From positions 1-59,480 of the forward strand of contig CAZQCK010000001.1 of NCBI GenBank assembly GCA_964591925.1: a DNA stretch of 59,480 nucleotides, given 5' to 3'. Under the pieces are notes generated by a model. It was not told where the DNA came from. It ran no database searches and saw only the letters and a list, made by a program, of their open reading frames with translations. Source of the DNA: an uncultured Desulfobacterales bacterium (lineage in GTDB: Bacteria; Desulfobacterota; DSM-4660; Desulfatiglandales; HGW-15). Below, piece after piece: positions 1-59,480 of the stretch (within the stretch, counting starts at the first letter, position 1; the number at the start of each line of letters is the position of its first letter). Both the position numbers and the translations under genes were made by a program.

Positions 1-53
1 CGACGACCAAATCCGACCCAAATCTGAGCGTCAATTCTGTGAATTTATTTTTG
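1..53 (+). repeat. Interspersed repeat family C, copy 1 (cut by window edge)
   Basis: cgacgaccaaatccgacccaaatctgagcgtcaattctgtgaatttatttttg aligns to the reverse complement of 35717-35771 with a few mismatches and 1-nt indels. Confidence 0.6.
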
Positions 54-62
54 AGCGAGCCC

Positions 63-344
63 TTAGTGGCCTCGGCGCTTGGATGCCTTCAGTGGATTGA
101 TCTTGCCGTTCGCCTGGGTCCCGTTGGATGCCTTCACATGGGTGGCCATGTTGCAGACACTCGAACGCCACTTTACGGAAGGATCCGGAAAGCAGGCGCA
201 GTACTTGCCGGTGGGCAACTCCTGAACACGCCGGCACCCTTCACATTGCTCGACTATCGTGTGGCAGTGACCGCCGTTGAACCCGCAGCCGCTCTTCTCC
301 ATGAAGAAGCAGTCCTGACCTTGTTTTACCGTTGCACAAAGCAT
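63..344 (-). CDS. Small cysteine-rich protein, PxxKW-type
   Basis: 93 aa from the ATG at 344 (MLCATVKQGQDCFF...). Many Cys including CEGC, and a C-terminal PDPSVKWRSSVCNMATH motif. The extra N-terminus of the 147-aa track ORF does not look coding. Confidence 0.6.
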   Translation of the reverse strand: MLCATVKQGQDCFFMEKSGCGFNGGHCHTIVEQCEGCRRVQELPTGKYCACFPDPSVKWRSSVCNMATHVKASNGTQANGKINPLKASKRRGH

Positions 345-417
345 GAGTATCACGTCCTTTCTTCCAAAGAAAGGCCCTGGCTCAAGAAGCCAGGGCCGCT
401 GAAAACAAAATCCTGAT

Positions 418-445
418 AGAATAATGGTTTTCCGTTCATTGTCAA
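418..445 (-). promoter_or_regulatory. Candidate sigma-70 promoter for the PxxKW gene
   Basis: Minus strand reads TTGACA-N16-TATTCT about 75 nt upstream of the ATG at 344. A perfect 10-bp hairpin (ggccctggct/agccagggcc, 373-397) lies in the predicted leader. Confidence 0.35.
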
Positions 446-508
446 CCTTTTTTTCTGAACGCAGGGAAAGGCGTTGACCGAATCTACGAACATGATACGA
501 TTTCATCT

Positions 509-631
509 TTGACAGGCTCGCAGAAAGTCTGATGACTTCGCAAAGACCGCAAGGTGAACTGATTGATATTAAAAGGTCTTTTCTTAGCGTCTTGGCGTCT
601 TGGCGAGAGAATACAGTTTTGTGGTTTCGTC
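509..631 (-). repeat. Interspersed repeat family A, copy 1 (about 125 nt)
   Basis: Its reverse complement aligns along its whole length with 52444-52576 and 52837-52963. Shared blocks include cgcaaagacgctaag, ccttttaatatcaatcagttcac and tttgcg. Confidence 0.8.
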
Positions 632-669
632 ATCTTTCGAGCATCTTACGTAGAGGAGGAAAACACCCT

Positions 670-1928
<1,259 letters not shown>

Positions 1929-1932
<4 letters not shown>

Positions 1933-2612
1933 GACCCGAATTTATCGAGGCGCGGGATCTTCCGGACGCCTGGTTTCAATGTGTGTACAGTCTGCTCGAA
2001 ACCGGCCGTGAATACACTATCGACCGGGGAAGTTACGAGGGCCAGAAGCGCCTGGAGTTCGACTACGTCACCGTTCACATCCGGCATCCTCATGTGCGGC
2101 CTCTGCTGCCCGACATTCCACCGGCACTCGGCATCCCCAACCCGGTGGCCGAGGGGTATCTCGAGGAGTATCTTCCCTACCTGATGACCTCCATCAAGCA
2201 GCCGGGGGAAGATTATACCTACGGGTGGTACCTGGAAAGGCAGATCGCGGAGGTAATCCGCATGTACCGGGAAGACGGCTTCGGTACCAATCAGGCCTAC
2301 ATGACGGTAGGCGATCCGGAGGCCGTTTTTCTCAAGGACCCCCCGTGCCTGCGGGGAATCGATACACGCGTGCGTGAAGGCCGGCTGCACTTTATCATCT
2401 ATTTTCGATCCTGGGACCTGTGGAATGGTTTTCCGGCCAACCTGGGCGCCATTCAACTGCTCAAGGAATACATGGCCGCGGAGATCGGTGTGGAGGATGG
2501 TGAAATCGTCGCAGCAAGCAAAGGGCTTCACCTCTATGATTATGTGTGGGAGCTGGCCAAGCTCAGAACCATGTGCGACAATCCATCGGCCTTAAAGGGA
2601 AATTCCCTCTGA
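1929..2612 (+). CDS. Thymidylate synthase-like protein (archaeal-type ThyA family)
   Basis: 227 aa with PPCLRG (catalytic-Cys region) and [14 protein letters not shown], resembling short archaeal ThyA homologs. Its ATG overlaps the icd stop (ATGA). Confidence 0.65.
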
Positions 2613-2733
2613 GGTTCAACGCTTGCGGCATTCAGGTAACACCTTTTTCGCCGACTTCGCAGGGTGCCACGTTTTTCCGGCGGCACAGTCAACACCGCCC
2701 TGCGCTTGATCGGCTGTGCGGGACGAATCTTCA

Positions 2734-3810
2734 ATGCCTCATTCGGACATATACACATCCGACCACCTGGTTGACGGGCGCGTCGGTCCTGATCTCAAGG
2801 GCCTCACCGGAACGGAAACCGAGCAGTGGTGTGAGAGCCAGGGTCTTCCCCCTTATCGCGGCCGGCAGATCCGGCAATGGCTGTTCAAAAAGGCCGCCTC
2901 CTCGTTCCAGGACATGACCAGCATTCCGAAGGCCCTTCGCGACAGGTTGGCCCGCCTCGTCACTCCGGACCGTCTGCAACGGCTGGAGACCCGGGTTTCC
3001 CGGGACGGGACCGAAAAGACCCTTTTCCGCCTTTATGACGGCCACAGCATCGAGTCGGTGCTCATCCCGGAAAGAGGGCACTACACCCTGTGCATTTCGT
3101 CTCAGGCCGGCTGCGCCATGGGATGCCGATTCTGCGTCACGGGCATGGGCGGATTGAAGCGGAACCTCGAACCAGGTGAAATCGTCGATCAAGTCATTCA
3201 GGTTCGCCGGTCCATGCGCGAACCGGAGCGTCTGATGAACATCGTTTTCATGGGAATGGGAGAGCCTCTGGCCAACTACGAAGCCGTGCTCCGCGCTCTG
3301 CATAACCTGACCGACGACCAGGGGCTGAACTTCTCCCATCGAAGGGTGACCCTGTCCACCTGCGGGCTGGTACACATGATGGCGCGCCTGGGGCGCGATG
3401 CGAAGGTGAATCTGGCCGTGAGCCTGAATGCGGCTGAGGATGAAACCAGAAACTTTCTCATGCCCATCAACCGGACCCACCCTCTGGACGCCCTCATGAG
3501 TGCGTGCCGCGCCTTTCCGCTTCCCAATCGCAGCATGATCACCTTCGAGTACATTATGATTCGAGATGTCAACGACCGGGTCAAAGACGCCCGCAACCTG
3601 GCCCGCCTTCTCAGAGGGCTTCGCGCCAAGATCAATCTGATTCCCCTGAATCCGCACCCCGCACTCGAGCTATCCCCGTCCTCTTCAGACCGCATTCAGG
3701 CGTTCCAGGACCTTCTGGTTCAAAACCACTACACCGCCATAGTTCGCAAAAGCAAGGGACAGGACATATCGGCCGCCTGCGGTCAATTGAGCGGCGAATC
3801 GGCCGGCTGA
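2734..3810 (+). CDS. rlmN: 23S rRNA/tRNA (adenine-C2)-methyltransferase, radical SAM
   Basis: Radical-SAM motif [18 protein letters not shown] and RlmN-like sequence throughout. Start taken at ATG 2734; an alternative GTG lies at 2716. Confidence 0.9.
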
Positions 3811-3907
3811 CATTCACCCTTCCCCGCCTTTGCCGGCCGGAAACATCATTTCCTTGTTCTCCCGGACACGCTGTGTTATTGGGTACGCATTTTGGAGGAT
3901 ATGCATC

Positions 3908-4288
3908 ATGATCGAACTTGATTTCAGCAAGGGGGACGGCCTGCTTCCCGCGGTGGTCCAGGACCACGCCACCGGCCGCGTGCTCATGCTCGCTTACGTC
4001 AATGCAAAGTCCTGGCAAAAAACCCTGGAAACCGGTGAGGCCCACTACTGGAGCCGGTCGCGCAGTGAGCTCTGGCACAAGGGAGGAACCTCCGGAAACG
4101 TCCAGAAAATCCGGGATATCTACGTGGACTGTGACAAAGACACCGTGCTTTTTCAGGTGGAACAAGTGGGCGGCGCCGCCTGCCATACCGGTCACGAAAG
4201 CTGCTTTTTTCAAAAAGTCACCGCCGAAGGCGGATTGACCGTGGTCGGAGAGCCGCTATTCGACCCCAAAAAGGTGTACGGACAATGA
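3908..4288 (+). CDS. hisI: Phosphoribosyl-AMP cyclohydrolase
   Basis: [19 protein letters not shown]...[16 protein letters not shown]...[14 protein letters not shown] 3908 is preceded by GGAGGA. Confidence 0.9.
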
Positions 4289-5157
4289 AGACGTTGAAAT
4301 TCGGCATCCCCAAGGGGAGCCTTCAGAAGGCCACCATTCACCTGTTCGAGAAATCGGGTTGGCGCATCAATGTGAACGGGCGGAGCTACTTTCCCGACAT
4401 CAACGACGACACCATTGAGTGCAGCATCTGCCGCGCCCAGGAGATGTCCCGATATGTGGAAAGCGGGGCCATCGATGCAGGATTGACAGGCAAGGACTGG
4501 ATCGAAGAAAACGCATCCGACGTGGTGGTCGTGGACGACCTGGTCTACTCCAAGGTGAGCCAGAAGCCGGCGCGATGGGTCCTGGCGGTACCCAAAGACT
4601 CCTCCATTCGGCGTCTGGAGGATCTCCAGGGCTGCAAGATCGCAACGGAGCTCGTCAACTACACGCGCCGGTACTTCGAGGAACGAGGTATCGACGTCCA
4701 GGTGGAGTTTTCCTGGGGAGCCACCGAGGCCAAGGTGGTCTCCGGTCTTGCAGACGCCGTGGTGGAAGTGACCGAAACCGGAAGCACGATTCGAGCCCAC
4801 GGCCTGGAGATCATCCACGAGTTCATGCAGAGCAACACACAGCTCATCGCCAACCACTCGTCCTACGAGGATCAGTGGAAACGGGACAAAATCGGCCAGA
4901 TCATTCTGCTCCTCCGCGGCGCACTCAAGGCCGAAAACATGGTGGGACTCAAGATGAATGTTCCCAAAGAGCTGCTGGCAACCGTTGTGAAGCTCCTTCC
5001 GAGCCTCAACGCCCCGACGGTGGCGCATCTCTACGAGCAGCCCTGGCTCAGCGTGGAAACCGTGGTTGAATCGCGAACCGTCCGGGACCTGATTCCGGAG
5101 CTCATGAAGGCCGGGGCCGAAGGGATTATCGAGTATCCCTTGAACAAGGTCATCTAG
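4285..5157 (+). CDS. hisG: ATP phosphoribosyltransferase (long form)
   Basis: 290 aa, [30 protein letters not shown] overlap with hisI. Confidence 0.9.
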
Positions 5158-5225
5158 AAGCCCCCCTTCACCACGCGGCAATCGCCCCTTTCTTTCCGCG
5201 GGGAAACCCCGAAGAGGAGCATGCC

Positions 5226-6371
5226 ATGACCCTAACCACCCATCGTCCCGACCTCATCGCCCCGTTCATCGTCATGGAGGTGCTGGAGCGGGCCCAGGAG
5301 CTGGAAAAAGCGGGACAACGGATCATTCACCTGGAGATCGGAGAACCTGATTTCCCGACCCCTGACTGTATCTGCCGCGCTGCGGAGAGGGCCATTCGAG
5401 AAGGACACACCCACTACACCCACAGCCTGGGCATTCTCGAGCTTCGGGAGGCTGTGAGTGCGCACTATCTCAGCACGTACGGCATCGAGGTCGATCCCGG
5501 CAGGGTGATCATAACAGCCGGAACGTCTCCAGCTCTGTTCATGGCTTTTTCAGTTCTTCTCGAGCCGGGTGACGACATCATAATTTCCAACCCCCATTAT
5601 CCCTGTTACCCCAACTTCGCCCGCTTTCTCGGTGCGAGCCCCGCCTTCGTGGATGTGTTCGAGGAAGAGGGCTTCCAGTACCGCCCCAAAGACATTCGAG
5701 AGCGAATGGGTCCCCGGACCCGGGCCGTTCTTCTCAACTCCCCGGCCAACCCTACAGGCAGCGTCCTCTCACTCGAGCGCATGGAGGCTGTGGCGAATCT
5801 CGGGCTTCCCATCATCGCGGACGAGATTTATCACGGCCTGGTCTACGGAGAAAAGGAACACACCGTCCTGGAATTGACGGATGAGGCCTTTGTCTTGAAC
5901 GGCTTTTCCAAGGCCTATGCCATGACCGGGTGGCGTCTCGGATACATCATTGCGCCGCACAGCTTTGTCCGGCCGATTCAAAAAATTCAGCAGAACCTGT
6001 TCATCTCCGCAGGAAGTGTGAGCCAATGGGCCGGAGTGGCCGCTCTGAGCAAAGCGGGTCCCGACGTGGAGCGTATGCGTGCGGTTTACGACGAGCGGCG
6101 GCGCGCCATGGTCCAGCGTCTGCGCGATATGGGATTCGGTCTTTCGGTGGAACCCGCCGGGGCCTTTTACATCCTGGCAAACGCCAAGCATCTGTCAGAA
6201 AACTCCTACGATCTGGCCTTCGAAATACTGGAGAAGGCGGGAGTGGGGGTGAGCCCGGGGATCGACTTTGGAAGCCGGGCGGAGGGTTACATCCGGTTCA
6301 GCTATGCCAACTCCCTGGAGAACATCCACGAGGGACTGGACCGGATAGAGGCGTTCCTCGCAAAACGCTGA
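5226..6371 (+). CDS. Class I/II pyridoxal-phosphate aminotransferase (aspartate aminotransferase-like)
   Basis: 381 aa with the PLP-lysine region NGFSKAYAMTGWRLGY. Substrate cannot be assigned from sequence alone. Confidence 0.85.
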   Translation: MTLTTHRPDLIAPFIVMEVLERAQELEKAGQRIIHLEIGEPDFPTPDCICRAAERAIREGHTHYTHSLGILELREAVSAHYLSTYGIEVDPGRVIITAGTSPALFMAFSVLLEPGDDIIISNPHYPCYPNFARFLGASPAFVDVFEEEGFQYRPKDIRERMGPRTRAVLLNSPANPTGSVLSLERMEAVANLGLPIIADEIYHGLVYGEKEHTVLELTDEAFVLNGFSKAYAMTGWRLGYIIAPHSFVRPIQKIQQNLFISAGSVSQWAGVAALSKAGPDVERMRAVYDERRRAMVQRLRDMGFGLSVEPAGAFYILANAKHLSENSYDLAFEILEKAGVGVSPGIDFGSRAEGYIRFSYANSLENIHEGLDRIEAFLAKR

Positions 6372-6403
6372 CACCGCCGGTTTCAGGTGAAAAACAAACG
6401 CCC

Positions 6404-7015
6404 ATGAACGTCACCTTCGTCAAAAGCGCATATCAACCTGACCAGTATCCTCCGGCGGACCGGCCTGAAGTGGCCTTTGCCGGCCGGTCCAACGTGGGAA
6501 AGTCCTCTCTCATCAACACCCTCGTCCAGCGGCGCAACCTGGCGCGCACCGGCTCCACGCCCGGACGTACCCAGGCCATCAACTTCTTCGCCCTGCACGA
6601 CCGGAGCCATCTGGTGGACCTTCCAGGGTACGGGTTTGCGCGGGTGCCGCCCCAAGTCCGGGAGGCCTGGAAACCCATGGTCGAGGCCTATTTGCGTGAG
6701 CGGACCACGCTGCGCGCCGTGGTGGTGATCCTGGACATTCGAAGGGAACCTTCCCAAGGCGATCTGGATCTTCTGCACTGGCTCGAAAGTTACGGAATTC
6801 CGGCCATCATCGTGCTCACCAAAGCGGACAAGCTGTCACGCGGGAAGAGGGCGGCTCAAGCCGGTAAGCTGGAGCGGGTGCTGAGAGGAATGTCACCGGA
6901 AAAACCAATCCTCTTTTCCGCCCGAACCCGGGAAGGACGCCGGGATGTCTGGATGCGGATCGAGGAGGCGCTCCAGCAGGGACTCAACGCCCCGAGTCCA
7001 GACCGTAAGCCTTGA
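6404..7015 (+). CDS. engB: Ribosome-biogenesis GTPase YihA/EngB
   Basis: Starts at internal ATG 6404 (MNVTFVKSAY...), P-loop GRSNVGKSSLIN. The upstream part of the 361-aa track ORF overlaps the aminotransferase gene. Confidence 0.88.
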   Translation: MNVTFVKSAYQPDQYPPADRPEVAFAGRSNVGKSSLINTLVQRRNLARTGSTPGRTQAINFFALHDRSHLVDLPGYGFARVPPQVREAWKPMVEAYLRERTTLRAVVVILDIRREPSQGDLDLLHWLESYGIPAIIVLTKADKLSRGKRAAQAGKLERVLRGMSPEKPILFSARTREGRRDVWMRIEEALQQGLNAPSPDRKP

Positions 7016-8351
7016 TCTTCTTGTGAAGATTGCTCCGCTCGATCCCGATGGCCTCGGCGGTCTGCGAGACGTTTCCGTTGAACTCCCGGAGCTTTTTCGA
7101 AATGAAGTCCTTTTCAAACTCCGCCTTTGCCTCGCGGTAGCTGTCGAAGTCCCCGAAGGAGGACGCCGCACCCCCCCCCATATCCGCAGACCGGTTGAAA
7201 GGCGCAGGGATGTCGGAGACCTGGATTTCCTCGGACGCCGTCATGATCACCAGTCTCTCCACCAGGTTCTTCAGTTCGCGGACATTTCCCGGCCAGTGGT
7301 ACCGTTTCAACAGCTCGACGGCCTCCTCGAAAAATGTTTTGAACGGCAGATTGGTCTTGAGGGAGATTTCCGTGGTGAACTCTTGAATGAGTTTCGGAAG
7401 GTCCTCGGTTCGCTCCCGCAAGGGCGGAACCCGCATGGGGATCACGTTGAGACGAAAGTACAAATCCTCGCGAAACGTCCCCTTCTCGATCTCCGCCTCC
7501 AGATCCTTGTTCGTGGCGGCGATCACGCGCACATCCACGTGTATCGTCTTGGCCCCCCCGACACGCTCGAACTTCTGTTCCTGGAGGATTCTCAAGGTCT
7601 TGGACTGGGCTTTGAGGCTCATGTCCCCGATTTCGTCCAGAAACAGAGTGGCCTCGTGGGCCAGATCGAATTTCCCCCGTTTCATGGCCCCCGCCCCTGT
7701 AAACGCCCCCTTTTCGTGACCGAACAGCTCGCTCTCTATGAGCTCTTCCGGAATGGCCGCACAGTTCACCTCCACCATGGGCTTATGACTGCGCCTGCTG
7801 AACTGGTGAATGGTGTGGGCGACGAGCTCCTTGCCCGTTCCGTTCTCACCGGAGATGAGCACCCAGGCGTTTGTCGGGGCCACGATTTGAATCTGCTCCT
7901 TGAGCTCCTGAATCGGCTCGCTGTCACCGGTAATCCGATTCCTGCCTTTTTCCTTCTCCTTGAGCAGGCCGATTTCCTCTTCCAGCCGATAGTGTTCGAG
8001 CGCGTTGTGAATGCTGAGAAGCACCTTCTCGAGGGACAGGGGCTTTTCGATGAAGTCGTAGGCCCCGAGCTTTGTGGCCTTGACCGCAGTCTCGATGGTC
8101 CCGTGGCCGGACATCATCACCACCTGAAGATGGGGGTAGGCTTCCTTTATTCTGACCAGTGTCTCTATGCCGTCCAGCTCTGGCATCCAGATGTCCAGCA
8201 ACACCAGGTCCGGTATTTCCTCTTCAATCTTCTCCAGGGCCTTCAGGCCGTTTTCCGCATCCTGGACCTCGAAACCCTCATCCGACAAGATCCCCTCCAG
8301 AGACTGGATGATGCTTTTCTCGTCATCGACCACAAGAATGCTTCTGGCCAT
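6984..8351 (-). CDS. Sigma-54-dependent response regulator (NtrC family)
   Basis: Receiver domain (ILVVDDEKSI...LLDIWMP), AAA+ domain (GENGTGKELVA, GAFTGA) and C-terminal Fis-type HTH. ATG 8351 has a GGAGGG RBS. Confidence 0.9.
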   Translation of the reverse strand: MARSILVVDDEKSIIQSLEGILSDEGFEVQDAENGLKALEKIEEEIPDLVLLDIWMPELDGIETLVRIKEAYPHLQVVMMSGHGTIETAVKATKLGAYDFIEKPLSLEKVLLSIHNALEHYRLEEEIGLLKEKEKGRNRITGDSEPIQELKEQIQIVAPTNAWVLISGENGTGKELVAHTIHQFSRRSHKPMVEVNCAAIPEELIESELFGHEKGAFTGAGAMKRGKFDLAHEATLFLDEIGDMSLKAQSKTLRILQEQKFERVGGAKTIHVDVRVIAATNKDLEAEIEKGTFREDLYFRLNVIPMRVPPLRERTEDLPKLIQEFTTEISLKTNLPFKTFFEEAVELLKRYHWPGNVRELKNLVERLVIMTASEEIQVSDIPAPFNRSADMGGGAASSFGDFDSYREAKAEFEKDFISKKLREFNGNVSQTAEAIGIERSNLHKKIKAYGLDSGR

Positions 8352-8406
8352 GTCGGTTTCCCTCCGGCCCTGCAATGTTCAAAGAAGGGGCCCCGCTCGA
8401 GGGCGT

Positions 8407-9594
8407 TCATTTCAGACGGCCCATCATACTCAGTGCGACAACCGCCGTACGTTCCGATGCCCCCGGTGCTCCCATAAGCCCTTTCACCCGTCCCAATGCC
8501 TTTATCACATTTTCCCGGTGCGGACCAACCACGAGCAGGCGTGCGGCCTCTTGAGCAAGACGCGCAGGCGTCACCTCGTCCTGAATGAGTTCCGGGGCCA
8601 CCTCCTCGCCGGCCACGAGGTTGACGAGACCGATGAAGGGGACCCGAATCACGATCTTCCCTACTCGATAAGACAACGGAGAAACCCGATAGGCGATTAC
8701 CATGGGAATCTTATGGATGGCCGTCTCCAGCGTAGCCGTACCGGACGCCACCAGGGCGGCGTCACAACCGGGAAGGGCCTGGTGCATGTCGTCCCGCCAC
8801 AGAATGACCTTCAAGGAAGACTTCCGGACGTAGGCCTCGATGCGGCCGGGAGAGACCGTGGAGGCCACCGGAAGAACGACCTGCAGCTCCGGCCAGACGC
8901 CTCGAAGAAGGACGGCGGCCTGAAGCATGGCGGGCAACAGGTTGTCCACCTCCTCATTCCGGCTGCCGGGTAGAACCCCCAAGAGAGGGGCTTTCCCCTC
9001 CACACCCAACCGGCTGCGCGCCTCATCCCTGGCCGTCCCTTGGGAAACTGCATCCAAAAGCGGGTGGCCCACGAACGTCACCGGCATGCCGGTCCGGCGG
9101 TAGAGGACCTCTTCGAACGGCAGTATCACCGCCATCCGGTCCACCCGGCGGGCGATCTTCCGTATGCGCCCCCGCCTCCAGGCCCAGATTTGCGGGCTGA
9201 TGTAGTAGAGGACCGGGACGCCGCACCTTTTCGCGGTCTTGGCCACGTGGAGGTTGAACTCGGGATAGTCCAGAAGGACCAGCAAGTCCGGCGGAGAGGA
9301 GTGTAGAAGGTGCTTGATCAGACGGGCGGCCGCCCGGATTCGGGCCAGACGGGGGATCACCTCGGTGAGGCCGACCACGGCCATCTCTGAGGAAGGAACC
9401 AGGATATCCACACCGGCCCGGGACATTCGAGCCCCCCCGATGCCCTGGAACACCACATTCGGGTCCACACGGCGAACAGCGTTCACCAGATTGGCCCCGT
9501 GAAGGTCTGCGGAGGCCTCACCGGCAACCACCAGGATGCGGCCGATACGCTTCTTTTCAGCAGAGGCCCTTGAAATGCTTACACCCCTGTTCAA
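8407..9594 (-). CDS. lpxB: Lipid-A-disaccharide synthase
   Basis: RILVVAGEASADLHGANL and LpxB-like sequence throughout. The only plausible start near the conserved N-terminus is TTG 9594, so the start is uncertain. It overlaps the upstream gene by 38 nt. Confidence 0.85.
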   Translation of the reverse strand: MNRGVSISRASAEKKRIGRILVVAGEASADLHGANLVNAVRRVDPNVVFQGIGGARMSRAGVDILVPSSEMAVVGLTEVIPRLARIRAAARLIKHLLHSSPPDLLVLLDYPEFNLHVAKTAKRCGVPVLYYISPQIWAWRRGRIRKIARRVDRMAVILPFEEVLYRRTGMPVTFVGHPLLDAVSQGTARDEARSRLGVEGKAPLLGVLPGSRNEEVDNLLPAMLQAAVLLRGVWPELQVVLPVASTVSPGRIEAYVRKSSLKVILWRDDMHQALPGCDAALVASGTATLETAIHKIPMVIAYRVSPLSYRVGKIVIRVPFIGLVNLVAGEEVAPELIQDEVTPARLAQEAARLLVVGPHRENVIKALGRVKGLMGAPGASERTAVVALSMMGRLK

Positions 9595-10534
9595 TCTGAT
9601 CCATGACCTGCAAGGCCACCTCAAGGGCCCGTTTCCCGTCTTCTCCAGAGACTTCGGGTTCGAGCCCTCCCTGGACGGCCCGCACAAATGAGGCGATCTG
9701 ATCCGCCAGAGGATCGCTGTCGGGAAAGGTGACCTTGCGGGTGGTGACACCGGGTGACTCCCTGGACGCGCCGTCCTGCCCATCCAGCCTGGTGATGCTG
9801 AGATCGCGGCGTGCGCAGTTTACGGAGATATACGCATCCGGCTGGAACACTCGAATCTTCCGCAAAGTCTTGTTGGACACCCGGCTCGCGGTCAGGTTGC
9901 CCACCGTCCCGTTTTCAAAAATGATCCGCGCATTGGCTATGTCCGTGGTCTCCGTGAGAACCTTCATCCCCACCGCATGCAACGCCTGCACAGGCGCGCG
10001 AACGGCATTCAACACGATATCCAGGTCGTGAATCATGAGATCGAGGACAACGTCCACGTCAGTCCCGCGAACCGTGAACATGTTCATCCTGTGGCTCTCT
10101 ATAAACACCGGCCTTTCCAGAATGGAGGTCATCTCGATGACCGGCGGGTTGAACCGCTCCACGTGGCCGACTTGAAGAACAAGGCCTCTGCCTCTAGCCG
10201 TCTCCACAAGCCGGGCTGCGTGGTCCACTCGATAGGTGATGGGTTTCTCCACCAGCAGATGCACCCCTGCATCCAGAATCCTCGAAGCCTCCTCGTAGTG
10301 ATACTCCGTAGGTACGGCCAGGCTCAAGGCCTCCACCTCCTCGAGAAGGGAGGACAGATCGAAAAAAGACCGGGCTCCATAACGCTGGGCTACGTCATCG
10401 GCCTTTTCCCGATCCAGGTCGAAAACGCCTACGAGTTTAGCTTCCTTCAAGGCGGCATACTTCTGGACATGGTAATGCCCGAGATGCCCGACACCGACGA
10501 CTCCCACGCGAAGCTTTTCATGGATTGATTTCAT
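9557..10534 (-). CDS. Gfo/Idh/MocA family oxidoreductase (lpx-cluster associated)
   Basis: N-terminal Rossmann motif LRVGVVGVGHLGHYH, 325 aa, located between lpxI and lpxB. Confidence 0.85.
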   Translation of the reverse strand: MKSIHEKLRVGVVGVGHLGHYHVQKYAALKEAKLVGVFDLDREKADDVAQRYGARSFFDLSSLLEEVEALSLAVPTEYHYEEASRILDAGVHLLVEKPITYRVDHAARLVETARGRGLVLQVGHVERFNPPVIEMTSILERPVFIESHRMNMFTVRGTDVDVVLDLMIHDLDIVLNAVRAPVQALHAVGMKVLTETTDIANARIIFENGTVGNLTASRVSNKTLRKIRVFQPDAYISVNCARRDLSITRLDGQDGASRESPGVTTRKVTFPDSDPLADQIASFVRAVQGGLEPEVSGEDGKRALEVALQVMDQIEQGCKHFKGLC

Positions 10535-10596
10535 TTTGCCTTACGCCGGAAGAATGGGGCTCAGCATTGTTCAAGGACCCTTGAGACCGGAAAGCC

Positions 10597-11430
10597 CTAA
10601 GCGTGAGCCTCCTTGTCCTCCATGGAAACGATCGAAACTCCGGTTTCATCGGCAAGACGAACCATGGCCGCCTTGTCGAACAGCAGGGTCTTTCCGGCTT
10701 CCAATGCGAGCACCGAGGCCTTTACTTCATTCATGACCTTGATCGTCTCGAGCCCCACCGTAGGCACGTCGAAACGCAAGTCCTGGGAGGGCTTGCTGAC
10801 CTTGACCACCACCGCTTTCTCTCGAGCTATTCGACCTCCTCTGCGAACGGTTTCATCCGTTCCCTCCATGGCCTCCAGGGCCACCACGGTCTTCCTTCGA
10901 ACCACCACGCACTGCCCTATGTCGAGCCGGCCCAGCTCCTTGGCCATACGCCATCCGAAACGAATGTCCGACATTTCCCCCCGGGTGGGCTTTCTACGGG
11001 TTAAAACACCCGGCGGGGCAATCAGTTCCGGCAGGAAATGGGTGGAAGATATGATCCGGATGCCCTCCTTCTCCATTTCGCGGCTCACATTGCGCAAAAT
11101 GCCGTCATCGTGAAACACGGCCATTCGAGACATGAGGGCCAACCCTTTCAAATCCGGGCGGACCCGGCTGAACATGCGGCGCTTGGAAATGGTGCCGGCC
11201 ATCATGACCCGCTGTATACCGCGTTGCCGGAAAGCGCGGATCAAGCGCCCCAGCTGGCCTAGCCGGATCCAGGCTATTTCGTCCACGTGGCCTTGAAGCG
11301 CCGGGTCGGTTTCCCCTTCATGGGCCACAGCCAGGGTGAAACACCCCAGCCGTCTCGCGGCATCCGCCACCATAAGGGGGAAAACACCTCCCCCTGCGAT
11401 GATGCCGATCTGATCCGGTTGCTCGGGCAT
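10597..11430 (-). CDS. lpxI: UDP-2,3-diacylglucosamine pyrophosphatase LpxI (DUF1009 family)
   Basis: IGIIAGGGVFPLMVA N-terminus, 277 aa, directly downstream of lpxA. Confidence 0.8.
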   Translation of the reverse strand: MPEQPDQIGIIAGGGVFPLMVADAARRLGCFTLAVAHEGETDPALQGHVDEIAWIRLGQLGRLIRAFRQRGIQRVMMAGTISKRRMFSRVRPDLKGLALMSRMAVFHDDGILRNVSREMEKEGIRIISSTHFLPELIAPPGVLTRRKPTRGEMSDIRFGWRMAKELGRLDIGQCVVVRRKTVVALEAMEGTDETVRRGGRIAREKAVVVKVSKPSQDLRFDVPTVGLETIKVMNEVKASVLALEAGKTLLFDKAAMVRLADETGVSIVSMEDKEAHA

Positions 11431-11498
11431 CTTGCTCCAGACCGTCGCTGCGCCACATTCCTGTCGGACACCTCCGACTCAGGCCCTCGGCGCTCTTA

Positions 11499-12272
11499 TC
11501 ATCGCAGGATACCCCGCTTGGAATCCTGCAGAAATTCCAGAAGGAGCTCCAGTTCCGGTGTGGAACGAATGCTTCGACGAACCTCTGCCACACCTTCACG
11601 AAAACTGCGATGCTCCCTCCAGATGATCCTATAGGCCGCCTTGAGTTCGTCCACGACCTCCGCCGCGAACCCCAACCGATGCAAACCGCGTCGATTGACG
11701 CCGTAAAGCTTGGCCCTGGGGCCCGCCGTGATCATATAAGGGGGCACGTCCCGGTCGATGCCGGATTTGGCTCCAAGAAAGGCATATGCGCCGATGCGGA
11801 CGAACTGATGGACCGCCACCAGTCCACCCAGTATGGCGTGATCGCCCACCTCGATGTGCCCGCCCAGCGTAGCGACATTGGACATGATGATGCGATTGCC
11901 CAGCCGGCAATCGTGGGCGATGTGCGCGTAGGCCATGATGTAGTTGTGGTTTCCGATCTCGGTACACCAGTCCTGCTTGGTCGTGGCCCGATTGATGGTG
12001 GTGTACTCCCGGATGACGTTGTTGTCCCCGATGACGACTCTCGTGTCTTCGCCCTGGTATCCGACATCCTGCGGAGGGGAGCCGATGGAAGCGAAAGGAG
12101 AGATCCGGTTTTCCCGGCCGATTCGGGTGTTCCCCTCGATTATCACATGGGAGCCGACGAGGGTGCCTGTGCCGATTTTGACGCTTTCCCCTATGCAGGT
12201 GAAAGGTCCGATTCGAACGCCGGCGGCCAGCTCGGCCCCTGGGCTGACCACCGCCGTGGGATGAATGTCCAT
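11499..12272 (-). CDS. lpxA: Acyl-ACP--UDP-N-acetylglucosamine O-acyltransferase
   Basis: Internal ATG 12272 (MDIHPTAVVSPGAEL...) with hexapeptide repeats; 257 aa. Confidence 0.9.
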   Translation of the reverse strand: MDIHPTAVVSPGAELAAGVRIGPFTCIGESVKIGTGTLVGSHVIIEGNTRIGRENRISPFASIGSPPQDVGYQGEDTRVVIGDNNVIREYTTINRATTKQDWCTEIGNHNYIMAYAHIAHDCRLGNRIIMSNVATLGGHIEVGDHAILGGLVAVHQFVRIGAYAFLGAKSGIDRDVPPYMITAGPRAKLYGVNRRGLHRLGFAAEVVDELKAAYRIIWREHRSFREGVAEVRRSIRSTPELELLLEFLQDSKRGILR

Positions 12273-12357
12273 GCTCTCCTCTTTCTTTTCCCCAGTGCCT
12301 CTCTTGTTAAAAACGCCCGCATCCATGCGATCCTTCCCGGGCCTCATTCACAAAGCC

Positions 12358-12807
12358 TCAACCCACTTGAGCAACCAATTGGGCCTCTGCTGCAATTTCG
12401 TCTCCCACCATGGCCTTACCCTGGACCTTCCATACCCTGGACCCCTTGCGTAGTGCCGTGATCTCATAAAGGAGCTGATCACCGGGGATCACCGGTCTTC
12501 GAAATTTCACCTTGTCGATGGCCATGAAAAACGTGGCGTCCCCCGGTTCCGTCTTCGTGGTTTCCATGACGGACAACCTCCCGAGCACACCACCGGTTTG
12601 AGCCATCCCTTCAACAATCAACACGCCCGGCATGATGGGCTCCATGGGAAAATGCCCTTGGAAAAAAGGCTCGTTGACGGTAACACACTTCAGCCCCACA
12701 ATCCGTTCCCCCACTTCCAGTTCGATAATGCGATCCACCAGCAAAAAGGGGTACCGATGAGGCAGAATTTTCTTGATATCCTCCACTAAAAGCGGCAACT
12801 CCACCAT
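12358..12807 (-). CDS. fabZ: 3-hydroxyacyl-ACP dehydratase
   Basis: ILPHRYPFLLVDRI and FFQGHFP motifs. Start at ATG 12807. Confidence 0.92.
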   Translation of the reverse strand: MVELPLLVEDIKKILPHRYPFLLVDRIIELEVGERIVGLKCVTVNEPFFQGHFPMEPIMPGVLIVEGMAQTGGVLGRLSVMETTKTEPGDATFFMAIDKVKFRRPVIPGDQLLYEITALRKGSRVWKVQGKAMVGDEIAAEAQLVAQVG

Positions 12808-12870
12808 CCTTGCACCCCCGTTCTTGCTCGACGGAACACCTGAATAGAGGCACCCGCCCCTCATTCGCGT

Positions 12871-13914
12871 TTATCCGTCCAGGCGTCGCACCAAGGTTTC
12901 CACCTTTTTTTCCAAACTACGGACCCGTTCATGCAGTACGGGCAGCCGGGTCAGAAGCCGGCTCGTCTTCAGCCAAAGCCGATGCGGGATCGCGGGCGTC
13001 CCGGAAACCACGTCACCGGATTCGACCGATTGGGCCACCCCCGACTGGGAGCCGATCATGGCCCGGTCCCCCACCTTCACGTGATCCCCTATGCCCACCT
13101 GCCCCCCGACTAACACGCATTCGCCGATCTCCGCACTGCCCGACACTCCGGTCTGAGCAACGATCAGGGTGTCCTGCCCGATCACCACATTGTGGGCGAT
13201 TTGGACCAGGTTGTCCGTCTTTACTCCCTGCTCGATTCGAGTCGTTCCCAGGGCGCCCCGGTCAATGGTGCAGTTCGCCCCGATCTCCACATGATCCTCG
13301 ATGCGCACGGATCCGATCTGCGGAATCTTCACGTTGGTCCGGCCGTCCTTCAGGAAACCGAAGCCGTCGGAGCCGATCACCGTGCCGGCATGAAGCACCA
13401 CCTCTCTGCCCACAGAGCAGTCGTGAAGGATGGAAACATTGGGGTACACCACAGTGCCCTCGCCGATGCGAGCCCGGTCCCCCACGAACACGCCCGGATA
13501 CAGGACCACACGGTCCTCTATGATCACATCCTCGCCTACATACACGCACGGATGAACCGTAACGTACCGTCCGATACGGCTGCTCCCGTGTATGAACGAC
13601 TGCTCGTGAATTCCCTCGAAGCCGGAAGGACGTGAAGCGAACATCCTTGCCGTCCGCGCATAGGCCAGGTCCGGTCGATCCACCACGAGTTGGTGACCCG
13701 AAAAAGAGGTCAACTCCTTGCCGGTGATCAATGCCCCCGCCTGTGTGGTTTCCAGCAGGCCCCGGTAGCGGCGGTCCGTGAAAATGGAGACCTGATCCTC
13801 CGTCGCCTCCTCGAGGGATCGAATACCTGTCACCCTAAAGGACCCGTCGCCTACGACCCGGCCGCCCACGCGCTCCGCGATCTCCTCGAGCGAATATGCC
13901 GATGATCTTTCCAT
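12871..13914 (-). CDS. lpxD: UDP-3-O-acylglucosamine N-acyltransferase
   Basis: 347 aa with a hexapeptide-repeat left-handed beta-helix core and an LpxD-type N-terminus. Confidence 0.9.
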   Translation of the reverse strand: MERSSAYSLEEIAERVGGRVVGDGSFRVTGIRSLEEATEDQVSIFTDRRYRGLLETTQAGALITGKELTSFSGHQLVVDRPDLAYARTARMFASRPSGFEGIHEQSFIHGSSRIGRYVTVHPCVYVGEDVIIEDRVVLYPGVFVGDRARIGEGTVVYPNVSILHDCSVGREVVLHAGTVIGSDGFGFLKDGRTNVKIPQIGSVRIEDHVEIGANCTIDRGALGTTRIEQGVKTDNLVQIAHNVVIGQDTLIVAQTGVSGSAEIGECVLVGGQVGIGDHVKVGDRAMIGSQSGVAQSVESGDVVSGTPAIPHRLWLKTSRLLTRLPVLHERVRSLEKKVETLVRRLDG

Positions 13915-13945
13915 TCAAACCTGAGGCGGGCCGCAAGCAGGGCGG

Positions 13946-14470
13946 CTATTGGTTTGCGCGGTCGTAGGCCTGAATGACCCGGTCGGTGATGTTGATGGAA
14001 TCGTCCACGTAAACCATCCCGGGGGAGTTCCCTTCCAGGATCAGGGTGAACCCTTCTTTTTCCGCAATATCGTTCACGACGCCTTCCAGTTCCTCCAAAA
14101 CGCGGCGGGTGGCGTCCCTCTCAGCGTTTTTCATCTGCTCCGAAAGATCTTCATAAAGATACTTGTAATAACGCCTTTTCTTTTCCAGCTCATTCCGCTT
14201 GTCATCTCTCGCACCGAGGCTCAGCATCATGCTCTGTTTTTGAAAATCCTCCTCCAGCTCCATCAAGGCCTCTTTCTCTTGTTGAAGCTTTTTCTGCAGC
14301 GCATCGAACTTGCCCCTCAGTTGCTCCCGGATCTTTTGAAAGGTCACGGATTTTTCCTGAAATTCCTTTACATCCACCACACCGACTTTAAGCTCAGCCG
14401 CGGCAACAGGGCCGACCAGCAAAACAAACAATGCCAGCGGTAACAGGATGGTTTTGATCAAGCGTGTCAT
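13946..14470 (-). CDS. skp: Periplasmic chaperone OmpH/Skp
   Basis: ATG 14470 gives a signal peptide (MTRLIKTILLPLALFVLLVGPVAAAE) followed by a charged coiled-coil region. Sits between bamA and lpxD. Confidence 0.85.
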   Translation of the reverse strand: MTRLIKTILLPLALFVLLVGPVAAAELKVGVVDVKEFQEKSVTFQKIREQLRGKFDALQKKLQQEKEALMELEEDFQKQSMMLSLGARDDKRNELEKKRRYYKYLYEDLSEQMKNAERDATRRVLEELEGVVNDIAEKEGFTLILEGNSPGMVYVDDSINITDRVIQAYDRANQ

Positions 14471-14571
14471 AATACCTCCTTCTGAATGCATCAATCTGAA
14501 TGAATTTACAAAACATCGCTCAAGGGCGATCTCGCAAAAAGTCAAAACTATCGTGATCACCCCATCCCGGC

Positions 14572-17262
14572 CTAAAACGTACCTCCGATGCTGAACTCCA
14601 GGTTGCCCGACGGCTCATCATACATGGGGTCCAGGTTCCATCCGTACTCCACTCGAAGAGGCCCGAACGGAGAGTACCAGCGGACACCCAGACCCGCGGA
14701 CTTACGAATTCCGTCAAGGCTGTAGCCCTCATCCTCGGCAAAGACATTCCCGGCGTCAAAGAAGGCCACACCAACGACCCCTTGCTCCTGAAGAAGAGGA
14801 AACCGGAGCTCTACGGTGTAGGCCATCATCTTCTCGCCGCCGATCCGATCCCCTGTAGCCGGGTCCCTCGGCGAAATGGTCGCATATTCGAACCCGCGCA
14901 CCGAATCAAGGCCCCCGAGGTAAAACTTCTCATAAAGCGGCAGCCTTCCCTCCTCCTGCGCTTTGACGTACCCCAACTGGCCCCGGAGGACATAGACGAT
15001 ATCCCAGAGGACTGGAAAATACCACGTGGAAGAGGCCTCGATCTTTCCGAATGCGGAATCCCCCCCGAGAAAATCGCCTGCATGCTCATAGGTGATGTAA
15101 CTGTAAGACCCCGTGGTGGTGAGAAACGGGCGATCCCTGGAGTCGCGCTGCAGGCCCAGGGTGATGCTGCTCTTGACATTCCTTCCTTCCATGTCCTGGA
15201 TCACGGTCGCGGCATTCGAATCAATGTCCGTGACATCCGCGACGTCGTATATGTACCGAACACTCCCCCTGGTGTACTCCTCGTCAATGCCGATGGGAAA
15301 ACGAAATCGCAGGGCGCCGCCCAGGCTGTCCTTGGTGTATTCCCAGTATTCCCTTTCCCACTTGTAGAGGTCAAAGCCGGCCGCAACGGGTTTTCCCATA
15401 AACCAGGGCTCGGTGAACCGAATGTCGAACTGCTGGGAGCGTGAACCGATTCTCGCGGCAAGCTTCAGCTGCTGGCCGTACCCGAAGAGGTTCTCCTCGG
15501 CGACCTGGACCGAGCCCATGGTCTTGTCAAAGGAGCTGTAACCGGCGCCCAGGCTGAAAGAGCCGGTGGGCCGCTCTTCCACTTTGACGTTCACAACCAT
15601 TTGCTCTTCACTGGCGCCCTTCTCGGTCTGGACTTCAACCTCTTCGAAAAACCCGAGCCGGTGCAGGTTCTGGGTCCCCTTCCGGAGCGCCTCGTGGCTG
15701 TAAGTATTACCCTCGACAGCCTCGAGTTCGCGACGAATCACCTTGTCCCGGGTAGTTTCGTTGCCGATGATGTTGACCCGCTCGAACCGGACCTTGACAC
15801 CTTTGGACACCTGGTAGGTGATGTCCACGGTCCGAGTCTCTTCGTCCTCCACGACTTTGGGGTCCACATCGGCGTAGGCGTAGCCTTCATTGGCGTAAAG
15901 CTCCTGAAGGGCCTGAGCATCCCTTCTCACGACTTCCCGGCTGAAGTACTCCTCTGCCTGAATCCGCAGCTTGTCCAGCAGTTCTTCCCGGTCCAGAATC
16001 AAATCTCCCTCCACGGTCACGTTATCTACGCCGTATTGGGGTCCCTCGATGATCTCGATGGTGATGGTGAGACCGTCGCCCTCTTTGTAGGTGATCTTGG
16101 GCTCCCCGGTCTTGGCCTTGATGTATCCGTGGTTATGGTAGAAAGAAGAAATCTTGTGCAAATCGTACTCGATCATCTTGCTGTCCAGGCGGCCCGACTT
16201 GGTAAACCACGAAAAAAAGCCCTTTTCCCTGGTTTCCATGAGACCTTTGAGGTCGCCGTCGTCAAACGCCTGGTTACCCTCGAACTCGATGTGGGTTACA
16301 TAAACCTTCTCGCCCTCTTTGATATCGTAGGCCAGGGAAACCTCGTTCCCTGCAAGCTCTTTGATCTCCTCCTCCACACGAATGTTGTAGAATCCCTCCT
16401 GGCGGTAAAACTCCCGAAGCCGAGTGACACTCTGGGTGACCTCGCTTCGGTTCAAGATAGCGTATCGCTTGATTCCGATCTCTTCCATCAACTCGTCGTC
16501 ATCGAACTTGTCATTGCCGCGGAATACAATGTTTCCAATGGAGGGTTTTTCTTTCACACTGAAGGTCACCACTTTGCCCTCTGCACCGTCCTCCACATTG
16601 ATGGTCACGTCGGTGAAGTAGCCCATCTTGTAGACGGATCGAAGGTCCTGATCCAGTACGTCCTGGTCCAGCTTGTCACCCTCTCGGCTGCTGATGACGG
16701 CACGAATGGCCTCCTTCTCGATGCGCTTATTCCCTTGGACCTCTATGGCGTCGATCTGAACCACGCCTGCGACCTGGTTGTACACCCCCTCGGCAACACG
16801 CTCCGCAGCACTCGACAGGCGTTCCATGTCGTCTTCCACAATAAACACCGAGAACGCCGGTCTTTCTTCTGAAACATCCACCCCCTTGATATCCAGGCTG
16901 ATCTTCCGGCCCACCTGGGTGATGCTGCCGGATACAATCCAACGAGCCTCCACGTCACGACCGATGGTTCGAAGGTCCCGGACCTCGAATAGGGGAAGGT
17001 AGGCCATGGGATGCTGATTCATCTCTTCTGCGGGAACGACGTCGAAACCCTTTGCCGCCAGGCGATTGATGACCATCTCCTGGAGCCCTTCTCGAAGATG
17101 ATCCATCGGTTTGAGGGCGTGGACCCGGAAGGGCAGGACCCCTGCTCGAGGAAGGGTTTCCCCCGTGGACGATCCGGGACTGATTACGCCGAACAGGAAA
17201 AACACCACAAAAATCAACGCAATCATGTTGAGGGCCCCTGATGGTCTGAGTCTGCCGGTCAT
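14572..17262 (-). CDS. bamA: Outer membrane protein assembly factor BamA, with an extra N-terminal domain
   Basis: 896 aa with POTRA repeats and a C-terminal beta-barrel ending in F. About 130 extra residues lie between the signal peptide and POTRA1. Confidence 0.92.
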   Translation of the reverse strand: MTGRLRPSGALNMIALIFVVFFLFGVISPGSSTGETLPRAGVLPFRVHALKPMDHLREGLQEMVINRLAAKGFDVVPAEEMNQHPMAYLPLFEVRDLRTIGRDVEARWIVSGSITQVGRKISLDIKGVDVSEERPAFSVFIVEDDMERLSSAAERVAEGVYNQVAGVVQIDAIEVQGNKRIEKEAIRAVISSREGDKLDQDVLDQDLRSVYKMGYFTDVTINVEDGAEGKVVTFSVKEKPSIGNIVFRGNDKFDDDELMEEIGIKRYAILNRSEVTQSVTRLREFYRQEGFYNIRVEEEIKELAGNEVSLAYDIKEGEKVYVTHIEFEGNQAFDDGDLKGLMETREKGFFSWFTKSGRLDSKMIEYDLHKISSFYHNHGYIKAKTGEPKITYKEGDGLTITIEIIEGPQYGVDNVTVEGDLILDREELLDKLRIQAEEYFSREVVRRDAQALQELYANEGYAYADVDPKVVEDEETRTVDITYQVSKGVKVRFERVNIIGNETTRDKVIRRELEAVEGNTYSHEALRKGTQNLHRLGFFEEVEVQTEKGASEEQMVVNVKVEERPTGSFSLGAGYSSFDKTMGSVQVAEENLFGYGQQLKLAARIGSRSQQFDIRFTEPWFMGKPVAAGFDLYKWEREYWEYTKDSLGGALRFRFPIGIDEEYTRGSVRYIYDVADVTDIDSNAATVIQDMEGRNVKSSITLGLQRDSRDRPFLTTTGSYSYITYEHAGDFLGGDSAFGKIEASSTWYFPVLWDIVYVLRGQLGYVKAQEEGRLPLYEKFYLGGLDSVRGFEYATISPRDPATGDRIGGEKMMAYTVELRFPLLQEQGVVGVAFFDAGNVFAEDEGYSLDGIRKSAGLGVRWYSPFGPLRVEYGWNLDPMYDEPSGNLEFSIGGTF

Positions 17263-17271
17263 TTGGCTCCC

Positions 17272-17943
17272 CTATTCCTGAGGTTGGATTCGGCCATCCA
17301 CAATCTCCATTCTGCGGGAAAGCCTGCCCGCCAGAGGCTCGTTGTGGGTCGCGATTACCATGGCCAGTTCCTCTTCGCGATTCAACCAAAGAAGGAGGTC
17401 TACGATTTCTTCCCCTGTCACTCGATCCAGGTTTCCTGTGGGCTCATCGGCCAGCAGCAGCTTGGGCTTCATGATCAAGGCCCTGGCAATGGCCACCCGT
17501 TGTTGCTCTCCGCCGGACAGCTCCCCTATGCGGTGCTTCATTCGATGCTCGAGCCCCACCTTCTTGAGAATGCCTTCGGCCTCCTGCAATGCATCCTTCC
17601 TGGGCATCCGTGCAATGAGTGCAGGCATGATAGTGTTCTCCAAGGCGTCGAACTCCAGCAGCAGGTGGTGAAACTGAAAGACAAAACCGATGTCGCGATT
17701 TCGAAGCCTGCAGAGGGAAGATTCGGGCAACTCCCCCACGACCCGGTCCTCGAACAAGATCCTGCCGGTGGTAGGCGGCTCCAGGGTGCCCATGACATTG
17801 AGGAGGGTGGACTTGCCCACTCCGGAAGCCCCCAGAAGGGCCAAGGTGTCACCCGGCCTCACAGAGAGATCGACTTCACGAAGCACATTAATGATGTTGC
17901 CGTTGTGCGCAAATGACTTGTGTATGTTTTCGAGTACAAGCAC
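17272..17943 (-). CDS. lolD: Lipoprotein-releasing ABC transporter, ATP-binding subunit
   Basis: Walker A GASGVGKSTLLN and signature LSGGEQQRVAIARAL. GTG start. Confidence 0.88.
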   Translation of the reverse strand: MLVLENIHKSFAHNGNIINVLREVDLSVRPGDTLALLGASGVGKSTLLNVMGTLEPPTTGRILFEDRVVGELPESSLCRLRNRDIGFVFQFHHLLLEFDALENTIMPALIARMPRKDALQEAEGILKKVGLEHRMKHRIGELSGGEQQRVAIARALIMKPKLLLADEPTGNLDRVTGEEIVDLLLWLNREEELAMVIATHNEPLAGRLSRRMEIVDGRIQPQE

Positions 17944-17968
17944 CTAATCCTTGGAGCAACCTCGCTTC

Positions 17969-19195
17969 TCACTCGTAACGGAGGGCTTCGACCGGGTTGA
18001 GCCTCGCCGCGTAACTCGAGGGATAAATGGTGGCCAGAAACGATATCCCCACGGCGGCGAATGCGACAAAGGCCACATCCCAGGCCTCCACCCGCACGGG
18101 GAGCGTCGAGATATAATACACGTCGGCGGGCAAAGAGATAAACTTGTATTTGGACAGCAGGTGGCAGATTCCAAGCCCTGAAGCCAGACCCGCCAGCGTG
18201 CCTACCACTCCCACCAGCAGTCCCTGAAGCATGAACACCGCCATAATGCTCTTTGCCGTCGCCCCCATGGCCCTCAGGATCGCCATATCGCGGGTCTTTT
18301 CCATAACCACCATCACAAGCGTGCTTATGATGTTGAGTGCGCCCACGAGGACGATCATGGTCAAAATGACGAACATGGTGATCTTCTCGAGCTTGAGCGC
18401 CGCAAACAGGCTTCGATTCATGAGCTTCCAGTCCTTGGTCCAGAAAGGATAGCCGAGCTTCTTTTCCAGGACCGAGGCCACATGGTCGGACCGGTCCACA
18501 TCCTCCACCCGGACCTCGAGCCCGGTGACGCGGCCCTCCATGCCCAGAAAATCCTGAGCCTCGCTAAGGGACACATAAGCCAGCGACGCATCGTACTCGT
18601 ACATCCCCGAGTCGAGGAGGTCCACCACCCGGTACGTTCGGTTGTTGGGCGTACGCCCCAGGGGCGTCAGCTTTCCCTGGGGGGACAAGACGGAAACCGT
18701 GCTGCCGATCCGTGCGCCGGTCTGGCGCGCCAACTGCTTTCCCAGAATGATTCCCGGGCGTTCCTGCCCGTCCCGGACCAAGACATCCAACTCCTTGCCC
18801 TCCAGCATGGGCTCGATGCCGATAACCCCGGCTGCGGTCTCCGTATCCAGGCCCCGATACACTGCACCACTGACATTCCCGCCATGGTTCACCATGACCT
18901 GGCTGTAAATGAACGGGCTCGCCGCCACCACGCCCTTGGTTTCCGTTACCTTTTCCGCCGGCTCCCCGTAATCGGGGAACGCCCCGTCGTAGCTCATTAC
19001 CAAAAGGTGGGAGTTGACACCCAGAATCTTGGATAGGAGGTCCGCTCGGAAACCGTTCATTACGGAAAGGACGACCACGAGAGCCATAACGCCCACCATC
19101 ACTCCGGCCACGGATATAAGGGTGATGACCGAAATGAATGTCTGTTTCCGTTTCGCTTTCAGGTAACGGAGACCGAGAAAAAACTCAAAACCCAT
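17969..19195 (-). CDS. lolE: Lipoprotein-releasing system permease (LolC/LolE family)
   Basis: 408 aa with FtsX-like/MacB-like topology. N-terminus MGFEFFLGLRYLKAKRKQTFIS is typical of LolC/E. Confidence 0.88.
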   Translation of the reverse strand: MGFEFFLGLRYLKAKRKQTFISVITLISVAGVMVGVMALVVVLSVMNGFRADLLSKILGVNSHLLVMSYDGAFPDYGEPAEKVTETKGVVAASPFIYSQVMVNHGGNVSGAVYRGLDTETAAGVIGIEPMLEGKELDVLVRDGQERPGIILGKQLARQTGARIGSTVSVLSPQGKLTPLGRTPNNRTYRVVDLLDSGMYEYDASLAYVSLSEAQDFLGMEGRVTGLEVRVEDVDRSDHVASVLEKKLGYPFWTKDWKLMNRSLFAALKLEKITMFVILTMIVLVGALNIISTLVMVVMEKTRDMAILRAMGATAKSIMAVFMLQGLLVGVVGTLAGLASGLGICHLLSKYKFISLPADVYYISTLPVRVEAWDVAFVAFAAVGISFLATIYPSSYAARLNPVEALRYE

Positions 19196-19230
19196 TCGCG
19201 CCCTGCTCTTTCACCACGCCTGAGCGGTGA

Positions 19231-20715
19231 TCACTCGCCCTTGGTCCGCATGTGCGGGAAAAAAATCACGTCTCTAATAGAAGGAGAGTCCGTCAACAAC
19301 ATCACCACCCGGTCGACCCCGATCCCCTCTCCTCCTGTCGGAGCCAGGCCGTACTCCAGGGCCCTGATATAATCTTCGTCCATGAATTGCGCTTCCCTGT
19401 CCCCTGCCTCACGCAGGTCCACCTGCCGCTGGAATCGCTGCCGCTGGTCGTCGGGATCATTCAATTCCGTGAATCCGTTCGCGATCTCCTTGCCTCCGAT
19501 GAACAGCTCGAAGCGATCGGTGGTTGACGGGTCCTCGTCGTTCATCCTCGACAGGGGCGAGATCTCCGTAGGGTATCCTGTGACAAAGGTCGGGTTGATC
19601 AGCCTGGGTTCCACGAGGTGATCAAAGAGCTTGGTCATGATTTTTCCGAGCCCGTCCCGCCCGGAAACGGGGATCTCGAGCTCCTTTGCCAACCCGGCGG
19701 CGGCGGTCCGATCCTGGAGGACCCCTTGATCCACCTCGCCGATCTCGCGAAGCGCCTCCTTGAGTGGAATGCGCGGCCAGGGAGGTGTGAAATCGACGGC
19801 TTGCCCCTGATATTCCAGAACCGTGGAGCCCGGAAGGCCTGTGACGAGATCGAGAAACAGTTCCTCGCTCAATGCCATCATGTCCTCGTACGTGGCATAG
19901 GCCATATAGAACTCGAGCATGGTGAACTCGGGGTTGTGCTTCAGGTCCACGCCCTCGTTGCGAAAGTTCCGGTTGATTTCAAAGACCCGCTCGAGTCCAC
20001 CCACCACCAGCCGCTTGAGGTAAAGCTCAGGCGCCACTCGAAGATAGAGATCCATGCCGAGCGCGTTGTGATACGTCTTGAACGGTCTTGCGGTCGCACC
20101 CCCGGGTATCGGCTGCATCATGGGGGTCTCCACTTCCAGAAAATCCTTTCGAATGAAAAACTCGCGAATACGTTGCACGACCCGGCTACGCATGACAAAG
20201 ACCCTGCGGGCGTCGTCATTTACGATCAGGTCGACGTAACGCTGTCGATAACGGATCTCCTTGTCCGTCAGCCCATGCCACTTCTCCGGAAGGGGGCGAA
20301 GCGACTTGCTCAACAGTCGCACCTCATCCGCCAGCAAAGTCAATTCGTTTGTCCGCGTCCGAAAAAACGTCCCCTTAACCCCGACGATATCGCCGATGTC
20401 CATGAGCTTGAAGGCCTGAAAGGTCTTTTCGCCCACCTTGTCCTTTCGAATGTAGGCCTGGATGCGGCCCGACCGGTCCTTGATGTGCACGAAGGAAGCC
20501 TTGCCGAAATCCCGCCGGCTCAAGATCCGGCCGGCCATGCGGTGGGTTTCGTGATTCGCCTCCAGGGCCTCGCCTTCCAGAGCCCCGAAACGCTCAACGG
20601 CTTCGGCGGCGGTGATGTCCGGACGATAACCCGCCGGATACAACGTCACGCCCATGTCTTGCAGGCTCTGTGCCTTCCTGCGGCGCTCTTCTACAATCGG
20701 ATTGCTCGATTCCAT
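19231..20715 (-). CDS. lysS: Lysine--tRNA ligase (class II)
   Basis: 494 aa, LysS-like throughout (FVTGYPTEISPLSR, GGEGIGVDRVVMLLT). Confidence 0.93.
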   Translation of the reverse strand: MESSNPIVEERRRKAQSLQDMGVTLYPAGYRPDITAAEAVERFGALEGEALEANHETHRMAGRILSRRDFGKASFVHIKDRSGRIQAYIRKDKVGEKTFQAFKLMDIGDIVGVKGTFFRTRTNELTLLADEVRLLSKSLRPLPEKWHGLTDKEIRYRQRYVDLIVNDDARRVFVMRSRVVQRIREFFIRKDFLEVETPMMQPIPGGATARPFKTYHNALGMDLYLRVAPELYLKRLVVGGLERVFEINRNFRNEGVDLKHNPEFTMLEFYMAYATYEDMMALSEELFLDLVTGLPGSTVLEYQGQAVDFTPPWPRIPLKEALREIGEVDQGVLQDRTAAAGLAKELEIPVSGRDGLGKIMTKLFDHLVEPRLINPTFVTGYPTEISPLSRMNDEDPSTTDRFELFIGGKEIANGFTELNDPDDQRQRFQRQVDLREAGDREAQFMDEDYIRALEYGLAPTGGEGIGVDRVVMLLTDSPSIRDVIFFPHMRTKGE

Positions 20716-20858
20716 TCTACTCCGTTTTTCCGTTCCGGTTCCACCTCTGCAGCGAAGGGGATTTCCTAGTCATTTGCATAAGTTGAACATATCTTTTTAA
20801 TTCAATTGGATCGGATAGTCAAGGCCAAAAAAAAGGCCTTTTCCGGATGGGAATGAAC

Positions 20859-21080
20859 TCATCCCGAATAGTTCGAGATATCCTTCACATAAGCCTCGAA
20901 ATCCCTCTCCTGAAGGAACCTGGTTATCATCTCGCTCACCTTGTCAGCCGTATCCACATGATATACCCCTTTTTCATCGGAACCTGCCAGCTCCTTGGCG
21001 TTTTGAACAATCGTCTGAAGGGTTTCCGGGGTCAACTCCACATTGACTCTCAACAGAAGGGTCGGTCTCGCATCATTCAT
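20859..21080 (-). CDS. Hypothetical small protein (73 aa)
   Basis: ATG 21080 lies 9 nt after GGAGAG. Coding-like composition, and a candidate promoter sits upstream. No family recognised. Confidence 0.45.
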   Translation of the reverse strand: MNDARPTLLLRVNVELTPETLQTIVQNAKELAGSDEKGVYHVDTADKVSEMITRFLQERDFEAYVKDISNYSG

Positions 21081-21136
21081 GATATCACGCTCTCCAATCA
21101 GGTTCACGAAAGGCTCTCCACGCGCAATCGAAAGCC

Positions 21137-21165
21137 ATCCTACTCCCCGGCCCGGGGACTGTCAA
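21137..21165 (-). promoter_or_regulatory. Candidate sigma-70 promoter for the 73-aa ORF
   Basis: Minus strand reads TTGACA-N17-TAGGAT. Confidence 0.35.
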
Positions 21166-21314
21166 TCAAGCAAGAAACGTGGAAAAATCCATTGATTTTT
21201 AAAGCTTACCTATTCTATTATCATCGTGCGTCGTGTTGCAGCGTTTTCATGCTCGAGTCGGCCCCTACAATAACAACCATTTGATATATTTAAGTATTTG
21301 CCCTGCGCCGCAAT

Positions 21315-21332
21315 CTGAAACGCTCAATTCAG
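21315..21332 (-). promoter_or_regulatory. 18-nt recurrent motif, site a
   Basis: Plus strand is ctgaaacgctcaattcag; the reverse complement is CTGAATTGAGCGTTTCAG. It ends 23 nt before the ATG of the CGGC gene. Confidence 0.5.
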
Positions 21333-21355
21333 CAGCGTCATAGAAAGGATGGCAC

Positions 21356-21802
21356 ATGGAGAAGACAACGAAGATAGGAATAATCATCTGCGACCGCTAC
21401 CGCCGCTGTGCAGGCGGGAAGTGCCTCCGGGCCATGAGAAATAGGGAAGGTGCCTTCAGCATCTATGCAGAGGTTGAGGTGGAGATGGTGGGCTATACCA
21501 CCTGCGACGGCTGCCCTGGAGGCAACATTGAGTACGCGGGCGAGGAGATGGTCAAAAACGGCGCTCAGGTCATTCACCTGGCCACCGGACTGGTCGTCGG
21601 ATACCCTCCCTGCCCTTACATTGAAACCTTCAAGGCCTTTCTGGAGAAACGGTACGATGTCGAGGTGGTTGTGGGAACCCACCCGATTCCTAAAAAATAC
21701 CTGGACATGCACAGCCATCTGGGAACCTGGGCAAGCGACGAGTGGAAGCCTCTGACGGCTCCGACCCTGGCCGACGAAGCCACCCGTGCGAGCTATGACT
21801 AG
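21356..21802 (+). CDS. CGGC domain-containing protein
   Basis: 148 aa: IGIIICDRYRRCAGGKC...YTTCDGCPGG...GYPPCPY, the Cys pattern typical of CGGC-domain proteins. Confidence 0.8.
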   Translation: MEKTTKIGIIICDRYRRCAGGKCLRAMRNREGAFSIYAEVEVEMVGYTTCDGCPGGNIEYAGEEMVKNGAQVIHLATGLVVGYPPCPYIETFKAFLEKRYDVEVVVGTHPIPKKYLDMHSHLGTWASDEWKPLTAPTLADEATRASYD

Positions 21803-21931
21803 AGACAGGCCAGCAAACACTCGACAATGCATAGAAAACATTAATGCACATCCTTAGGCCGATCGCTCAGACCGCCCCTCGACTTCGGCGAATCGCGGAG
21901 AGCGCGACCAATAACAGCAATGGAGGGAGAC

Positions 21932-23887
<1,956 letters not shown>

Positions 23888-23910
23888 TCCACTGGTGCAT
23901 TGGAGAATCC

Positions 23911-24951
23911 ATGCAGTCCGATTCCGTTGTTCTGTTTCCCCACGCCGCACTGTCTCCTTCGGAGCTGGGGAAAACTCTATCCCTGTTCGGTTCACTCAAG
24001 GTTTTCCTGCCGTGGCACATGGAACCGGCCGAAGCCCTGGCCGAGGATTTGCCTGCTGATGCCGTGCAAATCGCGCGCCCGCCGGCGGCATTGGATCCGG
24101 GGACGTCCTTTCGACAAGCCATAGCCGACTACCTGGACTGGATTCGACGCCACATGGACCGTAGCGGCCTCGACCGTTTGAAAGCCGGGGCAGGCACAGG
24201 GGAGGAGGAACCCATCTGGGAAATCCGCCGGAAGATCCGCAAGGGGGAGATGCCCCAGCCGGAAGCGGGCGGGGAAAAAGCCTTCCGCTGGCATATGGTG
24301 CTTCATCTCGCACGGGAAATCGAGGAGCAGCGAAACGAAGCGGATCGAATCCTGGACGTACTCAGGCGTGTGAGATCCCCCCTGGACGGGTTGACGGACG
24401 ATCCGGACGAGATGAGAAGCCTTTTCGAAGACCTTCCCGGTTTTGACTGGAGACCTGAATCCGGGCCCGACGATGTGATGCCGATCCTTCGGGCCTGGCT
24501 GGGCCTGTTTGAAGCCGCACTCGAGCCCGGCGACCTGTTGTTGACCCTGGACCGCCGCTTCGTGGATGTGCTCACGGGACTATGGGCTGAAGCGGCCCCT
24601 GCCCACATAACCGCACCTCCGGTGATCCGCTTTCCCTATCCGGACCTATCGAGCCATCCTTTGAATCGCATCCAGGAACTTCGAGAGGAGCATTTGAGCG
24701 GGGAAAAGGCCGGGGAGCTCCGAAAAATCCTCTTCGGACCGGCCAAGGCTTCCATGGTGGATTCGGAGCTTCTTTCCCGGCAGGCCGCCGAGCTGGCGGA
24801 TTTCCGCCCGAAAGGGCTGCGCGCAGGAGTGGTTAACCTCACCTCGGTTTACCTCCCGGCACTTCCTGAATTCGAGGAACAACCCAGCGACAATCATCCG
24901 CCTGCGGAGCTGCTGGGACGGCCGCTCATCTTTCTGGAGGATGCCCCATAG
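23911..24951 (+). CDS. Hypothetical protein (346 aa), no family recognised
   Basis: Long ORF with coding-like composition, 23 nt after the ligase gene. Acidic and Arg-rich, no TM segment or motif I can name. Confidence 0.7.
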   Translation: MQSDSVVLFPHAALSPSELGKTLSLFGSLKVFLPWHMEPAEALAEDLPADAVQIARPPAALDPGTSFRQAIADYLDWIRRHMDRSGLDRLKAGAGTGEEEPIWEIRRKIRKGEMPQPEAGGEKAFRWHMVLHLAREIEEQRNEADRILDVLRRVRSPLDGLTDDPDEMRSLFEDLPGFDWRPESGPDDVMPILRAWLGLFEAALEPGDLLLTLDRRFVDVLTGLWAEAAPAHITAPPVIRFPYPDLSSHPLNRIQELREEHLSGEKAGELRKILFGPAKASMVDSELLSRQAAELADFRPKGLRAGVVNLTSVYLPALPEFEEQPSDNHPPAELLGRPLIFLEDAP

Positions 24952-24952
24952 C

Positions 24953-25152
24953 GAGTTTCCATCCAGAAAGGGTCTTTTTTGCCAATCTCATCGTCGATCA
25001 GCGAGGTTCCTTGTGCGGCGTACGAGAGTACGCCTCCGCGTCACCTCTTGATCTCCTTGATCTTGACAAAAAATCCTCCTTTCTGAATTGGAAACTCAGC
25101 AGTGCTCAAAATTCGTTTCCGGATGGGAACTAGCTAGTTTCCATCCGGAAAG
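24953..25152. mobile_element. MITE-like repeat family B, copy 1 (145-bp unit 24953-25097 plus a 55-bp TIR-like tail)
   Basis: Terminal inverted repeats are gagtttccatccagaaagg and cctttctgaattggaaactc. The unit is about 80 percent identical to the reverse complement of 51816-51960. The tail contains the palindrome tttccggatgggaac-tagcta-gtttccatccggaaa. Confidence 0.75.
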
Positions 25153-25275
25153 GCGGATTATTCACAAAGGTCAAGGACCATTTCCCGGAACCGCGGAAGG
25201 GGACACACCGCAGGTTCGAAAAAAGCACATTCGCAGTCTATGACGCGGAGAGCGGGGAAGACGGGGTGTTCGAAA

Positions 25276-27321
25276 TCAAATCCTGATCTCCATCTCCCGC
25301 TCCTTCAACGCCTGAATCTCATCCCGAAGGCGCGCAGCCTTCTCGAACTCCAGCCCCTGCGCCGCGTCCATCATCTGATCGGTGAGGGCCTCGACCCTTG
25401 CACGAATGTCCTCCACCGTTCGATAGGCCGAGGAATCGTCTTCCGATACGGCGCTCACGGTGACGTAATCCGCCTCGTATACCGATCCCAAAACGTCCTC
25501 TATGTTCTTTTGAATGGTTTCAGGCGTGATGCCATGGGCCTGGTTGTACTCCATCTGAATACGGCGCCTCCTGTCACTCTCCTCCATCGCCCGCTGCATG
25601 GACCCTGTCACCCGGTCCGCATAAAAGACCACCTGACCGCCCACATTGCGGGCCGCACGACCGGCGGTCTGGACCAGTGAGCGTTCGGAGCGAAGAAACC
25701 CCTCCTTGTCCGCATCCAGAATCGCCACCAGCGACACCTCCGGCAGATCGAGCCCTTCCCGCAAAAGGTTGATCCCCACCAGCACATCGAACACCCCCAG
25801 CCTCAAATCGCGGAGGATCTCCATACGCTCGATGGTCTTGATGTCCGAGTGCAGGTAACGAACGCGGACCCCTAATTCATCATAGTATTCGGTAAGGTCT
25901 TCGGCCATGTTCTTGGTGAGGGTGGTTATGAGCACCCTTTCCCCCCGCCTCACGCGCTCTCGAATGCGCACGAGCAGGTCATCCACCTGGTTGGTTGCAG
26001 GGTGAACCATGATTTCAGGATCCATGAGCCCGGTGGGCCTTATGATCTGCTCGGCCAGGGCCTCGCCCCGCTCCAGCTCGTAGGGCCCGGGGGTTGCGGA
26101 GACATAGACGGCCTGGTTCACCCGTTCCTGGAACTCCTCGAACTTCAAGGGTCTATTGTCCAGCGCCGAGGGCAGCCTGAACCCGTATTCCACCAGGGTC
26201 TGCTTGCGGGACCGGTCCCCGTTGTACATTCCATTGAGCTGGGGCACGGTGATATGGCTCTCGTCGATCATTACAAGGAAGTCTCTGGGGAAGTAGTCCA
26301 GCAGTGTGGGGGGAGGCTCTCCGGGAGCCCGTCCGGTCAAGTGCCTCGAGTAGTTTTCGATGCCGTGACAGTATCCCATCTCGATCATCATTTCCAAATC
26401 GAAGCGGGTCCGCTCTTCGATCCTCTGGGCCTCCAGCAGCTTGTCCCGGGCTCGAAACTCCTCCACCCGCTCGGCCAGTTCGTCCCGAATCGCGCGAATG
26501 GCGCGCTCCCGAATGTCCACGGTGGTCACGTAGTGCGTGGCGGGGTACACGGTAACGCGGTTCAGCTCACGGCCCGGGCGCCCGGTCAGGGGATCGATTT
26601 CCCGAATGTCCTCGATCTCATCCCCGAAAAATCCGATGCGAACGGCCCTGTCCTCTTCGTGCACGGGGTAGATGTCCACTACATCGCCCCGGACCCGGAA
26701 CCTTCCCCGGACGAAATCGTAGTCTCCACGTTCGTAATGGATCTCCACCAGCCTTTCGAGAATGCTCTCCCGGCCCACCTCGGCCCCTCGCTCCAGATGA
26801 AGGAGCATGCCCTGGTAAGCCTCAGGCGACCCCAACCCGTAGATGCACGACACGCTCGCAACGATGATCACGTCTTCCCTCGCCAGGAGGGATCGCGTGG
26901 CCGAGTGGCGCATCTTGTCGATGTAGTCGTTGATGTGGGAGTCTTTTTGAATGTAGGTGTCGGACTGCGGAATGTACGCTTCGGGCTGGTAATAGTCGTA
27001 GTAGCTGACGAAGTACTCCACCGCGTTGTGGGGAAAGAAGGACTTGAGCTCGCCAAAGAGCTGGGCGGCCAGGGTCTTGTTGGGGGCGATGATCAAGGTG
27101 GGCTTGCGGACCCGTGAGATCACCCGGGCCATGGTGTAGGTCTTTCCCGATCCCGTCACACCCAGGAGGACCTGATGCCGAAGACCGGCTTCGACCCCCT
27201 CCGCCAGGGCATCAATGGCCTGGGGCTGATCGCCGCAGGGCTCGAAGCGGCTCACAAAATCGAACGGCGTCACGGAGGCCTCCCTTCGAGCGGTGTCCAG
27301 GGAGGAGTTACCGGATCTCAT
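25276..27321 (-). CDS. uvrB: Excinuclease ABC subunit B
   Basis: 681 aa: [20 protein letters not shown], helicase motifs and a C-terminal UVR domain. Confidence 0.93.
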
Positions 27322-28768
27322 AACGCCAGGTCGTGCCTTCGGGGCCGTCCTCCGGAATCACCCCCCGGCTCTGCAGGTCGTCACGGATTTCATCGGCCAG
27401 CTTCCAGTCCTTGCGTTTCCGGGCCTCGGCACGCTCCGACAGCATCCGTTCGATCCATGCAGAGTCCACCCGCTCTTCAGCGTTACGGGTCATGACCTCG
27501 AGAAACTCGGCCGGTGAATGGGTAAGGAGGCCCAGCACGCTTGCGGCCTGAAGCAGGCGGTTTCGCTCTTCGGCCGGAGAACCGTTCTTCCCGCCGGCTC
27601 CCGAATCGATCGCATCCATGAGGCGGTTGAGCTCCTTGACCTTGTCGAAGATCAGGCCCACGGCGGCGGCTGTGTTAAGGTCGTCATCCATGAAAGAGAC
27701 GAACCGGGCCAGAAAAGGGTCCTCCACGTTTCCCGCGAAAACCCCTGTTTCTTCAGCGCTCTGAGGGGCTGCGGGACCGATCCGTTCCTCGAGCCGCTGG
27801 AGGGTCCGATAAATCCTCACCAGGCCGGCCTGGAGGTCCCTGACCGCGTCCCGGGCGAAATCCAGAGGGCTGCGGTAGTGCTTGGACAGGAGGAAGAGCC
27901 GCAGCACCTCAGGGTGATAGGCCTCCAGTGCGTCACGTATGGTCAAGAAGTTCCCCAGCGACTTGGACATCTTCTCCGATTCCACGGTGACGAATCCGTT
28001 GTGAACCCAGTACCGGGCGAAATCCGCTCCGTTGGCAGCCATGGACTGGGCCCGCTCGTTCTCGTGGTGGGGGAAGAGAAGGTCTTTTCCTCCACCGTGA
28101 ATGTCGAATGTCTGCCCCAGAAATCGGCTGCTCATGACCGAGCACTCCATATGCCATCCCGGCCTGCCGGGACCCCACGGGCTGTCCCAGCGGGGCTCAT
28201 CGGGCTTGGCCGATTTCCACAGGGCGAAGTCCATGGGATGGCGCTTCTTGGTGTCCACTGCGATGCGGCTGCCGGCCTTCATTTCCTCCAGCTTCCTTCC
28301 GGACAGCCCGCCGTAGTCCTGGAACGCCTCTACGGAAAAGAACACATCGCCGTCCACATCATAGGCAAACCCCTTTTCCATGAGGACCTCTATCATTCGA
28401 ATCATGTCCCCGACGTGCTCAGTGGCCTTGGGCTCAACGTCCGCCCTGTCGACCCCGAGCCGGCCCATGTCCTCATCGAACGCATCGATGAAATCCCGGG
28501 CAAGATCCGAGGGTGCCTTACCGAGCTGCCTGGCCCGGTCAATAATCTTGTCATCCACATCCGTGAAGTTCCGGACATAGGTGAGATCATATCCCCGGGC
28601 GCGCAGGTATCTGGCGAGCACATCGAACACGATGACCGACCGGGCGTGACCGATGTGGCAGTAGTCGTACACGGTGACCCCGCAGACGTACATACCCACA
28701 TGTCCTTCTCTCAGGGGGGAAAAGACCTCCTTTTTCCGGTGTGCGGTGTTGTAGAGCATGATGGACAT
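27308..28768 (-). CDS. cysS: Cysteine--tRNA ligase
   Basis: HIGHARS and KMSKSLGN class I motifs, 486 aa. Confidence 0.93.
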
Positions 28769-28792
28769 GTTTATCTCCTTGGGCCCGTCCTT

Positions 28793-29272
28793 CTATCCTT
28801 CTTTGACCAGGCTCACCACGGCGTAAGCTTCCACGGCCTCGCCGCGGCCGCAGTAGCCCAGGCCTTCCGAGGTGGTCGCCTTGATGTTCACCCGTTCGGG
28901 CGGGACCTCGAGCACCTCGGCCAATCTATCCCGCATGAGCGCTATGTGGGGGGCCAGTCTGGGGTGCTGGGCCACGACGGTGGTATCCAGGTTGTTCACG
29001 CGGTAACCTTCCGCGCCCATGACCGCCACGACCGTCCGCAGCAATTCCAGGCTGTCCGCGTCCCGAAAAGAGGGGTCCGTGTCGGGAAAGTGGCGGCCGA
29101 TGTCGCCTTTTCCCATGGCCCCTAGAAGGGCGTCCATGACCGCATGGGTAAGCACGTCGGCATCGGAATGCCCCAGGAGGCCGAGCTCGTTCTCTATGGA
29201 AACCCCGCCCAAAACAAATGGACGTCCACGGACTAGCCGGTGGACGTCATTTCCAAAACCGATTCGGAACAA
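28793..29272 (-). CDS. ispF: 2-C-methyl-D-erythritol 2,4-cyclodiphosphate synthase
   Basis: [12 protein letters not shown]...[11 protein letters not shown], 159 aa. Confidence 0.92.
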
Positions 29273-29343
29273 CGGCCGGCCACCCTTTCAGGCCCCTGGC
29301 ACAGGCCATACAGTGGACACGCAGCCCTGGAAAGCGGCTGCCT

Positions 29344-29571
29344 TCAGTGACAAGTGCTGCAGTTGGTGCTGGAGCACCCGGAGCAGGAGGACCCAGCACC
29401 CCCCGTCGAAGGGGCCGAGTAGTCTCCGCTCGACTTGAAGCTGCAGGCGGACATGAGGCGATCCACCTCCTTCCCGCTGCAATCGGGACAGGTGACATCG
29501 TCACCGGTCCCGATGACCAGACATTCGAACTGGTTGTTGCACTTGTGGCATTTGTATTCGTATATGGGCAT
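29344..29571 (-). CDS. FmdB-family zinc-ribbon protein
   Basis: ATG 29571: MPIYEYKCHKCNNQFE...CPDCSG, with a Gly/Ser/Cys-rich tail. 75 aa. Confidence 0.8.
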   Translation of the reverse strand: MPIYEYKCHKCNNQFECLVIGTGDDVTCPDCSGKEVDRLMSACSFKSSGDYSAPSTGGAGSSCSGCSSTNCSTCH

Positions 29572-29608
29572 GGTTAATCCCCTCCCGATCGTTTCATACT
29601 CAAGTGAA

Positions 29609-30184
29609 TCACTTTGCCATGAACAGCATCTCGTCCACCAACTGGCAGATGATGTGGCCGGCAAAGATATGGGCTTCCTGAACACGAGCGGTGCTTTTGT
29701 CCTTTACCACCAGGCTGAGATCGGCCGTCTCCCGCAACGCACCGCCGTCCCCCCCGGTCAGGGCCACCGTGTACAGGCCCTGCCCCCGGCCCACCCTGAG
29801 GGCCTCGATGACATTGGAGGAACGCCCGCTGGTGCTGATACCGAGAAGGACGTCTCCTTCCTGGCCCAGGGCCTTTACCTGCTTGGAGAAAACCTCGTCA
29901 AAGGAATAATCGTTCCCGATACTCGTGAGAATCGACGTGTCCGTGGTCAAGGCAACCGCGGGCAAGGGAGGCCGCTCGAGCACGAAGCGATTCACGAATT
30001 CCGCGGCAATGTGCTGGGCATCCGCCGCGCTTCCCCCGTTCCCGCAAAGCAGGAGCTTGCGGTCGTTGGTGAGGGCCTCGGCAATCCGTTCAGCGGTTTG
30101 AACGAGGGCGGTGGCGTTATCATTGACAAAGTCTTCCTTGACCCGAATGCTCTCTTTCAGCGCCTCTCGAATCCGTTCTTCCAT
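29609..30184 (-). CDS. gmhA: D-sedoheptulose-7-phosphate isomerase (SIS domain)
   Basis: LLLCGNGGSAADAQHIAAEFVNRF. Start at ATG 30184, or 30229 if the upstream Met is used. Confidence 0.85.
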   Translation of the reverse strand: MEERIREALKESIRVKEDFVNDNATALVQTAERIAEALTNDRKLLLCGNGGSAADAQHIAAEFVNRFVLERPPLPAVALTTDTSILTSIGNDYSFDEVFSKQVKALGQEGDVLLGISTSGRSSNVIEALRVGRGQGLYTVALTGGDGGALRETADLSLVVKDKSTARVQEAHIFAGHIICQLVDEMLFMAK

Positions 30185-30269
30185 AGGCTTTCCACTGGAA
30201 TCAGGCCGGCCTGATTCCTGGCCCTCCAAGCTTGAACCTGAATTGATCGTTTTTACGGTTCGAGATTAA

Positions 30270-30298
30270 AACATAGGTACGAGCGGGGCTCGTGTCAA
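30270..30298 (-). promoter_or_regulatory. Candidate sigma-70 promoter upstream of gmhA
   Basis: Minus strand reads TTGACA-N17-TATGTT, between the selA stop and the gmhA start. Confidence 0.35.
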
Positions 30299-30317
30299 CA
30301 GAGCGGCCTCTCTTCGA

Positions 30318-31736
30318 TCATGTCCCATTCCACGGCTCGGAAGCGATTTCGCGCACGGCCCTCGCCAGAATGCCCAGTTCTCCGTCCTGAACCGTGCGAA
30401 CATCCAGCAGGACCTGTTCGTTTTCGATCCGGGCTATGATGGGTGGATCATTCGCCCTCAACCGGCCTTCGATCCCGTGGGCGGACATTCGGCCCGGCAC
30501 CAGGGCGAGAAGCCGGGTGGGCAGTTCCAAAAGCGGTAGCGTTCCACCCCCGGTCTTGGACGTTCCATCCGCCAGAGACACGGTGAAGTTGCCTGTGTCG
30601 ATTCTGCCGATTCGTCTTCGAAGGCCTGCAGCCCGTGATCTGAGGCTCTTGTAGGATTGAAATATCATGTTCAGTGTGGGAATGCATTGAACCGCAGCCT
30701 CTTCGTCACGGTACAGCCGAAGGGTCTCCTCCAGGGCGATCAGGGTCAACTTGTCGATCCGCATGGCCCGGTTCAAGGGGTTGGCCTTGACCTTTTCCAC
30801 AAGATCTTTCCTCCCCAGGATGATGCCCGCTTGAGGGCCGCCCAGAAGCTTGTCCCCGCTGAAGGTTACCAGGTCCACCCCGGCGGCGAGAACTTCCCGC
30901 ACTGTGGGCTCACTGGTGAGGCCGTATCGGGAAAAATCCACCAGGCACCCGCTTCCCAGGTCTTCCATGACCGGAATGCCGTGTCGCCGGCCCAGGGCCA
31001 CAAGATCTTGCGTATCAACGTCCTGAACAAAACCCACGAGCTGGAAATTGCTCCTGTGTACTCGAAGGAGGACCCCGGTCTCTGCATGGATCACCTCTTC
31101 GTAGTCGCGCAGATGGGTCTTGTTGGTAGTTCCCACCTCCACCATGAGAGCGCCGCTTTTCCTCATGACGTCCGGAATGCGAAACGCCCCCCCGATCTCC
31201 ACCAACTGCCCCCGGCTCACCACGGCCTCCCGGCCCCGGGCCAGGGTCTCCAGGCAAATGAGAACGGCGGCGGCGTTGTTGTTCACCACCATAGCCGCCT
31301 CGGCCTGCAGCAACTCCCTCAGGATTTCTTCGACGTGGGAGTAGCGACTGCCTCGCCTTCCCTGATCCAGCTGATACTCCAGGTTGCTGTATCCCCCTCC
31401 TATGGAACGTAGCCGCTCCAGAACGCGATCGGCCAGTATGGAACGCCCGAGATTCGTGTGCACGATCACCCCGGTGGCATTGATCACCGGGCGCAGGCTG
31501 GGTTGATCCAGTTCCAGGACCCGTTCAACCACCCGCGGAGAGATCCGGTCGAGTTCCAAAACGGCTGCATCCTCGATCGACCCTTCCGCGATCCCGCGAC
31601 GCAGCTCTTCCAAGACCTCCTGGACCGTCTTGAGCAAAAGGGACCGAGGATATCTCGAGGAAGCCTCCTCGAGGCGGGGGGATGCCATGAGGCGGTCTAC
31701 CGCCGGGATCTTCTGAAACAGGGTGTTCTTTTCCAT
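30318..31736 (-). CDS. selA: L-seryl-tRNA(Sec) selenium transferase
   Basis: 472 aa: IPAVDRLM N-terminus, PLP-lysine region FSGDKLLGGPQAG. Confidence 0.9.
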   Translation of the reverse strand: MEKNTLFQKIPAVDRLMASPRLEEASSRYPRSLLLKTVQEVLEELRRGIAEGSIEDAAVLELDRISPRVVERVLELDQPSLRPVINATGVIVHTNLGRSILADRVLERLRSIGGGYSNLEYQLDQGRRGSRYSHVEEILRELLQAEAAMVVNNNAAAVLICLETLARGREAVVSRGQLVEIGGAFRIPDVMRKSGALMVEVGTTNKTHLRDYEEVIHAETGVLLRVHRSNFQLVGFVQDVDTQDLVALGRRHGIPVMEDLGSGCLVDFSRYGLTSEPTVREVLAAGVDLVTFSGDKLLGGPQAGIILGRKDLVEKVKANPLNRAMRIDKLTLIALEETLRLYRDEEAAVQCIPTLNMIFQSYKSLRSRAAGLRRRIGRIDTGNFTVSLADGTSKTGGGTLPLLELPTRLLALVPGRMSAHGIEGRLRANDPPIIARIENEQVLLDVRTVQDGELGILARAVREIASEPWNGT

Positions 31737-31819
31737 GGGCGATGATGAAGGGATAACACTGACTCGAAACCACTATAGGGAAGATTTTACGGTCCGTCAA
31801 ATGCTCCATGGGAGTTCGA

Positions 31820-31905
31820 GTTCCGGGGACACCATACTTAATTCAAGAAACACCATTGCAAAAGCACGTTGCGTCTTTGTGAATTAAGTATGGTGTCCCC
31901 GGAAC
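31820..31905. repeat. 25-bp perfect inverted repeat with 36-nt spacer
   Basis: gttccggggacaccatacttaattc (31820-31844) is exactly the reverse complement of 31881-31905. Confidence 0.9.
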
Positions 31906-31989
31906 TGAAGGAACTCGGGCGACTTGGGAACTCCGCACTCGTTTTTCCTTGATTTTTACTTCAGAAATTCGTATCTTCGGTTTCTTTAT

Positions 31990-32066
31990 GGTGGGTGTAG
32001 CTCAGTTGGTAGAGCGCTGGGTTGTGGCCTCAGTGGTCGTGGGTTCGAGTCCCATCACTCACCCCA
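31990..32066 (+). tRNA. tRNA-His (anticodon GTG)
   Basis: Hand-folded cloverleaf: encoded G-1 pairing with C73, 7-bp acceptor stem GTGGGTG/CACTCAC, D arm GCTC/GAGC, anticodon loop TTGTGGC (GTG at 32024-32026), T arm GTGGG-TTCGAGT-CCCAT, encoded CCA. Confidence 0.93.
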
Positions 32067-32083
32067 TACAAAGGCAGGAAATC

Positions 32084-32108
32084 AGGGGGCTTAGCAGCCC
32101 CCTTTCCT
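32084..32108 (+). terminator. Hairpin terminator after tRNA-His
   Basis: 8-bp stem agggggct/agccccct with loop tagc, followed by tttcctgtt. Confidence 0.6.
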
Positions 32109-32263
32109 GTTGGTCCAACATCACCCCGCCTGCGGGCGCGTCCTGTTTCATACTCGACGGCCTAGCAAAAAGTCGAAATCCCGCGCCCCGGGATCCGCAC
32201 TCGAAACCGGAACAGGGACATTAGCAGCTGAAAATCCGGTACTCACGGGATGGCTCGAACGGA

Positions 32264-32944
32264 TTACCGAAGCTTGGACATCAATTCGTCAGACACCTCC
32301 TTTACCCCCGGACGCCCGTCCAGCTCGATGATCCTGGGCTGACCGCCGTTTTTCCCGGAGAGGTCCTTGAAATAGTTCACAGCGGCCATGGTGCCGGTAT
32401 CCGTGTCGTAATAGATGTTGTGCCGCTTGTCTATGGCCTCTTCGTCCTGATCGTCGGAGCGTGTCTTCAGCTCCCCGCCGCACACCCGGCACTTGTTGTC
32501 CTCGGGTTTGATGGCGTCGATGTTCACGTTGTTGGGATGGTTGTTGTCATTGACGCATAGGCGCCGGCCCATGATCCGACCCTTGGCCACCTCTCGAGGG
32601 AGGATCATCTCTATGACGATGTCCAGCTTCATGTTCTCGTTGTTCAAGGCCTTGTCCAGCTCCTGCGCCTGGATCAAGTTCCGGGGAAACCCGTCCAGAA
32701 GCCAGCCATCGGCACAGTCATCCTGTTTCAGGCGGTCAAGAATCATGGGGATGGTGATGCTGTCGGGTACCAACTCACCGCGGTCGATGTATTTCTTGGC
32801 TTCCAGGCCCATCTCCGTACCCTGGGAGATGTTCTCTCGAAAAATAACGCCTGTTTCAATATGCGGAATGTTGAATTTTTCCTTTACGATGGCACCCTGA
32901 GTGCCCTTGCCGCTGCCGTTCGGTCCAAAGAAAAGAATGTTCAT
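32264..32944 (-). CDS. adk: Adenylate kinase
   Basis: ATG 32944: MNILFFGPNGSGKGTQ, LLDGFPR, long LID region with Cys residues. 226 aa. Confidence 0.9.
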   Translation of the reverse strand: MNILFFGPNGSGKGTQGAIVKEKFNIPHIETGVIFRENISQGTEMGLEAKKYIDRGELVPDSITIPMILDRLKQDDCADGWLLDGFPRNLIQAQELDKALNNENMKLDIVIEMILPREVAKGRIMGRRLCVNDNNHPNNVNIDAIKPEDNKCRVCGGELKTRSDDQDEEAIDKRHNIYYDTDTGTMAAVNYFKDLSGKNGGQPRIIELDGRPGVKEVSDELMSKLR

Positions 32945-33116
32945 ATGCCTCTCCCTCTTCCTGTGTTTAGCGCTTGATTCGTGTGCCTCTGTTGACAAAA
33001 CATCCCCCATCAGCGGAACACCGCGGGCGGAGGATCCGTGCTGAAACCCTGAGTCTTATATGGGAAAACCGGTGGTCTGTCAAGCCGGGGGGCGGCTAGC
33101 GGCCGTGTACCCCCTC

Positions 33117-34340
33117 TCACCTCGAATCGGTGAACGCCCCCATGATCTCGCAGCCCGGGTCGAGGAGGAGCCCGCTCCTCAAGGCTTCCGCCTCGGAAAA
33201 TGAGCGGCTTCGACTGGATCGGGCCAGTTCGTTCTTTCGCGCCCAAGCGAAAGGGGCCGGTTCCGGTGTGTGTGTCCTTCGAATGATGGGTGTGAAATGG
33301 TCGCTGACCACCAGAACCCGGTAATCCCATCCCCCGGCCTCCAGCCCCTCCAGCATGGGACCTACGACCCGGCCGTCAAAGTACTCGATGGCCTGAACCT
33401 TCACCCCGGCGTGCCCGCTGTGGCCCGCCTCGTCCGGGGCCTCCACGTGCAAAAAGATCAAATCCTCCCGCTCCAGCCCCTCCAGTGCCTTTTCGACCTT
33501 GCCCTCATAGTTCGTGTCCAGGAGCCCCGTGGCACCCTCCACGGGAAGGGGATGAAATCCGGCGCAGATTCCGATGCCCTTGATCAGGTCTACGGCGGAG
33601 ATCACCCCTGCGCTCAATCCGTAAAGGGATTGGAAAGAAGGCATAAGCGGAACTTTGCCCTGGCCCCAGAGCCAAATGGAGCTCGCCGGACTTCGACCGG
33701 TCCTACGCCTGTTCTCGTTCACCGGGTGGGCTGCCAGAAGATCCCAGGAGCGCCGCATCAAGGCCACCACAGGATCTCGGTCGGCCATGTCCAGATACCA
33801 GGCCATGTCCCGCTCCAGCACATCGTGGGGGGCGACGGTCGGGGCGTCCTCAGGGCCGTTCTTCCAGATCAGGAGGTGGCGGTAGCCTACCCCCGCGCGC
33901 AAAGCGATCCCATCCCCCTCCAGTTCCCTGCGCAAGGCATCCACCAGCACCCCCCCCTCCTCGGAGGAGAGGTCTCCCGCGCTGTGGCTGGTGACCACGG
34001 CTCGATCCCCGGTGCCCCGCTCCAGGGTCACCAGATTCATGCGAAACGCCACTTCATCGGGCTCCAGCGTGATCCCCATGCCGGCTGCTTCCAGCGGAGA
34101 GCGCCCGGTGTGAAAACGGGTCGGATCGTATCCCATGAGGGAGAGATTGGCCACGTCGCTCCCCGGCTCCAGGCCCTGCGGGATGGTTCGAACCCGTCCG
34201 AGGCCGCAGGCTGCGATCCGGTCCATGTTGGGCGTCTCTGCCGCCTCCAGGGGGGTCTTGCCGGCGAGTTCCTCCACGGGGTAATCGGCCATGCCGTCCC
34301 CCACCAGGATCACGTACTTGTTTCGGTTTCTCTCCACCAT
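33117..34340 (-). CDS. Cofactor-independent phosphoglycerate mutase family protein (ApgM-like; proposed non-canonical homoserine kinase type)
   Basis: 407 aa metalloenzyme-superfamily protein (ILVGDGMADYP, HVEAPDEAGH, SDHFTP), directly downstream of hom. Confidence 0.8.
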   Translation of the reverse strand: MVERNRNKYVILVGDGMADYPVEELAGKTPLEAAETPNMDRIAACGLGRVRTIPQGLEPGSDVANLSLMGYDPTRFHTGRSPLEAAGMGITLEPDEVAFRMNLVTLERGTGDRAVVTSHSAGDLSSEEGGVLVDALRRELEGDGIALRAGVGYRHLLIWKNGPEDAPTVAPHDVLERDMAWYLDMADRDPVVALMRRSWDLLAAHPVNENRRRTGRSPASSIWLWGQGKVPLMPSFQSLYGLSAGVISAVDLIKGIGICAGFHPLPVEGATGLLDTNYEGKVEKALEGLEREDLIFLHVEAPDEAGHSGHAGVKVQAIEYFDGRVVGPMLEGLEAGGWDYRVLVVSDHFTPIIRRTHTPEPAPFAWARKNELARSSRSRSFSEAEALRSGLLLDPGCEIMGAFTDSR

Positions 34341-34356
34341 GGTTCCCGCCTTCGGT

Positions 34357-35661
34357 TCATGCCCCTTCCACCCGAATGACCCGGGTCGGGTGAGTAAGGA
34401 TGTCCAGTGGATCCAGGCGGGAGAGGGCCTCCATCACATTGCGCTCCAGAGCCTCGTGGGTGAGTGTGACCACGGGGACGGATCCGTTGATCTGCCGGCC
34501 TTTCTGGATCACCGAGGAAAGGCTGATGTCGTGCTCCCCCAGAATGCCGGAAATTCGGCTCAAGACACCGGGGCGGTCCATCGCCGAAAAACGAAAGTAA
34601 TACGCACTCCTCAACTCGGCCATGGGCCTAATGGCGATCTCGGTTTCCAAGGGGCGTGCATGGGCCAGGGGAGGCATGAAGTTCTTCATCCCCTGCCGGA
34701 TTTCCCGCGCCAGATAGATGATGTCCGAGGCCACCGCGCTCCCGGTGGGGCGCCTGCCGGCACCCAGGCCGTAATACAGGTTCGGCCCCACAAAATCGCC
34801 TTCCAGGTGGATGGCGTTGTACGGGCCGTTCACATTGGCCAGGATGTGATCTTTGGGGATCATGGCGGGATGGACCCGGGCCTCCACGCCTTCTTTGCTG
34901 TGCCTGGCAATGGCCAGGAGCTTGATGCGATACCCGAACTCGTCGGCGAAGCGGATGTCCTCCGGAGTGATCCGGCCGATCCCCTCGCAGTGAATGCGTC
35001 CCAGGGCGGCGGGCGCTCCGAAGGTGATGGATATCAGGATGGCGAGTTTGTGAGCCGCATCCGTACCGTCCACATCCAGGGTGGGCGGGTCTTCCGCGTA
35101 TCCAAGCTCAATGGCCTCCTGTACGGCCCGATCATACGGCTGGTCCTTTTCGGTCATGCGGGTCAGGATGTAGTTGGACGTCCCGTTGAGAATCCCCATT
35201 ATCGTGGTCACGCGATTGGCGGACAGCCCTCCGCGAAGTGAACCGATGATCGGAATCCCCCCTCCCACACTGGCCTCGAAGGCCAGGTCCACGCCGTGCA
35301 ATCCAGCCGCCTCGTAGATTTCCCTGCCGTGCTCGGCCAGCAGGGCCTTGTTCGCAGTGACCACGTGCTTTCCCCGCTCCATGGCGGTCAGAATGAATTC
35401 CCGCGCCTTGCCCGTCCCCCCCATGAGCTCGGCCACGATGTGGATCTCCGGGTCACCGAGGACGTCCTCGGCGTCCCGCGTCAAGACGGAAGGCTCTACT
35501 GCCACCCCCCGATCCGAGGTGATGTCGAGATCGGCGATCCGCCGGATCACGATATCCGCTCCCACCCGGTTTCGAATGATCTCTCGATTCCGGAGCAAGA
35601 CCTCCGCCGTGCCGGCTCCCACCGTTCCAAACCCTATGATACCCACGTTGACCGACTTCAT
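34357..35661 (-). CDS. hom: Homoserine dehydrogenase
   Basis: 434 aa: VNVGIIGFGTVG N-terminus, catalytic domain and C-terminal ACT domain. Confidence 0.92.
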   Translation of the reverse strand: MKSVNVGIIGFGTVGAGTAEVLLRNREIIRNRVGADIVIRRIADLDITSDRGVAVEPSVLTRDAEDVLGDPEIHIVAELMGGTGKAREFILTAMERGKHVVTANKALLAEHGREIYEAAGLHGVDLAFEASVGGGIPIIGSLRGGLSANRVTTIMGILNGTSNYILTRMTEKDQPYDRAVQEAIELGYAEDPPTLDVDGTDAAHKLAILISITFGAPAALGRIHCEGIGRITPEDIRFADEFGYRIKLLAIARHSKEGVEARVHPAMIPKDHILANVNGPYNAIHLEGDFVGPNLYYGLGAGRRPTGSAVASDIIYLAREIRQGMKNFMPPLAHARPLETEIAIRPMAELRSAYYFRFSAMDRPGVLSRISGILGEHDISLSSVIQKGRQINGSVPVVTLTHEALERNVMEALSRLDPLDILTHPTRVIRVEGA

Positions 35662-35716
35662 TGATCCCCCCGGGCCGTGTTTCGCGGCGACCCGCCTCGG
35701 ACGCTTAGGAGGCCGG

Positions 35717-35771
35717 CAGAAATAAATTGGACAAAATTGCGCTCAGATTTGGGTCATATTTGGCTGCGGCG
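35717..35771 (-). repeat. Interspersed repeat family C, copy 2
   Basis: The reverse complement, cgccgcagccaaatatgacccaaatctgagcgcaattttgtccaatttatttctg, matches bases 1-53. It lies 55 nt upstream of the hom ATG on the same strand. Confidence 0.6.
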
Positions 35772-35832
35772 ATTGAGCAAAACCACAGGCGTAGCTGGAC
35801 TACGTCGAGGATTTTGCGATTGAGCCGCAGCC
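35762..35832 (-). other. 71-nt imperfect hairpin between the alaC-like gene and hom
   Basis: Outer stem ggctgcgg/ccgcagcc, inner stem gcaaaa/ttttgc, apical stem cgtag/ctacg. A symmetric internal loop carries the same octamer (gattgagc on plus) on both sides. Confidence 0.45.
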
Positions 35833-35886
35833 GAAGATGGCCCGAAGATGAGATGCAAGATGTTCAAGTTATTTTTGCCGGCCTCC

Positions 35887-37053
35887 TTACAGCGCTTGTC
35901 GAATCCCTCGAATCGCCTGATTGATCCGCTGGGGATTCTCGACCAGGGCGAACCGCACGGAATCGTCCCCATACTCCCCGAAACCGATGCCGGGCGACAC
36001 CGCCACCTTGGCCTTCTGAATGAGCATCTTGGAAAACTCGACGGAACCCATGTGCTGGTATGCCTCGGGAATCCGCGCCCAGAGAAACATGGTCGCCTTA
36101 GGGGTCTCTACGGGCCATCCGATGCGGTTGAGTCCGCTCACCAGGGCGTCCCGTCGCCGGCGGTAAATGTCCACGATCTCGGCTACGCAGTCCTGCGGAC
36201 CGTTCAACGCTATGATGGATGCGATCTGGATGGGCTGAAACATGCCATAGTCCAGGTAGCTCTTGATCCTGCGAAGGGCCGCGACGATCTCGGGGTTTCC
36301 CACACAAAAGCCCACGCGCCAGCCCGGCATGGAGTAGCTCTTGGACAGGCTGAAAAACTCCACCCCGATCTCCTTGGCCCCGGGGACCTGCAGAAAGCTC
36401 GGTGGTTCGTACCCGTCAAAAACCAGGTCGGCGTAAGCGAAATCGTGGACCACCATAATGTCGTGCTCCCGGCAGAAGTCCACGATCTTCTCGAAAAAAC
36501 CTTGATCCACCACGTTTGTGGTAGGATTGTGCGGGTAGGAGATAATCAGGATTTTCGGGTTCGGCCAAGTCTGCTTGGTTGCACTGAGCAGGTCCTCGAA
36601 AAAATCCCGCCCAGGCGCGATGGGGATGCTGCGAAGATCCCCTCCCGCAATAATGACCGAGTATGGATGAATGGGGTAGGTGGGGTTCGGCGCGAACACC
36701 ACGTCTCCGGGACTCACCATAGCAAGAACCAGGTGGCTCAGGCCTTCTTTCGCGCCTATGGTGGCGATCGCCTCGGTTTCCGGATCGATGTCCACGTCGT
36801 AGCGCCGCTTGTACCAGCTGGAAATGGCATGCCGCAGCTTGGTTATTCCGGCCGAGGCGCTGTAGCGATGGTTCTGCCCCTTTTCCGCGGCCTCCACCAG
36901 TTTGTCCACAATGTGCTTGGGAGTGGGAATGTCCGGGTTTCCCATGCCCATATCGATGATGTCCTCGCCCCTGCGTCGCAGATCCATCTTGAGCTCGTTT
37001 ACGATGGCGAACACGTACGGGGGCAGACGGCTCATTCGGCGGAACTCGTGCAT
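35887..37053 (-). CDS. Class I aminotransferase, AlaC/YfdZ-like
   Basis: ATG 37053 follows GGGAGGA. The N-terminus [33 protein letters not shown] closely resembles E. coli AlaC/YfdZ. Confidence 0.85.
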
Positions 37054-37097
37054 GGCAATCCTCCCAGTCAAAAATCTTCATCAAAAATTTTTACGCT

Positions 37098-37160
37098 GGT
37101 GCCCATCCATAAGCAAATTTTGGGCACTGGTGAGTTTCCAATTCAGACTGGATGGAAACT
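37098..37160. repeat. Repeat family B, short derivative
   Basis: ggtgcccatccataagcaaattttgggcactggtgagtttccaattcaga-ctggatggaaact matches the 51783-51835 arm of family B, followed directly by the opposite TIR with the interior missing. Confidence 0.65.
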
Positions 37161-37226
37161 ACCCTATCGGAAGGGAAAAAGCAACGGCGGAGGAACCGCG
37201 GCGAGCCGTCACGGGCAGGTAGAGCA

Positions 37227-38705
37227 TCAGGAAGAGCGGTACCGGGAAAAGCGCTCCGCCTCTTGCTTCAACCAATCCGGCCAGTATGCCTCGTCAATGG
37301 GATAGCTGGCGTCCAGCGCCTGAAAAGAGCCCTCTCCGGCCACCCGCGCGATCCGCTCCTGGGTGTTGTACTTCACCTCGTCCACCCCCACCAGGCGGGC
37401 CACGGCGCGGTTGATCTCTTCGATGTCCTTGTCATACGGATTGGTCCCGGCAAACGCCCTCTGGGCTGCCAGCTCCCTCAGGCAGTTTGTCCCTCTGTGC
37501 CACTCCTTGAACGAAGGAAAGAACATGGCGCCGTAGGAAATCCAGAACTCCACATAGCGGGCCCCCGCATTGTAGACCACCCACACCGAGCCGCCCTCGC
37601 TTACGGTTCCCCGCACGATGCTGTCATCCCCCATGGCAATGCTTCTGCCGGACAGCAGGCTGTCTATGCCCCCGAACTTGAGGCCCACCTCCTGGGCGCG
37701 GGTCTGCATCGCCCCTTCCTGAAACGTCCGCACCGCCTGAGGAAGCTTGATCAGGGCGGGGTAGAGAGGCTTTCCCAGTCCCTGCGCAATGCCCACCGTC
37801 ACACCCCATCCTGATTCCGGGTTGGGAATGACCACGTCAGCCGCAGATGTGCCGTACTGTTGAACCAGCTCCAGACCCAGATCGCGTCGAATCTGAAAAA
37901 TTTCCCTTCCCCTGTATTTGGAGGCGACATTGCCGAAGTAGACCCCCTGGAACACATCCGGCATCATGATCTCCTCCCGCAGCCGCTCGGTCTCTACCCC
38001 GGAGGATGAGCAAATGGTCATTTCAGCCCCATCATACTCATGCGGATCCATTCCGCACAGACGGCGGTGGGAGCACGATTCCGAGCTTGCGACAAAGGCC
38101 CCCTCTATCTCGGCGCGGCAGAAAGGCTCGAAAGCACGATCGTCATTGAGGGTGATGAGGAAAGGCTGCCGTCCATCGTGCACCAGGGCGGCCAGGGCGA
38201 AGGTGGCCCTGCCGTGGAGCCGGTCCACCAATCTGCGACCGGCCTCGAAACAGATTCCATCTTCAGAGATATAGCGATGAAGCAGCGCCCCTACGACCTC
38301 GGTTTTGTTGTCTGTGACCAATGCGTAATCCGACTCCAGGTCCCTTTTGAGATCGTCTTCCCGAATGAGGTAGCCGTCCATGGTGACGGCCACTTCATAA
38401 GAGGAAGACTTCCTCGGTTGTACCTTGATCGGCTCGGCATTGATCTTTTCCGGTATTCTTCGCTTGGTGTACCCTATGTTTCCGATGGCCGCCCACGGGT
38501 CCAGGTCCTGAAAGGTCCGGATCAGGTCGGAGTCTATGACCTCGGCGATCCGTCCCAGGGCCTTGTGCACGTAAATCCCCCTGGTGTTCGCCACGGCGAT
38601 TCCCGTGCTCGCCTTTCCCCGATGCTGACAGGCGCCGGTGGCCAAAAACGCCTTGCTCACCAGGTCCCGGTCACCCGGTCCGAACAGCCCGACAATGCCG
38701 TCCAT
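37227..38705 (-). CDS. Amidophosphoribosyltransferase-like protein (PurF paralog) lacking the N-terminal nucleophile Cys
   Basis: 492 aa with an Ntn-amidotransferase-like N-domain and a PRTase motif GDDSIVRGT. The protein begins MDGIVG, where PurF has MCGIVG. Confidence 0.75.
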   Translation of the reverse strand: MDGIVGLFGPGDRDLVSKAFLATGACQHRGKASTGIAVANTRGIYVHKALGRIAEVIDSDLIRTFQDLDPWAAIGNIGYTKRRIPEKINAEPIKVQPRKSSSYEVAVTMDGYLIREDDLKRDLESDYALVTDNKTEVVGALLHRYISEDGICFEAGRRLVDRLHGRATFALAALVHDGRQPFLITLNDDRAFEPFCRAEIEGAFVASSESCSHRRLCGMDPHEYDGAEMTICSSSGVETERLREEIMMPDVFQGVYFGNVASKYRGREIFQIRRDLGLELVQQYGTSAADVVIPNPESGWGVTVGIAQGLGKPLYPALIKLPQAVRTFQEGAMQTRAQEVGLKFGGIDSLLSGRSIAMGDDSIVRGTVSEGGSVWVVYNAGARYVEFWISYGAMFFPSFKEWHRGTNCLRELAAQRAFAGTNPYDKDIEEINRAVARLVGVDEVKYNTQERIARVAGEGSFQALDASYPIDEAYWPDWLKQEAERFSRYRSS

Positions 38706-38721
38706 GCCCGCTCCTTTTTCT

Positions 38722-41700
38722 TCAGTGGATATCCTGGTGATACTCCTGCAGAGAGCGGACTGTACCTTGCCCCCGGCGGAAACGGGCGATTCCTCGAGAG
38801 GCGGCCAACGCGGCGGCCAGCGTAGTGATGTAGGGAACCCCGTATCGAATGGCCGCCTTCCTAATATAGGAATCGTCGTGCTTGCTCAGCTTACCCGCAG
38901 GCGTGTTCACTACCAGCTGGATTTCACGGTTCTTGATCCCGTCCACGATATTGGGACGCCCCTCGTGCATCTTGGCGATCCGCTCGGCCGGAATGCCCTT
39001 TTCCAAGAGAAACGCCTGGGTGCCGTTAGTGGCCTTGATACCGAACCCCAGCTTGTGGAACTGGTTTGCCACCTCCAGGACGGCCGGCCGATCACGTTCT
39101 GCAACCGTGATGAGAACGGTGCCTTCCAGGGGCAGGACCTGTTTGGCCGCGGCCTGGGCCTTGTAATAAGCCAGGCCGAAGGTGTCGGCCAGACCCAGGA
39201 CTTCTCCGGTGGAGCGCATCTCCGGGCCGAGGAGGGGGTCCACTTCGTGAAACATGTTGAACGGGAAGACCGCCTCCTTCACCCCGAAGTGCGGCACATT
39301 GCCCTTCGTGATGTCCAGGTCGGCCAGCCTCTTTCCCAGCATGACCTGGGTGGCTAGACGGGCCATGGGAATACCGCACACCTTGGAGACCAGAGGCACT
39401 GTTCGGGACGCCCGGGGATTGGCCTCCAGGATATAGACCGTGTCCTCGGAAATGGCGTACTGGATGTTCATGAGACCCACCACGTTCAGCTCCACGGCGA
39501 TCCTTCGTGTGTACTCCTCTATTATCTCCAGGTGCTTGGCCGCGATGCTGATGGGCGGAATCACGCAGGCGGAGTCACCGGAGTGCACGCCCGCCAGCTC
39601 GATGTGTTCCATGACCGCAGGCACGAAAGCATCGGTGCCGTCGGCGACCGCATCCGCCTCCACCTCTATGGCGTTTTCCAAAAACTTGTCGATCAGGATG
39701 GGGCGCTCCGGAGAAACGCCCACAGCCGCGGAAACATAGTGTCTCAGCATTTCCTCGTCATGAACCACTTCCATGCCTCTACCGCCCAGAACATAGGACG
39801 GCCGCACCATCAGAGGATAGCCGATGCGCTCCGCGGCCTTCAAGGCCTCATCCAATGTGCCGGCCATGTCGGATTCCGGCTCAGGAATGCCCAGCTTGCG
39901 CATCTTCTGCCGGAACCGGTCCCGGTCCTCGGCCAGGTCTATGACGTCCGGAGATGTTCCGATGATGCGGACACCTGCCTCGGCCAGCTCTCCGGCGATA
40001 TTCAGAGGTGTCTGCCCGCCGAATTGCACAATCACGCCTTCCGGTTTCTCTTTCTCGTAGATGCTGAGCACGTCCTCCACTGTGAGAGGCTCGAAATAGA
40101 GCTTGTCCGAGGTGTCATAATCTGTGGATACGGTTTCGGGATTGCAGTTCACCATGATCGACTGCATGCCTTCATCCCGAAGCGCGAACGCGGCATGCAC
40201 GCAACAGTAGTCGAACTCTATCCCCTGTCCGATGCGGTTCGGCCCGCCCCCCAACACCATGATCTTTCGGTTGGATCCGGCCTCCACATGATCCGGGGTC
40301 TTGGCCGTGGAGTGGTTGTACGTGGAGTAGTAGTACGCTGCATTTTCCACGCCGCTCACAGGCACCGCTTCCCATGCCTCCACCACGCCCAGGGCGGACC
40401 GGCGGGTTCGAATCTCTCCTTCGGAACGCTGCAACAGCATGGACAGATACCGATCGCTGAATCCGTCCTTCTTGGCTCGCTCCAGAAGAGCGTCCGGGAG
40501 ATCGCCGGGACCGCGTCCACGAATCTCCTCCTCCAGCTCCACCAGCTCCCTCATCCGCTCTATGAACCAGGGCTTGATGTGCGTCTTTTCGAAAAGCGCC
40601 TGCACCTCCGCGCCCTTACGCAGGGCCTCGTACATGATGAACTGCCGTTCACTGCTGGGTTCGGAGAGCCGATCCATTAGATCTTCCAGGGACCGCTCGT
40701 GGAAGTCCACTGCGAAACCAAGACCGTACCGCCCTGTTTCAAGAGAACGGATCGCCTTCTGAAAGGCCTCCTTATAGGTCTTTCCAATGCTCATCACCTC
40801 GCCCACAGCCCGCATCTGGGTCCCCAGGCGGTCTTCGGCCCCGGGAAACTTCTCGAATCCCCAGCGGGCGAACTTCACAACCACATAATCCCCCCAAGGG
40901 GTGTACTTCTCCAGGGTACCTTCGCGCCAGTAGGGAATCTCGTCGAGGGTCACGCCGCCGGCAAGTATGGCGGAGATGAGTGCAATGGGGAACCCCGTGG
41001 CCTTGGAGGCCAGGGCCGAGGACCGGGAGGTCCTCGGGTTGATCTCGATCACCACCACCCGGCCGGTCCGGGGATCGTGGGCGAACTGAATGTTGGTTCC
41101 GCCGATGACCTCGATCGCTTCGACGATGGCGTAAGAGTACTTCTGGAGCCGCTCCTGGAGCTCGGTCGAGATGGTAAGCATGGGCGCCGTACAGTACGAA
41201 TCGCCCGTATGCACGCCCATGGCGTCGACGTTCTCTATGAAGCACACCGTGATGAGCTGGTTCTTGGCGTCCCGGACCACCTCCAGCTCCAGCTCTTCCC
41301 ATCCGAGAACCGACTCCTCAACCAGAACCTGACCGACCAGGCTCGCGGCCAGTCCCCGCGCCGCCACCGAGCGAAGCTCCTCCACGTTGTATACGTGGCC
41401 GCCGCCGGTGCCGCCCATGGTGTAGGCCGGCCGGATCACCACAGGGTATCCCAGCTTCTCCGCAATACGTTCGGCTTCTTCGATGGTGAACGCGGGTTCA
41501 CTCCGGGGCATCTCGATGCCGAGCCGGTCCATGGTCTCCTTGAACGCAATCCGGTCCTCTCCCCGTTTGATCGCATCCGCCTGCACACCGATCATCTTCA
41601 CGCCGTTCCTGTCCAGCACCCCTGTCCGCGCAAGCTCGGAGGAGAGGTTGAGTCCGGACTGACCGCCGAGGTTCGGCAGGATGGCGTCCGGCTTTTCCCG

Positions 41701-41937
41701 CTCCACGATGCGCTCCATGGTGTCAAGGTCAAGAGGCTCGATGTACGTCGCATCGGCCATGCCGGGATCGGTCATGATGGTGGCCGGGTTGGAGTTGACC
41801 AGCACGATCTCATACCCCAACTTGCGCAGGGCCTTGCAGGCCTGCGTTCCGGAATAGTCGAATTCGCAAGCCTGTCCTATCACAATGGGACCGGAGCCGA
41901 TGATCATGACCTTGTGTATGTCCTCACGCCTGGGCAT
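38722..41937 (-). CDS. carB: Carbamoyl-phosphate synthase large subunit
   Basis: ATG 41937 (MPRREDIHKVMIIGSGPIVIGQACEFDYSGTQA), 1071 aa, two ATP-grasp halves plus an MGS-like domain. Confidence 0.95.
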   Translation of the reverse strand: MPRREDIHKVMIIGSGPIVIGQACEFDYSGTQACKALRKLGYEIVLVNSNPATIMTDPGMADATYIEPLDLDTMERIVEREKPDAILPNLGGQSGLNLSSELARTGVLDRNGVKMIGVQADAIKRGEDRIAFKETMDRLGIEMPRSEPAFTIEEAERIAEKLGYPVVIRPAYTMGGTGGGHVYNVEELRSVAARGLAASLVGQVLVEESVLGWEELELEVVRDAKNQLITVCFIENVDAMGVHTGDSYCTAPMLTISTELQERLQKYSYAIVEAIEVIGGTNIQFAHDPRTGRVVVIEINPRTSRSSALASKATGFPIALISAILAGGVTLDEIPYWREGTLEKYTPWGDYVVVKFARWGFEKFPGAEDRLGTQMRAVGEVMSIGKTYKEAFQKAIRSLETGRYGLGFAVDFHERSLEDLMDRLSEPSSERQFIMYEALRKGAEVQALFEKTHIKPWFIERMRELVELEEEIRGRGPGDLPDALLERAKKDGFSDRYLSMLLQRSEGEIRTRRSALGVVEAWEAVPVSGVENAAYYYSTYNHSTAKTPDHVEAGSNRKIMVLGGGPNRIGQGIEFDYCCVHAAFALRDEGMQSIMVNCNPETVSTDYDTSDKLYFEPLTVEDVLSIYEKEKPEGVIVQFGGQTPLNIAGELAEAGVRIIGTSPDVIDLAEDRDRFRQKMRKLGIPEPESDMAGTLDEALKAAERIGYPLMVRPSYVLGGRGMEVVHDEEMLRHYVSAAVGVSPERPILIDKFLENAIEVEADAVADGTDAFVPAVMEHIELAGVHSGDSACVIPPISIAAKHLEIIEEYTRRIAVELNVVGLMNIQYAISEDTVYILEANPRASRTVPLVSKVCGIPMARLATQVMLGKRLADLDITKGNVPHFGVKEAVFPFNMFHEVDPLLGPEMRSTGEVLGLADTFGLAYYKAQAAAKQVLPLEGTVLITVAERDRPAVLEVANQFHKLGFGIKATNGTQAFLLEKGIPAERIAKMHEGRPNIVDGIKNREIQLVVNTPAGKLSKHDDSYIRKAAIRYGVPYITTLAAALAASRGIARFRRGQGTVRSLQEYHQDIH

Positions 41938-42000
41938 GGCGGTCTCCTTTCTCGCCCCTGAAAACGCGGGGGCCTGGGCCGTTCCGGAATGCCCTACGGC

Positions 42001-42039
42001 AAAAGACCCACGGACCCGCAATCGGGGTCTCTGTGGGTC
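42001..42039 (-). terminator. Terminator-like hairpin in the carB leader (possible attenuator)
   Basis: The minus strand reads gacccacagagaccccgattgcgggtccgtgggtc followed by tttt. It lies between the candidate promoter and the carB ATG. Confidence 0.35.
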
Positions 42040-42104
42040 GTGCACCGCATTTCCGCGGAACAACCGGTTCTGCCTATTAGGGGAAATTCTCCTTAAGCGA
42101 CGCC

Positions 42105-42134
42105 AATATAGGGAAGGCCTCTTCAAGGTGTCAA
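42105..42134 (-). promoter_or_regulatory. Candidate sigma-70 promoter for carB
   Basis: Minus strand reads TTGACA-N18-TATATT, about 165 nt upstream of the carB ATG. Confidence 0.45.
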
Positions 42135-42328
42135 GCGGAAACCCCTCCGGCCCGCACCCTGCTTTGAAAGTCCCGGCGGCCGGCGCTCTGATCATAGGGT
42201 GAGTCCTGCGCCCCCATTTCCCTGCGCACCTGCTCGATGGCCTCCCCTTCCCGGGGGCTTACTTCACCGTCGACCCCGGCCACATGAACCACGTTGCCCG
42301 GATAGAGCACCCGTTCCTCTCCGGTCAT
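42131..42328 (-). CDS. Possible small ORF (65 aa)
   Basis: ATG 42328 lies 7 nt after AGGAGAG. The protein MTGEERVLYPGNVVHVAGVDGEVSPREGEAIEQVRREMG... is short and unrecognised, and could be a remnant. Confidence 0.3.
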   Translation of the reverse strand: MTGEERVLYPGNVVHVAGVDGEVSPREGEAIEQVRREMGAQDSPYDQSAGRRDFQSRVRAGGVSA

Positions 42329-42368
42329 GAAAAGCTCTCCTCTCGGACCGCTGTTGCGGCCCCCTGTT

Positions 42369-43325
42369 TCATTCGAGAATCGCGGCGGCCAGGTATCCCA
42401 CCACACGGTTGCGATCCCCGGTCACATCCCCCGAGTTGGCATGGTCAAGAATCACACTCCGGTCCGCGCCCAGCTTTCGGGATGCGGTCATGGCGGTTAC
42501 GGTGGGGCCTCCGCCACACGCTTCGCATCGCCCCGTTTGCAGAGCCTCGGCCAGCCCTTCGGGATCGAACGACTCTACATACTGAATGAAGGCGCCGTCC
42601 AGAACGCGTGCGGTCGCATCGTCGTGGTGGTGGGAAAGATCAGTGCTGGCGATGATCAGGGTACCCTCTTCCTCTTCCAGCCCTCGCGCCAGCGCTTCCG
42701 CCAGCATCGTACAGGTTCCCGGATCCTGCCGTCCCATGATCACCGGTACGATGCGGAAATCCTGCAGAACGGTCTGCAAAAAGGGAAGCTGAATCTCCAG
42801 AGAGTGCTCGGCGGCGTGCGCCTTCGGGACGAAACGGATCCCCGGACTCGAGGCGATGAGGCGATCGGCCATGGAGCGGTCCACCTGTACCCGGCCGAGG
42901 GGGGTCTCGTACGCCTGGTGGCGGGCGACTGAAACGCCGTCAAATCCCCATCGGTGGCTGGGGCCGATCAGGACCACCCGGCGAATGGGCCTTCCCTGGA
43001 TCAGCCGATAGGCGTGGGCAGCCACCGAACCGGAGTAGCGATAGCCCGCATGGGGAACCACCAGGGCCCGAATGCGCCCCTGAACCCGGGGAGGAGCGGC
43101 CTTGGACAGAAAGGTGCGGATGCGGCCGCGCAGTGCGTCGGGCTCCGCAGGATACCAGGCCCCCTGCAGAATGGATCGTCGAATACGCGGACCTTCTTCA
43201 CGCCCTCCCGGCATGGCGCTGGAATCACCTCCGACACCCAAAAGGGAGCACAGGAGAAGGGACACCAGGCAAACCTTCATGCACAGCACGGCATTTTCCA
43301 AGGCAACCCCCTTTACAAACGGCAT
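42369..43325 (-). CDS. Memo-like protein (AmmeMemoRadiSam system protein B family) with N-terminal signal sequence
   Basis: 318 aa: VVPHAGYRYSG, IGPSH, ASTDLSHH motifs. A hydrophobic N-terminus (MKVCLVSLLLCSLLGVGG) precedes the domain. Confidence 0.8.
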   Translation of the reverse strand: MPFVKGVALENAVLCMKVCLVSLLLCSLLGVGGDSSAMPGGREEGPRIRRSILQGAWYPAEPDALRGRIRTFLSKAAPPRVQGRIRALVVPHAGYRYSGSVAAHAYRLIQGRPIRRVVLIGPSHRWGFDGVSVARHQAYETPLGRVQVDRSMADRLIASSPGIRFVPKAHAAEHSLEIQLPFLQTVLQDFRIVPVIMGRQDPGTCTMLAEALARGLEEEEGTLIIASTDLSHHHDDATARVLDGAFIQYVESFDPEGLAEALQTGRCEACGGGPTVTAMTASRKLGADRSVILDHANSGDVTGDRNRVVGYLAAAILE

Positions 43326-43391
43326 TCCCAGGCCTCATGGCCTTGAGATCATAGGATTTTCAAAGCATTTGTTCAAGTTGAATCCATCCTC

Positions 43392-43409
43392 CTGAATTGA
43401 GCGTTTAAT
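43392..43409 (+). promoter_or_regulatory. 18-nt recurrent motif, site b1
   Basis: CTGAATTGAGCGTTTAAT, in the divergent Memo/ABC intergenic region. Confidence 0.45.
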
Positions 43410-43438
43410 GCGAACATGATGACCAGGTCGGCGCAGCC

Positions 43439-43467
43439 TTGACAACCCCCTCCCCCTCCAGTATGCC
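43439..43467 (+). promoter_or_regulatory. Candidate sigma-70 promoter for the ABC exporter pair
   Basis: TTGACA-N17-TATGCC. The -10 element is weak. Confidence 0.3.
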
Positions 43468-43501
43468 CTACAGGGACTGGTCGTGCCCCGGTTATAAAGA
43501 C

Positions 43502-43519
43502 CTGAATTGAGCGATTCAG
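43502..43519 (+). promoter_or_regulatory. 18-nt recurrent motif, site b2
   Basis: CTGAATTGAGCGATTCAG, ending 31 nt before the ATG at 43551. Confidence 0.5.
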
Positions 43520-43550
43520 GAAAGGATCGGGAGACGGCCCGAGGGGCTTT

Positions 43551-45338
43551 ATGGAACCACTTCGACAACGCTTCCGGGAAACCATTCGACCCTTTAGCCC
43601 TTTGGGGCCCATGTTCCGGAAAAACACTCCCCGTCTCGCCGCAGGACTCTTCTTTCTCCTGCTGGTGGATTTTCTGCAGCTCCAGATTCCTCTCATTCTT
43701 CGAGCCGCGGTGGACGCCCTGACGACCCTCAAGGCCTCACCCGCCCTTCTTCTCCGCTATGCCGGCGTCATCCTGGGTCTGGCCTGCGCCATCGCCGTTT
43801 TTCGGTTCCTCTGGCGTCTCGCTCTGTTGGGGCACTCCCGCATCGTGGAGGAAAGACTCCGAAACCGCATCTACGAGCATCTCCTTACCCTCCCCCCTTC
43901 CTTTTACCATTCCACCCGGACGGGAGACCTCATGGCCCGGGCCACCAATGACCTGAATGCAGTACGCATGGCAGTGGGCATGGGGTTGGTGGCACTGACC
44001 GACTCCCTGGTCATGGGAACCGCAACCGTGGGCTTCATGCTCCATCTCAGCATTCCCCTGACCCTGATCGCCCTGATTCCCATGCCCTTCATCGTCTTCA
44101 TCACTCGAAAGCTGACCCGGCGATTGTCCTCCGGCTACGAACGGGTTCAACAAGCCTTTTCCAGCCTCACGGAACGGGTTCGAGAGGCCGTCTCCGGAAT
44201 TCGCGTGGTCAAGGCCTACGCCCGGGAGTCCTGGGCCACGGAACGTCTGCGCCGGGAAGGGGTGCACTATGTGGACGAAAACCTCCGTCTCGCCCGCACC
44301 CTCGCCCTGCTCTTTCCCTTGATGGTGGTGTTTACCAACCTGGGCCTCTGTGTGGTGGTGTGGTTCGGCGGGAGACTCGCGATTTACGACCGTATCACCA
44401 CCGGAGACTTTGTCGCCTTCACCACCTACCTGAACCTGCTCACCTGGCCTCTCATGGCCATGGGTTGGGTGATCAGCCTGATGCAGCGGGGCTCGGCCTC
44501 CATGCGACGGATTCACCGGATTTTCCAGACGACCCCCGGCATCGCCTCGCCACCGGATCCTGAGCCGCTTCCCCAACCGCTTCAGGGAAACATAGAGGTC
44601 AAAGGGCTTTCCATCCGCTACCCCCTGCAGCAGCAAGACGCCCTGGCAAATGTCTCTGTGAGCATCGAGGCGGGGTGGACCATCGCCGTGGTCGGCCGGG
44701 TGGGAGCGGGAAAAACCACTTTCCTGCTCAGCCTCCCGCGCCTTGTGCCCTTTGCCGGCGGCACCGTGTACCTCGACGGGGTGGATGTCACGCGAACCGA
44801 TCTCAAGGCCCTTCGAAGGGCCATAGGATTCGTGCCCCAGGAGACGGTCCTCTTTTCGGATACTTTTCGAAGCAACCTTCTTCTAGGGCAACGGAACATT
44901 CGGGACGAGGTGCTCATCAACGCCTTGAAAACCGCCCGGCTCCACGAAGAGCTGGAGCACCTGGACCGGGGGCTGGATACCCTGGTGGGAGAGCGCGGCC
45001 TTTCCCTCTCAGGCGGCCAGCGACAACGCCTGACCATCGCCCGGGCCCTGGTCCTGAACCCTCCCGTACTGATTTTGGACGACGCACTGTCCATGGTGGA
45101 CACGCGCACCGAAGCACGCATCCTGAACCGGATCCTGGCTCAGCGCGCCGGTCTGACCACCCTGTTCGTATCCAACCGGCTTTCCACGATCCGCCGGGCC
45201 GATAGAATTTTCGTCCTGGAACAGGGGCGGCTGGTGGAGGAAGGAAATCACACCCATCTCATGGAGCTCGACGGAACGTACGCTGCAATCTACACACAGC
45301 GACGCCTGGAACGACAACTGGAAGACGCCGGCTCCTGA
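43551..45338 (+). CDS. ABC exporter, fused permease/ATPase (MdlA/MsbA-like half transporter)
   Basis: 595 aa with six predicted TM helices, then Walker A GRVGAGKTT and signature LSGGQRQRLTIARAL. Confidence 0.9.
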   Translation: MEPLRQRFRETIRPFSPLGPMFRKNTPRLAAGLFFLLLVDFLQLQIPLILRAAVDALTTLKASPALLLRYAGVILGLACAIAVFRFLWRLALLGHSRIVEERLRNRIYEHLLTLPPSFYHSTRTGDLMARATNDLNAVRMAVGMGLVALTDSLVMGTATVGFMLHLSIPLTLIALIPMPFIVFITRKLTRRLSSGYERVQQAFSSLTERVREAVSGIRVVKAYARESWATERLRREGVHYVDENLRLARTLALLFPLMVVFTNLGLCVVVWFGGRLAIYDRITTGDFVAFTTYLNLLTWPLMAMGWVISLMQRGSASMRRIHRIFQTTPGIASPPDPEPLPQPLQGNIEVKGLSIRYPLQQQDALANVSVSIEAGWTIAVVGRVGAGKTTFLLSLPRLVPFAGGTVYLDGVDVTRTDLKALRRAIGFVPQETVLFSDTFRSNLLLGQRNIRDEVLINALKTARLHEELEHLDRGLDTLVGERGLSLSGGQRQRLTIARALVLNPPVLILDDALSMVDTRTEARILNRILAQRAGLTTLFVSNRLSTIRRADRIFVLEQGRLVEEGNHTHLMELDGTYAAIYTQRRLERQLEDAGS

Positions 45339-45362
45339 GGAGGCCGGCACGTCTGGAGAAGC

Positions 45363-47489
45363 ATGTACGGGGAGTACGGATACATGGAGGAAGGCCGGCT
45401 GGGGAAGCCTTATAACCTGAGGCTCCTGAGGCGTCTCTTGCCCTTTGCAAGGCCTTACGCGAGAACCGTTCTATGGGCGCTCCTCCTGACGCTCGCGGTC
45501 ACGCTGTTTGATCTGGCGCCGCCCTACCTGTCCAAGGTGGCCATCGACCGGTACATCCTGGCCTCCTGGTACCGCATAGAGCTGGGCGGAGAAGTCTCGA
45601 ACCGCAAACCCCTGGTCCACCTCATCCAACAAGGCCGCCAGGGACGATTCGGTCTCATTTCGGGCGATGCGCTGGAGACCCTGGATCCCGGAACGGTTCA
45701 TAGGCTTCGGCAAGCAGGCACGCTTTCGCAGGATCGTTACTACAGGGTGGCGGCGGAACAAGCATACCACTTGACCGAGGAGGTCCCTTCCAGCCGTGCA
45801 TTCACCCTGGAAGACGGAGCGCTCGCCATACCCGTGGACCGGCTCAGCCGCCTCGACGCCCGGGAGCTGGGCAAAATCCGGCAAGCGGACCTGAGGGGCG
45901 TGGCCGGGATCGGCCTGCTCATTCTCGCCATCCTCGTCCTGTCCTTCGGCTTCGGCTATATCCAGCATGTGCTCCTGGAGAGAACCGGGCAGTTCATCAT
46001 GCATGACATTCGTATTCACCTGTTCGAAAGGATGCAGGCCCAGGCCATGCGCTTCTTTGACCGGCACCCCGTGGGCCGCCTGGTGACACGAGCGACCAAC
46101 GATATCGAGAACCTCAACGAGTTGTTCAAGTCGGTCCTGGTGACGGTATTCAAAGACGTGTTTCTTCTCCTGGGGATTGTAGTCATTCTGCTCGCACTGA
46201 ACTGGAAGCTGGCCTTGATCTGCTTCGCCCTTTTGCCCCTGATCTTCGGGTTGACCCTCCTGTTCAGCACCATGGCACGGGAGGCCTTCCGAGAGCTGCG
46301 CCGGAAGGTGGCAAAGCTGAACGCCTTTCTCCAGGAACGGATCATCGGCATGCGCATCATCCAGCTCTTCACCCGGGAGACGGAGCAGATGAAGGCCTTT
46401 GCCGCCATCAACCATGAGAACTACCTGGCCGGCATGAAACAGATCCGCGTCTTCGCCGTGTTTATGCCCCTGATGGAGCTCGTCGCCTCTTTTGCAGTAG
46501 CCCTTCTCCTCTGGTACGGAGGAGGGCAGGTCCTTCGAGAACAGCTCTCCCTGGGATCCCTCGTGGCCTTTGTGAGCTACATGCAAATGTTTTTCAAACC
46601 CATTCGGGACATCAGCGAAAAATACAACATAATGCAGGCGGCCATGGCCTCCACGGAGCGGATCTTCGAGTTCATGGACCATCCGAGGGAAGAGGCGCAC
46701 GAGCCTTCGAAGCCCGTACTCCCGAAAGAACCGGCGGGCAGCGTGGAATTCCGGGAGGTCTCTTTCGAGTACCAGCCGAAGCAGCCCGTTCTCAAAGACA
46801 TCTCCTTCAGAGTACGCCCGGGCGAGACTGCGGCGCTGGTGGGACCCACGGGGAGCGGAAAAACCACCATTGTTCACCTGATCGAAAGACTCTATGAAGC
46901 CCGAACAGGGGCCATTCTCATCGACGACGTGGAGGTCCGCAGGTGGCCTAGAGCCGAGCTGCGAAACCGCATCGGGCTGGTCATGCAGGACGTGTTTCTC
47001 TTTTCAGGGACCCTGTACGACAACCTGGCTCTAGGCCGAGAAGATGTGACGCGGGAGGACGTGGAGCGTTCTCTTCAGGAAGCGAACGCCCACCACTTCG
47101 TGGGGCGCCTTGCCAAAGGACTTGATCACGAAATAGGTGAAGGCGGGGCCACGCTCTCAGCCGGGGAAAGACAGCTCCTCTCCTTTGCCCGGGCCCTGGT
47201 CGGCGATCCCGCGATCCTGATTCTGGACGAGGCCACATCGAGCGTAGACCCGGAGACGGAGCGTCTGATCCAGGAGGCGATCACCCGGATCACCCGCCGT
47301 CGCACCACGCTGGTGGTGGCCCACCGCCTATCCACGATTCAAGGGGCCGACCGCATTCTGGTCGTGCAGGCAGGGCGCATTCGAGAACAGGGGACGCATG
47401 ATGAGCTCATGGCATCGGGCGGGGTCTACGCACGGCTCAACCTCATTCAAAGGGGAGAAGGCGATTCCGCTTCCATCTCCTCCAAGTGA
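45363..47489 (+). CDS. ABC exporter, fused permease/ATPase, with a long insertion after TM1
   Basis: 708 aa with Walker A GPTGSGKTT and signature LSAGERQLLSFARAL. About 110 extra residues lie between TM1 and TM2. An alternative ATG lies at 45384. Confidence 0.9.
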   Translation: MYGEYGYMEEGRLGKPYNLRLLRRLLPFARPYARTVLWALLLTLAVTLFDLAPPYLSKVAIDRYILASWYRIELGGEVSNRKPLVHLIQQGRQGRFGLISGDALETLDPGTVHRLRQAGTLSQDRYYRVAAEQAYHLTEEVPSSRAFTLEDGALAIPVDRLSRLDARELGKIRQADLRGVAGIGLLILAILVLSFGFGYIQHVLLERTGQFIMHDIRIHLFERMQAQAMRFFDRHPVGRLVTRATNDIENLNELFKSVLVTVFKDVFLLLGIVVILLALNWKLALICFALLPLIFGLTLLFSTMAREAFRELRRKVAKLNAFLQERIIGMRIIQLFTRETEQMKAFAAINHENYLAGMKQIRVFAVFMPLMELVASFAVALLLWYGGGQVLREQLSLGSLVAFVSYMQMFFKPIRDISEKYNIMQAAMASTERIFEFMDHPREEAHEPSKPVLPKEPAGSVEFREVSFEYQPKQPVLKDISFRVRPGETAALVGPTGSGKTTIVHLIERLYEARTGAILIDDVEVRRWPRAELRNRIGLVMQDVFLFSGTLYDNLALGREDVTREDVERSLQEANAHHFVGRLAKGLDHEIGEGGATLSAGERQLLSFARALVGDPAILILDEATSSVDPETERLIQEAITRITRRRTTLVVAHRLSTIQGADRILVVQAGRIREQGTHDELMASGGVYARLNLIQRGEGDSASISSK

Positions 47490-48340
47490 GCCACGACCCG
47501 GTCCCAGATCCTGCGCACGGCCTCTGCAGCCTCCCCTTCCGGGGCGTACTCCACGATGCTCTGCTTTTGAATCATGGCCTTGGTGAAATCCTGGTGAAAG
47601 GGAATCGCGCCCAAAAAGGTGTGTCCCTTTTTCTCCGCGGTCTCACGGATTCGATCGGCCGTCTCGGGATTGATGTCCGCCTTGTTCACCAGGACCATGA
47701 TCGGGACCTTGAAAAAGGATGCCAGGTCCGACACCCGGTCCAGGTCGTGCACGCCGGACACCGTAGGCTCGGCGACCACCAGGGCGGCTGTAGCGCCTCC
47801 CAGAGAGGCGATCACCGGACACCCCACGCCGGGAGGGCCGTCGGTCAACAGAAGCGATCGGCCTTCGCTCTCTGCTGCTTTTCGCGCCTCCTGGCGCACC
47901 AGGGCGACCAGCTTGCCCGAGTTCTCTTCGGCAGGCGAGAGCCTGGCGTGAACCAGCGTTCCGAATCGGGTGTCCGATACGTACCACTCGCCGCACACGT
48001 TCGGAGGAAAATCCACGGCCTTCTCAGGGCAGAACCAGACGCAGACCCCGCACCCCTCACAGTCCAGAGGATCGACCTGAAAGTCTTCTCCAATGGCGTC
48101 CCATCGGCACAGATCCCGGCACAAACCGCACTCCGTGCAGTCGTGTTTACGGATTTGAGCGGTGTTCCCGCTCTGAAAGGGGGTTTGAACCCGAATCGAA
48201 GGGCTGAGAACGAGGTGCAAGTCCGGGGCGTCCACATCCGCATCGCAAAGCACTCCGTCTTCCGCCAAGGCGGCGAAGGCCGCCATCAAGCTTGTCTTTC
48301 CCGTGCCCCCTTTGCCGCTGATCACTACGAGCTCATTCAT
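47447..48340 (-). CDS. MinD/ParA-type P-loop ATPase with inserted 2x[4Fe-4S] ferredoxin domain (COG1149-like)
   Basis: [12 protein letters not shown] deviant Walker A, with CTECGLCRDLC and CEGCGVCVWFCP motifs. 297 aa. Confidence 0.85.
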   Translation of the reverse strand: MNELVVISGKGGTGKTSLMAAFAALAEDGVLCDADVDAPDLHLVLSPSIRVQTPFQSGNTAQIRKHDCTECGLCRDLCRWDAIGEDFQVDPLDCEGCGVCVWFCPEKAVDFPPNVCGEWYVSDTRFGTLVHARLSPAEENSGKLVALVRQEARKAAESEGRSLLLTDGPPGVGCPVIASLGGATAALVVAEPTVSGVHDLDRVSDLASFFKVPIMVLVNKADINPETADRIRETAEKKGHTFLGAIPFHQDFTKAMIQKQSIVEYAPEGEAAEAVRRIWDRVVAHLEEMEAESPSPL

Positions 48341-49236
48341 GGGTTCCGCTCCGGGTCCTGATGGTTCACCATGCTCTCAATACGTTCATATAAGTCCCTG
48401 AACCGCTCTCGCCACTCCGGCACCCTGTCCACCAGGAGCTCTCCTCGCGAGTAGGCCTCGGCGATCTTCCGGTCAAAAGGGATCTCCATCAGGATGGGAA
48501 TACCTTCCTTTTGCGCAAAGGTATGGACGTCTTCATAGCCCATTTCCGCGCGGTTGATGACCAGCCCGCAGGGGATACCCAAAATTTTCACCACCTCGGT
48601 TGCGAGCTTCAAGTCGCTGAGCCCGAAAGGGGTGGGCTCGGTAACCATCAGCACAAAGTCCGTGTCCTTGACGGCTGCAATTACGGGACACGAGGTCCCG
48701 GGGGGTGCGTCTATGATGACCGATTTTTCCGGAAGGGTCTGGGAGCGGACCTCTCGAATCAGGGGAGGCGCAAAGGCCACGCCCACGTTCAACTCGGCGT
48801 CCGCAAAATCCAAACCGTTCCTGTGCCCCAGACGAAGTTGCCCCAGAGGACGGCCCACCTCGGTCACGGCATTCTCCGGGCAAACCCTCATACACCCCCC
48901 GCAGCTGTGGCACAGCTCGGGAAAGGTAATGATTACGTCACCGATCACCGAAATCGCCTTGAATTGACAGAGCTCGGCGCACTGCCCGCATCTCGTGCAG
49001 GCCTCTTCATCCACCTCGGGAACCATGGCGTACACGGTTTCCTTCCTGGTCCACTCCGGCCGGACAAAGAGGGCGCCGTTGGGTTCTTCCACGTCACAGT
49101 CCAGCAACTGGACCCCCGAGCCCAGGGCCAGGGCGAGATTGGTCGCCACGGTCGTCTTGCCGGTTCCACCTTTTCCGCTCGCAATGGAGAGAATCAATTC
49201 CTGTCCCTCGTCATGTATGTGCCACATTTGGCGCAC
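48337..49236 (-). CDS. MinD/ParA-type P-loop ATPase with inserted 2x[4Fe-4S] ferredoxin domain, paralog 2
   Basis: [24 protein letters not shown] and [16 protein letters not shown] overlap with the downstream paralog. The start is ambiguous (49236, 49227 or TTG 49197). Confidence 0.85.
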
Positions 49237-49427
49237 TTGAGTTCGAAGCAGGGAACACCACGCTCATGCGGCATGGTGTGGCCGCAAGCCGGGCAAACAC
49301 AGTTGCCGCCGGGGCCCAGGGCACGGCCGCCGCCGATGCCTCGACCGCCGCCCCTGCCTCGCCCTTGACCGGTCGCGTTTCCTCCCTGTGCACCTTGTCC
49401 TCCACCGCCTTTTCCTTGTGCCGGCAT
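49194..49427 (-). CDS. Small Gly/Arg-rich protein with C-terminal four-Cys zinc-ribbon
   Basis: ATG 49427 follows [23 protein letters not shown]...GRGRGGGRG then CVCPACGH...CAKCG. Resembles the G/R-rich small proteins that accompany NifX-like clusters; the family assignment is tentative. Confidence 0.6.
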
Positions 49428-49590
49428 CTCGTTTCCTCCCTTGCGGTCAATCGGATCATATGACCCCATACTTGCTGATACCGCAAACATTGGTTTTTCA
49501 GGGCCAATTCCCCCTTTTTGACGGCCGCATCTCTTTTAGAACCGGTCAATGCGACCGATGCTGAAAACCCTCACACGGCAGGATTCTCTG

Positions 49591-49935
49591 TCAATGATAG
49601 TCGTGTGTTCCCTTGATGACAGGGATGCCTGTCTTGCCCTGAATGATCCCGGCCAACTCATCGGCATCCGCATAAGGACAACCGGGCTTGGCATTGACCA
49701 GGCAAGAACTCAAGTACACGGCATCCGGCTTGATTTCAGAAAGCCTGGCGGCCATCCCCAGGTTGGGCGCCAGAGACCTGCCCGGACAATCGCATCGAAC
49801 GAACGACACCACCTGGACCGGACTTTCGAACGTGCCCTCTCCCAGGGCCGCAGCCTTCAGGCAGCGCCACTCTCCGGGACAACCGTACCCGCTGTCCATA
49901 TAGGCACCACATCCTACAATCGCCACTTTCTTCAC
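49591..49935 (-). CDS. CGGC domain-containing protein, paralog 2
   Basis: GTG 49935 lies 6 nt after GGAGGAGG. VKKVAIVGCGAYMDSGYGCPGEWRC...FVRCDCPG...KPGCPY. 114 aa. Confidence 0.7.
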   Translation of the reverse strand: MKKVAIVGCGAYMDSGYGCPGEWRCLKAAALGEGTFESPVQVVSFVRCDCPGRSLAPNLGMAARLSEIKPDAVYLSSCLVNAKPGCPYADADELAGIIQGKTGIPVIKGTHDYH

Positions 49936-49960
49936 GAATACCCTCCTCCAATCATCTCTT

Positions 49961-50009
49961 CCGAAAAAAAGTCGGTCTTCAGCGACCTCTATGCCGCCGC
50001 GGCGGCATA
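49961..50009 (-). terminator. Palindrome plus U-tract between the Mrp-NifX and CGGC genes (possible internal terminator/attenuator)
   Basis: Perfect 20-nt palindrome tatgccgccgcggcggcata (49990-50009). On the minus strand it is followed by a short hairpin and ttttttt. Confidence 0.3.
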
Positions 50010-50050
50010 TTCCATGGCCGCACTGAGCTTGACCACCCTCTTCAGAGTGT

Positions 50051-51295
50051 TCAGTGGTCGCAGATGTTGTCCCCGGTGACCAGCGCACCTGCCAGGTATT
50101 GATTGACCAAAGATTCCGGGGCGTCCATGGGTGCACCTATGATCACCTGGATTCCGCTTTCCTTAAACAGCTCCTGGGCTCTCGCACCCATGCCACCTGC
50201 GATTATGACATTGGAGCCCATCTCGCTCAGCCACTTGGGAAGAACGCCCGGTTCATGCGGCGGCGGGGTATGCATTTCCGTACCCTTGATCTTCCCGTCC
50301 TCGGTCTCGACCAGGGCGAACTGGTCGCAGTGCCCGAAATGGGCGCAGAGCTTGCCCTCGACCACCGGGATGGCGAACACCGTTTTTTCCATGTCCGTTT
50401 CCTTTCTTTGCTCGGTTGACGGCTTCTCCTGGGCCTGCGCCTGCGAAGCCGGGCCTTTGCGAAGGACCTCGTCCACTGTCTCGTTGAACGCTCGAGCAAA
50501 AGGCGAGGAATTCGTGTCCAGGCTTCTCAAGGCCCCCTGATCCCCCAGCCGGACCACCTCGGGGTCGATGGGGAGAGTGCCCAGGAGATCGATGCGCTCC
50601 TTCCCGGCCAGCAGGCGGGCCCCATTGGAGCGGAAGAGATCAATGTTACCACCGCAATGAGGGCACAGCAAGCCGCTCATGTTCTCCACCATACCCAGGA
50701 TGTTCATGTTGACCTGGCGGCAGAAGTTGATGGATTTTCGAACATCCGCCAGCGAGATCTCCTGGGGAGTGGTGACGATCAGGGCCCGCGCATCGGGAAT
50801 GGTCTGGGCCACGGTCAAAGGCTCATCTCCGGTGCCCGGGGGTGAGTCGATGACGAGATAATCGAGATCCGGCCATTCGATGTCCGAAATGAACTGGCGG
50901 ATCACGCCGATTTTGAGCGGCCCCCTCCAGATCGTGGCGGAGTCCCGGTTATCGCCCATCAGAAACTCGATGGAAATGGCATGAAGGTTATCCATGCACG
51001 GGACGGGGAGGGCCTTGCCTGTTTTTTGAGAAAGCTGGATTCCCTCTGTCAGCCCCAGCATCCTGGGAATGCTCGGGCCGTGGAGGTCCACATCCATCAG
51101 CCCTACGGAATATCCCCTGCGGGCGAGAAAAAGCGCCAGGCATGCTGCCACACTGCTCTTTCCCACTCCCCCTTTGCCGCTCATGACCAGAATCTTGTTT
51201 TGAATATGGGAAAGTCGATCCTGAATCTCAATATCCTGTTGATCCTGCTGTTCCTTGCGGCCCTTCATGCCGCAGCTCTCTTGGCCTTCCGCCAT
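50051..51295 (-). CDS. Mrp/NBP35/ApbC-type Fe-S cluster carrier ATPase fused to a C-terminal NifX/NifB-like (dinitrogenase FeMo-cofactor-binding-type) domain
   Basis: VMSGKGGVGKSS, CPHCGG, then a C-terminal domain VFAIPVVEGKLCAHFGHCDQFALV...IIAGGMGARAQ. Start at ATG 51295; TTG 51307 is also possible. Confidence 0.85.
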   Translation of the reverse strand: MAEGQESCGMKGRKEQQDQQDIEIQDRLSHIQNKILVMSGKGGVGKSSVAACLALFLARRGYSVGLMDVDLHGPSIPRMLGLTEGIQLSQKTGKALPVPCMDNLHAISIEFLMGDNRDSATIWRGPLKIGVIRQFISDIEWPDLDYLVIDSPPGTGDEPLTVAQTIPDARALIVTTPQEISLADVRKSINFCRQVNMNILGMVENMSGLLCPHCGGNIDLFRSNGARLLAGKERIDLLGTLPIDPEVVRLGDQGALRSLDTNSSPFARAFNETVDEVLRKGPASQAQAQEKPSTEQRKETDMEKTVFAIPVVEGKLCAHFGHCDQFALVETEDGKIKGTEMHTPPPHEPGVLPKWLSEMGSNVIIAGGMGARAQELFKESGIQVIIGAPMDAPESLVNQYLAGALVTGDNICDH

Positions 51296-51303
51296 GGTAT
51301 TCT

Positions 51304-51771
51304 TCAAGCCTCCTTTTTCGGTTTATGCTCCGGGGAGAGAACGCGGAACCGGCACCGGCCGGAACGCCCCTTCCTCGAAGTTGTTTTTGCACACTCATCG
51401 CCTTCTGCAAAAGCGTTTCCCGCCCCGCTCCACCTTCCACGGGGACAGCCGGGCATTCGAAAGGCCTCCTGATCAAGGTTTCCCTGCAGGTAGGCCTGAA
51501 AAACATCTTCCCTGGGGCCGGATACGCCCTGAATCACCTCGATATCCACCGCCCGCAACCGCCGGCAAAAGGGATTTGAAATGGCACTGCAGATGAGGGT
51601 CTGCACGCCGAGCTCCTTCAACCGCGCGCAACGGCGCACAAGGTCATCGCCTTCCAGGCTCACGTTGACTCGCTCGGATGGTTCGGCTTTGGTATCAATG
51701 ATCATAACCCGCGTCGCCGTGTCGAACACGGGAGAAATCTTGTCGCCCCATACTGGAATCGCCACTTTCAT
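51304..51771 (-). CDS. NifX/NifB-like (dinitrogenase iron-molybdenum cofactor family) protein
   Basis: ATG 51771: MKVAIPVWGDKISPVFDTATRVMII. The track ORF extension (METQQ...) lies inside repeat family B. The C-terminal 50 aa are basic and Cys-containing. Confidence 0.8.
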   Translation of the reverse strand: MKVAIPVWGDKISPVFDTATRVMIIDTKAEPSERVNVSLEGDDLVRRCARLKELGVQTLICSAISNPFCRRLRAVDIEVIQGVSGPREDVFQAYLQGNLDQEAFRMPGCPRGRWSGAGNAFAEGDECAKTTSRKGRSGRCRFRVLSPEHKPKKEA

Positions 51772-51782
51772 ACCCTTGCCTC

Positions 51783-51960
51783 GTGCCCATCCATAAACGA
51801 ATTTCGAGCACTGCTGAGTTTCCAATTCAGAAAGGAGAATTCCCCGTCAAGATCAAGGAGGTCACGAGCTCACGCTGAGGCGTACTGCCTTGCGCAGCAC
51901 AATGAACCTCGCTGATCAACGATGAAATCGGCGGAAAAGACCCATTCCGAATGGAAACTC
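51783..51960. mobile_element. MITE-like repeat family B, copy 2 (145-bp unit 51816-51960 plus flanking arm)
   Basis: TIRs are gagtttccaattcagaaagg and cccattccgaatggaaactc. The unit has the same 145-bp length as 24953-25097 in inverse orientation. It sits between two NifX-like genes. Confidence 0.75.
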
Positions 51961-52010
51961 GCCTCACACCCCGGCGGGTGAATAAATCCGGCGTGCGTTG
52001 CGACAATCGT

Positions 52011-52373
52011 TCACATCCAATGGCCATTCACATTCGCCGCTTCGGCGGACTGATAATCCCCGCGCGCGTAAGCCTTGACTGCGTCCTCGATCTTTCCCTT
52101 GACACCCACCACCACCTTGATCCCGGCGGCCTGAAGGACCTTGAACGCCTTGGGGCCGCAGTTTCCAGTGAGAACCGCGGAGGGCTGATGACTCGCAACG
52201 TTCTCCGCAGCCTGAATGCCTGCTCCCTGGGGCAGATCCATGCTCTGGGTGTTTTCCACCACCTCGTACTCCATGGTCTCCGGATCCACCAGGAGAAACC
52301 GGGGCGCACGGCCGAATCGTTGCTCCACTTCTCCATTCAAATCATTTCCCACAGATGTGACTGCTATTCGCAT
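52011..52373 (-). CDS. NifX/NifB-like (dinitrogenase iron-molybdenum cofactor family) protein
   Basis: ATG 52373: MRIAVTSVGNDLNGEVEQRFGRAPRFLLVD...AGIQAAENV. 120 aa. Confidence 0.85.
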   Translation of the reverse strand: MRIAVTSVGNDLNGEVEQRFGRAPRFLLVDPETMEYEVVENTQSMDLPQGAGIQAAENVASHQPSAVLTGNCGPKAFKVLQAAGIKVVVGVKGKIEDAVKAYARGDYQSAEAANVNGHWM

Positions 52374-52414
52374 CCTGAATGTCCTCTCCTCTTTCCGTCC
52401 CGTCCGGCAGCACT

Positions 52415-52431
52415 GTGAAGCGCTCATTCCG
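52415..52431 (-). promoter_or_regulatory. Degenerate copy of the 18-nt motif upstream of the NifX-like cluster
   Basis: The minus strand reads cGGAA-TGAGCGCTTCAC. It matches CTGAATTGAGCGTTTCAG with one deleted base and a few substitutions. It lies 42-58 nt upstream of ATG 52373. Confidence 0.25.
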
Positions 52432-52443
52432 GGGCTGAAGGTT

Positions 52444-52576
52444 GACAAATTCGTAAAAACTGCATCCTCTCGCAAAGACGCTAAGACGCTAAGAAAAAAA
52501 CCTTTTAATATCAATCAGTTCACTTTGCGAACTTTGTGTCTTGGCGCGAAATTTTGACTTTTTACAAGGCCGTCAA
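52444..52576 (+). repeat. Interspersed repeat family A, copy 2
   Basis: gacaaattcgtaaaaactgcatcctctcgcaaagacgctaagacgctaag...ttcactttgcgaactttg...caaggccgtcaa. Confidence 0.8.
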
Positions 52577-52836
52577 GGTTGCTTTCCTTTGAAATGACAA
52601 TTCATCGGTCTGGAAGAGTAAGCCCCGAGGGCCTTCCCCGCCACCGGCGTCTTCTATGCATCGAGCGTGCCATGTCCGAACGCAGCTCAGGCGTCGGCCG
52701 GAACCGACTGGAATATAAGGAATCTTTCAGAGCAGACACTGTGCGGACCGTTCCCGGGCTGAACAGCTCAACCAATCAATACTGCAACGGAAACGGGCTC
52801 GCTCAATTGCATTATCGCAATACATTTGCCGGCCCT

Positions 52837-52963
52837 GACGAATTCGTAAAACCTGCGTTCTTTCGCAAACACGCCGGGAGCGCTAAAAAACCCCTTAATC
52901 TTCATCATTTCACTTTGCAGTCTTTGCGGCCGGCGGAAGATTTTTGCTTTTGCGAGGCCATCA
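52837..52963 (+). repeat. Interspersed repeat family A, copy 3
   Basis: gacgaattcgtaaaacctgcgttctttcgcaaacacgcc...ttcactttgcagtctttgcgg...cgaggccatca. Same orientation as copy 2, about 260 nt downstream of it. Confidence 0.75.
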
Positions 52964-53024
52964 GCTCTGCCGCGGAACAAACGCGGGGTCTGAGTAGGGC
53001 AGGAACAAGGCGGCAGGGAAGGAG

Positions 53025-53053
53025 GCGGGCGCCCGCGGAACCTGCGGGCGCCC
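53025..53053 (-). terminator. GC-rich hairpin downstream of the 67-aa Cys-rich gene
   Basis: 11-bp stem cgggcgcccgc/gcgggcgcccg with a 7-nt loop, about 25 nt after the stop at 53076. No clear U-tract follows. Confidence 0.35.
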
Positions 53054-53075
53054 GGTGAATCGGAGGGGGTAAAGA

Positions 53076-53279
53076 TCAAAGGCCGCAGTCTTCTGCGTAC
53101 TCGGGGCAAAACTCCTTGACGGGAGTCTCATACTTGGCCATGCACTCGCCGCATTCCATCCGGACGTTGGGCACATCCCCGAACTTCTCCCGAATCTCCT
53201 CGGCGCTGAGGTGGGAAACCGCGCTGCAACCGCACTGGGGACAGGCGGTTCGGACCTGGTAGACCTTCTTATCGCTCAT
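53076..53279 (-). CDS. Small cysteine-rich zinc-ribbon-like protein (67 aa)
   Basis: MSDKKVYQVRTACPQCGC...MECGECMAKY...CPEYAEDCG. GGAGAGG RBS. Confidence 0.6.
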   Translation of the reverse strand: MSDKKVYQVRTACPQCGCSAVSHLSAEEIREKFGDVPNVRMECGECMAKYETPVKEFCPEYAEDCGL

Positions 53280-53329
53280 GATCCTCTCCTTTGTTGCCCA
53301 GGCCGCCGGTCATGGGACCCGCGGCGAAA

Positions 53330-53361
53330 AAAATCCCGCCCGTGCCGGCGGGCGGGATTTT
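53330..53361 (-). terminator. Rho-independent terminator after the Sec-containing HdrD-like gene
   Basis: The minus strand reads aaaatcccgcccg-ccggca-cgggcgggatttt, running into tttttttcg. 13-bp stem, 28 nt after the stop at 53390. Confidence 0.7.
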
Positions 53362-53389
53362 GCACTCATGCAACAATCTCGCTCTCTCC

Positions 53390-54685
53390 TTAGAGGCCGA
53401 CCTCTGCCAGGTCCTCACCCAGGTAAGCCCTCTCGTTCTCGCCCAGGACGCCCATGGAGAGGCAGATCAGTGTCCAGAGGTGGACCACGGGAAACCCGCC
53501 TTCGAAATGCTCAGACAGATCGTGGATCTGGGAGTGGCAGTTGTGGCAGGGCGCGATACAGTAACCGGCGCCTGTGGACATGATCTGGTCGAACTTGATC
53601 TTGCCGTACTCTCTCCTCTCCTCGGTGTAGCCGCTCTGAAGGTACCCCCCGCCTCCGCCGCAGCAGAAGTTGTTGGAGCGGTTGGGCTGCATGTCGATGA
53701 AGTTCTCCTCACCCACCACCTTCTTGACCACATACCGCAGGTCCTCGGCCACCGGGTCTCCAAAGGACTTTCTCACCAGCTGGCAAGGATCCTGGACCGT
53801 GAACTTGGCCTGAATGTCCTTGTTCCAGTCCGAGTTCACGGGCAGCTTGCCCTCACGGATCCACTTGGCATAGAGGCGAATGATGCTCTCGATCTCAAAG
53901 TTGTGCTCTACGTTGAATTTCTGCAATCCGACCCGGAATGCAAAGAGCTCGTGCCCTCATTCCGTGTTGAGCCAGTACTTGCACCCGAGGTCATCCACCG
54001 CCTTGGCCTTGACCCGGGTGATGTGCTCCCAGGCCTCCCAGTCCTGGAGGAACATGCAGTAGTTCTCCGCAGCCCAGCCCTTGGTTCCATAGGTCCAGTC
54101 CGCCCCGCCCATGTGAAGGATCTTCCACAGGGGCACCATCTCGTCGGGTTCGGTCACGGGTTCGCGGGAGTTCTGGTTCAGGAAGTACTCTGCACCCTGC
54201 TTGTTGACCGGGGCCTGAAGGTTCTCCCATCCCGGCTGGGTCTCCCGCACCTCTTCCAGGACATCCTCCACCACAAACTGGAAGTCCTCCTCCGAAGCGC
54301 CCATGGCGCTGCAGGCATCGCTTCGAAGGGCCATGTCGCACGAGCCTAAAATGCCCTTGGGACGTTCCTCCCGCGGCCAGGTCTGCCGCGCCAGCCCCAC
54401 CATCTGGGGAATGTCCACCTTCATGGGGCAGGCATGAATGCACCGCTGGCACATGCTGCACATCCAGACCCACGGCGAACTGGTGGCCTCGTCGTAGAGC
54501 CCCAGCGCAAGCATGCGGACAAACTTTCTGGGGTCCATGCCCTCCAGCCCGGTGGCCGGGCAGCCGCTGGCGCACGTCCCGCAGGTCAGACAGAGCTCCA
54601 GGTTGCTGTCCGGTAAAATCTCCTTGATCTTGTCGCGGAACTCGTGCTTCTGATCGCTTAGTTCAAGAACTTCGTTCTCTTCCAT
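53390..54685 (-). CDS. HdrD/TmcB/DsrK-like Fe-S protein with predicted selenocysteine (UGA at 53957-53959), 431 aa
   Basis: Track ORFs 53957-54685 and 53390-53926 share one frame and are separated only by one TGA. Read-through gives ...KYWLNTE-U-GHELFAFRVGLQKFNVEH.... N-terminal CLTCGTCASGCP and CSMCQRCIHACP motifs, C-terminal CCG motifs (NFCCGGGGG, APCHNCHSQ). The U aligns with Cys of GECGHAFRA in the paralog at 55271-56611. Confidence 0.8.
53918..53946 (-). promoter_or_regulatory. SECIS-like hairpin
   Basis: The mRNA is UGA GGGCACGAGC then UCUUUGCAUUCC-GGGUC-GGAUUGCAGAAA. The stem starts about 11 nt after the UGA, has one bulge and one mismatch, and its apical loop contains GGUC as in the E. 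coli fdhF SECIS. Confidence 0.6.
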
Positions 54686-54794
54686 ACACCTTTCCTCTCT
54701 CGTGTTTGGAAATCTCCGGCTTATTCCGCCAGCGCTTCCGGCTTCCCTGTCACAGAGGCCGATGTGCTCGCTGATCCCTTGTTATCGGCGTGAG

Positions 54795-54823
54795 AGTATC
54801 CTCCCCTGTGGAAAAAATGTCAA
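54795..54823 (-). promoter_or_regulatory. Candidate sigma-70 promoter for the Sec-HdrD-like gene
   Basis: Minus strand reads TTGACA-N17-GATACT, in the 149-nt gap after the cytochrome c gene. Confidence 0.45.
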
Positions 54824-54834
54824 GGGATTATGGC

Positions 54835-55218
54835 TCAATCACGCACATGGCATTCCCCGCAGGTGATGGGCCCTGATTTTTCTTCTTCATGACATCCCTT
54901 ACATTTTTTATGGTAGGCGCGCAGCCGATCCACACCGTCGGCCTTCAGCTTGTGGCACTCTCCACAGGGGATGCCCTCCGAGCTCTCTCCCTCTACGAGC
55001 ACGCCGTCCTCATACACATGGTGGCAGACAAAACAATCCTCAATGGTCTCGAAAGCCATGTGCTCCTCATGGGTGAACCGGGACAGGGGCCTCTCGCGAT
55101 CGGGAAACACATCCGGAGGGAAGACCGAGTACTCGTCCTGGGACACGGCCGGCGGAACAGATAGAAACAGGACCAGGAGCAATATGGCTGCAACCAAAGC
55201 GTATCGTTTCGTCGTCAT
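54835..55218 (-). CDS. Tetraheme cytochrome c (cytochrome c3 family, TmcA-like), secreted
   Basis: ATG 55218 follows GGGAGGAG. Signal peptide MTTKRYALVAAILLLVLFLSVPPAVS and four CxxCH motifs (CFVCH, CGECH, CKGCH, CGECH). 127 aa. Confidence 0.88.
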   Translation of the reverse strand: MTTKRYALVAAILLLVLFLSVPPAVSQDEYSVFPPDVFPDRERPLSRFTHEEHMAFETIEDCFVCHHVYEDGVLVEGESSEGIPCGECHKLKADGVDRLRAYHKKCKGCHEEEKSGPITCGECHVRD

Positions 55219-55270
55219 CTCCTCCCTCTCTCCCTTTCGGCCGGGACGGCGTATCGACCCTCTGAACATC

Positions 55271-56611
55271 TCAGCCCTCCAGGGCGTTGGGCTTTTCCAT
55301 GCACTCGTAGATGATTTCCGAAAAGAAGGACAGCTCCATACCCACGTCGTAGGCCTCCATAATATCCTTGAGCCCGCTGTGGCAGTTGTGGCAGGGGGCA
55401 ATGACCACCTCGGCACCCGTGGCTTTGAGTTGGTCCGCCTTGATGCGGTTGCCCTCCACCCGAACCTTCTTGTAAGGCGGGCCGCAGTTGATCACGCCTC
55501 CCCCGGCACAGCAACAGTAGTTGTGCTCCCGGTTGGGGTGCATCTCGATGAAGTTGGAGCAAAAGGCCCTTACGATATCCCGCGCCTTCTCATGGAGGCC
55601 CCGGCCGCGCACGATGTTGCAGGGGTCGTGAAAGGTCACGGGCCGTTCGAACTTCCTGGCCACCTTGAGCCGGCCCTCCTGGAGCATCTGCCAGTAGAAG
55701 TCGATGGCATGCACCACCTCCAGCGGGAAATCCCTCCATCCCAGCCATCGATTGCCCACGTCGTACACGGCCCGGAAGGCGTGCCCGCACTCGCCCATGA
55801 CGATGCGCTTGACCCGCAGCTTCTGGGCCCGCTCGAAATGGCTCCGCTTGAGCCTGCCCATGAGCTCCACATCCCCCGTGAACATAGCCATGTCGCTGTT
55901 GTCCCATCCGGGCATGGAGGGCATGGTCCAGTCCATGCCGCACTCGTTCATGATCACGGCGGCCAGGTAAATGAGCTGGGGCTGGAACTTGGGCTCGGGC
56001 GCGATCACCGAGTACATGATGTCCGCGCCCTCCTTGTCCAGGGGTATGCGAAGCGTGGGGATCTCTTCCCGGGCCTCTTCCTCCTGCCAGAGAACGCTGT
56101 CGATCCACTCGTCCTCCTTCACCCACATCTGGTTCATGGTGACCGAGTGGCTGTGGGCCGTGTCCTGGATGTACTGAGGTGTGATCCCCAGAAGGTGGCA
56201 GAGACGCCGGACCACGGTGATGATGTAGGCCGTGTCGATGCCGATGGGGCAGTACATGGCGCACCGCCGGCACAGGTTGCACTCGGTGTAGGCCACCAGG
56301 GCCACCCGTTCCAGCTCTTCGGAGGTGATGCGGCCGCCCTTTTTCAGGAGCTTCCACAGGGTCTGCTTGACCTTGCCCACCGGGGAGTAGGCCGGATCGC
56401 CGTCATGGGACAGGTAGTAATGGCAGCCGTCCGCGCAGAGCCCGCACCGGACGCAGATCTCCTCGTAGGCCTTGAGTCTCGCCCCGGTCTCCGAACGAAA
56501 GACCCGATTGATCGCCTTTTCGATCTTCTCCGGGGTCAGGGCATCCAGTCCCTTCCGGATCCCGACGTCCACGTGTTTTCTCTCTTCAGTCTTTTCAGCC
56601 GTCGCATCCAT
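55271..56611 (-). CDS. HdrD/TmcB/DsrK-like Fe-S protein (two 4Fe-4S motifs plus CCG domains)
   Basis: 446 aa: CVRCGLCADGCH, CNLCRRCAMYCP, GECGHAF, HDPCNIVR, NYCCCAGGG, APCHNCHSG. Confidence 0.88.
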   Translation of the reverse strand: MDATAEKTEERKHVDVGIRKGLDALTPEKIEKAINRVFRSETGARLKAYEEICVRCGLCADGCHYYLSHDGDPAYSPVGKVKQTLWKLLKKGGRITSEELERVALVAYTECNLCRRCAMYCPIGIDTAYIITVVRRLCHLLGITPQYIQDTAHSHSVTMNQMWVKEDEWIDSVLWQEEEAREEIPTLRIPLDKEGADIMYSVIAPEPKFQPQLIYLAAVIMNECGMDWTMPSMPGWDNSDMAMFTGDVELMGRLKRSHFERAQKLRVKRIVMGECGHAFRAVYDVGNRWLGWRDFPLEVVHAIDFYWQMLQEGRLKVARKFERPVTFHDPCNIVRGRGLHEKARDIVRAFCSNFIEMHPNREHNYCCCAGGGVINCGPPYKKVRVEGNRIKADQLKATGAEVVIAPCHNCHSGLKDIMEAYDVGMELSFFSEIIYECMEKPNALEG

Positions 56612-56633
56612 TCAACGCCTCCTTGAGGCCGCA

Positions 56634-57293
56634 TTACCAGTCCTTGGCCTGTCTCACGTTGCCGAACTCGGAGCCGATGTATCCGCGGGAAAACGGGGAG
56701 AGGAGCATGTGGCTGAGCCTGGTAAAGGGAATGGCCGCCAGCATAATCTCCCCGAACAGGATGTGCAGGATGATCATGACCCGGTAAGGACCGATCTGGT
56801 GGTAGGCCAGAAACCCGGTGAGGAAGGGAAGGAACACGACGGCCAGCACCACCCAGTCCATGGCGGAAGTAACGTACCGCACCTCCCGCAGGAAAACCCG
56901 CCGTGCGGCGAAAAACACGCAGGCCAGAATCACCAGGACGGTCATCACGTCGGCCACGCTCTCCGGCAGGGTCCGGAACCGTACGCCGTGATAGTGGTCC
57001 CAGAGCACCACGTGGGCCAAAAGGAAGACGGGAACGAGCACCAGGCAGATGTGAAACGCGAAGGAGACCATGGTAACAAAGGGATGCCGCCTCGAGTTGA
57101 CCGGCCAGAAGGGTACGGACCAGTGGATGATGGATCGCAGGGCGTACTTGAAGTTCCAATAGGCCAGGACCTGACCGTCCCGGGTCTTGGCCGACCGGTA
57201 CATGGTGTAGATCTTCCGGATCGATCCCAGGACGAACACGGCGAAGGCGATCCAGGCCAGCGGCCCCACGACGAATCCGTAGACTTGGTGCAT
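56634..57293 (-). CDS. Integral membrane cytochrome b (NarI/DsrM/TmcC-like)
   Basis: 219 aa with about five hydrophobic helices and conserved His residues (HWSV, HICL, HVVLWDHYH, HILFGE), as in NarI-type di-haem b subunits. Confidence 0.8.
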   Translation of the reverse strand: MHQVYGFVVGPLAWIAFAVFVLGSIRKIYTMYRSAKTRDGQVLAYWNFKYALRSIIHWSVPFWPVNSRRHPFVTMVSFAFHICLVLVPVFLLAHVVLWDHYHGVRFRTLPESVADVMTVLVILACVFFAARRVFLREVRYVTSAMDWVVLAVVFLPFLTGFLAYHQIGPYRVMIILHILFGEIMLAAIPFTRLSHMLLSPFSRGYIGSEFGNVRQAKDW

Positions 57294-57322
57294 CTTGTTC
57301 TCCCCTGATCGTGCTGCCGGTT

Positions 57323-58579
57323 CTAAAAATCCTCCACGCCGGCGACTATGCGAAGGAATGTACCTTCCCGAATCCCCCGAATGAGCACCTTGTCCCCCTC
57401 CGGGCTGAAGATGGGGTCCCAGGCGCGATCAAACGTCTCTCCATACTCCTTCCCGTCCAGGACGATGGAGAACCGGCCGTTTCGTTCGGCCCGCACCGCG
57501 GCATGCCCGCCGTCCGGGCTGAAGGAGATGGGGTAGATCATGTCGTAACGGCCGGGCCACGGGCCATCGTCCACGATCACGCTCCAATGGCCGTCTTCCT
57601 TTCCCAGGGCCCCGATACGGCGGCCCTCCGGGCTCATGGCCAAATCCGTCACCACACTGAAGGTGTTCTTCCACGGCCGATCATCGACCACCACGGTAAA
57701 CCGGCCATAGGACGGGGCTGCGATCGCAGCGAGGGTCGTTCCGCGCTCGTCAAAGGTCTGATGCCAGAGCTGGCTGTACCGGGCGGGCCAGACCAGGACG
57801 CCGTCCTCAGCCATACCCCATTTACCGCCGCTTCGCACCGGGGCCGCCACCGCCCCGGTCCGGGAATTGAAGGCCGGCTCCCACACCGAGGCGAAGCTTC
57901 GGTTCCAGGGGGTTCCGTCCACCACAACGGTGTAGTCGTACAGGCTCTGCCGAACGTGGGCGGCCACACGCTTTCCCTCAGCATCGAACACAGGGGTCCA
58001 CACGTTCACAAAGTTCCGGTCCCAGGGCCGGCCGTCCACGGCTATGGAGTAACACCCTTTCTGAAACGCCTCGATATCCGCCGCATCCATGGGCACGGTC
58101 TGTACCACCGCAGCCGAATGCTCACCGTCGAGGCTGAGGGTGACATTGCCGGCGTTGCCGAAAAGCTCCGGCCACGGAGTACCGTCCACGGCCGCGCCAT
58201 ATCGCATGTCCTGCTGAACGGCCGCTCCGATCCGGTCACCGGAACGGGAAAAGCACAGGTCCCAGGCAAAGCCGAAGGTGGTTTCCCAGGGGAGCCCCTC
58301 CACGGCCACGGTCCATTCCATTTCCCGGCTGACAAAGGCCGCCATTCGGCCGTCCGGGGAAAAACAGAGCCCCCAGATTTTTTCAAAGGTCTCTTCCAGA
58401 ACCCCCCCGTTCACACAGAGCCCGAACACGGCGTCCTCCAGGTTGACCACCGACGCCAGTCGCTCGCCGTCCGGGCTTGCCACGGGCTCCTCCATCCAGA
58501 TAACATCGCTGGTACAGGCCTTGGCTTCCTGTATCCGCCGCTTTCCCGGCTGCCAAGCCCAGGAGCTTTGCCCTATCAT
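57323..58579 (-). CDS. Tryptophan-rich repeat protein (TmcD-like)
   Basis: 418 aa with about nine tandem units of roughly 45 aa, of the form VxVDGxPWxxxFxxVWxPxFSPDG. AAGGAG RBS. Confidence 0.8.
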   Translation of the reverse strand: MIGQSSWAWQPGKRRIQEAKACTSDVIWMEEPVASPDGERLASVVNLEDAVFGLCVNGGVLEETFEKIWGLCFSPDGRMAAFVSREMEWTVAVEGLPWETTFGFAWDLCFSRSGDRIGAAVQQDMRYGAAVDGTPWPELFGNAGNVTLSLDGEHSAAVVQTVPMDAADIEAFQKGCYSIAVDGRPWDRNFVNVWTPVFDAEGKRVAAHVRQSLYDYTVVVDGTPWNRSFASVWEPAFNSRTGAVAAPVRSGGKWGMAEDGVLVWPARYSQLWHQTFDERGTTLAAIAAPSYGRFTVVVDDRPWKNTFSVVTDLAMSPEGRRIGALGKEDGHWSVIVDDGPWPGRYDMIYPISFSPDGGHAAVRAERNGRFSIVLDGKEYGETFDRAWDPIFSPEGDKVLIRGIREGTFLRIVAGVEDF

Positions 58580-58712
58580 TCACCGGCTCCTTTTCCGACA
58601 TCTGATTCGCTTGGGTACGGCCCGATTCAAAGCAAGAAGAGAAAGAATAAGGAAAAGAGAGAGCACTCAGCGGGTAGTCGAGATCGATTCCTATCGGGCT
58701 GATAGACTTTGC

Positions 58713-58741
58713 ATCATAAACCAGCCCGCCCTGCCCGTCAA
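58713..58741 (-). promoter_or_regulatory. Candidate sigma-70 promoter for the Tmc-like operon
   Basis: Minus strand reads TTGACG-N17-TATGAT, about 130 nt upstream of ATG 58579. Confidence 0.5.
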
Positions 58742-58758
58742 GATCCGGTTGCTCCGGC

Positions 58759-58776
58759 CTGAACTGAGCGTTTCAG
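58759..58776 (+). promoter_or_regulatory. 18-nt recurrent motif, site c
   Basis: CTGAACTGAGCGTTTCAG. It lies 17 nt beyond the -35 of the Tmc-like promoter and 76 nt upstream of the divergent hdrA-like ATG. Confidence 0.5.
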
Positions 58777-58852
58777 GTCCGGTTTTCATCTTGCGTCCGC
58801 TGTGTGATCCATGCATATTTAAGCTCATATTCCACACAGGGGTTTTAAGACC

Positions 58853-59480
58853 ATGGCGGAAGCCGGTGTTCTGATCATCGGAGGAGGCGTGGCCGGCCTG
58901 ACTGCGGCCCTAGAGCTATCCAGGTTCGGCGTGCATTCGCATGTGGTGGAGGCATCTCCCTTTGCAGGCGGTCACGCCATAGGTTTTTCCTGCAAGGCCA
59001 CCACCGCCTGTGTGAAGTGTGGTGCCTGCCTTGCTGAAGACCGTCTTTATAACGCCGTCCAAAACCCTGACATCCATCTTTTGCCTTCCACCCGCGTCCA
59101 GGACATCCAGCGGAACCAAGGCACGTTTTCCGTCGACCTGCTCCAGTCTCCGTCCTTTGTCGATCCCGGGCTGTGCACCGGCTGCGGCCGCTGTGCTGAA
59201 GCCTGCCCCGAGGAAGGGGCCGTTCAAAGGGCCCCTTCCCCTTATAACCAACCCCCTTTTGCCTTGAATCGGGACAGATGCAGGGGTGTGGCCGGAGAAG
59301 ACTGTAGAGCCTGTGTGGAGGCCTGCCCCGAGTCCGCATTGTCGCTCGACCGGGAGGAGAAGCGAAAGACCCTTGCTGCGGACGCCGTCATTCTGGCCAC
59401 GGGGTTTCAAGCCTTCGACCCCAAGGACAAGCCTTACGGGTACGGCCGGTTCGACGACGTGATAACCAACCCGGATCTGG
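58853..59480 (+). CDS. HdrA-like FAD/Fe-S oxidoreductase (heterodisulfide reductase subunit A family), 5' partial, runs off the window
   Basis: My own translation from ATG 58853: MAEAGVLIIGGGVAGLTAALEL...CKATTACVKCGAC...CTGCGRCAEACP...CRACVEACP...VILATGF. No stop before the window end, so it is absent from the ORF track. Confidence 0.8.
   Translation, partial: MAEAGVLIIGGGVAGLTAALELSRFGVHSHVVEASPFAGGHAIGFSCKATTACVKCGACLAEDRLYNAVQNPDIHLLPSTRVQDIQRNQGTFSVDLLQSPSFVDPGLCTGCGRCAEACPEEGAVQRAPSPYNQPPFALNRDRCRGVAGEDCRACVEACPESALSLDREEKRKTLAADAVILATGFQAFDPKDKPYGYGRFDDVITNPDL

Follow-up and report, generated by a model that had tools for sequence, protein, structure and literature searches.

A probable selenocysteine codon in an HdrD-like Fe-S oxidoreductase gene downstream of tmcDCBA in an uncultured Desulfobacterales bacterium

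The window analysed here, that is, the whole 59,480-nucleotide stretch of an uncultured Desulfobacterales genome (contig CAZQCK010000001.1), carries on its minus strand a reading frame that runs from an ATG at 54685 to a TAA at 53392-53390, and whose sole internal stop is a TGA at 53959-53957. The open reading frames on either side of this codon, 53957-54685 (242 aa, ATG start) and 53390-53926 (178 aa, TTG start), occupy the identical frame, as the original prediction had stated, and read-through gives a product of 431 aa that reads ...KYWLNTE-U-GHELFAFRVGLQKFNVEH..., in which the predicted selenocysteine (Sec) is residue 243. The features of the locus are as follows.

53390..54685, minus strand: predicted selenoprotein gene, encoding a 431-aa HdrD-like (HdrC+HdrB fusion) Fe-S oxidoreductase with Sec at 243
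53957..53959, minus strand: UGA codon predicted to be read as Sec (U243), motif T-E-U-G-H
54413..54601, minus strand: HdrC-like domain (aa 29-91) with two CxxCxxCxxxCP [4Fe-4S] motifs
54056..54058, minus strand: codon of Cys210, invariant in the family
53525..53800, minus strand: sole complete CCG domain, C301-X39-C341C342-X37-C380xxC383
53920..53944, minus strand: SECIS-type hairpin, with lower stem 53944-53941/53923-53920, upper stem 53940-53934/53930-53924 and apical loop GGU 53933-53931
53326..53352, minus strand: intrinsic-terminator-like hairpin, 38 nt past the stop codon, with six G-C pairs and a T run behind it, as read from the sequence
54795..54823, minus strand: sigma-70-like promoter match TTGACA-17-GATACT (a consensus match only), located between tmcA and the selenoprotein gene, which are 150 nt apart
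54835..58579, minus strand: tmcD-tmcC-tmcB-tmcA, upstream of the selenoprotein gene
30318..31736, minus strand: selA, L-seryl-tRNA(Sec) selenium transferase, a marker of Sec decoding

The domains of the product are distributed across the TGA. Pfam places Fer4_8/Fer4_17 dicluster domains (aa 29-91) before it, where the sequence also matches the HdrC chains 8rvv_C and 5odc_C (E 3e-17 to 2e-13), and a CCG domain after it (PF02754, 44.8 bits; aa 296-387, with C301, C341-C342, C380 and C383), where sequence comparison matched the second CCG domain of HdrB at E 2e-6 (5odc_B residues 131-270). Each half alone is thus an incomplete HdrD-type protein, which bears out what had been claimed from the reading frames. 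A Foldseek search with the AlphaFold2 model of the product (pLDDT 83) aligned it with EtfD (9ojn) along 455 columns and with HdrB (5odc_B/8rvu_B) along about 290, at probability 1.00. The layout is thus that of an HdrD-type protein, an HdrC-like domain with two [4Fe-4S] motifs followed by an HdrB-like fold; two complete CCG motifs are not present, the first being reduced to C210 and E242-U243-G244 without a CXXC. The complete motif, C301 to C383, is the predicted site of a noncubane [4Fe-4S] cluster, so that one such cluster would be expected and not two. Cys210, an invariant column of the alignment, stands 31 residues upstream of E242-U243 (C210-X31-E-U-G), which is the spacing expected between the first cysteine and the cysteine pair of a CCG motif, and it would be the other surviving residue of a degenerate first motif. 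When aa 125-290 were compared by hhalign with the C-terminal CCG domain, for an internal duplication setting U243 against C342, no match was found beyond the overlap of the two slices. We place U243 at the 'CCG' position because of the C210-X31-E-U-G spacing, the fold match to full-length HdrB and the published analysis of related proteins (PMC10861901).

Could the TGA be a genuine stop? The locus would then encode a 242-aa HdrC-like ferredoxin and a separate CCG protein of about 178 aa initiated at TTG 53926, resembling a split HdrC/HdrB pair. Methanogen HdrC and HdrB are indeed separate subunits, TGA is the usual stop in the window, and both gene callers and GenBank annotate relatives in this way, as 243-aa entries. 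However, the break falls inside the HdrB-like fold, whereas the junction of HdrC and HdrB lies at about aa 120, the HdrB alignment of some 290 columns spans the TGA, and each full-length Cys form is one continuous polypeptide. Between the TGA and the first start codon, moreover, lie 11 codons that are kept as coding sequence in 80 species, with GH invariant and third positions varying, while no conserved start or ribosome-binding site follows the TGA. Taken with the behaviour of the hairpin described below, which is conserved in TGA forms and absent from the Cys form L081, although of the three Cys forms compared a second, L082, has a 6-bp hairpin, this makes two separate genes highly improbable, and a single gene interrupted by a recoded UGA is the reading we follow here.

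The strongest evidence for that single gene is comparative. The TGA is present at the U243 codon in 80 of the 80 closest genomic relatives, which are separate species represented by genomes and metagenome-assembled genomes (MAGs) at 69-89% protein identity, and it lies in each case within [L/V]NTE*GH. Such conservation is far beyond chance, and agrees with the original proposal of one Sec-for-Cys gene in place of two. A homolog search returned more than 2900 homologs, the full-length ones being 430-450 aa long, and all 22 full-length database homologs that were aligned are single polypeptides with cysteine at the residue-243 column, as NTE-C-[G/S]H. The TmcB paralog encoded 600 nt upstream (55271-56611) reads VMGE-C-GHAFRA, and its Cys275 (TGC 55789-55787) falls in the same alignment column. 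The claim that the UGA sits on a conserved redox cysteine, and the alignment suggested as a check on it, therefore both hold. Across the 80 relatives the codons immediately after the TGA behave as coding sequence (GGN CAY G, positions 1 and 2 invariant and third positions variable), and both gene halves are under purifying selection.

These comparisons also dispose of a sequencing error (TGA for TGC or TGT) or a decaying pseudogene, of which the former had been named at the outset as an outcome that would remove Sec. The codon is one base away from a Cys codon, but all 80 of the independent genomes and MAGs compared have TGA at this position, and purifying selection acts on both halves. This refutes the explanation, and we give it a negligible probability. 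Separately, TGA is the ordinary stop of 15 of the 21 genes in the window, and a reassigned genetic code was rejected on that ground.

A hairpin begins 12 nt past the UGA, where about 11 had been predicted, with a 7-bp upper stem and 23 nt between the UGA and the apical loop. Ten of its 11 positions are paired, the exception being U.U at 53938/53926 in the upper stem, at which the window sequence is one of only three among 79 distinct sequences to be unpaired; with the closing G-C pair opened, the loop reads GGGUC. For the 47-nt stretch beyond the UGA the folding energy is -15.6 kcal/mol (z = -2.47, with six of 200 shuffles equally stable), so that the folding originally proposed as a check gives a stable structure, whereas a 76-nt fold that includes the UGA is unremarkable (z -1.21) and its minimum-energy structure pairs the UGA region instead. 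The conserved hairpin is accordingly obtained only from the stretch 3' of the UGA.

Conservation of this structure is visible across the relatives, in which 87.8% of stem cells are paired, against 26-50% when the structure is slid along the alignment. Compensatory changes are found at the loop-closing pair 26:30 (GC 63, UA 14, AU 1) and at the lower-stem pair 19:37 (GC 29, UA 13), and the observed covariation score was reached by none of 500 shuffles. The apical loop is GG[U/C/A] and only its first G (column 27) is invariant; hence the predicted hairpin is real, conserved and covarying, but the exact GGUC loop that had been likened to the Escherichia coli fdhF element is not conserved. The 81 TGA-bearing sequences (80 loci and the window) have a median fold of -14.4 kcal/mol, while the Cys form L081, whose peptide GHELYAFRVGLKKFNI is almost identical, reaches only -0.6 kcal/mol and lacks the hairpin. 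The hairpin thus appears to be specific to Sec-encoding genes and not a by-product of the peptide, a comparison that has three Cys-form controls, one of which (L082) retains a 6-bp hairpin.

Its position, the invariant loop G and the compensatory changes at two strong pairs are those of a bacterial SECIS, and support its designation as a candidate element of this kind. Like the E. coli fdhF-type SECIS, it lies inside the open reading frame directly 3' of the UGA and has an invariant loop G (GGU/GGC); unlike that element, it has a predicted 3-nt loop, no evident bulged U and no similarity beyond the loop G's. Rfam returned no SECIS family match at gathering threshold over the whole window, nor at E<=10 over 53850-54010, where the sole match was a chance snoRNA (E 0.78). 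Coverage of bacterial SECIS elements in Rfam is poor.

Read-through might in principle occur without Sec, by near-cognate insertion of Trp or Cys or by some other recoding. A hairpin could promote read-through generally, and neither selB, selD nor selC (tRNA-Sec) is seen within the 59-kb window. The window does contain selA, as had been reported; it scores 608.7 bits with TIGR00474, whose cutoff is 267.9. Further points against such read-through are that the position is that of an invariant redox cysteine, which is the classical Cys/Sec signature, that the distance and G-containing loop of the hairpin fit bacterial SECIS elements, and that the family is catalogued as selenoproteins with the same UGH motif. 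We therefore regard insertion of another amino acid as very unlikely. When the window was scanned for further pairs of open reading frames joined by one TGA, none of the other matches made a convincing selenoprotein candidate; they look like shadow frames or ordinary gene ends. On the strength of these sequence comparisons, it is very probable that 53390-54685 is one HdrD-type gene of the catalogued UGH family, whose UGA is decoded as Sec243 by way of a SECIS, and whose Sec has the redox role proposed below.

Fe-S oxidoreductase-like (GlpC, COG0247 / PTHR43551) selenoproteins of Deltaproteobacteria have been described by Zhang et al. 2006 (PMC1794560) and reviewed since (PMC9312934, PMC13188914); the GlpC-like family is credited, as cited in later work, to Kryukov & Gladyshev 2004, and its published Sec motif is U-G-H (PMC1794560; PMC13188914, table). 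In the window protein the UGA is aligned with the homologs' cysteine and the motif is U-G-H (...NTE-U-GH...), and by motif, architecture and description we place it in this catalogued 'Fe-S oxidoreductase-like (GlpC/COG0247)' family. NCBIfam GlpC matches are partial (45 bits, N-terminus only) and, together with Fer4_8 and CCG, are consistent with COG0247/PTHR43551 without being decisive. HdrD/GlpC-type architecture, a single Sec in U-G-H, occurrence in sulfate reducers and syntrophs and the existence of Cys homologs are common to both; the window gene differs in adjoining tmcDCBA and not hdrA, mvhD or hydrogenase genes. By description, HdrD4 of Desulfobacterium autotrophicum HRM2 (PMC2702500) is similar, being a soluble HdrD-type selenoprotein of the Desulfobacterales with Cys paralogs. 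The finding is correct, then, but ordinary, since UGH selenoproteins have been in the literature from the mid-2000s, and nothing here is a new kind of system.

The protein had been called HdrD/TmcB-like, and the first part of that label stands, as an HdrC+HdrB fusion of HdrD type. It is no TmcB ortholog, scoring 156 bits against the NF045724 cutoff of 735, which the neighbouring true TmcB passes with 829; orthology to HmcF (179.6 bits, NF045711 cutoff 750) and DsrK (106.3 bits, NF045796 cutoff 400) was rejected likewise. These scores point to a separate, soluble HdrD-like family. With TmcB, HmcF and DsrK it would share two ferredoxin-type clusters, one complete CCG motif and the conserved T/GE-C-GH residue at the lost cluster site, but its usual genetic links are to soluble HdrA-like and MetF/MetV genes and not to membrane anchors. 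From the TmcB of the window it differs in sequence (32% identity), in having Sec for Cys, and in its invariant Cys210, which TmcB lacks. In methanogens the Sec carrier is HdrA, and not HdrB or HdrD. Compared with the methanogen HdrB+HdrC and HdrD proteins (5odc, 8rvu, 7bkb), the window protein has the same fold across the whole HdrB chain and HdrC, and its C-terminal CX39CCX37CXXC is complete, but it is fused, is a predicted selenoprotein, and has a degenerate first CCG motif, with one noncubane cluster predicted in place of two.

The genes immediately upstream are a tmcDCBA set, identified by NCBIfam equivalogs that all score above cutoff (TmcD 604, TmcC 334, TmcB 829, TmcA 137 bits). Only one relative, L001, a member of the Desulfatiglandales with an 89% identical protein, has the selenoprotein gene in this context, and the placement behind tmcDCBA is modestly new. 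It is conceivable, though in our view unlikely, that the selenoprotein and TmcB are Sec and Cys isoenzymes of each other, the former replacing or supplementing TmcB as a selenium-dependent catalytic subunit of the Tmc transmembrane complex. No hdrA, frhD/mvhD, frhG or frhA, the operon partners typical of, though not obligatory for, the GlpC-like family, were found in the window. An HdrA-like gene lies upstream in 46 of the 80 relative loci, and the Cys form L081, which is nested in the Sec clade, has a full hdrA-flpD-X-frhB-hydrogenase operon resembling the published glpC-hdrA-frhD-frhG-frhA operon of GlpC-like selenoproteins.

As to mechanism, the established bacterial pathway would have SelB-GTP-Sec-tRNA(Sec) bound at the hairpin while the ribosome stands at the UGA, leading to insertion of Sec at residue 243. 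DsrK, TmcB and HmcF likewise have only one complete CCG motif, and a catalytic role in reducing di- or trisulfides has been suggested for their T/GECGH residue (PMC10861901). U243 would occupy this T/GECGH position, that is, the surviving cysteine of a lost noncubane-cluster site. A protein or cofactor disulfide may then be attacked by Sec243, serving as the nucleophile or as a ligand close to the cluster, and electrons passing along the two ferredoxin-type clusters and the one noncubane [4Fe-4S] cluster would resolve the Se-S adduct so formed. To our knowledge, Sec as a rule substitutes only catalytic redox cysteines. Its occurrence at T/GECGH would thus lend independent support to the catalytic proposal, which was made recently and without proof from a structure (PMC10861901).

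Automated annotation was expected to split or truncate the gene, and this is what we find: the GenBank entries QTA87333.1, XPS88178.1 and SHO43738.1, from relatives, are each a 243-aa '4Fe-4S dicluster domain-containing protein' ending at the TGA, and the clusters to which these fragments belong have 12, 922 and 91 members. Modestly new is the extent of this truncation, which affects the GenBank entries of three relatives and more than a thousand members of their clusters, all of them 243-aa "ferredoxins". Since gene callers split the gene, an intact HdrD-like disulfide reductase would be overlooked systematically in metabolic reconstructions of Desulfobacterota. The linkage to HdrA-like and MetV/MetF genes in most relatives hints that this enzyme may be concerned with electron supply to methylene-tetrahydrofolate reductase in sulfate reducers that oxidise their substrates completely. 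For the wider family, a Sec at the T/GECGH position would provide a natural 77Se spectroscopic probe, with which a ligand of the noncubane cluster could be distinguished from a free nucleophile in DsrK-type enzymes.

The reading frame bears out the original prediction that two neighbouring ORFs are halves of a single gene. From the ATG at 54685, which is preceded by GGAAAGG, to the TAA at 53392-53390 on the minus strand, one TGA (53959-53957) is the sole interruption of a frame shared by both ORFs (53957-54685, 242 aa; 53390-53926, 178 aa with a TTG start). Read-through yields a 431-aa protein (...KYWLNTE-U-GHELFAFRVGLQKFNVEH...) whose residue 243 shares an alignment column with Cys275 (TGC, 55789-55787) in the GECGH motif of the paralogue TmcB (55271-56611, minus strand), the position at which the UGA had been placed. 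By Pfam, the ferredoxin-type dicluster domains occupy aa 29-91 and the CCG domain aa 296-387, in the order first described; the TGA thus falls between an electron-transfer part and a catalytic part.

With the fused protein as query, more than 2900 homologues came up in the database, and the best 120 of them are full-length (about 430-450 aa, 56-69% identity); in all 22 full-length homologues aligned, the residue 243 column is Cys, as NTE-C-[G/S]H. Scanning one genome per species by pattern and tblastn gave 593 relatives; the best 80, at 69-89% identity, belong to Desulfobacterales, Desulfatiglandales and related MAGs and to the isolates Desulfonema magnum, Desulfosarcina variabilis, Desulfopila aestuarii and Desulfospira joergensenii. 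Every one of these 80 carries TGA at the same codon, in the context [L/V]NTE*GH, and a sequencing error or a pseudogene is therefore excluded. In the codons directly 3' of the TGA (GGN CAY G..), first and second positions are invariant and third positions vary, so the frame must be translated there, well ahead of any restart codon. Of the 21 confidently identified window genes, 15 end normally at a TGA, so a reassigned genetic code is ruled out. Four other long ORFs (346-510 aa) drew no match from Pfam or NCBIfam under the thresholds applied; at the 59% G+C of this sequence, some of them may be shadow frames:
6945-8477, plus strand: long ORF
35848-37305, plus strand: long ORF
21854-22960, minus strand: long ORF
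23911-24951, plus strand: long ORF

The SECIS-like hairpin described behind the UGA proved to be conserved and covarying:
53944-53920, minus strand: SECIS-type hairpin, from the fold of the window sequence and an 81-sequence alignment
The 47 nt 3' of the UGA fold at -15.6 kcal/mol (z = -2.47), with the stem starting 12 nt and the loop 23 nt from the UGA. In the alignment of 81 TGA-bearing sequences (the 80 loci and the window, column 1 being the T of TGA), the upper stem pairs columns 20-26 with 30-36 (CAGUCCG/CGGACUG) and is also recovered by RNAalifold, the lower stem pairs columns 16-19 with 37-40, and the loop is GG[U/C/A] with an invariant G at column 27. Across these columns 87.8% of cells are paired, a share that drops to 26-50% once the partner columns are shifted by 1 to 3 positions; the pair that closes the loop is G-C in 63 sequences, U-A in 14 and A-U in one, pair 19:37 is G-C in 29 and U-A in 13, and none of 500 shuffles matched the observed covariation score. 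Pairing is kept even though the compensatory changes swap amino acids (Arg/Leu/Gln; Val/Ala/Glu), and the Cys-form locus L081, which encodes nearly the same peptide (GHELYAFRVGLKKFNI) in non-pairing codons, reaches only -0.6 kcal/mol, whereas the 81 TGA-bearing sequences have a median of -14.4. No Rfam family matches the hairpin; its position and loop G agree with described bacterial SECIS elements (PMC1794560). In the window copy a single U.U mismatch interrupts the upper stem (columns 22:34; 53938/53926). Of 79 distinct relatives, 76 have G-C at this place, and the closest, L001, has U.C; Phe replaces Val here in both the window and L001 lineages. Perhaps the lower stem, fully paired in the window, compensates. 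The TGA of the best 80 relatives, the Cys of the 22 aligned homologues and the conserved hairpin support the Sec-for-Cys interpretation.

In a rough neighbour-joining tree without bootstrap, all 81 Sec forms fall in one clade, and five of the 22 Cys forms (database proteins P0001, P0004, P0005, P0006 and P0008) are nested inside it, which is consistent with occasional Sec-to-Cys reversion. L082, a nested Cys-form locus, keeps a 6-bp hairpin at the SECIS position (4727-4771; GCCUUU AUG GAAGGC) that may be a remnant of such a conversion, while L081, likewise nested, has lost it.

In a PDB profile search, aa 6-118 matched HdrC (E down to 3e-17) and aa 279-413 matched HdrB in its second CCG domain. 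An AlphaFold2 model (pLDDT 83, pTM 0.86) aligns with M. smegmatis EtfD over 455 columns and with the whole HdrB chains 5odc_B, 8rvu_B and 7bkb_B over about 290 columns (probability 1.00); the protein is thus an HdrC and HdrB fusion of the HdrD type. A complete CCG motif is found only C-terminally (C301-X39-C341C342-X37-C380xxC383), and all that is left in the first CCG-fold half is the invariant C210 and, 31 residues further on, E242-U243-G244, which by this spacing and its 'xCG' pattern is the predicted CC-G element of the motif. DsrK, TmcB and HmcF are described as having a single noncubane [4Fe-4S] cluster and one leftover strictly conserved Cys, in T/GECGH, which is proposed to be catalytic (PMC10861901). 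The window protein has in common with them one complete CCG motif and a leftover residue at the T/GECGH position but differs in that, judged from sequence, Sec takes the place of the cysteine. Orthology with TmcB, HmcF or DsrK is rejected, as the scores (156, 180 and 106 bits) fall below the respective cutoffs (735, 750 and 400), and identity to the neighbouring TmcB is only 32%.

Selenocysteine is more nucleophilic than cysteine and has a lower pKa. In the mechanism that we propose, the hairpin at 53944-53920 would direct SelB-dependent Sec insertion at UGA243, electrons would enter via the two ferredoxin-type clusters and pass to the noncubane cluster, and Sec243 would attack a substrate disulfide or trisulfide, giving a Se-S intermediate to be reduced by the cluster; alternatively, Sec243 might transiently ligate the noncubane cluster. 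The window does contain selA, as had been noted:
30318-31736, minus strand: selA (TIGR00474, 608.7 bits, cutoff 267.9)
It stands alone without an adjoining selB, with a SIS-domain gene downstream and a tRNA-His upstream (31991-32066, plus strand). Neither selB nor selD was found among the window ORFs, nor a tRNA-Sec anywhere in the 59-kb window.

The selenoprotein gene lies downstream of tmc genes, across a 150-nt gap with a promoter-like match, and beyond its 3' end come a strong terminator-like hairpin, a small Cys-rich ORF and a cluster (47447-52514, minus strand) that resembles the ORP ('orange protein') gene clusters in sulfate reducers:
54835-58579, minus strand: tmcD-tmcC-tmcB-tmcA in transcription order, all above NCBIfam equivalog cutoffs
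53076-53279, minus strand: 67-aa ORF with two CxxC pairs (CPQCGC...CGEC), directly downstream of the terminator
52011-52514 and 51304-51825, minus strand: two small proteins matching the MrpORP C-terminal domain
50051-51307, minus strand: MrpORP
48337-49236 and 47447-48340, minus strand: Fe-S/ParA-type NTPases
The maximal TmcA ORF starts at GTG 55416, overlapping tmcB; a signal-peptide-like start, MTTKRYALVAAILLL, suggests that the true start lies near 55218. The 67-aa ORF is 82% identical to its L001 counterpart and is matched significantly by no Pfam family, DUF2688 scoring weakly and below cutoff. Among the 80 loci, the whole order from tmcDCBA to MrpORP recurs only in L001, a MAG from Desulfatiglandales with 89% identity (L001 1-8513 against window 50051-58579), and in the other 79 no tmc genes adjoin the selenoprotein gene. 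A large HdrA/HdrL-like flavoprotein gene lies upstream in 46 of the 80, with MetV (DUF5981) downstream in 22 and methylenetetrahydrofolate reductase downstream in 30, which suggests an Hdr-MetFV-type module; L045 1-7121 and L043 1-5317 are examples of loci so flanked. One Cys form sits in an operon of hdrA, flpD, the selenoprotein homologue, frhB and NiFe hydrogenase.

An 'Fe-S oxidoreductase (GlpC)' selenoprotein family was listed in Deltaproteobacteria by Zhang et al. 2006 (PMC1794560), recurs in the Olavius symbiont study (PMC1976440) and appears as COG0247/PTHR43551 with the Sec motif 'UGH' in reviews of 2022 (PMC9312934) and 2026 (PMC13188914). A Sec-containing HdrD4 is described in the genome paper on Db. 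autotrophicum (PMC2702500). As the window protein shares this family's architecture, motif and taxonomic range and, in its relatives, operon type, we regard it as an ordinary member, matched by published descriptions; the finding is not new, both the selenoprotein family and the catalytic role proposed for the Cys at this position being known already. Automated annotation does truncate the gene, as anticipated: for D. magnum, D. variabilis and D. aestuarii, the deposited proteins are N-terminal fragments of 243 aa named '4Fe-4S dicluster domain-containing protein/ferredoxin'; their clusters contain 12, 922 and 91 sequences, nearly all of 243 aa, and the following GenBank entries stop at the TGA:
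L017: QTA87333.1
L043: XPS88178.1
L045: SHO43738.1
In keeping with this truncation, the best protein-database match to the fused query is only 69% identical, compared with up to 89% for genome-encoded relatives. Of minor interest are this widespread mis-annotation of Sec-HdrD genes and the tmc-adjacent context of the selenoprotein gene in one lineage, and the natural Sec may be usable for probing how DsrK-type enzymes work.
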